A DNA stretch of 64,000 nt, taken from positions 32,001 to 96,000 of the IMG/VR virus record IMGVR_UViG_3300027770_000038; one strand, 5' to 3'. Source of the stretch: a virus (taxonomy: Duplodnaviria; Caudoviricetes). Position numbers and translations under genes: made by a program. The notes under the pieces are model-generated. The model was not told the DNA's origin, did not search any database, and saw only the letters and a list, made by a program, of their open reading frames with translations. This document shows positions 1-64,000 of this stretch, piece by piece; position 1 is the stretch's first letter; the number at the start of each line of letters is the position of its first letter.

Positions 1-2
1 TC

Positions 3-98
3 AAAAACGCCCAATTTAATATAAAAAACCAGCCGTCAGAACAGTCAAACGAGTGGCCTTTGCCTTCGAAAAACGGAGAGAAACGTTTACAAAGATAA
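3..98 (+). CDS. possible 3' end of a gene entering the window
   Basis: Open frame KNAQFNIK...EKRLQR* ends at TAA 96-98 and converges on the 115..468 gene. Confidence 0.35.
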   Translation, partial: KNAQFNIKNQPSEQSNEWPLPSKNGEKRLQR

Positions 99-114
99 TT
101 TTCTAGCTTTACAT

Positions 115-468
115 TCATGTTCTTTCAGATAGGTCTTCAATTATTGCTTCTGAGGTGTCCCATTTAAGATACTTTTCTAAAGCCATTATATCAAATAATT
201 CATCTTTCGCCCAAAGAACTTCTTTGTAGTCCCCTAGAGTAGATTCTCTGTCACTTATGGAGCCCATGACAGCGCAAGAAGTATAATTATAAGCAAAATC
301 AAGAGTAAAATACTGATCTTCTGTTTCGCCTTTCCAAATTTCGACCAACAGTTCCAGTTTTGTGTTAAAGAATTTCTCTACTAAGCAAAGTCGATCAACC
401 TTTAGGCCTCTCATGTACTCAGAAGGATCTTCTTTTCGTGCTTTACTATTACTTGTGGATTTATCCAT
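115..468 (-). CDS. hypothetical protein
   Basis: 117-aa ORF, co-oriented with its neighbours; no recognised motif. Confidence 0.6.
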   Translation of the reverse strand: MDKSTSNSKARKEDPSEYMRGLKVDRLCLVEKFFNTKLELLVEIWKGETEDQYFTLDFAYNYTSCAVMGSISDRESTLGDYKEVLWAKDELFDIMALEKYLKWDTSEAIIEDLSERT

Positions 469-1076
469 ACTTTATGACCTTTTTCTTTTGCTTTTAAACA
501 GAAGCCAACGTCTTCCATGCAGAAGTCGTGAGCGTTACCAATATTAAAGAAGATCGGCTGGAACCAAGGATAATCCAAACTCTCAAATACGCCTTTCTTA
601 ATTAGTATAAAACCAAAACCAGTGTAGTCAGCTACGAAGGGTTTTGTTTCGCCTACTATATCTTCTCTCTCAACGAACTTAAAGTAACCATTTTTTTCAA
701 AAAACTTTTCGTCCCAATCCACAACAGTCGCAAACTTTTTGGGTTCTCTTGAGCCGTCTGCCATTAAGTATAATCCAGACGCAATATCAACCTCCATCTG
801 AAGAAGTTTAATAAAGTCTTCAGGTTTGAAGATGATATCAGAGTCTATCCATAACATGTAATCATAATCGAGCTTTCCGCCCCAAGGCTTTTGCTGCTTG
901 CCAGCTTGGACGTTGCCGCCGACGCACATGTTCCTAACATAGTAAATATTACATGATTCTTTCCTTGACAGGAAGACGGTAATTCCATTGTGGAGGCACC
1001 AATGGTAAAATTCAATGAATGAGTCAAAAAAAGACCCGGAAAAACTGTTTCCGGGCATACAAATAACTAACTTCAT
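411..1076 (-). CDS. GT-A fold (GT2-like) glycosyltransferase
   Basis: DxD motif WIDSDI, TGFGF, and C-terminal EDVGFC...H typical of phage GT2-like proteins. Confidence 0.75.
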   Translation of the reverse strand: MKLVICMPGNSFSGSFFDSFIEFYHWCLHNGITVFLSRKESCNIYYVRNMCVGGNVQAGKQQKPWGGKLDYDYMLWIDSDIIFKPEDFIKLLQMEVDIASGLYLMADGSREPKKFATVVDWDEKFFEKNGYFKFVEREDIVGETKPFVADYTGFGFILIKKGVFESLDYPWFQPIFFNIGNAHDFCMEDVGFCLKAKEKGHKVWINPQVIVKHEKKILLST

Positions 1077-1083
1077 AAAATAA

Positions 1084-1230
1084 TCACTTCTTCGGCTTCT
1101 TCTTTTCTTGATTTAGGCAGACGGCGACACGCTGCTTTGGGTTTGGAAATTCGTTCTTTGGAACTTCGCTCATGCAACGCTCCATGAATTTCTTTGCGTC
1201 TTCGTTCTTGCGTTTGTTTGGTACGGGCAT
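1084..1230 (-). CDS. small conserved-type phage protein (48 aa, not in ORF track)
   Basis: MPVPNKRKNEDAKKFMERCMSEVPKNEFPNPKQRVAVCLNQEKKKPKK*, tightly packed between neighbours. Confidence 0.7.
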   Translation of the reverse strand: MPVPNKRKNEDAKKFMERCMSEVPKNEFPNPKQRVAVCLNQEKKKPKK

Positions 1231-1231
1231 A

Positions 1232-1393
1232 TTATTTGATTTTAATTTTTAACTGTAAATTTTTGTTTGATTTTTCTTGAATGTAATCTTTAGCTGCTAT
1301 CTTCCCTTCTTTAGTATATGGAAAAGCTCCATATGTGTAATTGTTTTTGTTTGAGATTATCATGTAGAATTTTTCTCTTTTTAGTTTTGGCAT
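1232..1393 (-). CDS. small basic hypothetical protein (53 aa, not in ORF track)
   Basis: MPKLKREKFYMIISNKNNYTYGAFPYTKEGKIAAKDYIQEKSNKNLQLKIKIK*; its stop lies 1 nt before the next ATG. Confidence 0.65.
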   Translation of the reverse strand: MPKLKREKFYMIISNKNNYTYGAFPYTKEGKIAAKDYIQEKSNKNLQLKIKIK

Positions 1394-1644
1394 TTTTTAT
1401 CCTTTATTTTATCAATCCTAGACAAAATTTCGGTAATCTTGTCTTCCTCTATCCTTTTTCTAGCCAAAAAGACTTCAAGATTTTTATAAAGAGATTCCAA
1501 CTTTTTTTCTCTTGCTAAAGAAAATCCTTTTCGTTCAATTCTATCTATTTCATCGAGAACTTCAGCGGTCTTATTAATCCACCAAGCAGTAGTTTCCTGA
1601 AGTAAAAGAGCATCTTCAAAAATCTTATTTTCTTCAGCAGTCAT
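1381..1644 (-). CDS. hypothetical coiled-coil protein
   Basis: 87-aa charged helical ORF preceded by a GTGTAA motif. Confidence 0.6.
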   Translation of the reverse strand: MTAEENKIFEDALLLQETTAWWINKTAEVLDEIDRIERKGFSLAREKKLESLYKNLEVFLARKRIEEDKITEILSRIDKIKDKKCQN

Positions 1645-1684
1645 CTCAGCTATATATTATATTACACATTCTATTTTATCATGT

Positions 1685-2344
1685 TTATTTGGCTAGTTCT
1701 GGCTCAACCTTGAACTCATAATGCATAAGCTCTTCATCGCCAGCAGTCCACTTGTGAGCTAGCCCTTCGCAAGAGAATTCTTGGCTGAAAGGTCTCCATG
1801 TTTTTGACTCTGGAGGTAACGATGATCCAATGAAAGCTCCTGAATCGCGCCAGACTATTCTATTGTTTGGTTGAGCGAACATCTGCCCGCCTTCACCCCA
1901 AAAAATATGAGCGCACTTGTGCCCGCTTGAGATTTCAGAGTATCCTAAATTATAATCCTCTCCATTGCACCAATCAATCGTAAAAGCGTACTTAGCTACA
2001 TGTTTGCTTTTATCTTTAAGCAGCATATAAGCTGAAGCGTTTTTAAGATAATCAAATCGGTGTACTGAAAAATAATAACTAAAACAATCCCAAAGTTGAA
2101 TCCAATGCAACTCAAAATTTGTTTGAGGCTCAAAAGTCTTTGATAAGTAATGAATTGGAACTCTAGCAAACTGCGCCCCGAATTCACTCATTACATTAAA
2201 TAGCAAGCATCTTCTAGAAATTGAAACCACTGAGAATATTTCTACAGGAATCCATTCTCCAGTTGTTCTTGGCAGTGAGTCGTTAAGGAACGAGGTATCT
2301 AAATATGCTGTTTGAGTTGGTATTGATGTAGTTAAATAAGCCAT
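1685..2344 (-). CDS. conserved-type phage hypothetical protein
   Basis: 219-aa ORF (MAYL..., QLWDCFSY, HKCAH, QPNNRI); function unknown. Confidence 0.7.
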   Translation of the reverse strand: MAYLTTSIPTQTAYLDTSFLNDSLPRTTGEWIPVEIFSVVSISRRCLLFNVMSEFGAQFARVPIHYLSKTFEPQTNFELHWIQLWDCFSYYFSVHRFDYLKNASAYMLLKDKSKHVAKYAFTIDWCNGEDYNLGYSEISSGHKCAHIFWGEGGQMFAQPNNRIVWRDSGAFIGSSLPPESKTWRPFSQEFSCEGLAHKWTAGDEELMHYEFKVEPELAK

Positions 2345-2372
2345 AAAAACAAAACCCCGCCCGTAGGCGGGG
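2345..2372 (-). terminator. intrinsic terminator after hsp20
   Basis: Hairpin CCCCGCC-tacg-GGCGGGG followed by TTTTGTTTTT on the minus strand, 6 nt after the hsp20 stop. Confidence 0.8.
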
Positions 2373-2378
2373 AGTAAC

Positions 2379-2720
2379 TTAAGTTACTTTTACTTTCTTC
2401 GGTTGGTAAGCTCCTTTTACAGGAACAGATAGCGTAAGCAGTCCATTCTCAGCGGAGGCTTTCAAAAGAGAAGCGTCCGCTGCGGTAGGAATCCACAGCG
2501 AGGCTTCAGCTTTTCTTTTTCCATTGGACGCTTTAATAGCAACCAAATCACCAATTTCATTTTCTCTCTTAACGGTAATATCTAGATCTTCTTTCGCAAA
2601 ACCGGGTACTTCGATTTCGGAAACATATTCTCCACTCATCTTATCTAAGATGAAAGAGTCTTTATTATAAAGATCTAGTTTTTGAGTTTTCCCATCATTT
2701 GTTTGAATATAGTATATCAT
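2379..2720 (-). CDS. small heat shock protein (Hsp20/alpha-crystallin)
   Basis: EIEVPGFAKEDLDITV and ASAENGLLTLSVP alpha-crystallin motifs. Confidence 0.85.
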   Translation of the reverse strand: MIYYIQTNDGKTQKLDLYNKDSFILDKMSGEYVSEIEVPGFAKEDLDITVKRENEIGDLVAIKASNGKRKAEASLWIPTAADASLLKASAENGLLTLSVPVKGAYQPKKVKVT

Positions 2721-2734
2721 AAACAGTTTCCTTT

Positions 2735-2751
2735 AGCAAGAATCATGCCAA
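2735..2751 (-). promoter_or_regulatory. sigma-54 (-24/-12) promoter of hsp20
   Basis: Minus strand reads TTGGCATGATTCTTGCT, matching TGGCAY-N5-TTGCW with GG-N10-GC spacing. Confidence 0.75.
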
Positions 2752-2780
2752 CCTTAAAACCCGCCTTTTTACTGCTTATT

Positions 2781-2819
2781 TGAGACATTCTGAGACAAAA
2801 TTGGCTGTCACAGTGACAG
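2781..2819. promoter_or_regulatory. putative activator binding sites upstream of the sigma-54 promoter
   Basis: Direct repeat TGAGACA (2781, 2791; 10-bp period) and palindrome CTGTCAC-A-GTGACAG (2805-2819). Confidence 0.55.
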
Positions 2820-2821
2820 AG

Positions 2822-3307
2822 TTACACGCCCGTGCTTCCAAATCCGCCCGTTCTTTCGGTTGTAGACAAGGATTCAACTTGCTGCCAATCAATAGCGTGA
2901 TACTTTTCAATAATTAACTGAGCAATTCGATCTCCAGCTTTAATATTAAAATCAAAATTTGAACCAGCAATATTTGGAGTAAGTCCCATCATGCTTGCGA
3001 GATCAATACTCAAATTCATTAAGACGACTTTAACTTCTCCACGATAACTAGAATCTACAACTCCAGCAAGGACATCAATGCCATTCTTAACTGCTAGACC
3101 ACTACGAGGAGCAATTCTCGCGTAGTATCCTTCGGGCACTTCGATTGAAAGACCAGTGCTAACGAGAGCGCGACTCATCGGTTTAACCCTAACGTTTTCA
3201 GTCGCGTAGAGGTCATAACCTGCGTCTCCAGTCTTTTGGCGAGTTGGAGTAATCGCTAGATTATTCAGCTTTACGAATTTAACAGGAACTATTGATTCTA
3301 TAGCCAT
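2822..3307 (-). CDS. dut: trimeric dUTPase
   Basis: All five motifs present: AGYDL, RSGLA, GVVDSSYRGE, GDRIAQL, RTGGFGSTG. Confidence 0.95.
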   Translation of the reverse strand: MAIESIVPVKFVKLNNLAITPTRQKTGDAGYDLYATENVRVKPMSRALVSTGLSIEVPEGYYARIAPRSGLAVKNGIDVLAGVVDSSYRGEVKVVLMNLSIDLASMMGLTPNIAGSNFDFNIKAGDRIAQLIIEKYHAIDWQQVESLSTTERTGGFGSTGV

Positions 3308-3756
3308 GATTGTAAATGAGATTTGATCTTGGAGATGTTTTCTTCTTTTAGCTCTTGGTAATGAATTTTATAAAAATCAAATACTTCTTTGAATTTATTG
3401 CATTGCTCGTATTCTTTGATATAGAATACTCTTTGGATCTCATGAGCAACTATGTCCTTGGCGCAAGCAAAGCAAGGAGAAATTGTCAAGCATATGCTCT
3501 CTGCCTCTCCTTTCCTTATCAATGACAAGGCGTTAGTCTCCGCATGAATCATTATTTCTCGCTTCTTCGGACGATTCTCTTCCTTCTTCATCCACTCTTT
3601 GACAGCGAACCCTTTTTTCAATCCGTTGTAGCCGGTTGAAATGACCCTTCCCTCTTTATTTAGAATGCAAGCTCCGACTTTGGTGTGAGGGTCTTCGCTT
3701 CTAGACGAAGCAGCAAGGGCCATCATGCAACCATATTCGTGCCAAGAAAGTCTCAT
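3298..3756 (-). CDS. dCMP deaminase
   Basis: HAE and PCxxC zinc motifs, RSEDPHTKVGAC; likely start at ATG 3756 (MRLSW) rather than 3840. Confidence 0.9.
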   Translation of the reverse strand: MRLSWHEYGCMMALAASSRSEDPHTKVGACILNKEGRVISTGYNGLKKGFAVKEWMKKEENRPKKREIMIHAETNALSLIRKGEAESICLTISPCFACAKDIVAHEIQRVFYIKEYEQCNKFKEVFDFYKIHYQELKEENISKIKSHLQSWL

Positions 3757-3763
3757 GGATAAT

Positions 3764-3792
3764 ATTGTCGCAAATCGGCAAAGAAAAGTCAA
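3764..3792 (-). promoter_or_regulatory. sigma-70-type promoter for dCMP deaminase/dUTPase
   Basis: TTGACT-17-GACAAT, ending 7 nt before ATG 3756. Confidence 0.55.
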
Positions 3793-3833
3793 GTTTATTT
3801 GGAGCTTTTTCTGGCATTCTTCTATTATTAAAT

Positions 3834-4250
3834 ATGACAATTTCAGATGCGTCTACAAAATTATATCAATGGTACTTTCAGAATGATAGTTTCTGTGAGA
3901 ACGATTTCACTAAACTGCTTACCATTTCAGAAAACCCAGAATCTGAAAGGGCTTGCGTGTTGTGTGCGCTTGAGGAATTTGAGAAGAACGGGATCGTAAA
4001 AAAGGCTAGTTTTAAAAATAATAATTATTGGATTCTCTCTAAGAAGTTTGACGCATACGAACAAAGCGTGACCATCTCTCCCAAAACTTCTTTTGTCATC
4101 TCGGAAGTAATCAATTCTTACTGCTCTCTGATTGAAAATGAATCTGAAAGATGCAACCCAATTTCGATCAGCGAGAAGGACATCAAGAACCTTCTGGTAA
4201 TTTTCAACGACTTGCGCGAAAAAACTTTTGACAAAACCAAGACCTCATGA
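3834..4250 (+). CDS. hypothetical protein
   Basis: ORF track gives 3765..4250; the more likely start is ATG 3834 (MTISDAS). Confidence 0.65.
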   Translation: MTISDASTKLYQWYFQNDSFCENDFTKLLTISENPESERACVLCALEEFEKNGIVKKASFKNNNYWILSKKFDAYEQSVTISPKTSFVISEVINSYCSLIENESERCNPISISEKDIKNLLVIFNDLREKTFDKTKTS

Positions 4251-4257
4251 CTAGGAT
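4228..4257 (+). promoter_or_regulatory. sigma-70-type promoter driving the non-coding segment
   Basis: TTGACA-18-TAGGAT, with the -10 box inside the inverted repeat ACCTCAT-N7-ATGAGGT (4242-4262). Confidence 0.6.
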
Positions 4258-4262
4258 GAGGT

Positions 4263-4690
4263 AGTTCTTTATCTGGGTGAACAGCCTACTGGGGACATCC
4301 CAGTTCAAACGCATCAGAGACATCAGGCCCGTAAAAAGACCCTAGTCAACTGGATCTAAGAAATCCAACGCCATTTCGGGAAAAGGCGACGTTCCGCAAG
4401 GAGAAGACTTTGAAAAAGCTGAAACCTCATTTTTCTCAAAAGAAAAAGCTGGCAGTTCCGTCCTAAGAGAAATCCCACCCGCAAAGGTAAAGAACTTAAA
4501 CAAAGAGTTAGTCATTAGCTAGGCTCTCTTGAGAGGGCCGAAAATCTGATAAACAGACTGCGAAGGATTGAAATGGGTAACTCTTGATTATTTTGAAATC
4601 TCTATTTTAATTTAGAGATGACAAGCCTTTCCTATTTTAACTCAAAGAAAAATCATAAAGCTGGCAGTTCCTTTTACAAACCAGCCTTTC
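4263..4690 (+). ncRNA. candidate large structured non-coding RNA
   Basis: No ORF of 60 aa or more. Long-range stems 4263-4279/4476-4496 and 4503-4516/4572-4585, many local hairpins, a closing hairpin at 4657-4689, and a start at the predicted TSS. Confidence 0.65.
4445..4671 (+). repeat. 15-nt direct repeat AAAGCTGGCAGTTCC
   Basis: Exact copies at 4445-4459 and 4657-4671. Confidence 0.9.
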
Positions 4691-4709
4691 TTAAATACTA
4701 TATTTTACT

Positions 4710-5342
4710 ATGTCTAACCAGTTTCTAGGTATTGCAGGTGTTGCTACTGTCGGTAAGGATACTTACTATAAATTACTAAAAGAAATTTGCTTAGAAGACT
4801 TTGGAGTAAACGTAGTTAGATTTTCTTTGGCAGATTCTTTAAAAAAAGACTTGTTCTCTTTTATCTTAGAAAAATACAATGTTGATATTTTTAATTGCTC
4901 TACTGAAGACAAAAACAAAGTAAGACATGAGTTAGTAAATCACGCAAGGACAATGCGGCAAAATACTAAAGGTAGGTATTGGATAGAAAAGCTTCAGTCT
5001 GAAATCGAAGCTTATAAAAAATCTGAAAATTTTAAACAGTCAGATATTTTTTGTGTAACTGATATTAGACACTTCGAATATCCTAGCGATGAAGTCGTCT
5101 GGTTAAAGGAAGAAAATAAAGGGTTTTTAATTTATGTTGAAAAATTTTTTGAAGACGGTTCAGTTTGCGCTCCTGCAAACGATGATGAGAGAAGAAATGA
5201 TCCTTTTCTTAGAAAAAATGCTGATCATTCTCTTTGTTGGAGGCATGGATGGCCTGAAAAATATTTAAAAGATTTAGTCAAAAAGACCCTTGACATTTCT
5301 ATAAAAAAAGGTAAGCTTTATACACATGATAGAATCAACTGA
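4710..5342 (+). CDS. deoxynucleoside monophosphate kinase-like P-loop protein
   Basis: GIAGVATVGKDT P-loop, SLADSLK, VTDIR motifs of phage dNMP kinases. Confidence 0.75.
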   Translation: MSNQFLGIAGVATVGKDTYYKLLKEICLEDFGVNVVRFSLADSLKKDLFSFILEKYNVDIFNCSTEDKNKVRHELVNHARTMRQNTKGRYWIEKLQSEIEAYKKSENFKQSDIFCVTDIRHFEYPSDEVVWLKEENKGFLIYVEKFFEDGSVCAPANDDERRNDPFLRKNADHSLCWRHGWPEKYLKDLVKKTLDISIKKGKLYTHDRIN

Positions 5343-5913
5343 CAACGAACTTGTAACAAAGGTAAAACTTCATCAATGCAACCAATCATTAAAAACTCTT
5401 ATAGAAAGGCATTCTCCTCTTTGTTTTGACATCTTTAAGAAGTATAATAAAATTCTTCAAGAAAGGGGGATAAGCCCAGAAGATCTTGTCAATGAAAAAG
5501 ATTACATTATTTATAAATGTACTCTTAATTTTGATGAAAATCAGAACAGTAAGTTTTCGACTTGGCTGGCTAATCATGTTAAATACAAATGTTTAACAAA
5601 CATTACAAAACACAAATGGACAATTTCTCTTGATGATGAAAATCAAAAGACATTAGCAGCAAATCTCTGTCAGCAGTCGAATGATTTTGAAGAAAAAAAA
5701 GATTATATCTTTAATCTACTTTGTCAAATGAAAGACAAAAGACTTGAAAAGATAATCCTGTTAAGATATTACGGAGACAAGTCCTCTCGCAAATGGAAGA
5801 ATATATCAAAAGAACTTGGAGTCACATATCAGACAGCAATCACTTTGCACAAAAAAGCTCTTGAATTTTTAAAGACTAAAATTGAGAGCAAAGAGATGCA
5901 AGATTTTGTATAA
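5326..5913 (+). CDS. phage RNA polymerase sigma factor (sigma-70 family)
   Basis: Region 2 (FDENQNSKFSTWL) and region 4 HTH (WKNISKELGVTYQTAITLHKKAL); TTGACA-16-TAAGCT just upstream. Confidence 0.8.
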   Translation: MIESTDNELVTKVKLHQCNQSLKTLIERHSPLCFDIFKKYNKILQERGISPEDLVNEKDYIIYKCTLNFDENQNSKFSTWLANHVKYKCLTNITKHKWTISLDDENQKTLAANLCQQSNDFEEKKDYIFNLLCQMKDKRLEKIILLRYYGDKSSRKWKNISKELGVTYQTAITLHKKALEFLKTKIESKEMQDFV

Positions 5914-5963
5914 ATTGTCTTTACTTTTCCTTCGCGAGGAGCTAGTATTTATTTGCATAAATT

Positions 5964-6335
5964 ATGCCTACTCCTACTCCTAATACTAGCAATACTGAAA
6001 GCAATACAATTCGACGAGAACTTGGCGCACTTTGGAGCCGTAAAGGCTCTAGTGGTTCTGAGTATCTAACCGGGAAATTCCGCCTTAAGGACATCAAGGA
6101 TAACTTTGATGAAGTTAAGATTATTGTTTTCCCAAATAACAAGAAGAAGAACGATGGCTCTCCTGATTTTCAGATCTTTATGGAGAAGGCCCAATATGAA
6201 ACCCTCACTGGAACTCAAGGCGCTCCTGCTTCTGAACCCGCTCCAGCAGCAAAGACTCTCCCTCGCGTAGCAACGGTTAAGCCATTTCCAAAGGCCGCAG
6301 TTAGTCAAGTTAGCGCAGATGATGATTTGATCTAA
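5964..6335 (+). CDS. putative ssDNA-binding protein (DUF736-like)
   Basis: LGALW...YLTG...FPNNKK...PDF core, Pro/Ala linker and acidic-hydrophobic tail DDDLI. Confidence 0.55.
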   Translation: MPTPTPNTSNTESNTIRRELGALWSRKGSSGSEYLTGKFRLKDIKDNFDEVKIIVFPNNKKKNDGSPDFQIFMEKAQYETLTGTQGAPASEPAPAAKTLPRVATVKPFPKAAVSQVSADDDLI

Positions 6336-6336
6336 T

Positions 6337-7416
6337 ATGAAATTTGCCTTACATCTTCCAGTAAATTCGACCAGCTTTGGTCAGGTTTCTATTCAGCTTC
6401 TTAAAGAGATCTATTCTTTGAAGTTGGAGCCGTCATTATTTATGATTGGCGCTCCTGACTTCGGGCAGGAAGAGATTACGGAAGATTTTAAGAACTGGTT
6501 TAATTCTTGTTTGAAGAAAGGTCTTCGATATCATTCAAGAAAAGATCCAATTTTTAAATTATGGCATATTAATGGTTCGCTTGAGTCTTATAGTGACAGG
6601 CAATTTCTCCTTACGTTCCACGAACTTGATGCCCTCACTCAGGCTGAAATTAATATCTTAAAAAATAATGACAAGGTATTAGTTTCCTCTCCTTATTCTG
6701 TGAAGGTATTCAACGAGCATGGGGTAGGTAATACTTCTTATCTGCCCCTGTTCTTTGATGCAAAGAATTTTAAAGCCACAAACAAAACGTATTTTAATGA
6801 CGGAAGGGTTACGTTTAATCTCTGTGGTAAGTTTGAAAAGCGCAAACATCATGTAAAAGCTATTCGTGCATGGGTCAATAAGTATGCAAACAATAGTAAT
6901 TATTCTTTGCAATGCGCTCTTTATAACAACTTCATTTCTCAAGAAGATAACACCAAGCTGATCAACATGGCGGTGGAAGGAAAGAAATTCTTTAATGTTA
7001 GTTTCTTCGGCCACATGGCTCAGACTAATCTTTACAATGAATTTCTAAATTCAGCAGATGTTATCCTTGGAGCTTCTGGCGGTGAAGGATGGGCTTTACC
7101 AGAGTTCCAATCTGTTGCAATCGGCAAGCATTCCGTAATTGTTAATGCTCACGCATATACTGCTTGGGCAAACGACAAGAACTCTGTTATGTTGCAAGCA
7201 TCTGGGAAGACTCCCGCTTATGACAATATGTTTTTCCATGAAGGACAAGAATTCAATCAAGGAAATATTTTTGAATGGTCTGAGGACGCTTTCATTGAAG
7301 GCTGCGAAAAAGCTATCGCCAGAGTCAAGCGAAGCAAAATAAACCAAGAAGGATTGAAGCTTCAGGAGCAGTTCACCGTCAAAAAAACCACGGACCAAAT
7401 TTTGTCTCTCTTTTAA
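6337..7416 (+). CDS. GT4-like (GT-B) glycosyltransferase
   Basis: GKFEKRK and EGWALPEFQS (EX7E-like) motifs. Confidence 0.75.
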   Translation: MKFALHLPVNSTSFGQVSIQLLKEIYSLKLEPSLFMIGAPDFGQEEITEDFKNWFNSCLKKGLRYHSRKDPIFKLWHINGSLESYSDRQFLLTFHELDALTQAEINILKNNDKVLVSSPYSVKVFNEHGVGNTSYLPLFFDAKNFKATNKTYFNDGRVTFNLCGKFEKRKHHVKAIRAWVNKYANNSNYSLQCALYNNFISQEDNTKLINMAVEGKKFFNVSFFGHMAQTNLYNEFLNSADVILGASGGEGWALPEFQSVAIGKHSVIVNAHAYTAWANDKNSVMLQASGKTPAYDNMFFHEGQEFNQGNIFEWSEDAFIEGCEKAIARVKRSKINQEGLKLQEQFTVKKTTDQILSLF

Positions 7417-7417
7417 T

Positions 7418-7762
7418 ATGCCTGTTTACATTTTTCAAAATCCCAAGACAAAAGAATACAAAGAAGTTTTTCTTTCGATTGACGCAGAGAAGGTCTACAG
7501 CGAAGGCGAGGTAAAATGGCAAAGGATTTTCCTATCTCCTAATGTAAGTGTAGATACTCAGATAGATGCAAACTCTGAGCAAGATTTTGTTGAAAAAACT
7601 AAGAGAAAGAATTATAATCTTGGTGAAATGTGGGATGCTTCGAAAGATCTTTCTGAAAAGAGAGAAAAAGAACGTGGAGTAGACCCTGTTAAAGAGAAGT
7701 CTCTAAAAGAATATTCCAAGAAACGTCGTGGCGCAAAGCACACGAACAGAGTCGTACTCTAA
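7418..7762 (+). CDS. FmdB-like protein lacking the zinc cysteines
   Basis: N-terminus MPVYIFQNPKTKEYKEVF resembles the FmdB MPxYxY-CxxC ribbon. Confidence 0.45.
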   Translation: MPVYIFQNPKTKEYKEVFLSIDAEKVYSEGEVKWQRIFLSPNVSVDTQIDANSEQDFVEKTKRKNYNLGEMWDASKDLSEKREKERGVDPVKEKSLKEYSKKRRGAKHTNRVVL

Positions 7763-7815
7763 TTTTTTTTGATTTCCCAAAGCAGTTTATTGTCAGTGTA
7801 ATTTATTATCCCTAT

Positions 7816-10713
7816 ATGAGCAAGGCTATTAACTTCCTAGATGAAATGGCGAACTTTACGTTCGTTACAAAATACGCAAAATACGATGAAAAGAAGAAGC
7901 GTAGAGAAACATGGGACGAGACTGTTACAAGAGTCGAGACCATGCACTTGAAGAAATTCAAATACCTACCAAAAGAAGACAAATATGAAATCTCAAAAGC
8001 TTTCGACTTGGTTAGAGAAAAGAAAGTCACTCCTTCAATGCGGAGTATGCAATTCGGCGGCAAGGCTGTTGAAGCGCATAATGGAAGAATTTTTAATTGT
8101 CTTTCAAAAGATACATCATTCATTACCTCTAATGGCGTAAAGAAATTTTCTGACTTTTCTGATGGAGACAAAACGATTGTTTTAACTCATAAAGGTAATT
8201 GGAAAAATGCAACTGTAAAATATTTTGGAGATGATTTTCTTTATCCAGTTACAGTTTCTAGGTGCAAGAATAAACAAACCATTTTCGCTACTAAAAACCA
8301 TCGATGGATTCTTAAAGACGGCTCCTTTGTCTCTTCTCTTGAAGAAGGACTCGCTCTAAGAGGCGCAGAAGACATCTTCTCTTCTTTTAATTATGACAGT
8401 GCTTCTCCATTGGAAAAGCTATATTGGTGCTATGGATATGTTTTTGGAGATGGCTCGATAGTAAATAGCAAAAATAATTCCTATTCAATGGTCCGACTTT
8501 GCAAGAAAGATCAGAAATATCATACTCGTTTCGAAGAGATTGGATTTAATACGTCTTTACCTTTGTCATGTAATGGAGACTTTTTTGCTTACACCGGATC
8601 TTATTTAAAGACTGCTCCAAATCCAGAGATTGATTCTCCAGAAATGATTAGAGCATTTGTTGCTGGCTATTGTGATGCAGATGCTGCTAAAAACTCAAAT
8701 TCTAATAGAAACTATAATACTGACAATAGATATTCAAGCATTCAAGCCAGCGGTGAAAAACATATTGATTTTATAAGATCATGTTTCCCAATTGCAGGAA
8801 TTTATATTGTATCTGAAGAAGATCTAAGCGGAGAAAAGACTAACTTTGGAATTAGGACTTCTCCAACAATTAGATTTAGAATTTTTAATGCTCCAAATAA
8901 TAAAGAAAATAGCAATACTCCTTTTGTTGTTTCTTCTATTGGAGAACCTGTTTTTGGAGAAACTTGGTGTTTAATTGTCGAAGATGATGAATCGTTTGTT
9001 TTCCCAAGCGGCTTGGTTACTGGCAACTGCGCTGTACGCCATATTGATTCTATTCGTTCTTTTGCTGAGTCCTTTTATACTCTTCTTTGTGGTACTGGTG
9101 TTGGATTTGGCATCACTGATAAGCTGCTCAATCGGCTCCCTGATCTCGTTAACGCTAAAGACAAGACAGGAGCGGTAATCACTTATACTGTAACTGATAA
9201 TATTGAAGGTTGGGGCGACTCTATTGAAGCTCTATTAAATTGTTATTTCAAGAATACTGCTTATTCTGGGCGCAAGATTGTTTTCGATTATAGCAAAATT
9301 CGTCCAAAGGGCGCGAAGCTCAAGACTGGCGGCGGAAAAGCTCCCGGTTACAAGGGGCTCAAGAACTGCCATTTCAAGGTTAAGCTCTTGCTTGACACTA
9401 TTATTGAAGACAGCAATCAAACTCGCCTTAAGACCGTCAATGCCTATGATATTTTAATGCATTGCGCTGACGCAGTCTTGTCAGGAGGCATTCGCCGCTC
9501 TGCTTGCAGTGTCATTTTTGATGCTCAAGACAAGGACATGATGAACGCAAAGACTGGCGACTGGTTCCTTGACAACCCCCAGAGAGCTAGGTCAAATAAT
9601 TCAGCAATTATTATTCGCGGCAAGACTTCTTATGCAGAGTTTGAAACTCTCATTAATAAGACTAAAGAGTTTGGTGAGCCGGGATTCCTATATGTTGTTG
9701 ACGAGGATCAGCTTTTAAATCCTTGTTTTGAAATCTCGTTTATTCCTATCACTAAAGATGGACGTTGTGGGTTCCAGTTCTGCAACCTTACTTCTATTAA
9801 TGGCGCTAAAGTTAAGTCTCTAGAAGATTTTAAAAACGCTTCTTGGGCAGCTTCATTGATAGGTACATTGCAAGCAGCATATACATCTTTCCCTTATCTT
9901 GGCCATACATCAGAAGAATTAACTGAACAAGAAGCCTTGCTTGGGGTTTCTATCACTGGAATGATGGATAATCCAGACATTCTTTTCAATCCAGAATATC
10001 AAAGAGAAGCTGCCAAGGTATGTGTCAATACTAATATTGAATGGGCTAAGAAGATTGGAGTCAATCAAGCCTCTAGAGTAACTTGTATTAAGCCAGAAGG
10101 AACCAACTCAATTGTATTGTCTGCTGCTTCTGGAATTCACCCTCATCACGCTCGCAAATACTTCCGCCGAATTCAAGTCAACAAGGAAGATAACGTCTAT
10201 AAGTTCTTTAAGATGTTTAACGAACACGCTTGCGAAGAGAGCGTTTGGAGCGCAAACAAGGTAGATGATGTTATTACATTTCCTATTGAAGTAGATGAGA
10301 ATGTCAAGATTAAGTCTGGACTTAATGCCATTGAACATCTAGACCTTATTAAGTTGACCCAAACTAATTGGGTAAATTGCGGGACAACCGAAGCCAACAA
10401 GAAACCATTAAATCATTCAGTTAGCTGCACAGTTATCGTTAAAGATGACGAATGGAAGACTGTTACAGAATACCTTTACAAGAATCAAGAATACTTTACT
10501 GCTGTTTCATTACTGCCTTACTCTGGAGATAAAATTTATCAACAAGCTCCAATGGAAGCCGTCATAACCCCTGAAGACGAAGAAAAGTTCAATAAGCTTC
10601 AGGCAGAATGGTCACAGGTTGATTTCACCAAACTTATTGAGGATGAAGACGAGACAAGTCATACTCAAGAAGCTTCTTGCGCTGGAGGGAAATGCGAGCC
10701 AGTTAGTTTGTAA
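7816..10713 (+). CDS. nrdJ: class II (B12-dependent) ribonucleotide reductase with intein
   Basis: PSMRSMQFGG, GGIRRSA, NPCFEI finger loop, CNLT, TCIKPEGT, C-terminal CAGGKC; no small-subunit gene nearby. Confidence 0.85.
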   Translation: MSKAINFLDEMANFTFVTKYAKYDEKKKRRETWDETVTRVETMHLKKFKYLPKEDKYEISKAFDLVREKKVTPSMRSMQFGGKAVEAHNGRIFNCLSKDTSFITSNGVKKFSDFSDGDKTIVLTHKGNWKNATVKYFGDDFLYPVTVSRCKNKQTIFATKNHRWILKDGSFVSSLEEGLALRGAEDIFSSFNYDSASPLEKLYWCYGYVFGDGSIVNSKNNSYSMVRLCKKDQKYHTRFEEIGFNTSLPLSCNGDFFAYTGSYLKTAPNPEIDSPEMIRAFVAGYCDADAAKNSNSNRNYNTDNRYSSIQASGEKHIDFIRSCFPIAGIYIVSEEDLSGEKTNFGIRTSPTIRFRIFNAPNNKENSNTPFVVSSIGEPVFGETWCLIVEDDESFVFPSGLVTGNCAVRHIDSIRSFAESFYTLLCGTGVGFGITDKLLNRLPDLVNAKDKTGAVITYTVTDNIEGWGDSIEALLNCYFKNTAYSGRKIVFDYSKIRPKGAKLKTGGGKAPGYKGLKNCHFKVKLLLDTIIEDSNQTRLKTVNAYDILMHCADAVLSGGIRRSACSVIFDAQDKDMMNAKTGDWFLDNPQRARSNNSAIIIRGKTSYAEFETLINKTKEFGEPGFLYVVDEDQLLNPCFEISFIPITKDGRCGFQFCNLTSINGAKVKSLEDFKNASWAASLIGTLQAAYTSFPYLGHTSEELTEQEALLGVSITGMMDNPDILFNPEYQREAAKVCVNTNIEWAKKIGVNQASRVTCIKPEGTNSIVLSAASGIHPHHARKYFRRIQVNKEDNVYKFFKMFNEHACEESVWSANKVDDVITFPIEVDENVKIKSGLNAIEHLDLIKLTQTNWVNCGTTEANKKPLNHSVSCTVIVKDDEWKTVTEYLYKNQEYFTAVSLLPYSGDKIYQQAPMEAVITPEDEEKFNKLQAEWSQVDFTKLIEDEDETSHTQEASCAGGKCEPVSL
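8098..9027 (+). mobile_element. intein with LAGLIDADG homing endonuclease (310 aa)
   Basis: Junctions IFN|CLSKDT and VTGN|CAV; block B TKNH; LAGLIDADG-like YGYVFGDGS and VAGYCDADA. Confidence 0.9.
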
Positions 10714-10764
10714 ACTTTTGTGTCTTTTTTATTCATATGGTGCTTCTAGCGTGTAGAGTATTAT

Positions 10765-10890
10765 ATGAACTTTACTGTTGGTTTTTCCAACGAAATTAAA
10801 GCATTAAAAAAGCAAGATGACTGCAAAAAATACAGTCAATTAAAAGACAGCGACTTTCTATTTCAGAGAGTCGCTCTTTTCTTGTCTTAA
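10765..10890 (+). CDS. small ORF (41 aa), possibly a gene remnant
   Basis: MNFTVGFSNEIKALKKQDD..., starting 8 nt after a GTGTAG motif. Confidence 0.4.
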   Translation: MNFTVGFSNEIKALKKQDDCKKYSQLKDSDFLFQRVALFLS

Positions 10891-10940
10891 CGCCTTAAAA
10901 ATGTAAAAACCGCTATTGAAACTTATATTTAATAACTAAT

Positions 10941-11225
10941 ATGACACCAGCAACAGGAGCGACTATGGATTGGCAAACTTTATTTAATATAGCATTATCT
11001 ATTCTCAGCTTCTTAGCTGCTTGGATTTTCAAAAGGAACTTCCAAATGATAGACAAACAAGAAAACAAAGTATCAGATCTTGAAAAGAAGATCTACGGCA
11101 TCGAAATAGCACTTCCTAAAGAATACGTCAATAAAGAAGACCTTAATAAATTCTCAGAGAACATTAATGCTAGATTTGATAAACTAGAAGTTAAGCTTGA
11201 TAATATCATTGAAAGAAGTAAATAA
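10941..11225 (+). CDS. membrane-anchored coiled-coil protein (holin-like)
   Basis: One N-terminal hydrophobic helix followed by a coiled coil; start may be ATG 10965. Confidence 0.55.
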   Translation: MTPATGATMDWQTLFNIALSILSFLAAWIFKRNFQMIDKQENKVSDLEKKIYGIEIALPKEYVNKEDLNKFSENINARFDKLEVKLDNIIERSK

Positions 11226-12025
11226 TGCTTTCCTTTTTAGTATTAAATTACAATCGACCTAAAGAAACTGAACTTTGTTTAAAATCAATTAAGCAATTTA
11301 CTAAGTTCAATCACGAAATAGTTTTACTAAATAATGGCGGCGAAGACCACGCTGCCATTTTTTCTTTTTTCAATCAAGGATTAATTGATAAACTCATCTT
11401 AAGGAAAAAAAATTCTGGCTGCGGGTTAGGGACAAGAGAGCTTTTTAATGACTTTAATCTTGATAATGATTATGTAGTTTATGTACAATGCGATCAGTTC
11501 ATGGTTAGAGACTTTACTATTGAAGAGTTCAATAGCTACAAACAAGCATTAGATCAAAATAAATCTGCTGCTCATGTTGACCTTTCTGGAAATCAAGGCA
11601 ATGGCAGATATTCTGAAAGAGCGCACTTAACTAGCAAAAAGTTCTATAACTCTATTCCCAATTCAAAAGGTGGCCCCGGACCTTATGCAAACGAGTTATG
11701 GACAGAAGAATCAATTCAAAATTTCTATAAAGATAATCAGTTAAAATTCTTTGTGGCTACATTGTTGTTTGCTGATAACGGCAAGGTTTCAATACGGGAA
11801 TACCCTTGCGGCGGAAGGCTCATCCAACACACAGACACAAAAGAAGTAATTATCGATTCTCCAATCAAGCAAAGGATAGATTTCCCCAATGTAAAGCTCA
11901 CAGACGGAGAGTGGGAATCTATTTTAAATGACACTTGGATTAACGGTACAATCCCAGAAGGCCATAAAAATAATTCTTTTTTATGTTGGAAAGATTCTTT
12001 GGGGATTGATATAATGAATGGATGA
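11225..12025 (+). CDS. GT2-like glycosyltransferase
   Basis: N-terminal SFLVLNYNRP, LLNNGG and NSGCG motifs. Confidence 0.7.
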   Translation: MLSFLVLNYNRPKETELCLKSIKQFTKFNHEIVLLNNGGEDHAAIFSFFNQGLIDKLILRKKNSGCGLGTRELFNDFNLDNDYVVYVQCDQFMVRDFTIEEFNSYKQALDQNKSAAHVDLSGNQGNGRYSERAHLTSKKFYNSIPNSKGGPGPYANELWTEESIQNFYKDNQLKFFVATLLFADNGKVSIREYPCGGRLIQHTDTKEVIIDSPIKQRIDFPNVKLTDGEWESILNDTWINGTIPEGHKNNSFLCWKDSLGIDIMNG

Positions 12026-12864
12026 AAGTCTACCTTTGTGGAATCACACAAAATCAAAAGAAAAATATAGATGATTTAACTAGGGACTGTTACAAGGCTT
12101 TTGATGGTTTAATTTACGTTGATGGCGGCTCCACAGATGGAACTAAAGAACTTCTAGAAGAAAGAAAAGGTTGTGGTCAAGTTATCTATCGTAAATGGAC
12201 TAATGATCATGACTTTCAGATGAATGAGTTCTTGCGCCAAGGCCCACTTAAGATTGGCGACTGGTTCGTCCTCAGAGATTCTAGAGAAAGATTTAATCCT
12301 GAATGGGTCGCAGGGATCAAAGAGCTAATTCAAAAAGCTAAACAATCAAATATCAAGTCTATCTATAACTATGGCAAAGGTTTCGCCTTTGAATACTATG
12401 ATGACATGTTCTTTCATGGCTCTCCTCATTGGGGTTTAGTTGGAGCCAGACCACAAGCCGTAGACCTATCTCAATTCTTCGACGAGAATAAAAAAGAACA
12501 TACTTGGAGACTAAGAGATGGAGAAGACGATCCCGAAAGAGACGAATCTTATTACATTGACCATTTCTTTAAATACTATTATGTATATGGCAGAAGCAAC
12601 CACCTCCTCCTAGGTAGAGAGAATAATCAAGAGGGCTTCCAAAGAGCGGAGGAAAACAGAAAACAATTTAGAATGTACTGTCATTCTATAGGTTTAGAAT
12701 TTAATACTGAATCTTTTATTAAATACGCAACTTCTGGAGGGAAATATGATTCTAGATTTATAGAGTTTATTAATTCAGAAGATATTCTTAAAGATTTTTA
12801 TAGGAATAAAATCTTAAACGAGCCAATTAAAAGCATTCAAAGCAATAGATATTTTAGAATTTAA
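12022..12864 (+). CDS. GT2-like glycosyltransferase
   Basis: YVDGGSTDGT signature, W-x-x-D-x-D-F and DSRE. Confidence 0.75.
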   Translation: MKVYLCGITQNQKKNIDDLTRDCYKAFDGLIYVDGGSTDGTKELLEERKGCGQVIYRKWTNDHDFQMNEFLRQGPLKIGDWFVLRDSRERFNPEWVAGIKELIQKAKQSNIKSIYNYGKGFAFEYYDDMFFHGSPHWGLVGARPQAVDLSQFFDENKKEHTWRLRDGEDDPERDESYYIDHFFKYYYVYGRSNHLLLGRENNQEGFQRAEENRKQFRMYCHSIGLEFNTESFIKYATSGGKYDSRFIEFINSEDILKDFYRNKILNEPIKSIQSNRYFRI

Positions 12865-13625
12865 TGAAATTTTCTTCTTATACTTCTGCGTTTAATCTCA
12901 TTAAGATGGGCTTTGATTGGCAAAATTCTATCCTGAATTATTCACAGTTCATGGATGAGGTAGTTATTGCTATAAACACTTCAGAAGATAACACATTTGA
13001 AAGCGTCAGTAAGTTTCTAGAAGAGAAAGGCATTTCTAACGTCATTCTCTGTCAATGCGCTTTCGACTACTCTGATCTGGCGTTTGATGGTAAAATTAAA
13101 AACTTTGCGCTGCAACACACTTCTGGAGATATAAAGATTTCTTGCGATATAGACGAAAGATTTCCTTTGAACCAAAAGGATTTATGGCGCACTGTAGGAG
13201 AGTATTTATTATCTCAGAATGAAGTTTCTGCATTTTTAATTCCAAGTATTAATCTATGTGGAGACATTTACCACTATAAAGACATTGGGTATAAATGGTA
13301 TATGCATAAAGATGGGCTTTATCGTGGAATTGTTAATTTCGCTAAGAGACAAGATGGTAAAATAGATACCGATAGAAGCGATACCTGTGAGCTTATAGAC
13401 GCTAATGGGAACCTTGTTCAAACTTTAAAATTTAATAATTCAATAGAAAGTCTTAGAGAAGGACAAATTCCTTATGTCTTTCATCACTGGGCTGTAGATA
13501 AAGACCAAAGGATAAAGCAAAATGAATTCTGGCAACCTGTCTGGTCTAATCGCGCAGGTAAAGAAATAAACACAAAGACAGACTTTTTAAAAATGCAAAC
13601 AAAAGAACACCAATTAAAAATATGA
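12864..13625 (+). CDS. GT2-like glycosyltransferase
   Basis: DEVVIA, SEDNT, KNFAL and DIDE motifs. Confidence 0.75.
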   Translation: MKFSSYTSAFNLIKMGFDWQNSILNYSQFMDEVVIAINTSEDNTFESVSKFLEEKGISNVILCQCAFDYSDLAFDGKIKNFALQHTSGDIKISCDIDERFPLNQKDLWRTVGEYLLSQNEVSAFLIPSINLCGDIYHYKDIGYKWYMHKDGLYRGIVNFAKRQDGKIDTDRSDTCELIDANGNLVQTLKFNNSIESLREGQIPYVFHHWAVDKDQRIKQNEFWQPVWSNRAGKEINTKTDFLKMQTKEHQLKI

Positions 13626-14260
13626 GAGACAAGTTGTTTAATAAATGCATTTCTTCAGTTCATAATGCAAATTTAAATTTATCAAAATTAAATGAGCATG
13701 TTTTAAAACAAGAAGGAATGAGCAGTCAATTTCAAAGACACTTACTAAATAATGTTTGTGATTTTGATGGTTGTAAATATTTGGAAGTTGGTTCTTATCT
13801 TGGGTCAACAATATGCTCCGCAAGCTTTAAAAATAATGGAGATTTTTATGGAGTAGAAAATTTTAGTGAATTTGTCACAGAAAATGATTTTACAGCAACC
13901 CATAGAAAAGAACACGTTAGAGAAAATTTATATAAAAACATATCTGCATTAAATCAACCAACTGTAAAAATACTAGAGAAAAACTTTTTTACTGATAAAA
14001 TAGAATTAGATAAAAAAATAAACATCTTTTCTTACGATGGAATCCATCGCGAACAAGCGCATTTTTTAAATTTAAAAATAGCAAAAGATTTTTTAGATGA
14101 ATATTTTATTTATATTGTAGACGATTGGTTTTGTAACGTGAGTTTCCCCAAAAAGAACACCTTTAACGCAATAAATAGTTTTAATTTTGAAGTTTTATTT
14201 TATTCAGAATTGCTAGACAGAACTGGAACAGGCCTTTTCTTGCTCAAAAATTATAGATAA
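13622..14260 (+). CDS. class I SAM-dependent methyltransferase (Methyltransf_24-like)
   Basis: YLEVGSYLGS, YDGIH and VDDW motifs. Confidence 0.8.
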   Translation: MRDKLFNKCISSVHNANLNLSKLNEHVLKQEGMSSQFQRHLLNNVCDFDGCKYLEVGSYLGSTICSASFKNNGDFYGVENFSEFVTENDFTATHRKEHVRENLYKNISALNQPTVKILEKNFFTDKIELDKKINIFSYDGIHREQAHFLNLKIAKDFLDEYFIYIVDDWFCNVSFPKKNTFNAINSFNFEVLFYSELLDRTGTGLFLLKNYR

Positions 14261-14357
14261 AACTAATTTAGTTGTTCAAAATGGAAGCAAATAGCACTAA
14301 GCATAAATTAAAACGTGGCATATTTGACAAATGACAAAATAAAAACGATTATAGAGT

Positions 14358-14906
14358 ATGGCTAAAAAATTATATGAAATTGGAGTCGGTCATTTAGGAG
14401 TTGCTTATGGGGCTTTATTATGGGATAATCCAGAATGGGAGGTCGTGATGTTCGAACCTCATCCTGTATATTACAAAGATATTTTAAATGCTATCATAGA
14501 TAAAAAAAATGCTACTGTTCATAACGTGGCAATTGGTGATTTTAACGGAGAAGTAGAATTTTTTGAAAAAGACACAAGCTCTTTCATTAAAGACATAAAT
14601 TCTCCAATTTTACAAACAGGACATTCTACGGAACAATCTTTGAATTCCTTTGCAGTTCAAGTAAAAAAAATATCTGAGTTTGATAATGGCGATATTGATT
14701 ATTTAAGAGTAGACACGGAAGGGGCAGAGTATTTTGTTTTAAAATATTTAAAAAGTCGGCCAGAAATAATTAATATAGAAACGCACGGAGACAACGCTCA
14801 ATATATAAATCCATATCTTTATGAAATTGAAGAGTGGATGGAAAAAAATAATTACTCTAAAACATCTATAGATAACTGCGATTCAATATATAAAAGAAAT
14901 TATTAA
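14358..14906 (+). CDS. FkbM family methyltransferase
   Basis: EIGVG, FEPHP, NVAIGD and RVDTEGAE; TTGACA-17-GATTAT promoter upstream. Confidence 0.8.
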   Translation: MAKKLYEIGVGHLGVAYGALLWDNPEWEVVMFEPHPVYYKDILNAIIDKKNATVHNVAIGDFNGEVEFFEKDTSSFIKDINSPILQTGHSTEQSLNSFAVQVKKISEFDNGDIDYLRVDTEGAEYFVLKYLKSRPEIINIETHGDNAQYINPYLYEIEEWMEKNNYSKTSIDNCDSIYKRNY

Positions 14907-14908
14907 TC

Positions 14909-15220
14909 ATGAATAAAAAAATTAATATTAACTATGAAGATATAGTTAAAAAACACATCTTGTACACCTTTATTAATCAATACAGTAATCAACTTTCGCA
15001 TTCAGATTTACTAGAACTTCTTTTTAAAATCTTTTCAAGAAAAGAAAAAGCCATTCAAAGATTAATTAAATATGTAGAAAGCGAAGTGGAATCAAAAGAA
15101 CGGCCAATAAAAAAAGTTTTAAACAACATATCAATGTTTGCTATCCTTTTCGCAAGATACATAAATAAAAATGATGAGGGCGTATGGCTAGAAGGATATT
15201 CAGAAAACAAACCATTTTAA
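14909..15220 (+). CDS. hypothetical protein
   Basis: 103-aa ORF within the operon. Confidence 0.55.
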   Translation: MNKKININYEDIVKKHILYTFINQYSNQLSHSDLLELLFKIFSRKEKAIQRLIKYVESEVESKERPIKKVLNNISMFAILFARYINKNDEGVWLEGYSENKPF

Positions 15221-15262
15221 ATATATAAGACAATACAGCGTATAAAATTTTTAATTAAAAAT

Positions 15263-15970
15263 ATGAAAATAGAATGTGTCTGCGTCTCCACCGATCATGA
15301 GGATTTTTTAGAAAATGTCATTCCTTTAAATAAAAATCATTTTGATGAATACCATATAGTAACGAAAAAAGAAGATTATAAAACTATCGATGTCGCTAAT
15401 AGACATGGAGTAAATCTTATTTTCTCAGAACTTTTCACAAAAAACAATAAAAAATTTAATAGAGGCGCTGTCTATAACGAAGTCTTTAAAAAATTAAAAC
15501 ATAACGATTGGGTCGTGCTTTTAGATTCGGATATAGTTTTACCTTCTAATTTTAGAGCTTGGTTTCAATATTTTAATGAAGAATGCTTTTTTGGAGCCAG
15601 AAGGATAGACGTACCAACAAAAAAATTATTTTTAGAAATAATTGAATCTAAAAAGGTTCCAAATGATAGCATCGTTTTCAGAGGCTATGGGTATGGATAT
15701 TTACAAATTTTTAATACACAGTCAGAAGTATTTAAATCTCTTGGAGAATCCCCCTATTCAGAATGCTACGATACCGGAGAAGGAGATTGGATTTTCAGGA
15801 ATCAATGGGGAGATCTAATATATAATCCACCTCTTAACGATAATCCTCATGCAGAAAAAAATAGTAATGATTTTGGAAGCAATCTCTTAAGAGAATGCCC
15901 TTTTCAAGTTTTGCATTTGGGTATCCCCGGTGTTAATGGCAACCAAAGACGAGTAGAAAGATTTGAATAA
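15263..15970 (+). CDS. GT-A fold glycosyltransferase
   Basis: FNRG...N, LLDSDI DxD motif, GYLQIF, C-terminal HLG. Confidence 0.7.
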   Translation: MKIECVCVSTDHEDFLENVIPLNKNHFDEYHIVTKKEDYKTIDVANRHGVNLIFSELFTKNNKKFNRGAVYNEVFKKLKHNDWVVLLDSDIVLPSNFRAWFQYFNEECFFGARRIDVPTKKLFLEIIESKKVPNDSIVFRGYGYGYLQIFNTQSEVFKSLGESPYSECYDTGEGDWIFRNQWGDLIYNPPLNDNPHAEKNSNDFGSNLLRECPFQVLHLGIPGVNGNQRRVERFE

Positions 15971-16556
15971 TATGGGGAATATAAATAAATTTAAAATACA
16001 AGATTATATACAAAAATATAATACGTTAACGTTTTTTGAAACTGGATCTGGCGAAGGAAAAGCAATAGGAGAAGCTAGGAAACACAAATTTCAACAAATT
16101 TTTTCTACCGAAATCATTGAAATGCAAGTCTTTAGGCTTAATGCTTATTTTTCAAAAGATCCAAGAGTTTGCATTTTGTGTGGAAATAGTCCTTCTATTT
16201 TAGAAAAGATACTACCTAAAATAAAGACAAATATTTTGTTTTGGTTAGATGCCCATTATCCGGGAGCAGATATAGGATTGGCAAAGCATGATGACGAAAA
16301 GAATTTAAATATAAGACTTCCATTAGAAAAAGAAATAGAAGTTATTTTTAATACAAGAAAAGATTTTAATGATGTTATTCTTTGCGATGATTTAAGGATT
16401 TACGAAAGCGGCCCCTTTCAAAGTAAAAACATGGATGAAGCCGGTTATGGACATATTAAAAAATACGGGCTTGAATTCATGGAAAAATTAAATGATAAAT
16501 ATAAAATCATAAAGCATTATCAAGATGAAGGATATTTAGAAATTATTCCTAAATGA
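15963..16556 (+). CDS. class I SAM-dependent methyltransferase-like protein
   Basis: FFETGS, FWLDAH and CDDLR motifs. Confidence 0.7.
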   Translation: MNNMGNINKFKIQDYIQKYNTLTFFETGSGEGKAIGEARKHKFQQIFSTEIIEMQVFRLNAYFSKDPRVCILCGNSPSILEKILPKIKTNILFWLDAHYPGADIGLAKHDDEKNLNIRLPLEKEIEVIFNTRKDFNDVILCDDLRIYESGPFQSKNMDEAGYGHIKKYGLEFMEKLNDKYKIIKHYQDEGYLEIIPK

Positions 16557-17377
16557 AAAAAGCAATAGGCTTTAACTTGGGGCAGAGAGGCGATTTATGT
16601 ATGAATAGTGTCGTCGCTAGGCAGCTTAAAGAGCAATTACAAGACGTACACCTAATTCTTGGAATTGCAAAAAAATACGCAGACACCGCTCCGTTGTTTT
16701 TCAACCACCCACATATAGACAGCATTCATATATATGAAGGATACGACGATTGGCCCACGCAAGAAGATAAAAAATATTTAATAAATCAAAAATTTGATTT
16801 AATTTTTCACGGCCTTCCTAATCATACAAGAGACGATTGGTGGAAATTTTTTCATCAAACAGAAGAGGTTTGCTTAATGAACGGACTTAATAAACCTAAA
16901 TCAACAAAATGTTTTTTAACAAAATGGTTTGATACAGAAAAAGGATTTAAAAACTTCATCGCTTTCGCTCCTTTCGCTGGATTTTATAATAAAAAAAACA
17001 ATGAGAAAACTCTTTCTTTTGAAAAAGCTCAAACAATAGTAAATGACATAATTTCACTTGGATATAACGTCCTTCAACTTGGCGGTCCCGACGAACCACA
17101 ACTTAAGGGCGCAGTTAAGATAAACGTTGATTATTTTTCTAATATCAAAAATATGCTTAGTTGTAAGGCGTTAATACATACAGACACTGGGTGTGGATGG
17201 ATTGCGTCAGCTTATGGATTCCCATGTGTTGGTTTGTATTCTAATCAATATTATGGAAAAGAATTCGTCAAAAATATACAGCCCACAAACGAAAACTCAA
17301 TTTATTTAGACGATATTTGCTGCAATTCTATAGATAATATAAAAGTAATACAGGCTTTAAAAAATATTTTTTTATGA
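16553..17377 (+). CDS. GT9 (heptosyltransferase-like) glycosyltransferase
   Basis: GQRGDL, NHPHID, LQLGG and TDTGCGWIASA motifs. Confidence 0.75.
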   Translation: MKKAIGFNLGQRGDLCMNSVVARQLKEQLQDVHLILGIAKKYADTAPLFFNHPHIDSIHIYEGYDDWPTQEDKKYLINQKFDLIFHGLPNHTRDDWWKFFHQTEEVCLMNGLNKPKSTKCFLTKWFDTEKGFKNFIAFAPFAGFYNKKNNEKTLSFEKAQTIVNDIISLGYNVLQLGGPDEPQLKGAVKINVDYFSNIKNMLSCKALIHTDTGCGWIASAYGFPCVGLYSNQYYGKEFVKNIQPTNENSIYLDDICCNSIDNIKVIQALKNIFL

Positions 17378-18057
17378 AAAATAGAGAATACGGAATTCGA
17401 ATGGGCGGGAACGAGTATGATTTTGAAAACCTCATTTCATCATATGTTTCTAATTTAGAAAAAAAACAACAGTTCTCCTATCTTGAAGTAGGGATCGCAG
17501 ACGCTAAAACCTTTAAATGCGTTTTTGATATCGCCAAAGAAAATAATAAAAATGAAGCTGACTTATATTTTATAGGCGTTGACATAAAACCTGCGTACAT
17601 AAGCGAAGCCAAAGTTTGGAATGCGACATATGGCGACGAATTAAACGTCATAACCATAGAAGATCCAAAAATAAATTATGATGAGTTAATTAAACAAAAT
17701 CATGCGAACTTCATAATTTGCGAGGCAAATGAATTCCTTAAGAATTTTTTAATTAGAGAAATAGATATTTGCTTTATTGATGGATGTCATGGATATGAAT
17801 GCGTAAAAAACAATTTCTTAAATGTAGAAAAGAAAATAAAAAAAGGCGGATATGTTATTTTCCATGATTCTGGATTTCTAGAACAAGGAAGCGATTATCA
17901 ACCACATTGCAATGACTGTATAAATGTTAGAAAAGCTATTAAAGAAGTAGGCCTTTTGGATAATAAATATGACGGTTGGTGCTATATCAAAGAGACTCAA
18001 GGCTCAAGGAAAATAGGACTAGACGGGAATAGTTCTTCTATATTTAGAAAATTATAA
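17374..18057 (+). CDS. class I SAM-dependent methyltransferase (Methyltransf_24-like)
   Basis: YLEVG, FIDGCHGYE and GGYVIFHD motifs. Confidence 0.8.
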   Translation: MKNREYGIRMGGNEYDFENLISSYVSNLEKKQQFSYLEVGIADAKTFKCVFDIAKENNKNEADLYFIGVDIKPAYISEAKVWNATYGDELNVITIEDPKINYDELIKQNHANFIICEANEFLKNFLIREIDICFIDGCHGYECVKNNFLNVEKKIKKGGYVIFHDSGFLEQGSDYQPHCNDCINVRKAIKEVGLLDNKYDGWCYIKETQGSRKIGLDGNSSSIFRKL

Positions 18058-18076
18058 AATACAAAACTTAAGTTAG

Positions 18077-18910
18077 ATGAATGTTAAGTATACAGAAATT
18101 ATAGAACAATACGGAAAATTTAAAATTACTCCGGGATATGGTAATCTCTCGGATAATTTATTTTTGACTCCGTTAATGAAAAAATTTCAAGATATCGAAG
18201 TCGAAGTAGCAGATGAAGAGGTTAACATTTCAAGAGCGCAAGTATTTAATAATTTAGCTAATGTGCAGATTAAAAAAGTAACAGAAATAATTAAAACAAC
18301 CCCAATTACGAGAGGCAAGACTCATATATCTCAAGCTATTTTGGATTATTACGGTATTGAAGACGTTAATTATTTGCCATTTGTTAAGGTCACTCAAGAA
18401 GAAATTGAATGGGCAAAAAAGTTTTTAGAAAAATACTCTAACCCTTTAGCCATCGTACCTACAAATAGCTGCTCTTGGGACAGAACAAATTATTTCGCTC
18501 AAGTACGAACTTTTAATTTTGAAATGTGCAAGTTCTTTATCTCTCATTTTGGTAAAAAATACACGCTTTTACAGTTTGGAGTCGATTCTAATTATTATAA
18601 AACGATGACGACAAGTTTTTTTAATTTGCCTAATGTCGTTCATATTAAAAATTTAAATATAAGACAGCTTGCCGCTTGCTATTATGTAATTGGGAAAATA
18701 ATAAGTTGCGATACTGGCGATCCTTATTTAATGGTTGCTGTCGGCGGTAAAGTTCTAGAAATGGTCCCAATGGATATACCTCATATCTATAAGCACTGGG
18801 AATATAATTATGTTGACGAAAGTTTATGGAAAGGCGAAAAAATCAGAGCTAAATATTTTGATATGAAAGACTATAAAAAAACACTAGAATATATAAATTT
18901 TGATTTTTAA
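18077..18910 (+). CDS. GT9-like glycosyltransferase
   Basis: GNLSDNL and ISCDTGDPYLMVAVGG; paralogue of the next gene. Confidence 0.65.
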   Translation: MNVKYTEIIEQYGKFKITPGYGNLSDNLFLTPLMKKFQDIEVEVADEEVNISRAQVFNNLANVQIKKVTEIIKTTPITRGKTHISQAILDYYGIEDVNYLPFVKVTQEEIEWAKKFLEKYSNPLAIVPTNSCSWDRTNYFAQVRTFNFEMCKFFISHFGKKYTLLQFGVDSNYYKTMTTSFFNLPNVVHIKNLNIRQLAACYYVIGKIISCDTGDPYLMVAVGGKVLEMVPMDIPHIYKHWEYNYVDESLWKGEKIRAKYFDMKDYKKTLEYINFDF

Positions 18911-18990
18911 AATGAAGGAACTTAAAGATAAGCGCTATATAACTAAGCATTATTAAAACAAAGAATATTTAGAAATTGTTCTTAAATAAA

Positions 18991-19797
18991 ATGAAAGATA
19001 AACAAATAATTATTGGTTCTCAAGGAGGAGGACTAGGAGACAACTTGCAGATAACTCCTCTTTTTAAATATTTTGAGAATGGAACTTTAGAAATAATTAA
19101 TAATGATTACGGTAAAGACCTTTCTTCGGTTTATGAAACAATTGCTAAAATTGAATTTAAAGACAGCCCAATAAAACAAGAAATTTTTTTCTCTAAATAC
19201 GGCAATCCTGAACGGTCAAAGGCGTTGAGGAACGGAGCCTTAAATTATTTAACTATATTTGGAATAGAAAACGAAGTTTCTCCAATCCCTAAAGTCAATT
19301 TAAATCTAGAAGAAATTCAAAAAGCTAAACAAAAACTATCTAATTATAAAAATCCAATAGCATTAGTCACATATGGTGGAGGATATAAGAAAGACGACAC
19401 CCTTCAGATGTATCCAGAATATCGACTCCTAGCAAAAGAAAAATGGCAATTTATAGTAGACCAACTTAGCCAAAAATACACAGTATTACATTTTTTCAAA
19501 GGAGAAAATTTAATGAAATTAGAGAACTGCATAGAAATAAATAACCTTTCTATTTATGATCTAAAGCATTATTTTGCAGTTATAGGCAAATATCTAGGGA
19601 TAGACACTGGTTCTTATCATCTTATGTTGGCAGTAGGAGGATTTGCTCATGCGATTGTACCGGATTTATCTTGGCAGCATCAATATTATCCCCCCAATTG
19701 GCAATACGACGAAGAGCTATGGGAAAAAGAAGGCAGTATGAGAGTTAAATATTACAATAAAGACAGAGAATGGCAAAACGTTTTAAATTATCTATAA
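18991..19797 (+). CDS. GT9-like glycosyltransferase
   Basis: GGLGDNL and GIDTGSYHLMLAVGG; likely start ATG 18991 (ORF track gives 18976). Confidence 0.7.
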   Translation: MKDKQIIIGSQGGGLGDNLQITPLFKYFENGTLEIINNDYGKDLSSVYETIAKIEFKDSPIKQEIFFSKYGNPERSKALRNGALNYLTIFGIENEVSPIPKVNLNLEEIQKAKQKLSNYKNPIALVTYGGGYKKDDTLQMYPEYRLLAKEKWQFIVDQLSQKYTVLHFFKGENLMKLENCIEINNLSIYDLKHYFAVIGKYLGIDTGSYHLMLAVGGFAHAIVPDLSWQHQYYPPNWQYDEELWEKEGSMRVKYYNKDREWQNVLNYL

Positions 19798-19801
19798 AAA
19801 T

Positions 19802-20560
19802 ATGAATATAAATTATCCAGACCAAACAAAAAATATAACAATTTATAAAACTCAAGATGATAAAAAATGTTTAATTTTTTCTGTATATGGCGACGGCGGA
19901 AGATCACAAGAAGAACTGAAAAGACATCAAGTCGTGATGGATAGCCAAGAAAAAGTATTTGCAAAATTAAATATCCCATTAAATAGATTCTATCATAATT
20001 TTAATTACTACGGAATGGGCCCTAAAATAACTGAAATAGTTAATTCTTTAATTGATAAAATAGACTATTTTATTATTCTAGATATTGATATATGCCCTTT
20101 AAGAAGCACTTTTGTTAGTGATATTATTGATAAAATCAAAGACGGAAACACTGTCTTTGGAGGAGCGCAACAATCAAATCATATCGCCGTAAATGGTACA
20201 AAAAATCATTTGTATGCAAGCCTATCATTTTTTGGCATTTCTTCGGCTATATATACCAAATTAGGATTTCCAAGTTTTGAAAGTAATCACAGAGGAGACG
20301 TAGCAGAAGAAATTGGGTGGATGATCGAAGAAAAAGGACACAACCTGTGTTTATCTTTCCCGTCTTCTTTTATTGAAACGACTACTGAAGAACAGCAAAA
20401 GTATGGAGTCCCAGCATTTTGGGATTTAGGCAATGGACATAAGTTCGGACTAGGAACCACTTATGGAGATTATGTTTTTCATGCAACGATGCAAAGTGTA
20501 CCGAGAAGCACTGATTTATTTGTAGAAAAATGTATTGAAGTTTTAAAAAGCAACATTTAA
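19802..20560 (+). CDS. putative GT-A fold nucleotide-sugar transferase
   Basis: IILDIDICPL DxD motif and its position in the island. Confidence 0.55.
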   Translation: MNINYPDQTKNITIYKTQDDKKCLIFSVYGDGGRSQEELKRHQVVMDSQEKVFAKLNIPLNRFYHNFNYYGMGPKITEIVNSLIDKIDYFIILDIDICPLRSTFVSDIIDKIKDGNTVFGGAQQSNHIAVNGTKNHLYASLSFFGISSAIYTKLGFPSFESNHRGDVAEEIGWMIEEKGHNLCLSFPSSFIETTTEEQQKYGVPAFWDLGNGHKFGLGTTYGDYVFHATMQSVPRSTDLFVEKCIEVLKSNI

Positions 20561-20562
20561 AA

Positions 20563-21477
20563 ATGACAAATATAATATTTGGCAAAAATGGCTTCGTAGG
20601 CAAAAGTGTTGAGACGACAGGAGAGACCCCAACAAAAAACGAATGCGATTTAAAAAATTACGAATCGACTTTATCTTATTTAAATAAATTTAAAGATCAA
20701 AAAATTAATATTATAAATCTTGCCGCAAAAGTCGCAGGAGTACTTTATAATAAAAATCACAATGTAGAAATGCTATATGAAAATACTTTAATATCATTAA
20801 ATTTAATCAAAGCAATAAAAGAGTTGAATCTTGATTGTTATCTCCTTTCAATATCTAGTGTTTGCGCTTATGATGAAACACTTACAATGGAAGAAGGTAA
20901 ATATTTCAATGGGCTTCCATCAGAAAATAATTTTGGATATGGAATTTCAAAGAAAATTTCTTATCTATCGGCGAAAGCTTTACAGATAGATAATCCTAAT
21001 TTTAAATTCGCTTGTCTGATTCCTACAAATATGTATGGAGAACATGATAACATAAGCCCACAGTTTTCGCATGTTGTTCCCGCTCTATTTATGAAAATGC
21101 TTAAAAAAGACGAGGAAGAGGCGAATATTTTTGGAAACGCAAATAACGTTAGAAATTTTTTATATGTAAAAGATCTAGGCAGAGTTATTGATTTTTTCGT
21201 TAATAAACAAGCTGAAGGATATTATAATATGGCTTCAGACGAAGGAGTAAGTATTTTTGATTTAACAGAAAAAATAAAAAATATTACAAACTGCACAAAA
21301 AAAATAAATTTTAATTTTTCAGGACAATCGAATAGTAGGATTGTTAAAAATGATAAAATAAAAATCTTTTATCAACAACATGGAAAAAATTTACAGATTA
21401 CCCCTCTTGACGAAGGTTTAAAAAATACTTACGAATGGATTAAAGATAAAAAATATGAAATACCCTCTACAAACTGA
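20563..21477 (+). CDS. GDP-4-keto-6-deoxyhexose epimerase/reductase (Fcl/ColC family)
   Basis: GKNGFVG, LAAKVAG, SSVCAY, YGISK (YxxxK), PTNMYG and SHVVPAL. Confidence 0.85.
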   Translation: MTNIIFGKNGFVGKSVETTGETPTKNECDLKNYESTLSYLNKFKDQKINIINLAAKVAGVLYNKNHNVEMLYENTLISLNLIKAIKELNLDCYLLSISSVCAYDETLTMEEGKYFNGLPSENNFGYGISKKISYLSAKALQIDNPNFKFACLIPTNMYGEHDNISPQFSHVVPALFMKMLKKDEEEANIFGNANNVRNFLYVKDLGRVIDFFVNKQAEGYYNMASDEGVSIFDLTEKIKNITNCTKKINFNFSGQSNSRIVKNDKIKIFYQQHGKNLQITPLDEGLKNTYEWIKDKKYEIPSTN

Positions 21478-22624
21478 TAACTTTACTTTTTGGGACAGAG
21501 TTAAAGCAGCTTTGTTCGTGCTTAATAAAAAGAATAGACTGACCACTGGGCCAAAAGTTCTTGAACTAGAAAGAAAATGGGAAAAAATTGCTGGTATCCA
21601 AACAAAATGCGTTGCTGCTTCTTCTGGGTCAACAGCTAACCATCTCTTGGTTGAAACGTTTATTCAAAGCCTTAATCTTAATCCCAAAGATATTATAGTT
21701 TTCGTTCCATCGACTACTTGGGCATCGTCAGTAAGCCCTTGGATAATGAGAGGATGCAAAGTCGTTTTTGTAGACATTAATCTTGGGGACTTTAGTTTTA
21801 ATTATGATGAATTAGAAAAGAAGCTTGAATCTTACAAAAATCCAAAAAAGATTAAAGTAATCTGGCCTACCGCATTGATTGGTTTCGTTCCTAACATAAA
21901 TAAGTTAAAAGAGCTAAAAGAAAAATACAATACATATCTATTTGCTGATCTTTGTGAAACTACAATGGGAAACTATTATGGCAAAAATATTCTTAGTTGT
22001 TTTGATATGGCGACTACTTCTTTCTTTTGGGCACATCAAATCTGCGGAATTGAGATGGGAATGCTCTTTATGCAAGAGAGCTTTATTAAGAACTCTGAGC
22101 TTTATATAAACGCCCAAATGATTCGCAGTCACGGCTTAACTAGAGTGCTTCCAAAAGGCAATGTAACTCGAAAGACAATAGAAGACAGCGCACCAGAAGT
22201 TGATCCTGAGTTCTTGTTTTATAAAATAGGCACTAACTACAGGACTACTGATTTAAATGCTTTTTTTGCATTGATGGATACAGAAAAGTATTATGCATAC
22301 ATAAACGAAAGACGAGAGATCTGGGAATATTTTATCGCTAATCTTCCTCTAGAATATAGAAAACTTAATTTAAATATCGTTCCTTTTTGTCTTCCTTTAA
22401 TAAGCGAAACTAAATCAATCAAGGAAATAAAGAAAAAATTAAACGAAAACGGATGGGAAACTCGTCCAGTGATTTGTTATCTGCCAATTAATCCTGCGTT
22501 TGAACAGTTCGCCAAAGGAGAAAGGTTTCCAAATAGTAAATTCTTAAATGATAATGGATTTTATGTTGGATTAAATAAAGATATTACTTTCAAAGATATC
22601 GACAAACTGATTTCTCTACTATGA
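21455..22624 (+). CDS. colD: PLP-dependent GDP-4-keto-6-deoxymannose 3-dehydratase (ColD-like, DegT superfamily)
   Basis: SSGSTAN and DLCE; SFFWAHQI has His at the position of the usual Schiff-base Lys; RSHGLTR resembles ColD HGWTR; no E1-type GRDCxC Fe-S motif. Confidence 0.7.
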   Translation: MKYPLQTDNFTFWDRVKAALFVLNKKNRLTTGPKVLELERKWEKIAGIQTKCVAASSGSTANHLLVETFIQSLNLNPKDIIVFVPSTTWASSVSPWIMRGCKVVFVDINLGDFSFNYDELEKKLESYKNPKKIKVIWPTALIGFVPNINKLKELKEKYNTYLFADLCETTMGNYYGKNILSCFDMATTSFFWAHQICGIEMGMLFMQESFIKNSELYINAQMIRSHGLTRVLPKGNVTRKTIEDSAPEVDPEFLFYKIGTNYRTTDLNAFFALMDTEKYYAYINERREIWEYFIANLPLEYRKLNLNIVPFCLPLISETKSIKEIKKKLNENGWETRPVICYLPINPAFEQFAKGERFPNSKFLNDNGFYVGLNKDITFKDIDKLISLL

Positions 22625-23541
22625 AAATAGCTTCATTTGGAGCTAGATTTTTTGGCGGTCAAATTTCTAGAATAGAAGAGGGCTTTTGTAAATTAGGACA
22701 TGAAATTAATTTTGAATGCCCTGACGTTATTTTCAGTAATGATCCGGGTTTTTATGAAAAAGCATACAAGTTAAAAGAAAAGAACCCAAAAGCAAAACTA
22801 ATATTTAACGTATTAGACCTGCCTCCTCATTATATAGACGAATCTAAATACGACATCTCTAGGTATCCTTACATAAATAACCCAAATAGAGACTTCAATC
22901 CAGAAAAATTAATAAACTGGCTTAAAAAAGCAGATATTATTACCTGTATTTGCGAAGAAGTAAAATGGCAGATAAAAAAGTGGTGCGGATTTGACAGTGT
23001 AGTTATTTTCAATCCAATCAAAGATGTTTCTTTTTTAAATCTTCCTCTACAGAATAAAGCGAAGAATCAAAGAGGCATTCCTTATAAATACCTATACGTT
23101 GGAAGAGCTTGCGATATGAACAAAAGATTCAATCTCGTTTATCAAGCAATAGCTAAACTTGGAGACCCTGCTGACTCTTTAGCTATCATTGGCTCAGAAA
23201 ATCCCGGTTGGGGAGACTATTATGGCGTATTTGAAGATGAAGTTTTAAATTACTTTTATAATTCTGTAGAGTATTTAATGTTTCCTTCTGCTTTTAAATC
23301 TATTGGTCTGCCAGCTTTAGAGGCTGTAGTTTGCCAAACAATTCCAATAGTAACTAATGACGATCCAGTAACCAAAGAGTTTTGGGCCGAGATAGGAGTA
23401 GATGCCAATAAAATTGCAGAATCAATTTCAAACCCTGACTGGAATCAAAAAGCTAAAAAATTTGTAAAAGACAACAGCGACCTATATAAACAAAAATTCG
23501 ATAAAGTGACTATCGCTGCTAACATATTAAATCTACTATGA
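22621..23541 (+). CDS. GT4-like glycosyltransferase
   Basis: YVGRA...KR and FPSAFKSIGLPALEA motifs. Confidence 0.7.
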   Translation: MKIASFGARFFGGQISRIEEGFCKLGHEINFECPDVIFSNDPGFYEKAYKLKEKNPKAKLIFNVLDLPPHYIDESKYDISRYPYINNPNRDFNPEKLINWLKKADIITCICEEVKWQIKKWCGFDSVVIFNPIKDVSFLNLPLQNKAKNQRGIPYKYLYVGRACDMNKRFNLVYQAIAKLGDPADSLAIIGSENPGWGDYYGVFEDEVLNYFYNSVEYLMFPSAFKSIGLPALEAVVCQTIPIVTNDDPVTKEFWAEIGVDANKIAESISNPDWNQKAKKFVKDNSDLYKQKFDKVTIAANILNLL

Positions 23542-24296
23542 AAATTGGAATTTTAGGATGTGGTTATGATTGCGTAAACGATTTAGACAATAGGCTGGCT
23601 CCTTGGTTTGAAGCAGCAAAAGAATCTGACATAATCTTTTCTTTCGTCTCTTGCATGTTTAAAGAGTATAAAGATATAAACATAAATACTGATAACTCTA
23701 AAACCATTCAGTATTTTCAAAAATTAAAAGATAATGGATTTATTCAGTTTTTTAACACTAGCGAGACGGCATTGATAGAGTCTGACGCTAGAAATTTGGC
23801 ACTGTTTCCTCTGTTACAAGAAAAAGTTGATTGCGTCTGGCTATTAGATTTGAGCGATGAATACTATTCTTTAAAAGAAATAAAAGCAATAATCTCTTAT
23901 ATATCTAACGAGAAGTTCAACCAATGGTATGGTATCAACTTTAAGAATTATATATTAGACGGCAAGCAATGGATTGACGACTTTTGCCCTCCAAGAATAT
24001 TCTTTAATTCTAGAGGTTTAAATTTGGTTAAATTTTATTGGGATAATGACATGATATATACAAATGGAATAGATGAGCTTAACTATAAATATTTAGTAAA
24101 TCAAAAAATCCCAAAACATTATGCTCATGTCAAACATATGACTTGGTTGCACTCAAATGGAAAACTAAAAGTAGAATATCAAAACAAACATTTCGGCCAT
24201 TGCTCCTATAAATGGAATCATGAAACTAATGAATTAGAAATAGATAGAAGCTTTTTTGTAAAAAACAATATCCCTCAACCTATAATACATACATAA
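23538..24296 (+). CDS. GT2-like glycosyltransferase
   Basis: RNLAL, WLLDLSDE and PPRIF motifs. Confidence 0.6.
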   Translation: MKIGILGCGYDCVNDLDNRLAPWFEAAKESDIIFSFVSCMFKEYKDININTDNSKTIQYFQKLKDNGFIQFFNTSETALIESDARNLALFPLLQEKVDCVWLLDLSDEYYSLKEIKAIISYISNEKFNQWYGINFKNYILDGKQWIDDFCPPRIFFNSRGLNLVKFYWDNDMIYTNGIDELNYKYLVNQKIPKHYAHVKHMTWLHSNGKLKVEYQNKHFGHCSYKWNHETNELEIDRSFFVKNNIPQPIIHT

Positions 24297-24298
24297 CA

Positions 24299-25351
24299 AT
24301 GAAAAATATAATTATAACAGGAATTTCCGGTCAAGATGGATCTTACATGCTTGATTATTTGCTTGAGAATACCGATTATAACATTTTTGGTGCAGTTAGA
24401 AGGCTTTCTGTACCTAACTATTCTAATTTCTCACAACATTTAAACAATAAAAGACTTAGTCTTGTAACCGTTGATCTTTCTGATTCTCAATCAATTGACA
24501 ACATAGTAAGAGAGATAAAGCCTGATTACTTTATTAATTTTGCAGCGCAATCTTTCGTAGGTTCAAGCTGGCAAATTCCTGAACAAACATTTGACGCTGG
24601 CGCTATGGGCGTGTTAAGGTGCCTTGAGGCTGTGCGTAAGCACTCTCCAAAGTGCAGATTTTATAATGCTGGAAGTTCTGAAGAGTTTGGAGATGTAAAG
24701 TATACCCCTCAAGATGAAAAGCATTCATTGTCTCCAAGATCTCCATATGGAGCCGCAAAGTGCGCGGCGAGACATATAGTAAAAGTGTATCGTGAGTCTT
24801 ATAATCTTTTTGCAATTCAAGGCTATCTTTTTAATCATGAATCTCCAAGAAGGGGAGAAGAGTTTGTAACTCGAAAAATCACCAAAGGAGTAGCCAGAAT
24901 TTTTAAAGCTATTAAAAATGGACAGCCTTTTGGGCCTATCCATTTAGGAAATGTTGACGCAAAAAGAGACTGGAGCCATGCTATAGATTTTGTTGATGGA
25001 GTATGGAAGATGCTTAACCAAGCACACCCCAATGAGTATATACTTTCTAGTAATGAAGCTCATACAATTAGAGAATTCATTGAACTAGCATTTAAAGAAG
25101 TTGGGATAGAGGGATTTTGGCACGGCCAAGGGACCAACGAAGAATTCTCCATCTCGACTGAATACGCCATTAAAAACGAAGTCAACTCCTCTGTTCTGGT
25201 TAAAATTGATCCAAAATTCTTTCGCCCAGCAGAGGTAGAGCTTTTACTTGGAGACTCTTCCAAAGCTCGCCTAGAATTAGGATGGAGCCCAAAATGGTCT
25301 TTCCATCAATTAGTAAAAGACATGGTAATTTCTGATCTGAATCAAACTTAA
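24299..25351 (+). CDS. gmd: GDP-mannose 4,6-dehydratase
   Basis: ITGISGQDGSY, AAQSFV, SSEEFG, PRSPYGAAK, FNHESPRRG and KRDW. Confidence 0.95.
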   Translation: MKNIIITGISGQDGSYMLDYLLENTDYNIFGAVRRLSVPNYSNFSQHLNNKRLSLVTVDLSDSQSIDNIVREIKPDYFINFAAQSFVGSSWQIPEQTFDAGAMGVLRCLEAVRKHSPKCRFYNAGSSEEFGDVKYTPQDEKHSLSPRSPYGAAKCAARHIVKVYRESYNLFAIQGYLFNHESPRRGEEFVTRKITKGVARIFKAIKNGQPFGPIHLGNVDAKRDWSHAIDFVDGVWKMLNQAHPNEYILSSNEAHTIREFIELAFKEVGIEGFWHGQGTNEEFSISTEYAIKNEVNSSVLVKIDPKFFRPAEVELLLGDSSKARLELGWSPKWSFHQLVKDMVISDLNQT

Positions 25352-25743
25352 TGTCCATTCAACAAACAATTGTAGAAAAATTTGTCAGAAAAAACGAAGT
25401 AGACTGGGCTAGGGATATGAAGGCTGCTACGGCGCTTTTAAAAATTTTCCCTGAGCATGGGTTTTGGGAATGGCTTGAGCCGCACCCAACAGTTTCTAAT
25501 CTTGGATTTTTTCGGTCTAAAAAGAACTTAACAATACTAAAAGACAGATATTCCCTTTTCCTTCAACGGAAAGACCTCAAGGAGTCGAAAGAAAAGCTGA
25601 AAGAAAGCTTTGACTCAAAGGTCGCGACCAGCTATAATCAAGAGGACAGCAAAGTGGGCGAAGACATTCCTATCGTCAAAAAGCCCAGAACTTTAAAAGA
25701 ATTTCTTAATCATGGCAAAGCCCCCGAAACAACAGCAACCTGA
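25351..25743 (+). CDS. hypothetical protein
   Basis: 130-aa ORF coupled to gmd and the recA-like gene. Confidence 0.6.
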   Translation: MSIQQTIVEKFVRKNEVDWARDMKAATALLKIFPEHGFWEWLEPHPTVSNLGFFRSKKNLTILKDRYSLFLQRKDLKESKEKLKESFDSKVATSYNQEDSKVGEDIPIVKKPRTLKEFLNHGKAPETTAT

Positions 25744-26863
25744 AGAAAAAAACTCAAGCATTGGAGCTTCAAGCAGACTCCAATCTATTCTTAATCACAA
25801 AGATCACAAAGATGATCACTTTAATTTTGAAGAAGCAGTGACTTGGAAGATCTCTACTGGGAGCTTGCTTTTAGATGCTGCGGTAGGTGGAGGCATCACC
25901 CCTTCTCTTATCCGTCTTTGTGGACCAAATAATGAAGGCAAAACACCCCAAGCGATAGAAATTTGCAGAAATTTTCTTTTAGAAATCCCGAAAAGTAGAG
26001 TAGTCTGGGTCTTAGCAGAGGGTCGTCTCTCTAAGGAAAACAGAGAACGCTGCGGGATCAAGTTCGTCACCGATGCATCAGAATGGACTGACGGCTCAGT
26101 GTTTATCCTTGAATCTAATGTTTATGATTTAGTAATTGACGTTATTAAAGATCTTGTCCTTAATAATGAAGAAGATAATCGTTATTGTTTTGTTATTGAT
26201 TCTATGGACGGTCTTATCTTAAAGAGAGATAAGGATACAAGCCCAGCAGACGCGAGCAAGGTTGCCGGAACTCAAGTCATCAGCAAGAAGCTTCTACAAT
26301 CACTAAGTATTGGAATGTTTAAGCATGGTCATCTAATGATCGCGGTTAGCCAGATTACTTCTGAAATTAAAATCGATCCCTATGCTAAAAACGCTCCGAG
26401 AGGAGGAATGTTCAGCGGTGGAAATGCATTATTGCATTGGGCTGACTTTATCCTAGAGTATAGCACGACAGCAATGGGCGACTATATCCTTGACAACCCA
26501 GCAGGGAAGATGAATGATGGCAAGACTAAATCGATTGGTAAGTATTCCAAAGTAATGATCCAAAAATCTACCAGCGAAGCTACTCGCAAAAACATCGTTC
26601 AATATCCTATTAAATTTGGAAAAAAGCCTTCTGGCATCTGGGTTGAGTATGAGATTCTTGATTGCCTACTCATGTGGGATCTTGTCGTTGCAAAGGGGGC
26701 TTGGATTACGGTAGATGATTCTTTAGTTGAAGAACTTAAGAACGTTGGAATTGAAATGCCCAAGCAGCACCAAGGGAGAGAAAACTTCAGAAAATGGCTT
26801 GAAGAAAATGAACAGGCCACCAAATATCTTTTTGGCAAGCTAAAAGCTGTCCAATCAAAATGA
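25712..26863 (+). CDS. RecA/UvsX-like recombinase
   Basis: ISTGSLLLD...GGG, Walker A GPNNEGKT, Walker B VIDS, GGNALLH, KGAW. Confidence 0.85.
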   Translation: MAKPPKQQQPEEKNSSIGASSRLQSILNHKDHKDDHFNFEEAVTWKISTGSLLLDAAVGGGITPSLIRLCGPNNEGKTPQAIEICRNFLLEIPKSRVVWVLAEGRLSKENRERCGIKFVTDASEWTDGSVFILESNVYDLVIDVIKDLVLNNEEDNRYCFVIDSMDGLILKRDKDTSPADASKVAGTQVISKKLLQSLSIGMFKHGHLMIAVSQITSEIKIDPYAKNAPRGGMFSGGNALLHWADFILEYSTTAMGDYILDNPAGKMNDGKTKSIGKYSKVMIQKSTSEATRKNIVQYPIKFGKKPSGIWVEYEILDCLLMWDLVVAKGAWITVDDSLVEELKNVGIEMPKQHQGRENFRKWLEENEQATKYLFGKLKAVQSK

Positions 26864-27279
26864 AGTTATATTCTGTAACCGGCAGGATAATTAACAAAAA
26901 TGTTTCTCAATTTTTAATAGATTGGGACAAACGATCTCGCTCTAAGATTCAGTTCCAAGTTAAACAGTTTCTTAAACCATTTTGGAAAACTCATGTTTGT
27001 TATGAAGAGTTCCCGGTATTCGGAAGTAGAATGAAAGTAGACTTTATTAATATTTCCCGCAAAATAGCGATAGAAGTTAATGGAGATCAGCATTCTTCTT
27101 TTAATAAATTCTTCCATAACAATTCTAGATTGAATTATCTTAACTCTATAAAAAGAGACTATAAGAAATCTGTATGGTTAGAGAAGAACGGTTTTCAACT
27201 ATTAGAGTTAGAGACATCTGATTTAAATAAGTTAAGCTACGATTATATAAATCATACATTCAAGATATCACTGGTGTAA
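26860..27279 (+). CDS. DUF559/Vsr-like endonuclease
   Basis: EEFPV...VDF...AIEVNGDQH...RDxxK motifs. Confidence 0.7.
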   Translation: MKLYSVTGRIINKNVSQFLIDWDKRSRSKIQFQVKQFLKPFWKTHVCYEEFPVFGSRMKVDFINISRKIAIEVNGDQHSSFNKFFHNNSRLNYLNSIKRDYKKSVWLEKNGFQLLELETSDLNKLSYDYINHTFKISLV

Positions 27280-27287
27280 TATAAGCT

Positions 27288-27572
27288 GTGGCAAAAAATA
27301 AAGAATTCCAGTTTCCAGATAGTATTCTATCTCAAATAGATGAATGCTCTCAAGGAGGGTTTTTATTATTCACCTTTGATAAAAAAGGAATGCCAGAAGT
27401 GAGATCTAAATTCGATAATGCACAGAACGCAATGGCTATGCATTATTATATTAATAATTGGCTTAGTGCTGTTGAACAAATCAATTTAGAAAACACGATC
27501 CATAACATTATCGCTGCTGATAAAGAAGATGATGAAGACGATGATAATGAAGACGGTCCTGCTAGTAAGTAA
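27288..27572 (+). CDS. acidic hypothetical protein
   Basis: GTG start 8 nt after GTGTAA; acidic tail. Confidence 0.6.
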   Translation: MAKNKEFQFPDSILSQIDECSQGGFLLFTFDKKGMPEVRSKFDNAQNAMAMHYYINNWLSAVEQINLENTIHNIIAADKEDDEDDDNEDGPASK

Positions 27573-27588
27573 CTCTTTTTTTAGTTAA

Positions 27589-29073
27589 ATGAAACTTTCC
27601 TCTATTAAGGTAGAGCAATCCTTGCTTGGTTCGCTCATTAAAAATTCAGAATCATTCTACGATATAGATCATTTTATATCAGAGATTGATTTTACAAACG
27701 ATGTAAACGGAACAATATATTCGATAATTCGCCAGATATGCAACGCTAAAGAAAAAATAGATAAAGTCATTCTGGCTCAGAAAATTCAGAATCTTGGCAT
27801 TTCTTTCCAAGAAGATCTTGACATATATGATTATATCGATTGTCTTTCTTTAACAGTTTCAAATAAAGATTCTGCTATTAAATACGCTCAAGAGTTAAAG
27901 CAGTTTTCTATTCGTCGTGATATAAAAGGCATGGCGCAAAGAATAATAGAAACTGTTTCTACCAATCCTGAGAAAAATGCCAGTCAAATCATAGCTGAAG
28001 TAGACTCTATATATGGCGAAAAGATTAATTCTTTTGATGCTACTGAAGAGATTAGAAATATCTTTGATGACATAGAGGTATTTATAGAAGAAAAAGGTAA
28101 TAATCCTCAAGAAGAATCAGGCATAGATTTGCATTATCCAGAGTTCGCAAGGCTTTATGGAGGCTTGAGAAACGGAAATGTTTATGCAATCGTCAGTCGC
28201 CCCGGTCAAGGCAAAAGCTCGTTCTTGGTTGAGATGTCTCTTGGAGCTTATTTAAAGAATAAAAAGGTTAGCGTCCTTTACCTTGATACAGAAATGTTTT
28301 CACAAGATGTGAAACTCCGTATTGCAGCAGCGAAAACTGGAGTGCCTTTCTGGTATATTGACACGGGAAACTGGCGTAAAGATCCTGAGATGGTTTTCAA
28401 AATCAGAGCTTTCTTAAAAGAGTTTAGCAAATATAACTATACTCATCATTGTGTTGGTAATAAAGGAATTGACGAGATTATATCTTTTATCCGTAGATGG
28501 TATTACAGTAAAGTTGGAAGAGGGAATCCTGCTCTTATTTGTTATGACTACGTCAAACTTACCGGAGAAAAGGTCGGCCAAAACTGGGCAGAGCATCAAG
28601 CCATTGGCGAAAAGATAGATAAACTTAAAAAGATTTCAGAAGAAATTAATGCCCCTCTATTCACTGCAATGCAAATGAATAGATCTGGTGAAAATTTTAA
28701 TAGAAATGCTGGAGACGTAACCGATGATAGTTCCGCAATCGCCTTGTCTGATCGGCTTCAATGGTTTGCCAGCTATGTTGCGATTTTCCGAAGAAAAACT
28801 CTTGACGAAATAGAGCGCGATACGCCAGACTTCGGCACACATAAATTGATAACTTTAAAGAGCCGCTTCCAAGGCAAAGATGCTGCTGGACATCAGGATC
28901 TTATGAGAAGGAGAAATGATCATGGCGATGAAAAATATGTTCAAAACTTTGTCAACTTTCAGATTAGTAATTTCAGCGTAGAAGAAAGGGGTTCCTTGGC
29001 TAACATTATTGAGAGAGAGCGTCAGACATTTTCATTGAATGATACCAATCCCAATGATGGTTCTTTGTTATGA
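27589..29073 (+). CDS. dnaB: replicative DNA helicase
   Basis: N-terminal EQSLLG domain, RPGQGKS, DTEM, YDY, QMNR and KSR motifs. Confidence 0.9.
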   Translation: MKLSSIKVEQSLLGSLIKNSESFYDIDHFISEIDFTNDVNGTIYSIIRQICNAKEKIDKVILAQKIQNLGISFQEDLDIYDYIDCLSLTVSNKDSAIKYAQELKQFSIRRDIKGMAQRIIETVSTNPEKNASQIIAEVDSIYGEKINSFDATEEIRNIFDDIEVFIEEKGNNPQEESGIDLHYPEFARLYGGLRNGNVYAIVSRPGQGKSSFLVEMSLGAYLKNKKVSVLYLDTEMFSQDVKLRIAAAKTGVPFWYIDTGNWRKDPEMVFKIRAFLKEFSKYNYTHHCVGNKGIDEIISFIRRWYYSKVGRGNPALICYDYVKLTGEKVGQNWAEHQAIGEKIDKLKKISEEINAPLFTAMQMNRSGENFNRNAGDVTDDSSAIALSDRLQWFASYVAIFRRKTLDEIERDTPDFGTHKLITLKSRFQGKDAAGHQDLMRRRNDHGDEKYVQNFVNFQISNFSVEERGSLANIIERERQTFSLNDTNPNDGSLL

Positions 29074-29987
29074 GCGATATAAAAGAAATACTTAACAACA
29101 TCGGTTATCAAAACCTTAAAGATTTTGGCAGTTGGTATAGAACTCGTCCAATTTATAGAAGCTCTGATAATGATACTGTCTTAGCCATAAATAAAAACAC
29201 TGGTTACTGGTATGACTACAAATTATGCAAAGGGGGTAGGTTAAGTGAATTAGTTCAAATCACGCTTAATCTAAACGATCTATCTCATGCAGATAAGATG
29301 CTTGCTGAGAAGTTCAATTTCACAGGAATTGTATCTAATCCAGACAAAACAATTATCAGTCAAGTAAAGATTTATAATGAGTCAATGCTCGATGGTCTTG
29401 TAAAAGATCACTCTTATTGGTTCAAAAGAGGAATCAAAGAAGAAACCGTAGCTGAGTTCAAAGGAGGGACAGCTAAGAAAGGGAACATGATTAATCGTTA
29501 TGTTTTTCCTATTTACAATCCTTCTGGCAAAATTGTAGGATTTAGCGGCAGATCGCTTGTCGATTCAAATAGATCTGATTTCATAAAATGGAAACATCTT
29601 GGAGCCAAAAAAGAGTGGGTTTACCCAGCGCTCTTTGGCAAGAATTCTATCTCCGAAAGCAAGACAATATTTCTAATTGAAAGCATTGGAGACATGCTGG
29701 CTTTATGGCAAGCTGGTTACAAGAATGTTATTGTCACTTTTGGATTGGCGATCTCTCCCAAAATAACAAAATTTCTTTTAGAGAACTCTATTCAGCAAGT
29801 GGTAGTCGCATTTAATAATGATTCTTTTAATAATTCTGCTGGTAACGAAGCTGCGAAAAAAGCTCGGTCTAAATTATTAATGTTCTTTGATGAAAACCAA
29901 GTGAAGATAAAGCTCCCTACTAAAAAAGACTTTGGATTAATGGGCAAAAATGAGATAGACTTATATATGAAGGAATTCAATGGATAA
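29070..29987 (+). CDS. dnaG: DnaG-type primase (TOPRIM)
   Basis: RYVFPIYN..GKIVGFSGR, IESIGD and AFNND...AG motifs. Confidence 0.85.
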   Translation: MSDIKEILNNIGYQNLKDFGSWYRTRPIYRSSDNDTVLAINKNTGYWYDYKLCKGGRLSELVQITLNLNDLSHADKMLAEKFNFTGIVSNPDKTIISQVKIYNESMLDGLVKDHSYWFKRGIKEETVAEFKGGTAKKGNMINRYVFPIYNPSGKIVGFSGRSLVDSNRSDFIKWKHLGAKKEWVYPALFGKNSISESKTIFLIESIGDMLALWQAGYKNVIVTFGLAISPKITKFLLENSIQQVVVAFNNDSFNNSAGNEAAKKARSKLLMFFDENQVKIKLPTKKDFGLMGKNEIDLYMKEFNG

Positions 29988-30906
29988 GAAAGAAGTCTAC
30001 CTATCTGCGTCCAGAATTAAAGCTCTTGAAACTTGTTCATGGTCTTATTATTGTAAGTATCATTTAAACATTCCCGAGAAGTCTAATTCAGGAGCGAAGC
30101 GCGGTACAATTTGTCACTTAGTATTTGAGTTGCTTCTTAACCCTCGCCATAAAGAACTTTATGAGGAAATCATTGCCTCTGGCGATCCTCTCTCTTGCGC
30201 TCCAGTAGGCAGGTTAGTAATAAAACACGCTACAAGAGAAGGGATTAACAATCTTGAAGACATAGCATTAATCAATAAAATGATTCTTGTCGGTCTTAAG
30301 AGCGACTTCTTTCCAAAGGGCGGCGACATTCAAAACCCAGAGTTCGAATTCAAAATCGAAAGAGACGGCTATAAGGCCAGAGGATTCATTGATCTCCCAA
30401 TTCTTTATAAGGAAGAAAAGAAGAGTAAGATTAGAGATTACAAGTCTAGCAAAGCAAAATTCAAGGGAGAAGAGTTGACAGCCAATGTACAGGCGATGCT
30501 ATACTCTATCGCTTCTAAAATTTATTGGCCTGAGTACGAGCCAGAAGTAGAATTTATATTTCTCAGATTTCCTAAAGCACCAGTGCAGCCGGTAAAATTT
30601 ACAGATGATGAATTGTCAGGATTTGAGGTTTACCTTAAGCATGTTTACGGTAAAGTCAGTAACTTCTCTGAGCAAGATGCAAAACAAAACTTTGCCGCAG
30701 ATGACGTAAAGAGTAGATGGCTATGTCAGGCAGGAGCTACTTGGGTTTGTCCCTTTAAGAACGAGATGTGGTTTTATTCTATTTACGACAAGAACGACAA
30801 ATTTGTAAAAAGCTTTTTCACGGCAGAAGAAGCAAAAGCAGCAAAGAAAGACGATTCTCAAGTTATTAAAAAATTTAAGTATGAAGGTTGCCCCAGATGG
30901 AAATAA
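29980..30906 (+). CDS. PD-(D/E)XK exonuclease (RecB/AddB/Cas4-like)
   Basis: LSASRI...C, GFID, DYKSSK and Q..LY motifs; C-terminal cysteines. Confidence 0.8.
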   Translation: MDKKEVYLSASRIKALETCSWSYYCKYHLNIPEKSNSGAKRGTICHLVFELLLNPRHKELYEEIIASGDPLSCAPVGRLVIKHATREGINNLEDIALINKMILVGLKSDFFPKGGDIQNPEFEFKIERDGYKARGFIDLPILYKEEKKSKIRDYKSSKAKFKGEELTANVQAMLYSIASKIYWPEYEPEVEFIFLRFPKAPVQPVKFTDDELSGFEVYLKHVYGKVSNFSEQDAKQNFAADDVKSRWLCQAGATWVCPFKNEMWFYSIYDKNDKFVKSFFTAEEAKAAKKDDSQVIKKFKYEGCPRWK

Positions 30907-30915
30907 CTCTTATTT

Positions 30916-31677
30916 ATGAAAATATTACCTCTTTTTAAAAGCCATTATAGCATCGGCAAATCAATATTAACGCTAGATAAGGCCGGATCTTCTTCTAAAG
31001 AAGGCTCCTCTTCTATCGTAGACATCGTTAAAGAAAACAAACTGGACCAAGTTTTCCTTGTAGAGGAGAATATGAGTTCTTTTCTTGACGCTTTTAAAAA
31101 CTTTAATTCTATTAAGGTTCCATTCTATTACGGACTTAGACTAGAGCTATGCCCTGATACAAACGAAAAGACTGACGAGTCTTTGAAAAAGTCCAGTAAA
31201 ATTATCATCTTCGCTAAAAATGGCAATGGATACAAGAAACTCATTAAGATATTCAGTATCGCCGCGACAGATGGTTTTTATTATACACCAAGAATAGACG
31301 AAAAGACCTTGACACAAGAGTGGGATGAAGCTAGCCTAAAATTATGCGTCCCATTCTATGACTCTTTTCTATTCAAAAATACAATGTCTTACTCCTTGTG
31401 CTGCCCAGAGTTGAAGTTCACAAAGCCTACTTTTTTTACTGAAGATAATGATCTTCCATTTGATCAGATAGTAAGGCAAAAAGTAATCAAATTCTGCGCT
31501 GATCAATACGAGACAGTTGCCAGCAAAAGTATTTATTACGAGACAAGAGAAGACTTTAAAGCCTACATGACTTTTAGATGCATTAATAACAGAACTACCC
31601 TTAACAAGCCGAATTTAGAACACATGTGCAGCGCTGAATTTAGTTTCGAAAGCTGGAAGGAGGCTGATTCTATATGA
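30916..31677 (+). CDS. stand-alone PHP domain of DNA polymerase III alpha
   Basis: KSHYSIGKS, GLRLE and FAKNGNGYKKLIKI match the DnaE N-terminal PHP domain. Confidence 0.8.
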   Translation: MKILPLFKSHYSIGKSILTLDKAGSSSKEGSSSIVDIVKENKLDQVFLVEENMSSFLDAFKNFNSIKVPFYYGLRLELCPDTNEKTDESLKKSSKIIIFAKNGNGYKKLIKIFSIAATDGFYYTPRIDEKTLTQEWDEASLKLCVPFYDSFLFKNTMSYSLCCPELKFTKPTFFTEDNDLPFDQIVRQKVIKFCADQYETVASKSIYYETREDFKAYMTFRCINNRTTLNKPNLEHMCSAEFSFESWKEADSI

Positions 31678-32312
31678 TGGAAAATCTTCTTCGTTATGAT
31701 AAAGATAAAGTCTATACTTTTATAGACTTAGAGACCGAGAATTTATGCCTTAGCTTTATAAATAATCGCCCTTGGCAATGCGGCATGATCAAAGTTAAAG
31801 GAAATGAGGTCTTAGAAACTTCTGATATTTATATTAAATGGGATAAGCCTATTAATGTTAGCAAAGAAGCTGCCCAAATTACTCGTTTCGATCAGTACAA
31901 ATATAATAAAATTGCTATCCATTCTAGCGAAGCTATTAAAACTATAGCACATTGGTTAGAAAATTGTGATTATATAATCGGGCACAATATCTTAAACTTC
32001 GATATGTATCTCATTAAAGATTATTACGAAATGTATGGGAGAGAATGGAAGCACTTAGTAAGTAAAGTTATAGATACTAATTGTCTAGCGAAGGGAGTTA
32101 AATATGAAATCCCTTACTCTCAAGATATGAGCTTAATTGAGTACCAGTATAGAGTGCTGAATGAAAGAAGAAAAGGAGTGAAAACTAACCTTACAAGCCT
32201 TGGAAAAGAATATAGCATAGAACACGATTACGAGACTCTTCACAACGCACTTAACGATTTACATTTAAACATTAAAGTATGGAACAGACTGAAATTCCAA
32301 ATCGCAGTATGA
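31674..32312 (+). CDS. DEDDh 3'-5' exonuclease (DnaQ-like)
   Basis: ExoI DLETE, ExoII GHNILNFD and ExoIII HNALND. Confidence 0.85.
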   Translation: MMENLLRYDKDKVYTFIDLETENLCLSFINNRPWQCGMIKVKGNEVLETSDIYIKWDKPINVSKEAAQITRFDQYKYNKIAIHSSEAIKTIAHWLENCDYIIGHNILNFDMYLIKDYYEMYGREWKHLVSKVIDTNCLAKGVKYEIPYSQDMSLIEYQYRVLNERRKGVKTNLTSLGKEYSIEHDYETLHNALNDLHLNIKVWNRLKFQIAV

Positions 32313-34867
32313 ACTTTTCAAAAGACTTTCAAAAATACGAACTTGGCCTTCACGGGCTTAGAATGCCTGTCTTTGAAATTGACCAAAGACACAAGACTAG
32401 ACTTAAATTAGTTGCTCAGACTTCTAATTACGACTTTTTAAGAAGCCTAGCTAGAGAGGGGTTTCATAAGCTTAATCTTGAAAAAGGAAGCGCACTTTAC
32501 AAGAGGTATATTGATCGCGTTAATTACGAATTACAAATTCTTCAAGAGTTAGAATTTATTGATTACATCATCCTCATTTGGGATGTTATTAATTATTGCA
32601 GAGAGACGAGTATCCCAACTGGACCGGGAAGAGGATCTTGCGCTGGCTCTCTACTGTTATTTCTCATTGATGTAACCAAAATTGACCCCATTAAATATGA
32701 ACTATTTTTTGAGCGATTCATTTCTAAAGCCAGAGCAAAGAAAACTATTGTTGATGGAGTAACTTATTTTGATGGCTCGTTATTTCCTGATGTTGATCTT
32801 GATATTTGTTATTATAATCGGCATAGAGTAATAGCTTATCTTGAAGAGAAGTTTAAGGGCAAGACATCTAAGATCCTTACTCTAAACACTTTAAGTTCTA
32901 AACTCTGCATCAAAGAGTCAGGTAAAGTAGTTGCAGAGAAACAAGAGAGTGAAATGAATAATGTCTCTTCTTATATTCCTAAACTTTTCGGTCAAGTCAA
33001 GAGCTTGGAAGAAGCAGTCACTGAAAGCGAAAAATTTGCAGAATGGGTCGGTACAAACCAAGAAGTTTACAAGATCGCTTTAAAGCTTCAGAATCTTAAT
33101 AAAAATAAAGGCGTACACCCGTCTGGGCTTTTATTGGCGCACTCACTCCTTGAAGAATCCTGTCCAGTAGAATTGTCATCAGACAAGCAGGTCGTTTCAA
33201 GCTACGACATGAATAATGTTACAGCTTACAATATTAAACTTGATTTGCTTGGTTTGCGAGGAGTATCAGTTGTAGACGATGTTTGTAAATCTCTTGGAAT
33301 CAGATATGAGGATATTGATGTAAATGATGTTTTCATATATCAGCAATTACAAGACTTTAAGTTGCCTCATGGATTATTCCAAATTGAAGCAGAAACTAAC
33401 TTTAAAGTATGCCAAAAAGTAAAGCCCAAGAACCTTGAGCAGTTAAGCGGCGTATTAGCTCTTGCTCGTCCCGGTGCATTGCAGTTTATTGATAAGTACG
33501 CTAACTATACAAACAATAATCATTACGAAAGTATCCATCCTTTCTTCGACGATATCTTAGGAGTAACTGGAGGAGTTTGTTTGTATCAAGAACAGTTGAT
33601 GAAGATGGTGAGCAAGGTTGGATTCTCACTTGACGAAGCAGAAATTGTTCGACGCTGCGTAGGCAAAAAGAAGGTCGAAGAGATGAAGGAGTGGGAGCAG
33701 AAGATTAAAGACAAGATCTCCCAGCAGAAACTTGACCCCAAGATTGGCGAAGTATTATGGAGAATTGCAAACGATTCAGCCAATTATCAATTTAATAAAT
33801 CGCATTCAGTCTCATACGCTGCTCTCGCGGCAATATCTATCTATCTTAAATTTAAATATCCGCAACAGTTCTTCTTGTCTCTATTGAAAATGAGTAAACA
33901 TGAGCCTGATTCTATTGGAGAGATATCCAAAACAGAAAAAGAATTAACTTATTTTAATATTAAACTCTTGCCTCCTCATTTATTAAAGTCAAAAGAAGAG
34001 TTTTGTATTGAAGGAGATAACATCCGTTTTGGACTTCTTTCTGTTAAAGGCATCAGCGAGAAGACTATTAAAGCCGTAAATGAATTCAGAGGAGAGTTTA
34101 AGAATAAATTCGACATCTTTGAAACAGCCTCTCAAGCCAATCTAAACATTGGAGTCCTTTGCGCCCTTATCCAAGCAGGAGCCTTAGACGGAGACTTCAA
34201 GCAATCAAGAAGCAAAATAGTATACGAGGCTCAACTTTGGAACATCTTAACTAATAAAGAAAAAATAAACGCCAAACTGTTTGGCGAGACGTTTGAGTAT
34301 GATTTGGTTAAAATTCTCATGCACATGAAAGACAACAAAGATGTGCAGGGCAAACCTTACATAAAAGAATCAAGACTCCAAACGCTGCGAACCAAAGCAG
34401 ATGCCTATAAAAAGATATATGAGATCAATAGCAAATCAGAGAGTTTTGCTAATTGGTATTATGAGAATTCTATTATCGGTTATAGCGTAAGAAGCAAACT
34501 GAGAGAAGTGTTCATTGCAAAGAAAGATGATCTAGTTTATATAAAAGACATTGCTAATTTCGGCGAGAAAGATGAAGTTTGCTTCATCGGCGTAATTAAA
34601 GAATGCATGTCAGGGGTCTCAAGAGAGAAGAAGACTAGGTATTTTAAAATGCAAATCTCTGACGAAACTTCTGCCATCAACACGATGATCTTCTCTGATA
34701 AAATAGATGAAATGCAAAATCTTAATAATAGAATGCCAAAGGAAGAAGATATAGTAATTATTACCGGACAAAAGTTTGGAGACTCTGTTTTTGCCAGAAT
34801 GGTCGCCATCCAAACCCATACGGTTTACACGAAACTTTCTCAATTAAAAGCCGAAAAAAATAATTGA
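32309..34867 (+). CDS. dnaE: DNA polymerase III alpha core (lacks PHP)
   Basis: GPGRGSCAGS, FERF, PDVDLD, KLDLLGL, FNKSH and a C-terminal OB fold; ATG 32309 overlaps the upstream stop (ATGA). Confidence 0.92.
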   Translation: MNFSKDFQKYELGLHGLRMPVFEIDQRHKTRLKLVAQTSNYDFLRSLAREGFHKLNLEKGSALYKRYIDRVNYELQILQELEFIDYIILIWDVINYCRETSIPTGPGRGSCAGSLLLFLIDVTKIDPIKYELFFERFISKARAKKTIVDGVTYFDGSLFPDVDLDICYYNRHRVIAYLEEKFKGKTSKILTLNTLSSKLCIKESGKVVAEKQESEMNNVSSYIPKLFGQVKSLEEAVTESEKFAEWVGTNQEVYKIALKLQNLNKNKGVHPSGLLLAHSLLEESCPVELSSDKQVVSSYDMNNVTAYNIKLDLLGLRGVSVVDDVCKSLGIRYEDIDVNDVFIYQQLQDFKLPHGLFQIEAETNFKVCQKVKPKNLEQLSGVLALARPGALQFIDKYANYTNNNHYESIHPFFDDILGVTGGVCLYQEQLMKMVSKVGFSLDEAEIVRRCVGKKKVEEMKEWEQKIKDKISQQKLDPKIGEVLWRIANDSANYQFNKSHSVSYAALAAISIYLKFKYPQQFFLSLLKMSKHEPDSIGEISKTEKELTYFNIKLLPPHLLKSKEEFCIEGDNIRFGLLSVKGISEKTIKAVNEFRGEFKNKFDIFETASQANLNIGVLCALIQAGALDGDFKQSRSKIVYEAQLWNILTNKEKINAKLFGETFEYDLVKILMHMKDNKDVQGKPYIKESRLQTLRTKADAYKKIYEINSKSESFANWYYENSIIGYSVRSKLREVFIAKKDDLVYIKDIANFGEKDEVCFIGVIKECMSGVSREKKTRYFKMQISDETSAINTMIFSDKIDEMQNLNNRMPKEEDIVIITGQKFGDSVFARMVAIQTHTVYTKLSQLKAEKNN

Positions 34868-34901
34868 TAAATCGGCTTTTTTCAGGCAAAATAATGTCTG
34901 A

Positions 34902-35501
34902 ATGAACCTACAATTTTATAAGGGAAATGCAAAAGTAACTGGAACCGCTTGCTCTTTTCAGACAAAGGGAACCTCTTTGTTTGTTAACTTCATCAAGCAG
35001 CACTCTTGGAATGAAGCCAAGAAGCTTGGGTCTTTTCGTGAGAACGCTAAGAATCCAGAGAAGACTACTGTCTTAAAGTTCAATGCGGTAGAAGCCGCAG
35101 GTATGGTAGACGCAATTGATAGAAACGCAGAATACAAGTTCTATCACACTGCTCCTAATTCAAACGCGATGGGCAAGTTTTGTCCTTATCTAAGGGACAA
35201 CGCTCAGATTGGGTTTTCTTTTAATGCCACCAAGGAGCAAAAGGGAGATACCGTTAACAAGGTAAGTTTCTTGATTGGATTTACTTTTGCAGAATCTGTA
35301 CTGGTTAAGACTTTCCTTTTGGAGTTCATTAGGAATTCTTTCTATCCTCAAGATGATGTCGCTGCACCTGCTCCAAAAGAAGCTCAACAGGAAGAATATC
35401 CAGCGAAGGCGGCTTATAGCAAAATCCAACTAAATCAACCTGCTGTCAAACCTGCTGCTCAGACTGAAGCAGAAGCTCAAGCAGAAGAACTCGTATTCTA
35501 A
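34902..35501 (+). CDS. putative ssDNA-binding protein
   Basis: Beta-rich core, Pro/Ala/Gln linker and acidic-aromatic tail EELVF; follows dnaE; TTGATA-17-CAAAAT upstream. Confidence 0.45.
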   Translation: MNLQFYKGNAKVTGTACSFQTKGTSLFVNFIKQHSWNEAKKLGSFRENAKNPEKTTVLKFNAVEAAGMVDAIDRNAEYKFYHTAPNSNAMGKFCPYLRDNAQIGFSFNATKEQKGDTVNKVSFLIGFTFAESVLVKTFLLEFIRNSFYPQDDVAAPAPKEAQQEEYPAKAAYSKIQLNQPAVKPAAQTEAEAQAEELVF

Positions 35502-37408
35502 TGCGAAAGAAAAAGATAGTAATTCAAACGGATTGGTGCCTCGCTAAAACTGGATTCGGTAGGGCGGCGAAGGAGCTAGTCTCTTACCTATACAACACGG
35601 GTAAGTATGATATTATCCATTATTGCGGGGGAACCCAAGTGGGTTCTCCCGTTTTATCCAAGACTCCTTGGAAGAGCCTTGGGAGTATCCCTACCGATCA
35701 AAACGAGGTCAATAGAATTAATGCCGATCAAACTCTTGCAAGAGATGTTTCTTATGGGTCTTATTATATTGATCAAGTAATCAAAGAAGAGAAGCCTGAT
35801 GTTTGGATTGGCGCACAAGACCCTTGGGCGTTTACTCAATACTATAACAAACATTGGTATAAGAACATCACTTCTCTGCTTTGGGTGACTCTTGATTCTT
35901 TGCCCATTTATGAAGAGGCGATTAATCAAGCTAAAAAGTCTTCTCAGTATTGGATTTGGAGTGAATTTGCTACAAATGAAATGCACAAAATTGGCATCAA
36001 TAATGCCAAAACTGTACATGGCCCAGTAAATCATTCTAAATTTAATTACTTAGGTGCAGAGAAGAAGAAGCAGTTAAAGGCTAATTTTGGGCTTTCTGAT
36101 TCTTTTATTGTTGGTTTCGTATTTAGAAATCAACTTCGCAAGTCTGTTCCAAATCTATTAGAAGGATTTAGAGACTTTGTTAAAAATAATCCTGATGTTA
36201 AAAATGCAAAGTTACTATTGCATACTCATTGGGGAGAAGGCTGGGATATCCATAAGCTTGCTGACGAATACAAGATAGACAGAAAAGATATCCAGACGAC
36301 TTACGTTTGCAATAAATGTAAAAATTACTTTATTTCGCATTTTCAAGGGCAAGAATTAGGCTGTCCAGTATGCAAGTCTGAGAAGAGTTGCTCGACTACC
36401 AACACTGGATTCGGTGTATCCGAAGAGCAGCTATGTGAGGTTTATAATTTGATGGATGTGTATTGCCACCCATTTACTAGCGGTGGTCAAGAAATTCCAA
36501 TTCAGGAAGCTAAGTATTGCGAATTACTAACTCTTGTCACTAATTATAGCTGCGGCGAAGACATGTGTCATCCTGATGCTGCGTCTATTCCTTTGGAATG
36601 GTCAGAGTACAGAGAACATGGAACGCAATTCAGAAAGGCTTCGACATACCCTTCTTCTATTGCCAAGCAGTTATATCGCGCCTACAAGATGTCTGATCTA
36701 GAGAGGAGACAGTTTGGACAAAAGGCAAGGAAGTGGGCTATAGAGAATTATTCTGTTCCTGTTATTGGAAAGATGTTTGAGCAATATATTGATTCTATTC
36801 CATTCACTACTTACGATTTCTCTTTAAAGGAAGAAGAAAAAGATCCCAATGCAGCTATTCCAAATATTACTGAAAACGGAGAATGGCTGATCTTCATGTA
36901 TCACAATATTCTGAAGATGAAACAGGTGGATCAGAATGAGGATGGATACAAGCATTGGATGGAAAAGCTTTCCAAAGGAGAAACTCGACAGAATGTTGAA
37001 AATTATTTTCGTCAAGTAGCAACACAAGAAAATCAAAAAAATCGAAAAGTAGATTTTGAAGATATTTTAGATCCTGCTGACAAAGGAAAGCGCATCTTGT
37101 TTGTAATGCCTGAAAGTATTGGAGATATTTATCTCTGCACTTCTCTTCTTGAATCAATTAAAGAGACTTATCCTGATCATAATTTGTATTTTGCTACCAA
37201 GAAAGAGTACTTCTCAGTTCTTGAGGGTAATCCATGCATCCATAGAATACTAGAATATATCCCTCAAATGGATAGTCTACTGTGGCTTGAAGGACACGGT
37301 AATCATCAAGGCTACTTTGAAATAGCATTTCTTCCCCATATAGGAACACAAAAGATGCTTAATTATCTTCACAACGGCAAAGATAAGATCGCATTCGATA
37401 TTAAATAA
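35501..37408 (+). CDS. multidomain GT4 glycosyltransferase (Zn ribbon, DUF4214-like helices, GT9 N-lobe)
   Basis: TGFG, RNQLRK, CNKC...CPVC, GGQEIPIQEA, YHNIL...GYKHW and C-terminal SIGDIYL...GNPCI. Confidence 0.75.
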   Translation: MRKKKIVIQTDWCLAKTGFGRAAKELVSYLYNTGKYDIIHYCGGTQVGSPVLSKTPWKSLGSIPTDQNEVNRINADQTLARDVSYGSYYIDQVIKEEKPDVWIGAQDPWAFTQYYNKHWYKNITSLLWVTLDSLPIYEEAINQAKKSSQYWIWSEFATNEMHKIGINNAKTVHGPVNHSKFNYLGAEKKKQLKANFGLSDSFIVGFVFRNQLRKSVPNLLEGFRDFVKNNPDVKNAKLLLHTHWGEGWDIHKLADEYKIDRKDIQTTYVCNKCKNYFISHFQGQELGCPVCKSEKSCSTTNTGFGVSEEQLCEVYNLMDVYCHPFTSGGQEIPIQEAKYCELLTLVTNYSCGEDMCHPDAASIPLEWSEYREHGTQFRKASTYPSSIAKQLYRAYKMSDLERRQFGQKARKWAIENYSVPVIGKMFEQYIDSIPFTTYDFSLKEEEKDPNAAIPNITENGEWLIFMYHNILKMKQVDQNEDGYKHWMEKLSKGETRQNVENYFRQVATQENQKNRKVDFEDILDPADKGKRILFVMPESIGDIYLCTSLLESIKETYPDHNLYFATKKEYFSVLEGNPCIHRILEYIPQMDSLLWLEGHGNHQGYFEIAFLPHIGTQKMLNYLHNGKDKIAFDIK

Positions 37409-37409
37409 T

Positions 37410-38582
37410 ATGCACCTTTTAGAACAATATTCTCTAGCTTCTGGAGTCAAGATTAAGAAGCCATATATTTACGAAAAGTTTTTCCCAGTAACTGCCGAAA
37501 AGTATATCACTTTCCATCCAAGCTCAAAGCCTTCAAAGACTTACGATTACTGGCAAGAAGTAATAAATATTATTTGTCCCATCTTAGATAGTAAAGGCAT
37601 TAAAATTATTCAACTTGGGCAGGATAAAGAAAAGGTCTATAGCGGCGTTGTAAGCTTAGTGGGATTTACTAATATAAATCAAACCGCTTTTATTTTAAGA
37701 GACTGTTTGCTGCACTTTGGTGCAGATAGTTTTCCTACTCATATCGCTTCTGGATACAATAAAAAAATTGTGGCTTTGTATTCTAATAATTACGTTAACT
37801 GCGTAAAGCCTTTCTTTGGAAACCCCAAGGATCACATTCTGCTTGAGCCTAAAAGAAATAGTAAACCAACTTTTTCTTTTGAAGAAAATCCCAAGACGAT
37901 TAACTCTATTAAACCAGAAACAATCGCAGGGAACATATTAAATCTTTTAGAGATCCCCCATTCGAATTCAATTCAAACTCTTTATTTCGGCACTGAATAT
38001 AATAACATGAGATTAGAGATGGTGCCTAATCAAATAGTAAATCCAACCCAATTTAATTCTAACAATATCGTAGTTAGAATGGATTTGCAACATGATGAAA
38101 AATTCTTAAACGAGCAATTACAAGTCTGTCAATGTTTCATTATGACAGATAAGCCGATTGATGCTAATCTAATTTTAAACAATCAAAAGAATATCGGACG
38201 AATCTTTTATGAAATTAAAGAAAATAGCAGCCTAGAGTTTGTTAATTTTCTTGCTCATAAAAATATTTCTTATCAACTATTTACTTATTTACAAGGAGAG
38301 AAGCTTGAACAAGCGAAGCTTAAGTATCTTGATCAAGAAATAATTGTAGAAATGCCAACTAATTTAAAACAAAAGACTGGAATTGAGTACACTTTAAATG
38401 CCTTCTACAAGTCGAACAAGAGAATAATTAGTAATGGCAAAATTTATTTAAGCGAATCTTCTCTCAAGAATGGCATGGAAGCGAAGCAGGTTGCCGAACC
38501 AGTCATTGACTGCCCAGAGTTTTGGAAAGAAGCAGAGAGTTTTTGGATTTTTAGAGTTGACAAGTCGCCGGTTGCCGCATAG
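37410..38582 (+). CDS. GT9 C-terminal lobe fused to an unknown domain
   Basis: KTYDYWQEV, IIQLG and GADSFPTHIASG...VALY. Confidence 0.65.
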   Translation: MHLLEQYSLASGVKIKKPYIYEKFFPVTAEKYITFHPSSKPSKTYDYWQEVINIICPILDSKGIKIIQLGQDKEKVYSGVVSLVGFTNINQTAFILRDCLLHFGADSFPTHIASGYNKKIVALYSNNYVNCVKPFFGNPKDHILLEPKRNSKPTFSFEENPKTINSIKPETIAGNILNLLEIPHSNSIQTLYFGTEYNNMRLEMVPNQIVNPTQFNSNNIVVRMDLQHDEKFLNEQLQVCQCFIMTDKPIDANLILNNQKNIGRIFYEIKENSSLEFVNFLAHKNISYQLFTYLQGEKLEQAKLKYLDQEIIVEMPTNLKQKTGIEYTLNAFYKSNKRIISNGKIYLSESSLKNGMEAKQVAEPVIDCPEFWKEAESFWIFRVDKSPVAA

Positions 38583-38585
38583 TAT
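38557..38585 (+). promoter_or_regulatory. sigma-70-type promoter, likely leaderless mRNA
   Basis: TTGACA-17-TAGTAT, ending 6 nt before GTG 38592. Confidence 0.75.
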
Positions 38586-38591
38586 ACCTAT

Positions 38592-39290
38592 GTGAATACC
38601 GTAAAGAAACTTGTTCGTTCCTCTGATGGTCTCATTGAAGGTGTAGAATACCACTTTAATGATGACGGCTCTATTAACTGGCGCAAAATGATCAAGCCAG
38701 AGTTCCTTGTCCCAAATAGGGATAAGACCAATGAAACTGATGTCACCAAACTAGAAGATAAAGATCTACTTATTCTTCTCGCTGGGATTAAATATGTAGC
38801 TCAACTTAGAGGATTCTTCTATGTTGATTACACCGTAACCTCTCCAAGTTCAGACTATGTAGTGGCGGTTTGTAAAATAGAGTGGATTGCAAACTATGAA
38901 ACACAAGGGAATTCGATAGCCTTCTCTTCTATTGGCGATGCTTCTCCCGGTAATACGAAAGACTTTGCTCGTCACTTCTTGGGTCCGATTGCTGAAAATA
39001 GAGCATTTATCCGCTGCGTTCGAAACTTCTTAAAGATCAATATTGTCGGTCAAGACGAAATTGGCAAGTCGAAGAATAACGTTGTCGATGACTCTGCTGA
39101 ATCTTCGGCTGTATTTGAGCCTCATGCCATTCTTGAAAAAGTAATGAAAGATAAAAGCGTTACTTTCGCAAAATTGAAAGAACGCCTTATAAAAGAAGGC
39201 TACGTTAACGCAGACTCGTTTATGTCAATAGCCGACATTCCAAAGATTAAAATCTTTGAAATGATTGAGAGAATTCAAAAAGCTAAGTGA
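38592..39290 (+). CDS. putative ssDNA-annealing (Rad52/Sak-like) protein
   Basis: GDAS...AENRAFIRCVRNFL resembles the annealase AxTRAxxRA helix; replication context. Confidence 0.45.
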   Translation: MNTVKKLVRSSDGLIEGVEYHFNDDGSINWRKMIKPEFLVPNRDKTNETDVTKLEDKDLLILLAGIKYVAQLRGFFYVDYTVTSPSSDYVVAVCKIEWIANYETQGNSIAFSSIGDASPGNTKDFARHFLGPIAENRAFIRCVRNFLKINIVGQDEIGKSKNNVVDDSAESSAVFEPHAILEKVMKDKSVTFAKLKERLIKEGYVNADSFMSIADIPKIKIFEMIERIQKAK

Positions 39291-42200
39291 TTAAGAAACT
39301 CCAATTCCGGGCGAGCTAGACCCTGCGCCAACAGATCCAGCAAACACCTTATTCGCTGAACCAACGCTTCCCAATCCTTTAAACAAGGAAGCTTCTGAAT
39401 TTATACTTTCAATTCTTAATTTTAGATATTTAGAATCAACTGGGTCTATTGGGTTTACATAATCTCCTGTGGGAGGAACTTTTGTAGAGAAATCGACTCT
39501 TAAGTTCCTTCCATTCTTGGAAGGCTTTACTGTAGTAATCAAGAACCTCTTTCCATTATATCCAGTAGGGTAAAGGACAGAAGTCTTAAATTGCAAATCC
39601 ATAGAACTAAAATCGGCATCATCCGTTGAATATATTTGATCGTATCTGACAGTGAAGCTACTTTCTCCAACGTAAGCGTTTCCAGTTAAAACGATGTCTG
39701 CTATTCTGGCGAAGTTATTTGGATTTTGTATATTTAAGAAGGGTTGATCAGTCGTCTCGTAAACTGCACCATAGTTAGCTAATCTCAAGTCTAATTTTTC
39801 ACCAACCACAAAACCATTATCTAATGGAAAAGTCGTTGAAACAGTATAATAGGCATAATACTTAGACCCATCTCCACTTTGAGTTGCAAAATTATCTCCA
39901 GAGAAAACAAGATTAGCTGGAGGATTCCTTAATATGAAACCTGATGAAGGATTTGGAACGATAGCATTATTACCTTGCCAGAAGTCTTGAGTAGGAGAAG
40001 TTGGATTAAATGTTATATTTACTCCCGTAACTTGACCTACATAAGGAGGCATAAACGAAACAATAGCATCTATAGTAGGAACTCCTGCTCCACCATTATT
40101 TAAACCGATGCTAATAGGAGAGAATGTATAACCAGCGCCTCCACTTACGATATTATAACCAGTAATGATGCCTCCCGGTTGATTGTAGAAATTTATTTTT
40201 GCTTGTTTTTTATTGAATTGAAATGTTGTTGCGAAGTCTTCTATTATTTGTCCATTGACTTTAGTAAAGAAGTTGACTCCTGTTAGGTATCTTATTCCTT
40301 GTCCATTAAAAGAAATTACAGAGCCATCCCAGCCACTTACTTGAGTGCTTCCATCTAATCTATAAGTTAGATTATTATTTAGATAAGCATCATTAACAGA
40401 TATAAAAGGAATGTAATTAAAGTTCCCAGTTACAAGGTACTCTTCTCCCAAGTAAGTTTGCAGATAGAACATTCCAGAAATTGGTCTTACATCTTCAGCG
40501 TCTTTACCGTGCATACCCCTTCCTACCATTGATGGAGGATAGAATTTTAATTGACCATAGTCTTTATATATCACGCTACTGCTCAACTCCCTAGCGTCAG
40601 TCACTACTGAGATCCCAGATTTAAAATTTGCAGCTAAATAAGGGAAGTTTGGAGTTATTGTCCCAGAAGCGCCTCTTGCAAGAGTTGTTACACCTTCAAA
40701 TCTAATTCCTGTCACATAATTAAGATTAGCTCCAGTTAACGTAATTAGTGATCTAAATGTCCCAGTTGTAATATTTAAAGTAGATGTCGAAATAGAAGGA
40801 GGTCTGATCGTTATTGTCTTATAAAGATTATCAGCATCAAAGCTATTTCTTTGGAAGAAAATTTGTCCACTTCCAATATAACCATCTAAAGTAATATAGC
40901 TATTAGAACTTACAGTAGTCCCTATTCCGATTATATCTGCACCACTTATTAATAGATCTAAATCTGGTATTTGAGAAGAAACGTCAGACACGATATTTAG
41001 ATTTCCAGACAATATAGAGTACCCAGTATAAGGTTGAGCTAGACCAGAAAGAGTTGATATGTCAATAACTTGCATAGCTTGAGAAGCTAAATACTGACCC
41101 GTTTTGTTAGTAAGTAAATTAAATCCACTAATATATAAATCTCTAGTTTGAAATCTATGAGCATTTATTCCAGTAAGCACAATTGGATCTGTAGTCCTAT
41201 AAACGTTAGTATTTGATCCAGATATCGTAGTGCTTGGATTAAATGATGGAGAGAAGCCTTTAATTTCTACAGTAGTTCCAGAATTAAAAAACCTAAAAGA
41301 ACCTTTCTTTACATCTCTTGGAACAGTGACAAATGCGCCAGTTGCAGTAGGAGCGACGACATGGGGATACTTTATTATTTCATTATTAAATCCAACACCA
41401 TAAAAATCAAGAGCATTTAAATTACTTCCAGACAAGCTAATAGAATCTCCAAAATACGCAGAGTTTGGAGTTATTTTTAAAATTATTGGATTAACAAAAG
41501 TTAAAGAATCGGTAGTGGTGACTCTTGAACTACCGTTTACAACTATTGGGCCATCCGAGACGTCATATACTTGAGGAATAAAAAAGCTTAATCCGCTTAT
41601 ATTTTGCCTTCTGAAAGCTGTTATTACTTTATATGCACCATCTTGTCTCCCTAGTTCAATAGAAGTAACGGTATTTAAAAATTTTCCAGAAAGAGTAATC
41701 AGAGTATTAGCAGCACCCGTTAATGGAGAAAACCCGTCTACAACTAAAGTCCCGCTCTTGATCGGCAAGCCACTTGCATATGTATAATTATAGTAATTTG
41801 AATTAATTGTTAAACTATTTCCGTTTTCTGCAAAATTAGGAACTGTGAAAACTATCTTTTGATCAAACTCGGAACCATTTTGAGAAATTGTATAATTATT
41901 AACGTTATAACCTCCAATATTAATTGAACTAACATAATAAATATCACTTCCATATCCAGTAGCTGGCTGACCTTGTTCTAATAAAGATGGATATATTCCT
42001 GTTATCGTTGGGGTCTTTAAGAATGTAAATATCTTATCAAAGCCTCCAGTAATTCTTGAATTAGAGTTGTCTAATACTAAATTAGATTTTCTAAGAGATG
42101 TTAAGTTTGGAGTATTAAGACTTAGGTATCCAAAACTTCTTACATTATCATCAATCAGCCCAGCATTAGCATGAACTAATACTTCTGTAGTTGAATTATT

Positions 42201-44801
42201 TCTAGCTCTTCTAATTGGCGCAAAATTAGAATACTGATAAGGATTTTCTCTAACTACCCTCACTTCATCTATGTAACCACTCCAATAGTTAGCAGGAGTA
42301 TTCGCATAATCTCTTCCTATGTAAACATCAAAAGTTGGACTAGTTAAACTCTTATCACTATTTAAACTAAAATCTAAATTAGAAGTTGCAAAATCTAAAG
42401 AATAATCGCTTCCGCTTAAACTTATAAGCGCACCATTTAATAAAATTTTTCCGCTGATCGTACTTTGATTTATATAGCTCTTTGAAATAGACAAGTGATT
42501 CCAATCTGAAACATTTATTTGTCCAGAAAAATTAGAGTTAAAGCCATTCCAATCTATTCCCGAAATTACTACCTTATTAGAAGTAACGAAAACATTTAAA
42601 CCGCTTTGACTTCCTATTAAAAATTTTCTATCGGACGCAGAGAAAGAAGTTAATGGCTTAAAGTCTAATTCAACAGTAAAACTATTTCCATAACTTAAAG
42701 GAACGTTTGGAGACTGCCCTGTAATTGAAAATTTAATATAAGGACCGGGGCTTCCAGAAAACAAGAAACTCCTGTCATCAAATTTAGAAGTATTGTTGCT
42801 TATGGCTACAGAATTAGAAATCGTTAAATCTTTCTGAGGCCTAAATGTCGATTGATAAGAATAACTATTTGCATTTTCAGTAGCTTCGACGATTGAATTA
42901 GCATCGCCAGTATCCTGAAATAAGAACTGAGATTCTGGGTAGATGTTATGTCCAAGAACTTCAATAAATCCTCCTATGTAATTTTCAAAGGTTGATATGT
43001 TTTTGATTACTGGAGAGCTTTTAATGACTTCAAAATTCTTAAACAAGAAATCTCTTCCGCCCGTGTTTCTTATTGTGATATCATAGCATCCTGCGTCTGC
43101 ATTTGTACCAGTAAAAGTTAAGCTAGTATTGCTAGAATTTTTAACGAAAGCAGTTATTGGAAAAGTCTTATTATATAATCCATAATTATAATCTTCTACA
43201 TATCCAGAGATATCTTTTATATTAGATATTTGAGTCCTGTCTGCTCTGTAATCGTAGTCAGAATAGTTTCCTTGAAGGAGTAGTTTTGTATTTGGAACAT
43301 CAAATAATCCAGAACCAGTAACTAATTGATTAATACTGCTATATAAACCTGCATCTTTAACAATTCTAAAATCTTCTATATATCCAGAAAATGAATTAAT
43401 TCCAGAAGCTGCATAAAACGCTGGATTATTAGCTCCTATAAACAATCCGCTACCTGCTGTAACTGTATAAGGAACTCCTGCTGATGCTGCTCCAAAAACC
43501 TGTCTAGATGCCCCGCTAATAGCATAAAAGGTATATCCATTGGGAGTAGTTTTAGAAATTAATACTTTTGTCCATTGATTGGCAGGTATTAAAGAAGTCG
43601 CTATATTAAATTTTGCACTATTGCCTGCATAGAAAGTCCAATCAGTACTGGCAGCAGGCTTAGAAAAATAAAACCCATTTCCATCCCAACCTCGGTCTTG
43701 GAACAGATCAATTCTTTGAGCGGTTGTATACGGTAATGGATTAATTGAAAATTCAATAGTAAACATGCCTGATCCAAAATTAAAATCTCCACCAGAAGGA
43801 GAAGGTATCTGCAAGTAAGAGTTTCCGCTAAACAATAAAGACCTTCCAAATATACCAACGTTAGAACTCCTTACTCCGCTATTTAATATATTTTTTGGTT
43901 CTCTGTAATTTAATCCACTAAGAATAATTCCTGTTGCATAATCGAAGTTCTTACCAATGGCTATGTTTGATTGTCCAGAATTTAAATAAAAGTTTAAACC
44001 ATTAAATACTTGAGGAGTTTTTAAAACAGTGATTTGACTTCTAGAAGTAAAAGTCGTGTTGTCTTTTGAGTTAATTGTTAAAAATCCTTGGTTTGCGTTT
44101 TGGGGGATAATTCCAGAAATCATATCTCCGACACCAGTAAACCTTGCGGTAACAAAACCAGTAGCTTGACTATCTGCATAAGTAGTAAAATTTACAGGAA
44201 AGTATCCTTGGCTTACATAAGACAGATTAAAATTCTTACCAGAAATTCTTAATAAGTCCCCTTCATAAGGAAGATTGTCGCTAAATCCACTTATGAAAAT
44301 TCTACCATAAAAGTTAAAATCACTAACCGCAGGTACAATTCCTGTGTTGTTATATCCACTAACTCTAATTGGACCAGTTGTATAACCGCTAGGCACCTTA
44401 ACCAATAAGACACCGCTGTCTGGTTGATAAGATATGTTCGTACCAGTTATATTATTAAATGACACATATTGAATACCGCTCAATGATTTGCCACTAATTG
44501 AAACAAATTCTCCAACCTCTTGGGTTTGAGGAATTACTGCGTCCAATCTTGGGATTGGGAAAAATGGCACTCCGCTGACATACATTGGAGATGAAATCGT
44601 ATCTCCTGTAATAAAATGAAACCTAGCCTCTCCAAAGACTACATTCTCTGGAATATTAAACTCTATGTATTCTGGATCAGCTTCGTAATATGAGAAGTCT
44701 ACGAATCCAGCACCGGGAAGTTGCAAGCCACTAACGGCATAAAGACCTGCGCCCGTAACGCGCATTCTTTGATTTATCGAACCTGTATTGTAACTTGGCA
44801 T
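39291..44801 (-). CDS. large virion protein with IPT/TIG repeats and two LamG-like domains
   Basis: Repeated P...G..I.I.G.N Ig-like units; FTIEF...SGYIEDFRIVK and FTVE...SGYIDEVRVVR LamG signatures; strongly S/T-G rich. Confidence 0.7.
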   Translation of the reverse strand: MPSYNTGSINQRMRVTGAGLYAVSGLQLPGAGFVDFSYYEADPEYIEFNIPENVVFGEARFHFITGDTISSPMYVSGVPFFPIPRLDAVIPQTQEVGEFVSISGKSLSGIQYVSFNNITGTNISYQPDSGVLLVKVPSGYTTGPIRVSGYNNTGIVPAVSDFNFYGRIFISGFSDNLPYEGDLLRISGKNFNLSYVSQGYFPVNFTTYADSQATGFVTARFTGVGDMISGIIPQNANQGFLTINSKDNTTFTSRSQITVLKTPQVFNGLNFYLNSGQSNIAIGKNFDYATGIILSGLNYREPKNILNSGVRSSNVGIFGRSLLFSGNSYLQIPSPSGGDFNFGSGMFTIEFSINPLPYTTAQRIDLFQDRGWDGNGFYFSKPAASTDWTFYAGNSAKFNIATSLIPANQWTKVLISKTTPNGYTFYAISGASRQVFGAASAGVPYTVTAGSGLFIGANNPAFYAASGINSFSGYIEDFRIVKDAGLYSSINQLVTGSGLFDVPNTKLLLQGNYSDYDYRADRTQISNIKDISGYVEDYNYGLYNKTFPITAFVKNSSNTSLTFTGTNADAGCYDITIRNTGGRDFLFKNFEVIKSSPVIKNISTFENYIGGFIEVLGHNIYPESQFLFQDTGDANSIVEATENANSYSYQSTFRPQKDLTISNSVAISNNTSKFDDRSFLFSGSPGPYIKFSITGQSPNVPLSYGNSFTVELDFKPLTSFSASDRKFLIGSQSGLNVFVTSNKVVISGIDWNGFNSNFSGQINVSDWNHLSISKSYINQSTISGKILLNGALISLSGSDYSLDFATSNLDFSLNSDKSLTSPTFDVYIGRDYANTPANYWSGYIDEVRVVRENPYQYSNFAPIRRARNNSTTEVLVHANAGLIDDNVRSFGYLSLNTPNLTSLRKSNLVLDNSNSRITGGFDKIFTFLKTPTITGIYPSLLEQGQPATGYGSDIYYVSSINIGGYNVNNYTISQNGSEFDQKIVFTVPNFAENGNSLTINSNYYNYTYASGLPIKSGTLVVDGFSPLTGAANTLITLSGKFLNTVTSIELGRQDGAYKVITAFRRQNISGLSFFIPQVYDVSDGPIVVNGSSRVTTTDSLTFVNPIILKITPNSAYFGDSISLSGSNLNALDFYGVGFNNEIIKYPHVVAPTATGAFVTVPRDVKKGSFRFFNSGTTVEIKGFSPSFNPSTTISGSNTNVYRTTDPIVLTGINAHRFQTRDLYISGFNLLTNKTGQYLASQAMQVIDISTLSGLAQPYTGYSILSGNLNIVSDVSSQIPDLDLLISGADIIGIGTTVSSNSYITLDGYIGSGQIFFQRNSFDADNLYKTITIRPPSISTSTLNITTGTFRSLITLTGANLNYVTGIRFEGVTTLARGASGTITPNFPYLAANFKSGISVVTDARELSSSVIYKDYGQLKFYPPSMVGRGMHGKDAEDVRPISGMFYLQTYLGEEYLVTGNFNYIPFISVNDAYLNNNLTYRLDGSTQVSGWDGSVISFNGQGIRYLTGVNFFTKVNGQIIEDFATTFQFNKKQAKINFYNQPGGIITGYNIVSGGAGYTFSPISIGLNNGGAGVPTIDAIVSFMPPYVGQVTGVNITFNPTSPTQDFWQGNNAIVPNPSSGFILRNPPANLVFSGDNFATQSGDGSKYYAYYTVSTTFPLDNGFVVGEKLDLRLANYGAVYETTDQPFLNIQNPNNFARIADIVLTGNAYVGESSFTVRYDQIYSTDDADFSSMDLQFKTSVLYPTGYNGKRFLITTVKPSKNGRNLRVDFSTKVPPTGDYVNPIDPVDSKYLKLRIESINSEASLFKGLGSVGSANKVFAGSVGAGSSSPGIGVS

Positions 44802-44802
44802 A

Positions 44803-45882
44803 TTATAGTCCTTCGAAATTTATAGATAGTCTTATGTCGTTTTTATTTACGCTTGTTTTAAAATTAAATATTGAAGAAGAGTTAGTTTCTTCTGTTTCAA
44901 TATATATAGGGGCAGCGCCTTTTAATTGAGCAGGAGCGACAGCGGTTAGAGAAGAAGTAGAAGCGACACTAAAAGAAGAAGCTTCTGTATTACCAAAAAG
45001 AATCTTTTTAACATTTATGAAGTTACTTCCATTTATAGTAACAGTTCCTCCCGGCAAAATTACTCTTGGAGTAAAGTCTGAAATAAGTGGTTTAAAATGA
45101 GAGAAATCTTGTCTTAAAGAAAACTCAGATCTGATGTATCCTTGTGCCTCAACTGAAGATTTTTTTGAAGATACTATTCCCGCAAAAGACAATGTGTCTA
45201 ATGGTTGAGACCCAGTTTGCAAAGATACATAAAAAGAGCAAGGAACGCCTGAATAAGGCAAAGAATAATTAAAATTATCTATTTCAAAACTAAGGCTCTG
45301 AGATCTTTTTCCTAAATAAGCTCTTCCGCTTTGATCAAAAGCCGAAGATTCTTCTTTGTTGTATTTTTGAACCTCTCTCTGGTATTGATAACTAAAATTA
45401 GTAAAATTATAACCATTTGAATCAAAAGGCGTTCCATCTAAGTTACCTGATAAATAAAAACTTGAGAAATTTAATGGAGTGAATTCTGGTCTGTTAGCAG
45501 GAGTAGTAGCAGAGAAAGCCCCTTTCAAAGGCTCGAAAACTTTGATTTCTACATCAACTTTAGCCAGAGCATCAGGAGAACCTTTTATAGAATAGTTTGT
45601 AATATAACCATTTTGGAAAGATAAACCGCAAAAGTTTCCAGAAATACCCTGCTCTGAATTAGCTCCTAATAGATATTCTTTTACAAAGTCTTTACCTGTT
45701 AAGTAATAAGAAACTGAGAAGGTCGTATCTACTGTGTCTTCAGCGGCATAAGAATAAGAATTCTTTTTAAACTCTTCATTATAAACAGGAGTGTTTGATG
45801 AATCAAGGGACATGTTTACATTAGAGGCGAGAACATCAACGCCACTTAAGCTAAACGTACAATTTTTATAATTAAAAAACAT
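44803..45882 (-). CDS. tail tube/hub-like protein with C-terminal IPT/TIG domain
   Basis: Beta-rich, similar to the next two genes; ISDFTP...GGTVTINGSNF Ig-like domain. Confidence 0.5.
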   Translation of the reverse strand: MFFNYKNCTFSLSGVDVLASNVNMSLDSSNTPVYNEEFKKNSYSYAAEDTVDTTFSVSYYLTGKDFVKEYLLGANSEQGISGNFCGLSFQNGYITNYSIKGSPDALAKVDVEIKVFEPLKGAFSATTPANRPEFTPLNFSSFYLSGNLDGTPFDSNGYNFTNFSYQYQREVQKYNKEESSAFDQSGRAYLGKRSQSLSFEIDNFNYSLPYSGVPCSFYVSLQTGSQPLDTLSFAGIVSSKKSSVEAQGYIRSEFSLRQDFSHFKPLISDFTPRVILPGGTVTINGSNFINVKKILFGNTEASSFSVASTSSLTAVAPAQLKGAAPIYIETEETNSSSIFNFKTSVNKNDIRLSINFEGL

Positions 45883-46692
45883 TTAAAAACTCCTTTTTAA
45901 TGATATCTTACTTTCTGCATATTCATCAACATTAATTGTTATGCTAGATGAATCTATTTTACTTCCAGACGTATCTATAATAAAAATAGAATTACCTCCG
46001 AAAGTACGAATATTAACTTTTGCATTTTCTGCTGTAGCGACAACAGAATTAGAAAAATTAGAATTAAAGTCCTCAATTGTGAAATTAAAATCTTCTTGCC
46101 CTGCCGAAAGGTCTATCTGTCTAGGCCTTCTTTGACCCACGGAATAGATTGGATTCCAATTTATGGAAAGAGAATAATCAAGACCAAGCACATTATAAGC
46201 TGTATTTGACACAGTGCCAGACACTCTAACATTCCAAGAATGCGCCAATCCAGATCCACTGCTAAATACATTAGAAGTTGCCTTGCCAAGCAAAGATCCC
46301 GAAATATCAGAGTAATTAGAGAAAGAAGCCGTAGCTTGAATTTTTGAATTTGGTACGATATTTAAAGAAAATCTAGAAGGATAGAACATCCCGCTAACAC
46401 CAGCAATTTTCAAAACTATAGGAATTCTAGACTCTGGAAAGCTATTAATAAAAACTCCTGTTTTTAGGTAATCGAAACACTTAAAAATAGGATCAGCAGA
46501 AAACAAAAAATAAGAGAAATCAACAGTTGTTTCATCTGCCTTAGTTTTGATCATTTGAGAAGCGTTCTTCCTTCCAAATGTATAAGTAGAATCTATACTT
46601 CTATTTACATTAACAGAAGCATTCTGAGCTTGGATTAGCCCTGATCCAAAAATCGAATTGACGAATACGTCACACTCATTAAAATATTTCAT
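45883..46692 (-). CDS. tail tube/hub-like structural protein
   Basis: Beta-rich paralogue-like ORF with an AAGGAAAAAGG leader. Confidence 0.45.
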   Translation of the reverse strand: MKYFNECDVFVNSIFGSGLIQAQNASVNVNRSIDSTYTFGRKNASQMIKTKADETTVDFSYFLFSADPIFKCFDYLKTGVFINSFPESRIPIVLKIAGVSGMFYPSRFSLNIVPNSKIQATASFSNYSDISGSLLGKATSNVFSSGSGLAHSWNVRVSGTVSNTAYNVLGLDYSLSINWNPIYSVGQRRPRQIDLSAGQEDFNFTIEDFNSNFSNSVVATAENAKVNIRTFGGNSIFIIDTSGSKIDSSSITINVDEYAESKISLKRSF

Positions 46693-46702
46693 CCCTTTTT
46701 CC

Positions 46703-47521
46703 TTATTTAAAAAACCCCTTGTACTTTACCACAACCTCTACAGCAGAATTTACACTAGCAGAGAAGTCTTCGGAAACATCAATAAAATAAGATAACGCAT
46801 TAGCAAAGTTAAAATTAACAGCATTTCCATTAAAATCTTTAGTATTTATATAAAAATTATTTGCACTTTTCAAATCAAAACTCAAAGTAGATAATTTCTG
46901 AAGAGTATAGCTGTCTTGCGAAATAGTGAAATCACACTCTACTCCTATTGGGTAGTCAGTTGTAACAGAAAAGGGTGTTTGACTGCCTATATAGTATACT
47001 GGATATCTTGGAGTATTTATTGTTAGATTAAAAGAGGATACTCTGTTTGTGGCAAAATCTGATATGCCTATATCAATAGTATTAGAATTCACTAAAGAAA
47101 CAGCACTTGAAGAATTAAAAGAGCCCGAAGAAGGGATAGTGCCAGCATCATTAAATATATCAAATGAAGCCCTGACCATAGGCACTTCATCTATTTGAGC
47201 AGAGCATGAATAAGAATTTAAATAACACCCTTGGAACCCAAATAATATATTGGAACTAGGATTTGCTTTTTTAGTTATGAACCCATAGTTAGCGACATCA
47301 CCAGTTAGTGCAAGAAAGTCATTACTTGTTGTTAATAAACTGTTTACAGATAGACTTCCTATTCTGGCTCCTTGAGGCGTATGGGTACTGCTGCTCATAC
47401 CAATGAACTTGTTATGGTCAACTGGTATTTTGTAAGAGCATTGAATATCCTGAACCCCATGAATCTGTTTCTGATTCAAGTAGAAATCTAAATTTTTCTT
47501 ATTTATTCTTGAGAATGCCAT
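46703..47521 (-). CDS. tail tube/hub-like structural protein
   Basis: Beta-rich (IHGVQDI, R.PVY.IG); first gene after the divergent promoter. Confidence 0.45.
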   Translation of the reverse strand: MAFSRINKKNLDFYLNQKQIHGVQDIQCSYKIPVDHNKFIGMSSSTHTPQGARIGSLSVNSLLTTSNDFLALTGDVANYGFITKKANPSSNILFGFQGCYLNSYSCSAQIDEVPMVRASFDIFNDAGTIPSSGSFNSSSAVSLVNSNTIDIGISDFATNRVSSFNLTINTPRYPVYYIGSQTPFSVTTDYPIGVECDFTISQDSYTLQKLSTLSFDLKSANNFYINTKDFNGNAVNFNFANALSYFIDVSEDFSASVNSAVEVVVKYKGFFK

Positions 47522-47534
47522 CTTATTTTATTAT

Positions 47535-47552
47535 TTACACAAAAAAGTGTAA
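47535..47552. promoter_or_regulatory. back-to-back putative phage late promoters
   Basis: TTACAC-AAAAAA-GTGTAA, with one GTGTAA facing each of the two divergent tail operons. Confidence 0.65.
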
Positions 47553-47578
47553 TAATAAGTTGGTAAAAGGTAAAAGGT

Positions 47579-48133
47579 ATGTCTAGTTCAATTTTTAATA
47601 TTAGTTCATGGAGCAATTCTGTCGCATACAATAAGCATGATATTATCGTATACACAGATAATCGGTATTATTACGCTAAAGCCGCTGTACCTGCGAATAA
47701 TGCACCAGTTTACTCTAGTGTTATTTCTAATTCAGATGCTTATTGGGGAGGCTTCTTTCAACATCCTGTTGTCAAAAAAGACTATCCATTGTTTATTTGG
47801 AAGCCTTCTTATCAAACTCAAGCTAGTTTTGAACCAAAAGTAAGCGTAGTTAAATACGGAGATGGCTACGAAAAGAGAGTAAGCGATCAAATTAATTTTA
47901 ATCTTCTTAATTTTGATTTAAACTTTGACGGTCTAACTCTAGACGAATGTACAGCAATTTTGCACTTTTTAAGCGCAAGATCTGCTAAGTCTGCTTTTAT
48001 CTATTACCCATCCGCCCCTTATTCTGTAGCTTCTACAGACGCTAAACTATTTGTATGCAGAAGATGGGGATCATCTAATCCATTCTTTAATAATTTTTCT
48101 ATAAAAGCAACCTTCGAAGAAGTACCAGCATAA
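47579..48133 (+). CDS. lambda gpM-like minor tail protein
   Basis: WKPSY, KYGDGYEKR...IN, FL..R...AF and ATFEEV; N-terminal W-x4-Y-x2-D module. Confidence 0.8.
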   Translation: MSSSIFNISSWSNSVAYNKHDIIVYTDNRYYYAKAAVPANNAPVYSSVISNSDAYWGGFFQHPVVKKDYPLFIWKPSYQTQASFEPKVSVVKYGDGYEKRVSDQINFNLLNFDLNFDGLTLDECTAILHFLSARSAKSAFIYYPSAPYSVASTDAKLFVCRRWGSSNPFFNNFSIKATFEEVPA

Positions 48134-48137
48134 GATT

Positions 48138-49262
48138 ATGGCTACTCAACAAGAAATTAAAAACGCATCTTTAAAAGTAAATAAGGAATTTTTCTCTCTT
48201 GAGCCTTCTTCTATTATTTCTTTATTTGAAGTTGATTTAACTGAAATTGGTTTTGACACAGATCCCCAATTCGTCGTTAATCTTAAGAATTTTCAAATAG
48301 TATTACCGGGAGGGGATGATGGAGTTTTTAATTATAAAGTAATACGTCTTCATAACAATCTAAAACTTGGAAGGAATATCATCTATTGGAAGGGAAATGC
48401 TTATTTACCGGCTCCGCTTGCCACAGAAGGGTTTGAATTAGCTTCAAGAGGCGTATTTCCAAAACCCAAAGTTCAAATAAGTTTTTCTGATGACATGCTT
48501 GATGTGTTTTCTTTATTTAGAGGAACTATTAATTTTGGCGACTTGATTGGCGCGAAATTTACAAGAATTAGAACATTTGCCAAGTTCCTTGACAGGAATA
48601 ATTTTTATCAAGCTGATGGAGTATCTACTCTGTCTCCTGATAAATTGATTATACCAGAAGGGTTTGATCCTGATCCTAATTGTGAATTTCCCAGAGATAT
48701 TTATTATTTTGATAGGAAATCTTCTGAAAATAAAAACAGTATTCAGTTTGAATTGTCAAGCGCTATAGATTTAGACAGAGCGAAACTGCCTAAGAGAAGA
48801 GTTTTAAGTTATATTTGCCCTTGGCAGTATAGAGGAGAAGGCTGTCTTTATGAATACGAAGGAAAACTAAGCGAAGACACTCATGGCACTATAACTCCAA
48901 TACCAAATAAAAGCGATTCTACTGGAGCGAAAGCCCCTCTTTGCGCCACAGAAGACGATCAGATAATTTCAAAAATGCCAATTTTTTCTGGCACAACCGT
49001 AGGGACTAACAAGATAGAATCTTGGAAATTGTCAACGACTTACAACAAAGGAGATGTAGTTTTTATTAATAAGAAAAATATTAATTTTTACTTCGTAGCC
49101 AAAACAAACGTCCCTATGGATACGCCTCCTCCAAATGGACAGTATTGGATAGCTGACCAATGCTCTAAAAGCGTAAAAGGTTGCAAAATAAGATTTGGAG
49201 AAAACCCTTTGCCTTTCGGCGGTTTCTATGGAGTGTCTAATTATAATAGAGGAGCGTTGTAA
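48138..49262 (+). CDS. lambda gpL-like minor tail protein
   Basis: GAKFTRIRTFAKFLD, CPWQYRGEGC and DQCSK...CKIRF...FGGF Cys cluster. Confidence 0.9.
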   Translation: MATQQEIKNASLKVNKEFFSLEPSSIISLFEVDLTEIGFDTDPQFVVNLKNFQIVLPGGDDGVFNYKVIRLHNNLKLGRNIIYWKGNAYLPAPLATEGFELASRGVFPKPKVQISFSDDMLDVFSLFRGTINFGDLIGAKFTRIRTFAKFLDRNNFYQADGVSTLSPDKLIIPEGFDPDPNCEFPRDIYYFDRKSSENKNSIQFELSSAIDLDRAKLPKRRVLSYICPWQYRGEGCLYEYEGKLSEDTHGTITPIPNKSDSTGAKAPLCATEDDQIISKMPIFSGTTVGTNKIESWKLSTTYNKGDVVFINKKNINFYFVAKTNVPMDTPPPNGQYWIADQCSKSVKGCKIRFGENPLPFGGFYGVSNYNRGAL

Positions 49263-50020
49263 TGATTGCGGATGAGATAAAAGCAAAAATAAAAGGACAC
49301 GCATTAAAGGAAAATCCTGAAGAATGTTGCGGTCTTTTGCTCCTAAATAAAAAAAATATACTAGAATCTTTTCCTTGTAAAAATATAGCTCAGGATAAGG
49401 AAAATGAATTTGTTGTATGCCAGCTAGACTACTTAAAGGCAGCAATGAATGGCAAAATTGTTGGGATTTATCATTCTCATTGTATACAAGACAACTCTTT
49501 CTCAGAGCTAGACAAACAGATAAGCCACAAGCTTAACCTAAAAAACATAGTTTATATACTGAAAAGGGATTCTTTTGAAGAGTATTCTCCAGAAAATTAC
49601 TATAATAAATACGTTGATAAAGACTTTGTGATTGGGGTATCTGACTGTTTATCAATAGTAGAAAACTATTACAATGAAGAATTCGGCATTAAAATTTTCC
49701 ATTATGAAAGAACAGCAGATTGGGATAAGGACTATCCAGAGTTTGTAAAAAATAAATTAGCAGAGTTTTGCGACTCGCAAAATTTTGATAAATTCTTTGA
49801 AAAAGAAAATTTCATTAAGATCGAAGGAATAGAAAATGCCAAAAAACACGACATCATTGCATTCAAATACCTAGAAAATTACCCTTCCCACTTTGGTATT
49901 TATCTCGGGCAAAACTATATTTTACACCAACCAAGAAATAAAAAATCAATCATTGAAAAGCTCACAGACGCAGAGAAAAGAAGAATCTACTGCTTCGTAA
50001 GGAGTAATCAAATATGTTAA
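49262..50020 (+). CDS. lambda gpK-like tail assembly protein (JAB + NlpC/P60), copy 1
   Basis: EECCG, YHSH, SELD (JAB); DCLS, HFGIYLG, LHQ (NlpC/P60). Confidence 0.85.
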   Translation: MIADEIKAKIKGHALKENPEECCGLLLLNKKNILESFPCKNIAQDKENEFVVCQLDYLKAAMNGKIVGIYHSHCIQDNSFSELDKQISHKLNLKNIVYILKRDSFEEYSPENYYNKYVDKDFVIGVSDCLSIVENYYNEEFGIKIFHYERTADWDKDYPEFVKNKLAEFCDSQNFDKFFEKENFIKIEGIENAKKHDIIAFKYLENYPSHFGIYLGQNYILHQPRNKKSIIEKLTDAEKRRIYCFVRSNQIC

Positions 50021-50760
50021 CAGAAGAAATCAAAAACAAAATTATTGAACACGCCAATACTTCTAATAATGAAGTATGTGGACTTGTTGTACATTCAGAG
50101 TCTGGATTAGAAATACAAAAGACAGAAAATCTTATCAATTCAGCTACGGAATTTATGATGAATTTTGATAACCAGTCTAATGTCGCTGCCTATTATCATT
50201 CTCATATTGATTTTGACAGCATTTCAGATGCAGATATAATTGTGTCCGAAAGATTAGGATTGCCATGCGTTGTTTATAATAAACAAAGCGGATCTTTCTA
50301 TATCTATAATCCAAACAGTTATAAAATTCAGTATACAGGAAGGCCTTTCCTTTTGGGATTTGCAGATTGTTTGTGGCTAGTCAAAGACTATTATGCACAT
50401 GATTTGAATCTTCATCTCTGCCCAGAATTAGAAGTCCTTAAAAATAATGTTTCTGAAGAAGAGTATAATGAGACAGCAAGCAAAAGACTTCTAGACGAAG
50501 AAGCCGCTTTGAAAGATAAAGATAACTATTTAAAGAGATACTTTGAATACAACGGATTTAGAGAAGTTTCTAATTTTAAAAAGAATGATGTCTTGATAAT
50601 GAGAACCAAAAGATTCGATTTCCCAATCCATTGCGCCGTTCACCTTGGAGGAGATATGATTTTGCATCATCCCGGAAATAAGACTTCTCTTACCGAAAAG
50701 CTTTCTAACCAACACAAAAAATGGGTAATTTATATAATGAGACATAACCTTTATGACTAA
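50014..50760 (+). CDS. lambda gpK-like tail assembly protein (JAB + NlpC/P60), copy 2
   Basis: EVCG, YHSH, SDAD; DCLW, HCAVHLG, LHH. Confidence 0.85.
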   Translation: MLTEEIKNKIIEHANTSNNEVCGLVVHSESGLEIQKTENLINSATEFMMNFDNQSNVAAYYHSHIDFDSISDADIIVSERLGLPCVVYNKQSGSFYIYNPNSYKIQYTGRPFLLGFADCLWLVKDYYAHDLNLHLCPELEVLKNNVSEEEYNETASKRLLDEEAALKDKDNYLKRYFEYNGFREVSNFKKNDVLIMRTKRFDFPIHCAVHLGGDMILHHPGNKTSLTEKLSNQHKKWVIYIMRHNLYD

Positions 50761-51493
50761 TATCACCTTACACGGAGAAATAGCGGAGCAAATAGGAAGA
50801 GAGAACTGGAAAATAAAAGTAAATTCCATAAAAGAAGCACTGCGAGCAATTCAGGTTTTGTCGAAGGGAAAGTTGTTGAAATATTTAATTGGAGCGGCAG
50901 AAAAAAGCGTAGAGTACAAGGTGATCGTCAATAAAAGAGAAATAATGAATCCAGAAAAGATTTCTCTAGAAAGACCAGAATCTATTCTTAATTCTGAATT
51001 AGTAATGATAAATGAGAAATTAGAGACTTTAGATATTGTGCCTATCATTAAAGGCGCTGGCGGCGGAGGCGGCAACGGCACCACAAAAGGAGTATTAGCT
51101 TTAGTTCTTGGAATTATATTGATTGCCACGGGTATAGGAGCAGCAGGTGGAGTCACCTTTCTTGGCATGGCAGGGGCCGCAGGAGGAACAGGTGCAACTG
51201 TTTTATCTGGCGCACTAATCGGCGCAGGTATCGGATTAGCGGTAACTGGTATTACTTTATTAATGATGTCGCCTCCAAAATTTGATGACTTTAGAAAAAT
51301 TCAAGAAGACGGCAGTAAGCCGAACTATTTATTTGACGGACCTTCTAACATTCTTGGAGAAGGTGGCCCTGTGCCAATTGGTTATGGTAAGATGAAAATT
51401 GGATCTCAAACAGTTGAAGTGTCTATTAATAATGTTGAACTTGGTACTAAATCGACAGCAACAGACATAAAAGATCAAATCAATAAGATATAA
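50753..51493 (+). CDS. lambda gpI-like tail assembly protein
   Basis: ITLHGE ubiquitin-like N-domain ending IVPIIKG, Gly-rich hydrophobic segment, YLFDG and PVPIGYG. Confidence 0.85.
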   Translation: MTNITLHGEIAEQIGRENWKIKVNSIKEALRAIQVLSKGKLLKYLIGAAEKSVEYKVIVNKREIMNPEKISLERPESILNSELVMINEKLETLDIVPIIKGAGGGGGNGTTKGVLALVLGIILIATGIGAAGGVTFLGMAGAAGGTGATVLSGALIGAGIGLAVTGITLLMMSPPKFDDFRKIQEDGSKPNYLFDGPSNILGEGGPVPIGYGKMKIGSQTVEVSINNVELGTKSTATDIKDQINKI

Positions 51494-51494
51494 A

Positions 51495-54400
51495 ATGAAT
51501 AATTTTGAAGATTTTAAATACATAAAAGGTTTTGGTGGTGGCGGTGGCGCATCAAGCCAATCCCCATCACCAACTTCTGCATACGAAGATGTTGAGGGGT
51601 TCGTCTACGATGGGCTTGCTTATAATGTATATCAATTCGCCAAAGTAAAAGACCTTTTATCAGAAGGGCCAATTGGGGGCTTGCTTGAAGGGCAGTATCT
51701 TTTTTCAGGTCAAGTTGGAGATCTAGGTTTTAAAAAAGTTACTTATAATGAATATCCATCAGTAATAGGAAGCGACGGCGAATCAAAATATTTAAGATCG
51801 GTACAATGGAATCAAACACCTCTTTTAGATAGTCAAGACAAATACAACTTCCAACAAATAGATATCCAAGTAACAAATGGAACTCCAGTAGGTACTTCAT
51901 CAGGAGGAGAGTTTGATAATGTCTCTTACATCCGCTCAATAGGAGAAAGGCTAAGAGGACCAAATCAATTAGCTACCACTGAAGATGATGTCCTTGATTA
52001 TCAAAGGAGTTATCGCATTCTTAATAGAGAATGCAAAAAGATGTCTCTTGTTTTTAGAGTTTCTTCTCTTTATATTGCTTTAAAATATCAAGATCTAGAA
52101 GCTGTACAAGAAAAAGGATTTAAAATAGAAGGCGTTACAGCGGCAAATAAAACCAATGGTAATTTTACATTAGACCCCTCAACTAGAGAAGTCGAATTAA
52201 CCGATGGAAAGACGTTAGATGCAGGAGTAGGCTCTGTAATACGCCATAATTTTAAAATCAGAGTTAGAATTTCTCCAATTTATAAAGAAGGCTACAATGG
52301 AAACTCTGCGACTATTCCTTTGACTTCAGATAAAGTTAAAGTAGTCAATGATGCAAAAGATCTAGTAGTTAGCGTAGACTCATTTCCTCAAGTATTCGAA
52401 ATACAATCAAAAGGAAAAGTTACCCAAGGTTACTCTAAACAAGTTATTTTTGATGCTTCTTCTAAATTCCTTTCGTTAAATGACAACGAAAATTGGTTGG
52501 GCTGGGATATTTCAGTATTAAAAATTACTCCAGAAGATACTTATTCTTCAAGAGTTTCTTTCGTAAACTTAGAGAGCATTACTGAAATTTATTCTTCTTC
52601 ATTCAGATATACTAATTCTGCAATCGTAACTTCTAAATTTAATGCTGCATACTTTTCAAAAATACCAGAAAGGTCATATGATGTTAAACTGTTGAAGGTT
52701 AAAGTCCCTGCTAATTATGATCCGATAACCAAGACTTACGGCAATACTACTCCTCTTTCAATTACAGAAACCAATTCATTTAAGAAAACGGACAAAGTAA
52801 TAACAACAGATTTCTTTATTGGAGAGAATAATTCTTATGCAAATTCTGACAATGTTAATCCTCCAATTACAGATGGGTTAATTGCTCAATTTGATGCGAG
52901 CAATCCTTCCTTAACTACTTCGGCAGGAGGAGAGGTAACTAGTTGGCCCAATACCGTAGCTGGAACCATAAAATGTGTCTTAGGAAATGGAACTTACGCA
53001 GCCCCTGCTGGAACTACCGCTAGACCAAAATATGGATCAAGCCACTCAGAGCAAAGCCCCAATGGAAATTATGGAGTTTCGTTTACGACAAGTCAAAAAG
53101 CAAGATTTGTTTATCAAACTGAAGAAGCCTCGTTTTCTGACGCTAGTAATAATTATACTATTTTTACAGTATGCAAATGGCATGATAGCGCAACAAGCGC
53201 AGAAAGAAACAAGATAATTTCATCATCTACCACACCTTCTTCTTTTGTTTTAGGTTTCGATGCTAAATTCAATAGCACATTTGTTATAGGAGCCCAAGTT
53301 TATGGCGTAATGCCAATTAATTATTATCAATTCAATCGATCTAATTACTGGGACACTTCTAACGACACAAATACTTATATAGTAGGAGCGAGCGTAAACA
53401 ATCTAAAAGATATAAATATTTTTTGGCAAAACACTAATCATTACGCAAAACCAGTTTTTGCAGTAGCCGCCCCAAAAGGATTAGCCATCAATTCAGCAGG
53501 AGCCACTAGCAGATGCACCGTATTTGAAATATTAGTTTACAGTAAAGCTCTGTCGAAATCAGACGGTATAAAGATAAGGAACTGGTTAAACAATAAATGG
53601 AACGTAACTAGAAATAGCGTAAGCACGACAACTACAACTGGGTCTTATAATACTAATGTCCTTAATGTGGGCGCAAGCACTTATTTAAAAATGCCATTAA
53701 AAACTCTTTGCGCTAATGGTCAAGCAACAAAAGCCTACAGTTATGCAGGAGGCAACTTAGCTCCATCTAATTATTATCAATTCGATTTAATACCTCAAAG
53801 ATATTGGAAAAACTCCACTGCTCCATCCAGCTTTTCTTTAAAAGATCAAGGATTTTGCAGTTTCTATTGCGACTTTTTTATCAAACTAAGCGCAAGCACC
53901 TCAAACGGCAACTATACTTTAATTCATAGAGATAATCAATTTAATCTTTCTATGACCATAGCTGGACAAAATGTGAGTTTAATACTCACAATTATTTCTT
54001 CAAATGATGGTAAAAAATATACCATAACAAAAGCATTAGATTCGACAAGGTATTCAACAACCAGACTCAAAGACGCTTTTACAAGAATTAGTTTTTATGT
54101 ATTACCAAAAGTAGTCAAACCAAGTATATCGTATAACGCAAACGCTGCTAAAGTAACTAACATAAATATATCCGATAAAAATTGGACTAATGGCGATATA
54201 GCAGTTACAAGGGTAACAACTAATGAAAACGAAAAAGCATTAGCGCAAGAACTAAAAGATTTTTATTTAGTAAAAGCAGTAAGCTTTAAAGAAGACACTT
54301 CCTATAGTAGTGAAATAAGTAATTTGCCAGAAACTTGCTATAAGTATATATACTGCGGTTTCTTCTCTTCAATGGCTCAACTTGGAGGTAGATCTTCTCC

Positions 54401-57400
54401 TTATTCTCCTGTTGTTGAAAGAAGATTGACTAAAGAATATTTTCCTGACATACTAAATGCAGAAATAGATGTTCTAGTAAATCTTGAGAAGCAAATTCAA
54501 TGTAATATAAATATTGCTAATTACTCTAGTTATCAAACTCTTTGCGTGGGAGCTTTATTGAGGCCAAATTCAGACACTACTTTTCAAAACGAAATAAATC
54601 AAAGAGTACAAATAAGCGCCATTTCTCAAGCAGCTTTAGATGCTTATAACAAATTAGACGCACATAAAACATTCGATGGGTCTTCTACTTCAATAACTCT
54701 TGATTCTTCTCAAGAACAGGTCAAAGTCCTTATCCCTCTCGCTGCTGGGCAAATATATGATGCAGCGAATACAAAAACTGGCCCATTTATACCATCTTAC
54801 TTTATAGCAAACAATAATCAAATAGAAATATTTACAGATAAATCTGTTGAATTTGGCGGCAAGATACAAGGATTCGCTGATTCGATCAGAGTAAATCAAA
54901 TTGATTTCGACAGACTTTCTTTAGCTCAAGCTTTTGCAAGAAATCTTTTTTCAGAAGGTCTTTCTAGAAAAACTGTTGTTTACGATGCAGCGGGAGTTTT
55001 GCCTTATTCTACCTCAAATGATTATTGGGATGGAGAATTTAAAACTAATAAAGAGTGGACCGATAATCCAGCTTGGTGCTTCTACGATCTCTTAACAAAT
55101 AAAAGATATGGAGTAGGTAATTATGTCACAGAAAATGATGTAGATAAATGGTCTCTTTATCAAATAGCTAAGTATTGCGACGAACTTGTTTCAGATGGAT
55201 TTGGAGGAGTAGAGCCAAGATTTACTTGCGACCTTTATATACAAAGTCAAGATGATGCCCTTAAAGTATTGTCTGATATGGCGTCAGTATTTAGAGGGAT
55301 GTTTTATTACTCAAATGGATTCATTTACGCCATAAATGATATGCCAGAAGAGACTCCTATTTACTCTTTTACCAACTCTAATGTCGTTGACGGAAACTTC
55401 AATTACGAATCTACTTCGCTAAAAGACAGAAACTCTGCTGTATATGTTCGTTATATTGATAAAAATAACTTCTATAAACCAGCAGTAGAATACGTTGAAA
55501 ATATCGAAGCGGTTAGAAAATTCGGATTTAAAGAAACCGAATTAACAGCCTTCGGATGCACAAGCAGAGGTCAAGCTCAAAGACTTGGCAGATGGTTGTT
55601 AGCTTCAGAGTATAATGAAACAGAGACTGTATCTTTTGAATCTGGTCCAGAGTGCGTATATCTAAAACCCGGAGATGTAATTAAAGTTCATGATTACAAT
55701 AGAAAATACAAGACAGTAGGAGGAAGATTAAATAATATTAATATCTCTGGAGGTGTTAATGCGACCACTGGTATATTAGCATTAGATAGGAAACTTGATT
55801 TCAATTTCTCAGGAAACCGAAATTATAAATTGACAATACTATCTCCTAAGTATAATCTCGACCCCAGTTTTCAAGGAGCGGTAACAAGTAATAATGACTA
55901 TAACGAATACAGAAAACCACTAACTAATTCTTTTATAATTAATAGCGGCAATTTAATCACTGGTCAATATTATGACTCTATAAGAATTACCGGATTAGCG
56001 CCAGTAATGGCTTCTGGACTAAATGTAACTGGATTATCTTATTTTACTGGAGCATCTGGAATGTCTCCAAAATCAATAACTTGGGCTTTGGAAAATTCAG
56101 GGAATTTAAATGGTTCTACAGATAGTGATTATGATTTTTACAGAGTATTTAGAATTCAAGAATCTACAGAGGGAAGTAGCTACACCGTCATGGGTTCCCA
56201 AATGTATCACTTAAAATATGCTCAAATAGAATCTGGACTTAATATTACTCCAGCAAAAGCACCAGCACCAGAAGCTTCTGCTCCTTCAAGAGCCTTATTT
56301 ACCCTTGGAGTTACAGAGTCTAACGGCGTAATAGATCAGAGCAAAGTTAGTGTCGAAATCTTCTATGACTCTTCCATAAAAGACACTACAATAGGGTTTA
56401 AAATATTCAATAAAGCATTCTATGGATCTGATTTTAATCCAAATAGCTCTAGTGACTTTACGTTTGTTCCAATTGACATTTATGAATCCTATGTAAGAAC
56501 GGCGCTAGACAAAGAAAAAATAAAAGGCTCTATAAGGATTTACGGCACGAATATTAATAACAGTTCTCCATTGTCTTATGTTGAGGCTTCAAGTTCTGAT
56601 AATTCAAGTGAAATATTTGTTTCTCCAATTGTTGCAATTACTTATGACGATGTAAATACAAGCTCTTCTATTACTGTAAATAATAAAGTCTATAGCTTTG
56701 GATCTCCAATCACTTTAACAAAATCAGAGTATTTTCAATCTTCAATACCATCACAAGTTCAATCAATTAAACCCTCAGAGTCTTTATCGTTTAATATACC
56801 CTTGCAATTTATAAAGAATCCAAACAAGTTTAATAATCTTGATTACCCTTATAGGATAGTAATTATACCTGAAAAAGTAGATACAAAAGGAGCCTTTAGC
56901 ACTATCTATGATAAATACCTTAACTCCTCCGCAAGCTGGGAAGAGTATTTGACATTTGACGAAGATAGTACCGACGATAATATATATAATTATAAAACTT
57001 CAAATGTTTTAGGCAGATATAGAGACTTTTCTTTAGCTATAGACAAGAGAACATTTACGGATTCTGGCATGAAGTCTACTTCAAATGACTTCAAAAATGC
57101 AGATGGATTTTTGTTGGTAACTTATGATAATCAAGACCTTAACTTAAAAGCTTCTCTAAATGCAATTTTAAATGATACAAGAGCGACCTATTCGATTGTC
57201 ACAAGTCAAGGATCAAATAGATTAAGATTTACTATTCAACAAAATTCTGCGAGTTCTTTTATTAATGCCTTTTATTTATTATTAATACCTAGCGATAGCA
57301 CTTTCAAGTTTGGAGTCAATTCAATAAATCACAATTCTGACGGCACACCTCTCTCAATTAATGACGCGACTGGAAAAGAAATAATTGACTCTCATTTTGT

Positions 57401-58856
57401 AACTATACCAAATGACCAAGCGATTTTTAATTTTAACGACTTAAGCGATGACACTGGCAAAGGCTTTGATTCTACGTCATATAATGCTTATCTAATCGCC
57501 GTAGATTCCCTGATGTTCGCTTGGCAGTTTAATTCAAATGCAGGAGCAGTAAGAAATATTTTAGATTACTATTCTAGTTTTATTGATAAAGAGAGCATTC
57601 AAGGCAAAAAGTATGCTCAAATTAGTGATCCAATTATTATAAAACAAGAGGTATCAACTCCAATATCTTTCTCATTAGAATCAGTACTGAAAGATGCGGA
57701 CACAAGGTATATTCATTTTACAATTAACAAAACAATATTAACTGAAAGCACATTTGATACTAGCGTTAATACGCTCTCCTTTCCAGCTTATGCAATTTCT
57801 AGAAAGAGCGTAATTTATAAGCCTACTACAAACGCAAACCTATTAGCAGGAGCTAAAGATAATAGAGTATTATCTTCAGATCCAGATGGCACTATGGCTT
57901 ATTATAAACTCTCTTTGCAAAATAGAGATAATATACCTAATGTCTCTATATCTCCAAAAATACCCACAGGCAAGAGAGCTTATGTTTTAAATGGAAATAA
58001 GATTTTCACAAGAGCTTTAGTTGCTGACGCTGCTGCTCCTGTAAAATTATTAAAAGGAGTAGAATCAGAATTAGTGACTTCTAATGTGTTCAGTTCTAAA
58101 GTAAAAATCAGCAATAGTTCTTTTGGCGAAGGAGGCGAAGAATTCTTTGATATATCTATTACTAGACTGAACAACTCAACATTTACTGGTAATATAAAGA
58201 GCCTGATCCCTGACAATATAAACACTTATTTGATCCCTATAAATGCCGCAACTTCGAACACAGAAGCTAATGCAAAAGCAGTATTCAACAATGTATTAAA
58301 TGATGGACTACTTAACTCATCTTTTAACGCTGTAAACGTAACTCCTGAAAATAATTTTTCTGAACTTGGAGTTAGTACTAAATCTGTTGAGATATTCATA
58401 AATCCACAACCAAAAGACTTTACTATTTATACTATAAATAAAGCAACTACTGATTCATTGAGTAATGGCATAGCCACTTCGTTTTATGCTGGAGTCCCCG
58501 TTTTAGAAAACGAGTCTTTATCTGTTTCTTTTGCAATTGGAAATGTCAATAAGACTAAAGCTATAAAAGTGTATTGCTTCGCAGGAGAAGACTTTGTCGC
58601 CAGCGAAGTAGATAAGACTCAAATAATCCCCGGAGATGATAATATTATTAAGATCACCTTAAAAAACGTACCTTATGCAAATTATTATACTTATATTGGC
58701 AGTTACGCTGCGACCACATCAATAACTAATCCATACTTCTGGAAGTTTAAGAGCCCAAAGAATTTAGCTTTTGCACATTTAAATTTCAAAAATCTATTTC
58801 CTAAATATAATTTCCACATTCAAGCCTTAGAACTATCAATAGTAATAACTTACTAA
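51495..58856 (+). CDS. lambda gpJ-like tail tip (central fibre) protein with large insertions
   Basis: LLSEGPIGG, VKVPANYDP, WTDNPAWCFYD, EPRFTC and GCTSRGQAQRLGRW. Confidence 0.9.
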   Translation: MNNFEDFKYIKGFGGGGGASSQSPSPTSAYEDVEGFVYDGLAYNVYQFAKVKDLLSEGPIGGLLEGQYLFSGQVGDLGFKKVTYNEYPSVIGSDGESKYLRSVQWNQTPLLDSQDKYNFQQIDIQVTNGTPVGTSSGGEFDNVSYIRSIGERLRGPNQLATTEDDVLDYQRSYRILNRECKKMSLVFRVSSLYIALKYQDLEAVQEKGFKIEGVTAANKTNGNFTLDPSTREVELTDGKTLDAGVGSVIRHNFKIRVRISPIYKEGYNGNSATIPLTSDKVKVVNDAKDLVVSVDSFPQVFEIQSKGKVTQGYSKQVIFDASSKFLSLNDNENWLGWDISVLKITPEDTYSSRVSFVNLESITEIYSSSFRYTNSAIVTSKFNAAYFSKIPERSYDVKLLKVKVPANYDPITKTYGNTTPLSITETNSFKKTDKVITTDFFIGENNSYANSDNVNPPITDGLIAQFDASNPSLTTSAGGEVTSWPNTVAGTIKCVLGNGTYAAPAGTTARPKYGSSHSEQSPNGNYGVSFTTSQKARFVYQTEEASFSDASNNYTIFTVCKWHDSATSAERNKIISSSTTPSSFVLGFDAKFNSTFVIGAQVYGVMPINYYQFNRSNYWDTSNDTNTYIVGASVNNLKDINIFWQNTNHYAKPVFAVAAPKGLAINSAGATSRCTVFEILVYSKALSKSDGIKIRNWLNNKWNVTRNSVSTTTTTGSYNTNVLNVGASTYLKMPLKTLCANGQATKAYSYAGGNLAPSNYYQFDLIPQRYWKNSTAPSSFSLKDQGFCSFYCDFFIKLSASTSNGNYTLIHRDNQFNLSMTIAGQNVSLILTIISSNDGKKYTITKALDSTRYSTTRLKDAFTRISFYVLPKVVKPSISYNANAAKVTNINISDKNWTNGDIAVTRVTTNENEKALAQELKDFYLVKAVSFKEDTSYSSEISNLPETCYKYIYCGFFSSMAQLGGRSSPYSPVVERRLTKEYFPDILNAEIDVLVNLEKQIQCNINIANYSSYQTLCVGALLRPNSDTTFQNEINQRVQISAISQAALDAYNKLDAHKTFDGSSTSITLDSSQEQVKVLIPLAAGQIYDAANTKTGPFIPSYFIANNNQIEIFTDKSVEFGGKIQGFADSIRVNQIDFDRLSLAQAFARNLFSEGLSRKTVVYDAAGVLPYSTSNDYWDGEFKTNKEWTDNPAWCFYDLLTNKRYGVGNYVTENDVDKWSLYQIAKYCDELVSDGFGGVEPRFTCDLYIQSQDDALKVLSDMASVFRGMFYYSNGFIYAINDMPEETPIYSFTNSNVVDGNFNYESTSLKDRNSAVYVRYIDKNNFYKPAVEYVENIEAVRKFGFKETELTAFGCTSRGQAQRLGRWLLASEYNETETVSFESGPECVYLKPGDVIKVHDYNRKYKTVGGRLNNINISGGVNATTGILALDRKLDFNFSGNRNYKLTILSPKYNLDPSFQGAVTSNNDYNEYRKPLTNSFIINSGNLITGQYYDSIRITGLAPVMASGLNVTGLSYFTGASGMSPKSITWALENSGNLNGSTDSDYDFYRVFRIQESTEGSSYTVMGSQMYHLKYAQIESGLNITPAKAPAPEASAPSRALFTLGVTESNGVIDQSKVSVEIFYDSSIKDTTIGFKIFNKAFYGSDFNPNSSSDFTFVPIDIYESYVRTALDKEKIKGSIRIYGTNINNSSPLSYVEASSSDNSSEIFVSPIVAITYDDVNTSSSITVNNKVYSFGSPITLTKSEYFQSSIPSQVQSIKPSESLSFNIPLQFIKNPNKFNNLDYPYRIVIIPEKVDTKGAFSTIYDKYLNSSASWEEYLTFDEDSTDDNIYNYKTSNVLGRYRDFSLAIDKRTFTDSGMKSTSNDFKNADGFLLVTYDNQDLNLKASLNAILNDTRATYSIVTSQGSNRLRFTIQQNSASSFINAFYLLLIPSDSTFKFGVNSINHNSDGTPLSINDATGKEIIDSHFVTIPNDQAIFNFNDLSDDTGKGFDSTSYNAYLIAVDSLMFAWQFNSNAGAVRNILDYYSSFIDKESIQGKKYAQISDPIIIKQEVSTPISFSLESVLKDADTRYIHFTINKTILTESTFDTSVNTLSFPAYAISRKSVIYKPTTNANLLAGAKDNRVLSSDPDGTMAYYKLSLQNRDNIPNVSISPKIPTGKRAYVLNGNKIFTRALVADAAAPVKLLKGVESELVTSNVFSSKVKISNSSFGEGGEEFFDISITRLNNSTFTGNIKSLIPDNINTYLIPINAATSNTEANAKAVFNNVLNDGLLNSSFNAVNVTPENNFSELGVSTKSVEIFINPQPKDFTIYTINKATTDSLSNGIATSFYAGVPVLENESLSVSFAIGNVNKTKAIKVYCFAGEDFVASEVDKTQIIPGDDNIIKITLKNVPYANYYTYIGSYAATTSITNPYFWKFKSPKNLAFAHLNFKNLFPKYNFHIQALELSIVITY

Positions 58857-58857
58857 A

Positions 58858-59556
58858 ATGAAACACTACATAGTATATTTTATAAATGGCAGCTACAAAT
58901 ACTTGCAGTCTTCTCTTAATTTAATGGATAACCTAGATAGGCTTCATCTTGTAGGAGTAGACTACGAAGTAGTTGATTATATTGTACCATTAGAAAAACA
59001 TATTGACCAAAGCGTACTAGAATATAGAAAATTTTTACCTGATGGCAATTCGATATGGAAGAAAGAAGAGCTTATTAATAAAAGAGTAAAAGAAATCACT
59101 TCTAAAAGAAACGCTTTGCTTCAAAAGCTTGATATTGATTTTATTATATCATTGGAGACTCCTAACAATAAACAAACAGAGATTATCAAAAGGAACAAAA
59201 ACTTTTTAAGAGAACTCTCTTGCAGGACAGAAATGCATCACGTTCATGACTGCGAAAAGATCCACAAGTTTAATGCGTTTTATAATATAGTAGACATAGA
59301 AATTATTGACTCCGGTTACGGATGCTCAGAACCTGTTCCTTCTGTCTCTATAGCTCAACCTGAAGAAAATGAGTTTAATTATGGACTAATCGCTTCTGCT
59401 CATGCTATTAGAGGATCAAAAGGAGAGCTTCTTTCAGTAAGGATGGAAAAGCTAGGTAGTGGTTACATTTCAGATCCAGAGATTAAAATCAGCGGATACG
59501 AAGGAGAAAATACTAAACATCCTATTCTAAAAGCAGTGGTTTCGAATATAATGTAA
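58858..59556 (+). CDS. putative tail fibre assembly/structural protein
   Basis: KRNALLQKLD...FLREL resembles tail assembly chaperones; GSGY-type repeats. Confidence 0.45.
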   Translation: MKHYIVYFINGSYKYLQSSLNLMDNLDRLHLVGVDYEVVDYIVPLEKHIDQSVLEYRKFLPDGNSIWKKEELINKRVKEITSKRNALLQKLDIDFIISLETPNNKQTEIIKRNKNFLRELSCRTEMHHVHDCEKIHKFNAFYNIVDIEIIDSGYGCSEPVPSVSIAQPEENEFNYGLIASAHAIRGSKGELLSVRMEKLGSGYISDPEIKISGYEGENTKHPILKAVVSNIM

Positions 59557-59558
59557 GT

Positions 59559-60386
59559 ATGACAGATGTATTATTTTGTTTTGGTGATGAGTTTATTTAT
59601 TCTAATAATTTAGCGAATTGGTCAACAATAAATCCCGGTCAAGAGATTGAAATAATGGGGAACCTAGAGAAGTTCTCTGTCGTCCGCACAAATGTTATTA
59701 ATTACAATAAAGTCTTTACAGTAGAGTCGAATTCTACAATTAAAATCGATAGCGACATTAAAGATTTAGTTCTGGATGGAGATACTATTGATTGTTATTT
59801 TGTTACTTATTATACTGTATTAATTAATGAGATTACCGAAGCTGGGTCTGGATATAAAGTAAATGAATATGTTAACATTAATAAAAATGCTTATTTCGAT
59901 TCTAGCAACGATAGAAATGAAAGATCTATTCTCCAAGTCAAATCTGTTGATAGTAACGGAGGTATTACTGAACTCCATTTAATAAATAATGGAAAATTCA
60001 CTCAGAATTTCGAGCAAGCAGACCTAGATGGCGGCTCTGGCAAGGGAGCGAAAGTAAGCCTAATCCTAGGTAAGCACGACAAAAAGGTTTTAAAATTCTT
60101 CTCAGTATTAAACGTTAAGCGAGAACAGGGTTCTACTTTTGTAGAATTGGATGAAAAAATTAAAGATACCTTCCTTACTGGTGAGATTTATATAAAACGA
60201 TATCGCATCACTTTAAATAAACCTACAGGCAAAGAATACTCTAGCCATCCTTTTATTCTTAAAGTAGAGAAGACTCCTTTTTTAAACTTGCCACTAGCCA
60301 AAGATAACAATATAGAGCAAATCTATAATCAGGCTATACTGACTATAGACTCTAAGATTAAAGAATTATCTACTGGAGTAAAGTAA
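59559..60386 (+). CDS. putative virion structural protein
   Basis: AGSGY and GGSGKGA motifs common in baseplate/tail proteins. Confidence 0.45.
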   Translation: MTDVLFCFGDEFIYSNNLANWSTINPGQEIEIMGNLEKFSVVRTNVINYNKVFTVESNSTIKIDSDIKDLVLDGDTIDCYFVTYYTVLINEITEAGSGYKVNEYVNINKNAYFDSSNDRNERSILQVKSVDSNGGITELHLINNGKFTQNFEQADLDGGSGKGAKVSLILGKHDKKVLKFFSVLNVKREQGSTFVELDEKIKDTFLTGEIYIKRYRITLNKPTGKEYSSHPFILKVEKTPFLNLPLAKDNNIEQIYNQAILTIDSKIKELSTGVK

Positions 60387-63300
60387 TCCTCCGGGTCTCT
60401 TTTGTTCGACCAATACTTCAACAACTTTGCTTCTAAGTAACTCAGCAAGTTTGCCATTGTTTTGCATGCTGTTCTGATCGGTTTTGGAATTGGATGCGCC
60501 TTTTTGAGTGCTGGAGTTAGCTTCAGAGGTAACTTCGCCGCCTTGAGACATGTTGATTGAAATATTATTTACTACAGACATGCCAGACTCTTGGGTAGCT
60601 CCAGCAAGAGAAGACCTTCCTGATTCTGATTGAGTTATTCCCGAATCCTTAGATAAGTTATCATTTAAAGTATTCAATGCAGTTACTAATTCATCCATGC
60701 TAGAAGACTGGTCTGTATTACTTTGACCACTATAACTTGTGCCAACCATCCCGCCGCTAGCATATTTAGGAAGAGACCCAGAGTTTAATTGACCCATGAA
60801 ATCTTTGCCGTACATATCGACGGCTTTTTTATTCATGACGTATTCGCCGCCCATTAACAAAGCGGGAATATTGTCTTGGCCTGTAGAGCCGCCGCCAGCA
60901 AATTTAGCAATATAACCACCATTAGCTCTGCCATATTTTTTATATTGAGAATTTAATTCAGCCTGACTAAACCCAGAACCTCCGGGTTCTAATCCTGCTC
61001 CGGGGATATTTGAAGGAGTAGGACTTTTTCTTAAACTCTCTGCACCCGCTGTTAATCCAGCAGCGCCTATTTGAACAGCAGCAGCAGTTAATCCTGAATA
61101 GAAAGTGCTATTTACTTGATTTTTATAGTTTTTAATACTCTGCTTTTTATCTCTCTCATATTGCGCTCGGTCTTGTAAGTATTGATCGAGCTTCTCATAG
61201 CGGTCTTCTCTTAGCTTGTTTTGAGGATTACTGTCGTCAGTTAGGGCTGCGGCTGACAATCTAGAATCAACAGCGTATTCTCCAGAAGTTGGGCGATCAG
61301 GATTATCGTACAAGAATTCATTTTGTAATGGGCCAATAGAGAATCCTCCAGTTGCATATCTTGGGACGGCTCCACCATTTAAATTTCTTAAATAGTCAGT
61401 TCCATATTTATCAACAGAAGATTTCTTAATGACATACTCGCCGCCGCTCATCATCGCGGGCACATCATCTTTCATCCCAGAGCCGCCAGTAACCATACCT
61501 CCAGAATTATAGCCTTTAATTGGTCCTCCATCTTTTCTACCAGTAGCATAAGCCTTACCAAAAGCAAACAAAGCATCAACCCCCATCTCTAAAGACTTAT
61601 CAAGCATTCTATTTAAGATGCCTTGGAACATGTCTCTAAATGCATCCTTAAGGGTTTTAGTGCCTTTGATAGCTTCGCCAAATGCGCTGCCAATACCAGA
61701 CTTAAAATCAGTTTGAAATGTATCAATTAGTTGACCAGTGTCTTTTGCGAAGTCTGCTCTATTGTAAGTGGTATTTTTTTCAGTGATAGCTCCTATATCT
61801 ACATTCCCTTGTCGAGCTTCGCTTTCAATTTCAGCATTAGCAAAAGCCGCTCTTTCGTCTTTGAAAAACTTTTTACCATATGCTTTTTTATAATACAAAT
61901 CGAAATTATATTTGGCATTATCATTTTCTACCTGTAAACCTTTTTCTCTTAGCTCAATCTGCTTTTTTAAAAGCCTAGCCTCTTGTTCTGCGTTTTGATT
62001 TTTTTGAGCTAATAAACCTTCAACTTCTTTATTAAGAGCAGCAAGCTCTTCAGCATTACGAGTTCTAATAGCTCCACGCGCATTTACTTGGTTTACGTTC
62101 GCTCTTGTTCTCGCTAGTTCTTCAGGGACTTGCGGGTTTGGTTGACTATTAAATTCATAAAACTTAAATTGTTTTTGTGCATCAGTAGTTGTTTTTTTAC
62201 CGGACATTAAAGGAGACTCGGCCTCTAAGCTTCTTTGTCTGCGAGAATTTTCTTTTAAAGATTTTAAATCTTCAATAGACATTTGTTGGCCGAATTCTCT
62301 AAAGATTTGTTTCGCAAGCCCTTCATAAGTGGTAGTTAAATAATCTTGTTTTCCCGGCTCGTTGAACCTATTCATGTCGCCTTTTAAGTTTCCCAAAAGT
62401 TGTTCCAATTGTCTTGTATCCATCCCTTCATATTTGCTGTTTGCTACTGTAGACTTAGCTTCTTTTAATTTAGTTTCTGCTTCATAAGAAATTTGTGCGC
62501 TTTTACGAGAAGATTGTACAGCCTCTTCTTCTGTTTGATATCTTTGCAAGCCAGTTAAAATTTCATCCATTGCTGTTGGTGGTTGATATATTTGTAGTTC
62601 TTTAGGTTGAATAAGCGGTTGGACCTCTGCTTGCTTAATAGTTTTAAGGCTTTCTAAATAACTTTCTATATCTTTAATCTGTGCTGTCGTTGATAATTTT
62701 CTTTCTATATTATCTATAAATTTTACCTCTTTAGGTAGATTTGTTAAATCTCCTGTTTGATCTATCTTATCAGAAATAGCTCGTCTAATATCAGGGGCCG
62801 CAATTGGTAAAAGATTAGATCTTTCACTCAAAAGAGTCGCCCTTTGCGTGTTTGTAGAAAGTTTATTGATGACTCCTGTTAGAGACCCAGTCAATTCATC
62901 TAATTTAGAACCCACTTGGGTTGTTATAACTTTATTAAAGTTTTCATTTATACTAGTTGGCAAAGCGCTTGCTAAAAGCTCATTTTGTTTTTGAGTTAAA
63001 TCATTTAAATATCTCGCCTCTTGTTGAAGGACATCAAGGTAAGTTCCCATATTTTCTAACTTAAATTGAGAAGCAATTTGATCTAAAGCAGTTTTCACTG
63101 CGCCTTGGTTAGCTTGATCAAAAGCTGTACCCAAAGCAGTGCCTTCTGTTGATTTTCCTGTTTGAATTTCAGTAAGATCTTTAGCTAAATTTAAACTATC
63201 TCTTATTTGCTTCACTCTGCCAGCAATTGCTGTAGCTGCTAATGGATTTAAATCAGAGGAAACTTGTTTATTAAAGCTTTGAGCATTTGCAAATCCAGCA

Positions 63301-64000
63301 GGAGTTTCGGTTCCTCTATTTAACTGTAATTGATTAGTTAATACGTCTAAAAACTTAAAAGAAGTAGATCCCTTTTGAGCGGCACTTCCAATAGCATTAG
63401 TTTGTCTAAATTCTGAAACTAATTCAGAAAGACTATCGAAAAGATCAGATACCCCAGACTTGCCAGTTGAACCCAAAGCTTGGGCACCACCAGCAAAAGA
63501 GAGTCTTTGATTTAAAGCTAATGATTGTTTTTGATATTCTCTAGAAGCTTTTTGTATGTCTAAATCTACATCGCCTTGAGCTTTAATTCTTGCAAGTTCA
63601 TTTTGCAATTCGCTAAAAGAACTATCAAGGGACTGTATCAAAAGTTCAGAAGTTTCTTTTGTAAACGCTTTTTCCGGTCCCGTACTTTCTATTATTCGTT
63701 TTTTTAATGACTGTGTTATTGTGGAGACATCTCCTCCTGCATTTACCTGCCTTAATCCTTCGCTAATAAGAGGAGTTAAATTATTTATTTGTTGTTGAAA
63801 GACTGATCTTTCTTTTTGAATAGCCTTATCATCTCTAGCACCTTCAATAGCTGGTACTATTTTTGACCTAGCTTCTTCAGCTTTTTTAGTAATAGAATCT
63901 GAAAGAGAATCAAGGAACTTACCTGTGGCGTCTCTTATTTGAGAATTTTGTCTTGTATTTATTTCATTGACGTCTAATTGATTTTGGATATCATTTTTCG
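60366..64000 (-). CDS. tape measure protein, 3' part (5' end beyond window)
   Basis: The frame stays open from 63641 to the window edge; long helical A/Q/K/E-rich region and two GG.V...D.VPA.L..GEYV motifs. Confidence 0.85.
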   Translation of the reverse strand, partial: KNDIQNQLDVNEINTRQNSQIRDATGKFLDSLSDSITKKAEEARSKIVPAIEGARDDKAIQKERSVFQQQINNLTPLISEGLRQVNAGGDVSTITQSLKKRIIESTGPEKAFTKETSELLIQSLDSSFSELQNELARIKAQGDVDLDIQKASREYQKQSLALNQRLSFAGGAQALGSTGKSGVSDLFDSLSELVSEFRQTNAIGSAAQKGSTSFKFLDVLTNQLQLNRGTETPAGFANAQSFNKQVSSDLNPLAATAIAGRVKQIRDSLNLAKDLTEIQTGKSTEGTALGTAFDQANQGAVKTALDQIASQFKLENMGTYLDVLQQEARYLNDLTQKQNELLASALPTSINENFNKVITTQVGSKLDELTGSLTGVINKLSTNTQRATLLSERSNLLPIAAPDIRRAISDKIDQTGDLTNLPKEVKFIDNIERKLSTTAQIKDIESYLESLKTIKQAEVQPLIQPKELQIYQPPTAMDEILTGLQRYQTEEEAVQSSRKSAQISYEAETKLKEAKSTVANSKYEGMDTRQLEQLLGNLKGDMNRFNEPGKQDYLTTTYEGLAKQIFREFGQQMSIEDLKSLKENSRRQRSLEAESPLMSGKKTTTDAQKQFKFYEFNSQPNPQVPEELARTRANVNQVNARGAIRTRNAEELAALNKEVEGLLAQKNQNAEQEARLLKKQIELREKGLQVENDNAKYNFDLYYKKAYGKKFFKDERAAFANAEIESEARQGNVDIGAITEKNTTYNRADFAKDTGQLIDTFQTDFKSGIGSAFGEAIKGTKTLKDAFRDMFQGILNRMLDKSLEMGVDALFAFGKAYATGRKDGGPIKGYNSGGMVTGGSGMKDDVPAMMSGGEYVIKKSSVDKYGTDYLRNLNGGAVPRYATGGFSIGPLQNEFLYDNPDRPTSGEYAVDSRLSAAALTDDSNPQNKLREDRYEKLDQYLQDRAQYERDKKQSIKNYKNQVNSTFYSGLTAAAVQIGAAGLTAGAESLRKSPTPSNIPGAGLEPGGSGFSQAELNSQYKKYGRANGGYIAKFAGGGSTGQDNIPALLMGGEYVMNKKAVDMYGKDFMGQLNSGSLPKYASGGMVGTSYSGQSNTDQSSSMDELVTALNTLNDNLSKDSGITQSESGRSSLAGATQESGMSVVNNISINMSQGGEVTSEANSSTQKGASNSKTDQNSMQNNGKLAELLRSKVVEVLVEQKRPGGLLYSSR

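What the first reader, a model, noticed from the sequence alone, without database searches (positions are those of the whole stretch)
4263..4690. Candidate novel ~430-nt multi-domain ncRNA
Seen: this is the longest non-coding gap in a densely coding window, and it starts at the predicted TSS of a TTGACA/TAGGAT promoter. The 5' end AGTTCTTTATCT-GGGTG pairs with CACCC-gcaa-AGGTAAAGAACT about 200 nt away. That stem encloses hairpins ACTGGG/CCCAGT, TGGAT/ATCCA, CGCC/GGCG, TCC-GCAA-GGA (GNRA loop) and TTTTTCT/AGAAAAA. Domain 2 is closed by AAGAGTTA/TAACTCTT and contains GGCTCTC-ttga-GAGGGCC. Domain 3 contains ATCTCTA/TAGAGAT. A final AAAGCTGG/CCAGCCTTT hairpin follows. G-U pairs favour function as RNA on the + strand. 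I do not recognise tRNA, tmRNA, RNase P or intron hallmarks. It lies upstream of the kinase and sigma factor genes, so it could act in trans or as a regulatory leader.
Basis: partly seen in the sequence, partly recalled or inferred. Interest (0 to 1): 0.8.

Follow-up and report, generated by a model that had tools for sequence, protein, structure and literature searches.

The report
New structured phage RNA before sigma operon
The gap holds a real, roughly 440-base folded non-coding RNA of a family not in the RNA catalogues, found in many uncultured water phages just ahead of their own sigma-factor genes and carrying the same 13-18-base sequence twice.

Summary
The finding holds. Window 4263 to about 4700 (+) is a non-coding RNA gene with its own conserved sigma-70-type promoter. 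It is the most conserved stretch in 5.6 kb of aligned relatives. 1-nt indels in relatives rule out coding. Rfam and ARAGORN found nothing. I found 159 matches (69 distinct full-length sequences) in viral and metagenome contigs and none in reference genomes. On 51 diverse sequences, 51 base pairs in 11 helices are 92.8% paired, and 42 pairs show compensatory change. The last hairpin is lineage-specific. New features:
- A long-range helix joins domains 1 and 2.
- An exact 12-18-nt repeat occurs in 50 of 51 sequences. It differs between lineages but is identical within each genome. The second copy sits a median 45 nt before the next gene.
- The phage sigma-factor gene lies downstream in 43 of 44 loci.
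- A winged-helix protein gene lies upstream in 55 of 62 loci.
- An unrelated-looking second RNA family occupies the same slot in other phages.

Metatranscriptome contigs from four studies cover the RNA. Function is unknown. My best guess is an early regulatory RNA addressed to the entry of the sigma operon.

The parts
4228..4257 (+). Promoter of the RNA: TTGACA, 18 nt, TAGGAT
   Evidence: It scores 10 of 12, the best site in 3600-5400. The -35 is invariant and the -10 is TAGGAT or TAGTAT in all 11 close sequences. By my reading, a TTG.../TAnnnT pair ends 4-8 nt before the aligned 5' end in at least 37 of 52 representatives. The score is 9 of 12 or more in 21 of 52.
4263..4700 (+). The ncRNA ('family A'). 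The 5' end is inferred from the promoter and the first base of helix P1. The 3' end is only weakly hinted.
   Evidence: Conservation comes and covariation. RNA-library contigs cover 4282-4578, 4285-4681, 4384-4712 and 4551-4702. Two studies' contigs stop at 4702 and 4712.
4263..4279 (+). 5' strands of closing helices P1 (4263-4274) and P2 (4275-4279)
   Evidence: P1 pairs with 4485-4496 and P2 with 4476-4480. P1 has 7 bp or more in 49 of 51 sequences. P2 has 6 pairs, all with compensatory change, and is 92.1% paired (helix 1).
4476..4496 (+). 3' strands of P2 (4476-4480) and P1 (4485-4496)
4288..4304 (+). Hairpin P3 (ACTGGG/CCCAGT)
   Evidence: Helix 2: 5 of 5 pairs show compensatory change, 79.6% paired.
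4325..4340 (+). Invariant junction AGGCCCGTAAAAAGAC
   Evidence: It is nearly invariant in A6 and A7. Part of this is selection, because 13 of these bases were in my search pattern. It was already conserved in 13 of the 16 kinase-anchored sequences found without the pattern.
4351..4388 (+). Hairpins P5 (4351-4367) and P6 (4369-4388), enclosed by helix P4
   Evidence: Helices 3-6 are 91-97.6% paired, and 14 of 16 pairs show compensatory change.
4393..4402 (+). Hairpin TCC-GCAA-GGA (P7 region)
   Evidence: A hairpin, mostly with a 4-nt loop, folds at -3 kcal/mol or better in the equivalent segment of 35 of 51 sequences, with different sequences. My segment cut off the window clade's own copy.
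4430..4447 (+). Hairpin P8 (TTTTTCT/AGAAAAA), directly before repeat copy 1
   Evidence: Helix 7: 5 of 5 pairs compensatory, 89.3% paired.
4445..4459 (+). Repeat copy 1 ('tail 1'), AAAGCTGGCAGTTCC, unpaired in the model
4471..4475 (+). 5' strand of the long-range helix (AATCC), pairing with 4565-4569 (GGATT)
   Evidence: Helix 8 is 98% paired, with 3 pairs showing compensatory change (AGUCC/GGACU, AAUCC/GGAUU, AGUCA/UGACU, AGUUC/GAACU).
4503..4585 (+). Domain 2: closing helix AAGAGTTA/TAACTCTT, hairpin 4522-4539, and 3' strand of the long-range helix at 4565-4569
   Evidence: Helices 9-11 are 87-100% paired.
4598..4619 (+).
   Evidence: A hairpin of -5 kcal/mol or better, with different sequences, is present in 27 of 51. 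It is absent in the 24 others, mostly of the L082 type.
4657..4671 (+). Repeat copy 2 ('tail 2'), identical to copy 1. In this phage it is also the 5' arm of the last hairpin (4657-4664 with 4681-4689).
   Evidence: It ends 38 nt before the kinase ATG.
4673..4701 (+). Possible promoter of the kinase gene, TTTACA, 17 nt, TACTAT
   Evidence: It scores 9 of 12 and is conserved in the close relatives. It would leave almost no leader before the ATG at 4710.
3834..4250 (+). Gene X, 138 aa, a winged-helix protein and the usual upstream partner of the RNA. The true start is 3834, not 3765.
4710..5342 (+). dNMP-kinase-like gene
   Evidence: PHROG 139 at E 7e-10. It lies downstream of the RNA in 32 of 52 unbiased loci.
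5326..5913 (+). Phage sigma-factor gene
   Evidence: Pfam Sigma70_r2 at 25.2 bits, cut-off 24. PHROG 351 at E 5.6e-12. It lies downstream on the same strand in 43 of 44 unbiased loci.

Best explanation
Window 4263 to about 4700 (+) is a gene for a large structured non-coding RNA of a new family. It is made early from its own strong host-type (sigma-70-like) promoter.

Shown:
- The RNA folds into a 234-nt domain closed by helices P1 and P2, and a second domain.
- The two domains are locked together by a 5-bp long-range helix.
- The RNA displays a 13-18-nt sequence after hairpin P8. The same sequence recurs about 200 nt downstream, at or just past the RNA's 3' end, and a median 45 nt before the first gene of the phage's sigma-factor operon.

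Inferred:
- The RNA is a regulator of that operon, controlling the switch from host-sigma to phage-sigma transcription.
- The shared sequence is an address. Whatever reads it on the abundant RNA also reads it at the operon's entry, either as DNA just upstream of the transcription start or as the operon's leader RNA.
- The RNA therefore either guides a factor to that site or competes with the site for that factor.

The winged-helix protein X encoded just upstream is a likely but dispensable partner.

My confidence that this is a real new structured ncRNA is about 0.9. My confidence in the address mechanism is about 0.3. The figure given is for the whole statement.
For: - The 100-nt bins 4310-4409 (99.2%) and 4410-4509 (94.6%) are the two most conserved of 56 bins over 5.6 kb in 11 relatives.
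- 1-nt indels at alignment columns 214 and 259 break the only ORFs, which lie on the - strand.
- On 51 sequences, 51 pairs in 11 helices are 92.8% paired against 76.9% in shuffles. 42 pairs show change on both sides. The covariation score is 0.545 against 0.253, with 0 of 500 shuffles as high. Slid controls are 29-46% paired.
- The promoter keeps its position.
- RNA-library contigs of 4 runs from 4 studies cover the RNA.
- An exact repeat of 12-18 nt occurs in 50 of 51 sequences, against 1 of 1020 shuffled controls reaching 12 nt. There are 29 distinct repeat strings across lineages.
- Copy 2 ends a median 45 nt (range 1-85, n = 47) before the next ORF.
- Sigma lies downstream in 43 of 44 distinct pattern-derived loci with enough flank. 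Kinase is there in only 32 of 52, and X lies upstream in 55 of 62.
- A second, unrelated-looking structured RNA (family B) sits in the same slot after an X homologue. It has similar near-repeats on both sides of its terminator.
Against: - No reader of the address was found. No conserved complement exists inside the RNA. Swapping repeats and candidate partner segments between lineages gave no advantage to cognate pairs (mean -8.33 against -8.77 kcal/mol, permutation p = 0.94).
- There is no further copy or enrichment in the 64-kb window or in flanks of 8 kb or more of other loci.
- 7 of 62 loci lack X yet keep exact repeats, so X cannot be the obligatory reader.
- No TnpB/Cas12-like effector was seen in the 32 window ORFs scanned. 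The 359-aa operon protein is a GT-B glycosyltransferase.
- Contigs cannot show strand, ends or level, and RNA libraries can hold DNA.
- The alignment is MAFFT and the structure came partly from RNAalifold on the same sequences, so the slid controls are generous to it.
- Many sequences were collected with a pattern from the conserved core, so the invariance of that core is partly selected.
Confidence: 0.35

Rival explanations
1. Cis-acting leader. Transcription from the RNA promoter runs on into the kinase/sigma operon. The folded RNA is a long 5' leader (a riboswitch- or attenuator-like sensor) that sets read-through or translation. The two identical segments are alternative pairing partners of a switch.
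For: The gap between copy 2 and the next ORF is short (median 45 nt). A sigma-70-like promoter scoring 9 of 12 or more fits there in only 15 of 47 loci. Terminator-like hairpins lie at the RNA's 3' end: just before copy 2 in the L082 type, and using copy 2 as the 5' arm in the window, L013, L240 and the L128 type. Very conserved unpaired junctions would suit a ligand pocket. One RNA-library contig runs from gene X into the RNA.
Against: No shared partner strand that covaries with the repeats was found. In L057 a tRNA gene lies between copy 2 and the kinase promoter. Good promoters follow copy 2 in some lineages, for example TTGACA-16-GATAAT in L056 and TTGACT-17-TAAATT in L014. In family B the RNA can be separated from the operon by another ORF or lie on the other strand. 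Two RNA contigs end at 4702 and 4712 rather than running into the kinase gene (a weak hint).
Confidence: 0.2
2. Protein sponge or two-site scaffold. The hairpin, the A-rich linker and the repeat form a protein-binding module present twice. The RNA binds two copies, or a dimer, of a phage or host protein (X or another).
For: The sequence just upstream of both copies is also alike (CUCAARGRAAAAA), and each copy follows a hairpin of different sequence. X is a high-confidence winged-helix protein with C-terminal helices, an architecture like the dimeric repressors BlaI/MecI (pLDDT 92; Foldseek E about 0.01, TM 0.35-0.39). X is tightly linked to the RNA: of 24 kinase loci lacking the RNA, only 1 has X.
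Against: 7 of 62 loci lack X but keep the repeats. A protein reader would have to change specificity in step with the 29 distinct repeat strings counted. Winged helices mostly bind double-stranded DNA (recalled).
Confidence: 0.15
3. Origin-of-replication RNA. The transcript, or its copy-1 segment pairing with the DNA at copy 2, primes or activates phage DNA replication.
For: The global minimum of cumulative GC skew in the 64-kb window is at 4719, on a flat floor from about 3600 to 4800. The locus lies at the point where transcription diverges. The phage has its own DnaB, primase, DnaE-type polymerase and UvsX-like recombinase.
Against: The skew minimum coincides with the switch of gene strand, which alone can produce it. 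The elaborate covarying fold and the strict link to the sigma gene are not expected of an origin transcript. There are no iteron arrays.
Confidence: 0.08
4. The repeats have no function of their own. They are kept alike by gene conversion between two short duplicated segments, and the RNA works by another, unknown means, for example as an RNA-only assembly or a ribozyme.
For: No reader was found. The phage encodes a recombinase. In some close relatives the copies differ after the first 14 nt (L081, L113, L205, L262).
Against: The flanking hairpins next to the repeats are not homogenised. The repeats are only 12-18 nt, which is short for conversion. Recombination between direct repeats would more often delete domain 2, yet 50 of 51 keep both. 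Family B shows the same layout independently.
Confidence: 0.12

Closest known systems
hth-associated ncRNA and guide RNAs of rpoE-dcas12f loci in Bacteroidetes (Hoffmann et al., bioRxiv 2025, PMC12259090). I read the abstract, Results parts 1-2 of 3, and passages found by term.
   Same: Per the paper, the gene order there is HTH protein, abundant ncRNA, ECF-type sigma factor. 14-16-nt guides match DNA sites upstream of regulated operons, including the sigma operon itself, and the transcription start lies 46 bp downstream of the target-adjacent motif. Here the order is winged-helix X, ncRNA, sigma. A 13-18-nt sequence in the RNA is identical to a site a median 45 nt before the operon's first ORF.
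   Different: No dCas12f/TnpB-like gene is present in the conserved operon or among the 32 window ORFs scanned. Their guide RNAs are 85-105 nt with a 3' guide. This RNA is about 440 nt and copy 1 is internal. The host here is a phage of unknown host. I could not compare sequences, because their ncRNA model is in figures and supplements I could not see.
Large ornate phage-associated RNAs GOLLD and ROOL, also OLE and raiA (Rfam families; the link to phages is recalled, and the title and abstract of 10.1101/2024.12.08.627333 were seen in the listing)
   Same: These are also large, multi-helix, strongly covarying ncRNAs of unknown biochemical function, found by comparative analysis, some in phages and lake or marine metagenomes.
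   Different: No match to any Rfam 15 model was found, even at E up to 10 in the region. The fixed position before a sigma operon and the twin identical segments are not features of those families, as far as I recall.
Lambda nutL/nutR and HK022 putL/putR antitermination sites (recalled, no call)
   Same: In those systems a hairpin plus an adjacent short sequence occurs twice per phage genome. It is identical within a phage and different between related phages, and it acts on transcription past terminators.
   Different: Those sites lie in two different operons and are about 30-70 nt elements, not parts of a 440-nt folded RNA. No N-like protein was identified here. I ran no test.
6S RNA (recalled; Rfam family searched)
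   Same: 6S RNA is also an abundant ncRNA tied to sigma-factor usage.
   Different: 6S is a long rod with a central bubble. This RNA has a branched two-domain fold and gave no Rfam match.

Membership tests
Any Rfam 15 family (including tmRNA, RNase P, 6S, group I/II introns, T-box, GOLLD, ROOL, HEARO, OLE, raiA) | Score at or above the family's gathering threshold with its covariance model | tested here: not met
   There were 0 matches in the 64-kb window. In 4100-4800 there were only 7 weak matches at E 0.24-9.5, all far below gathering. In 20 related loci the only match was one tRNA. In L014 and L015 the only match was one sub-threshold hit.
tRNA / tmRNA (including permuted tmRNA) | ARAGORN detection of a tRNA-like domain and tag | tested here: not met
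   0 genes in the window and in L001, L013, L014 and L015.
Protein-coding gene or decayed gene | An open frame kept among relatives | tested here: not met
   No + strand ORF of 40 aa or more exists. The two - strand ORFs (4342-4515 and 4356-4484) are hit by 1-nt indels at columns 214 and 259 in close relatives. Conservation of 99% at the DNA level exceeds that of the flanking genes.
TnpB/Cas12f-type guide RNA (omega-RNA, dCas12f gRNA) | Adjacent TnpB/Cas12f-like effector gene | tested here: not met
   The conserved operon holds kinase, sigma, a DUF736-like protein, a GT-B glycosyltransferase (PDB profile hit E 3.3e-6) and a 114-aa protein. 32 of the 65 listed window ORFs were scanned and none matched such a family. 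The other 33 ORFs and the rest of the genome were not scanned.
TnpB/Cas12f-type guide RNA (omega-RNA, dCas12f gRNA) | Guide of about 14-16 nt matching a DNA site upstream of the regulated gene | tested here: inconclusive
   A 12-18-nt identity between the RNA's copy 1 and the site before the operon is present in 50 of 51 sequences. However, copy 1 is internal, not 3'-terminal, and copy 2 may itself be part of the RNA.
hth-associated ncRNA of rpoE-dcas12f loci (PMC12259090) | Sequence and structure match to that paper's covariance model | not testable with these tools
   The model and sequences are in figures and supplements that are not held. Only the gene order (HTH, ncRNA, sigma) can be compared.
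Riboswitch / transcription attenuator | Terminator whose strand can pair alternatively with the sensor domain | tested here: inconclusive
   Terminator-like hairpins occur in several lineages. No covarying alternative partner was found.
Family A and family B as one RNA family | Family A covariance model or HMM detects family B RNAs | tested here: not met
   nhmmer with the family A profile gave no significant hit in L014 and L015. CM R1 gave only 7 scattered hits at E 0.1-1, none at the B RNA positions, in 30 loci. Only the position and layout are shared.

The most novel reading that the evidence does not exclude
This is a Cas-independent, RNA-addressed control of transcription in phages. The abundant folded RNA, perhaps bound to the phage sigma factor or to X, uses its 13-18-nt copy 1 to recognise the identical DNA site about 30-50 bp upstream of the sigma operon's start. 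It thereby switches on or limits the phage's own sigma factor. The unrelated family B RNA would do the same job in sister phages.
Probability: 0.12. Interest if true: 0.95.

Novelty: categorically new. Interest (0 to 1): 0.8.

Why it matters
Large, intricately folded bacterial and phage RNAs without a known job are rare and have repeatedly led to new biochemistry. This one is widespread in lake and ocean phage contigs and is more conserved than the genes around it. It sits at a fixed, meaningful place: the head of the phage's own sigma-factor operon, next to a small winged-helix protein. It also carries a built-in clue, an address sequence kept identical at two sites while it drifts between lineages. 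That makes a concrete hypothesis testable with simple compensatory-mutation reporters. If the address is read as DNA, it would be an RNA-directed promoter control without a Cas protein. If it is read as RNA, it would be a new kind of decoy or switch governing the early-to-middle transition of a large group of uncultured phages.

Tried and rejected
- **Known families.** The Rfam gathering and E-value scans and ARAGORN found nothing.
- **Cultured relatives.** blastn of the region, and tblastn of the polymerase, X and the 359-aa protein against the phage collection, found no close relative and no X. The host therefore stays unknown.
- **Prophage or host search.** The core pattern hit 37 stretches in reference genomes. 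None matched the family profile, and about that many hits are expected by chance for 19 fixed bases in 596 Gb by my estimate.
- **Internal partner for the repeats.** I tested contiguous complementarity within the locus, with six named segments, and with the conserved GAC.GCUAU segment. That segment pairs well with the L082-type repeat but shows no advantage for cognate pairs in a swap test (p = 0.94). The GGACUG segment of domain 2 reaches 4-7 bp against a shuffled mean of 3.7. That is suggestive but too weak to claim.
- **Repeat as a general promoter motif.** Its 7- to 9-mers are not enriched elsewhere in the window.
- **Third copies.** Scattered 2-mismatch hits about 1.1-1.4 kb upstream in a few loci appear to lie inside coding sequence and look like chance.
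- **Rolling-circle template idea.** The repeat spacing of 180-224 nt is not held to multiples of three, and I saw no reverse transcriptase among the ORFs scanned.
- **Terminator-like hairpin at 4242-4262 over the -10 box.** It is not conserved in relatives, so I treat it as chance.
- **Whole-record search for the repeat.** Only one of five records was held.
- **Other tools.** ESM Atlas gave only sub-0.9 leads for X. Absence of RNA-contig cover over parts of the kinase gene is not evidence.
- **Literature.** Two full-text searches matched 43 papers each. I saw 20 and 15 listings, and none of the listed titles or abstracts describes this RNA. That is the extent of my claim that it is not in print. 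Supplements were not requested and may hold RNA models I could not compare.
Full report
**What is at the site.** The window is part of an uncultured tailed phage.
- It encodes dUTPase, dCMP deaminase, ribonucleotide reductase, a DnaB-like helicase, a primase, a DnaE-type polymerase, a UvsX-like recombinase and tail genes.
- Between the stop of a small + strand ORF at 4250 and the ATG of a dNMP-kinase-like gene at 4710 there is no + strand ORF of 40 aa or more.
It is TTGACA at 4228-4233, 18 nt, then TAGGAT at 4252-4257, and it is the best site in 3600-5400.
Its energy is not unusual: z = -0.97 on the + strand and -0.17 on the - strand. The single sequence therefore proves nothing.

**Close relatives.**
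- Searching IMG/VR with the kinase protein gave 15 loci, and 13 of them carry the gap region.
- Over 5.6 kb the loci are 80-85% identical to the window (98% for L001), while the gap region is 86-93% identical (99% for L001).
- In 100-nt bins, 4310-4409 (99.2%) and 4410-4509 (94.6%) are the two most conserved of 56 bins.
- The alignment shows 1-nt indels that break the only ORFs, which lie on the minus strand.
- It also shows compensatory changes in the closing stem, in three hairpins of domain 1 and in two of domain 2.

**The wider family.**
- A kinase profile brought 80 loci. A DNA profile of the region found 15 distant members, all directly upstream of the kinase.
- A pattern from the conserved core then found 38 viral and at least 118 metagenome stretches.
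- In all, 159 profile matches gave 69 distinct full-length domain-1 sequences and 53 representatives below 97% identity.
- The 37 pattern hits in reference genomes did not match the profile, so no prophage or host was found.
- Rfam found only a tRNA in 20 of these loci.
- DNA runs that hold the stretch are labelled freshwater, lake, wetland, runoff or drinking-water metagenomes.

**Structure.** I aligned 51 diverse full-length sequences (A8) and wrote down 51 pairs in 11 helices. Some came from RNAalifold and some from my own reading, including a pseudoknot-type long-range helix.
- The pairs are 92.8% standard pairs against 76.9% in shuffles.
- 42 pairs show changes on both sides.
- The covariation score is 0.545 against 0.253, with 0 of 500 shuffles as high.
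- Sliding the partners by 1-3 columns drops pairing to 29-46%.
- The structure was derived from these sequences, so the slid control flatters it. The shuffle control ignores relatedness.
- The outer stem P1 was misaligned by MAFFT, so I scored it per sequence. It has 7 bp or more in 49 of 51.
- The long-range helix is AAUCC at 4471-4475 with GGAUU at 4565-4569. It is AGUCC/GGACU in most members, and AGUCA/UGACU or AGUUC/GAACU in others. It is 98% paired and shows that domains 1 and 2 belong to one molecule.
- Many invariant G-U pairs fix the strand as +.
Both are variable-sequence hairpins, absent in some lineages.

**Promoter and ends.**
- By my reading, at least 37 of 52 representatives have a TTG.../TAnnnT pair upstream of the aligned 5' end. 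It usually follows an A-rich tract and ends 4-8 nt before the first base of P1.
- The strict score of 9 of 12 or more holds in 21 of 52.
- Contigs from four RNA libraries of four studies cover 3835-4533, 4384-4712, 4282-4578 plus 4551-4702, and 4285-4681.
- Contigs cannot give strand, ends or level, and RNA libraries can hold DNA. This is therefore support for expression, not proof.
- Two contigs ending at 4702 and 4712 are a weak hint of a 3' end just before the kinase ATG.

**The twin sequence.**
- AAAGCTGGCAGTTCC occurs at 4445-4459, right after hairpin P8, and again at 4657-4671.
- The same layout holds in 50 of 51 sequences: an exact repeat of 12-18 nt, spaced 180-224 nt apart. After shuffling the downstream part, a repeat of 12 nt or more arose in 1 of 1020 trials.
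- The repeat differs among lineages, with 29 distinct strings, but both copies change together. Examples are AAAGGATAAGCAGTCA, AAAGGCTGACAGTCAA, AAAGCTAGTAGCGC and GGAAGGAAGAAGTTAAA.
- The sequence just upstream of both copies is also alike, and each copy follows a hairpin of different sequence.
- Copy 2 ends a median 45 nt before the next ORF (n = 47). A good sigma-70-like promoter fits in that space in only 15 of 47.
- In L057 a tRNA gene follows copy 2.

**Search for a reader of the repeat.** I looked hard for a partner and found none.
- There is no conserved complement in the locus.
- A swap test between lineages gave no cognate advantage.
- There are no other copies and no k-mer enrichment in the window.
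- Nothing consistent appeared in the longer loci.
- One 11-mer, AAAGCTGGCAG, lies on the minus strand at 23308-23318 inside a glycosyltransferase gene. I could not test whether relatives keep it.

**Neighbours.**
- The upstream ORF really starts at 3834 and encodes 138 aa. I call it X. Homologues with 27-49% identity in distant lineages precede the RNA.
- Among distinct loci found by the DNA pattern, which is unbiased for proteins, X is upstream in 55 of 62 and the kinase is downstream in 32 of 52. The sigma-factor gene is downstream on the same strand in 43 of 44, either about 190-270 nt after domain 1 or about 805-875 nt when the kinase lies between.
- The seven loci without X still have exact repeats.
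- Of 24 kinase loci without the RNA, only one has X.
- X has no Pfam or PDB sequence match.
- Its AlphaFold model (pLDDT 92) is an N-terminal winged helix plus C-terminal helices. The best but weak Foldseek matches are MarR, BlaI and MecI (E about 0.01-0.04, TM 0.33-0.39).
- After sigma come a DUF736-like protein, a GT-B glycosyltransferase and a 114-aa protein.

**A second RNA in the same slot.**
- In L014, L015 and about 28 other loci, the space after the X homologue holds a different RNA of about 340-400 nt ('family B').
- L014 has its own promoter. A T-loop-like first hairpin is seen in L014 and L015, and a strong intrinsic terminator is seen across the aligned members.
- It shows covariation: 36 predicted pairs, 22 with compensatory change, in 21 sequences.
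- It has no Rfam or ARAGORN match.
- Neither the family A profile nor its covariance model detects it.
- It too has near-identical segments on both sides of the terminator. These are exact for 9-10 nt in 15 of 25 distinct sequences and visibly longer with mismatches.

**What it most likely is and does.**
- Shown: this is a discrete, conserved, structured + strand RNA gene of a new family, placed at the head of the phage sigma-factor operon, with a sequence kept identical at two sites.
- Inferred: it is an early regulatory RNA for that operon, and the twin sequence is an address read both on the RNA and at the operon entry.
- I cannot tell whether the entry copy is read as DNA (a guide-like mode) or as RNA (a decoy, a two-site scaffold or a switch).
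- The nearest published parallel is the rpoE-dcas12f system of Bacteroidetes. There an HTH gene, an abundant ncRNA and an ECF sigma gene lie in that order, and 14-16-nt guides match sites upstream of operons, including the sigma operon itself (PMC12259090; abstract, Results parts 1-2 and found passages read).
- Membership in that system fails on the defining effector. I found no Cas12f/TnpB-like gene in the operon or in the 32 ORFs scanned.
- The rivals are a cis leader, a protein sponge, an origin RNA (the GC-skew minimum is at 4719) and repeats kept by gene conversion. They are listed with their tests.

**Novelty.**
- No Rfam model matches. Two full-text searches showed no description among the 35 listings I saw.
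- No cultured phage carries X or the region.
- I rate it a new class of phage ncRNA. The claim about mechanism is weak and the claim about existence is strong.

Noticed in passing
L014:2570-2925, L015:1752-2112 and about 28 further loci (for example L042, L052, L054, L066, L083): A second structured RNA family ('B') lies after the X homologue in sister phages. L014 has its own promoter, L014 and L015 have a T-loop-like first hairpin, and a strong terminator is seen across the aligned members. RNAalifold predicts 36 pairs, 22 with compensatory change. It has no Rfam or ARAGORN match and is not detected by the family A model.
   Followed up: partly
L057:2367-2439: A tRNA gene (Rfam 71.6 bits) follows directly after repeat copy 2 of the RNA and precedes the kinase promoter. 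This suggests the RNA and the tRNA are co-transcribed and processed apart.
   Followed up: no
window 23308-23318 (- strand), inside ORF 22621-23541: The 11-mer AAAGCTGGCAG of the repeat occurs once more, on the minus strand, inside a group-1 glycosyltransferase gene. By my composition-based estimate that is about 0.01 expected per strand. On the + strand mRNA it would be complementary to the repeat. Conservation in relatives could not be checked.
   Followed up: partly
window 3765-3840: The listed ORF 3765-4250 overlaps the minus-strand deaminase gene by 76 nt. Alignment with homologues shows the real start is the ATG at 3834.
   Followed up: yes
window 4673-4710: The kinase gene has no visible Shine-Dalgarno sequence. 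A promoter-like TTTACA-17-TACTAT ends 8 nt before its ATG, so its mRNA may be nearly leaderless if that promoter is used.
   Followed up: no
window 4719: The global minimum of cumulative GC skew of the 64-kb window is here, on a flat floor from about 3600 to 4800. It coincides with the divergence of gene strands.
   Followed up: partly
L013:3001-3630: The kinase homologue of this contig has one in-frame stop codon. This may be a pseudogene, a sequencing error or recoding.
   Followed up: no
window 10714-11224: A 511-nt stretch lies between the ORFs of 100 aa or more at 7816-10713 and 11225-12025. It is longer than the gap studied and I did not examine it.
   Followed up: no
window 11225-25351 and 35501-38582: There is an unusually large set of sugar-modifying genes for a phage: several glycosyltransferases, epimerases/dehydratases and an aminotransferase. 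The operon after the sigma gene holds a further GT-B glycosyltransferase (6337-7416).
   Followed up: no
window 5964-6335: A DUF736-like protein (23.9 bits, cut-off 22.1) is a constant member of the operon after the sigma gene. Its role is unknown.
   Followed up: no
L101:1925-2419: This is the only locus seen where an X homologue lies directly before the kinase-like gene with no room for the RNA (a gap of about 15-80 nt). The RNA may be elsewhere or lost.
   Followed up: no
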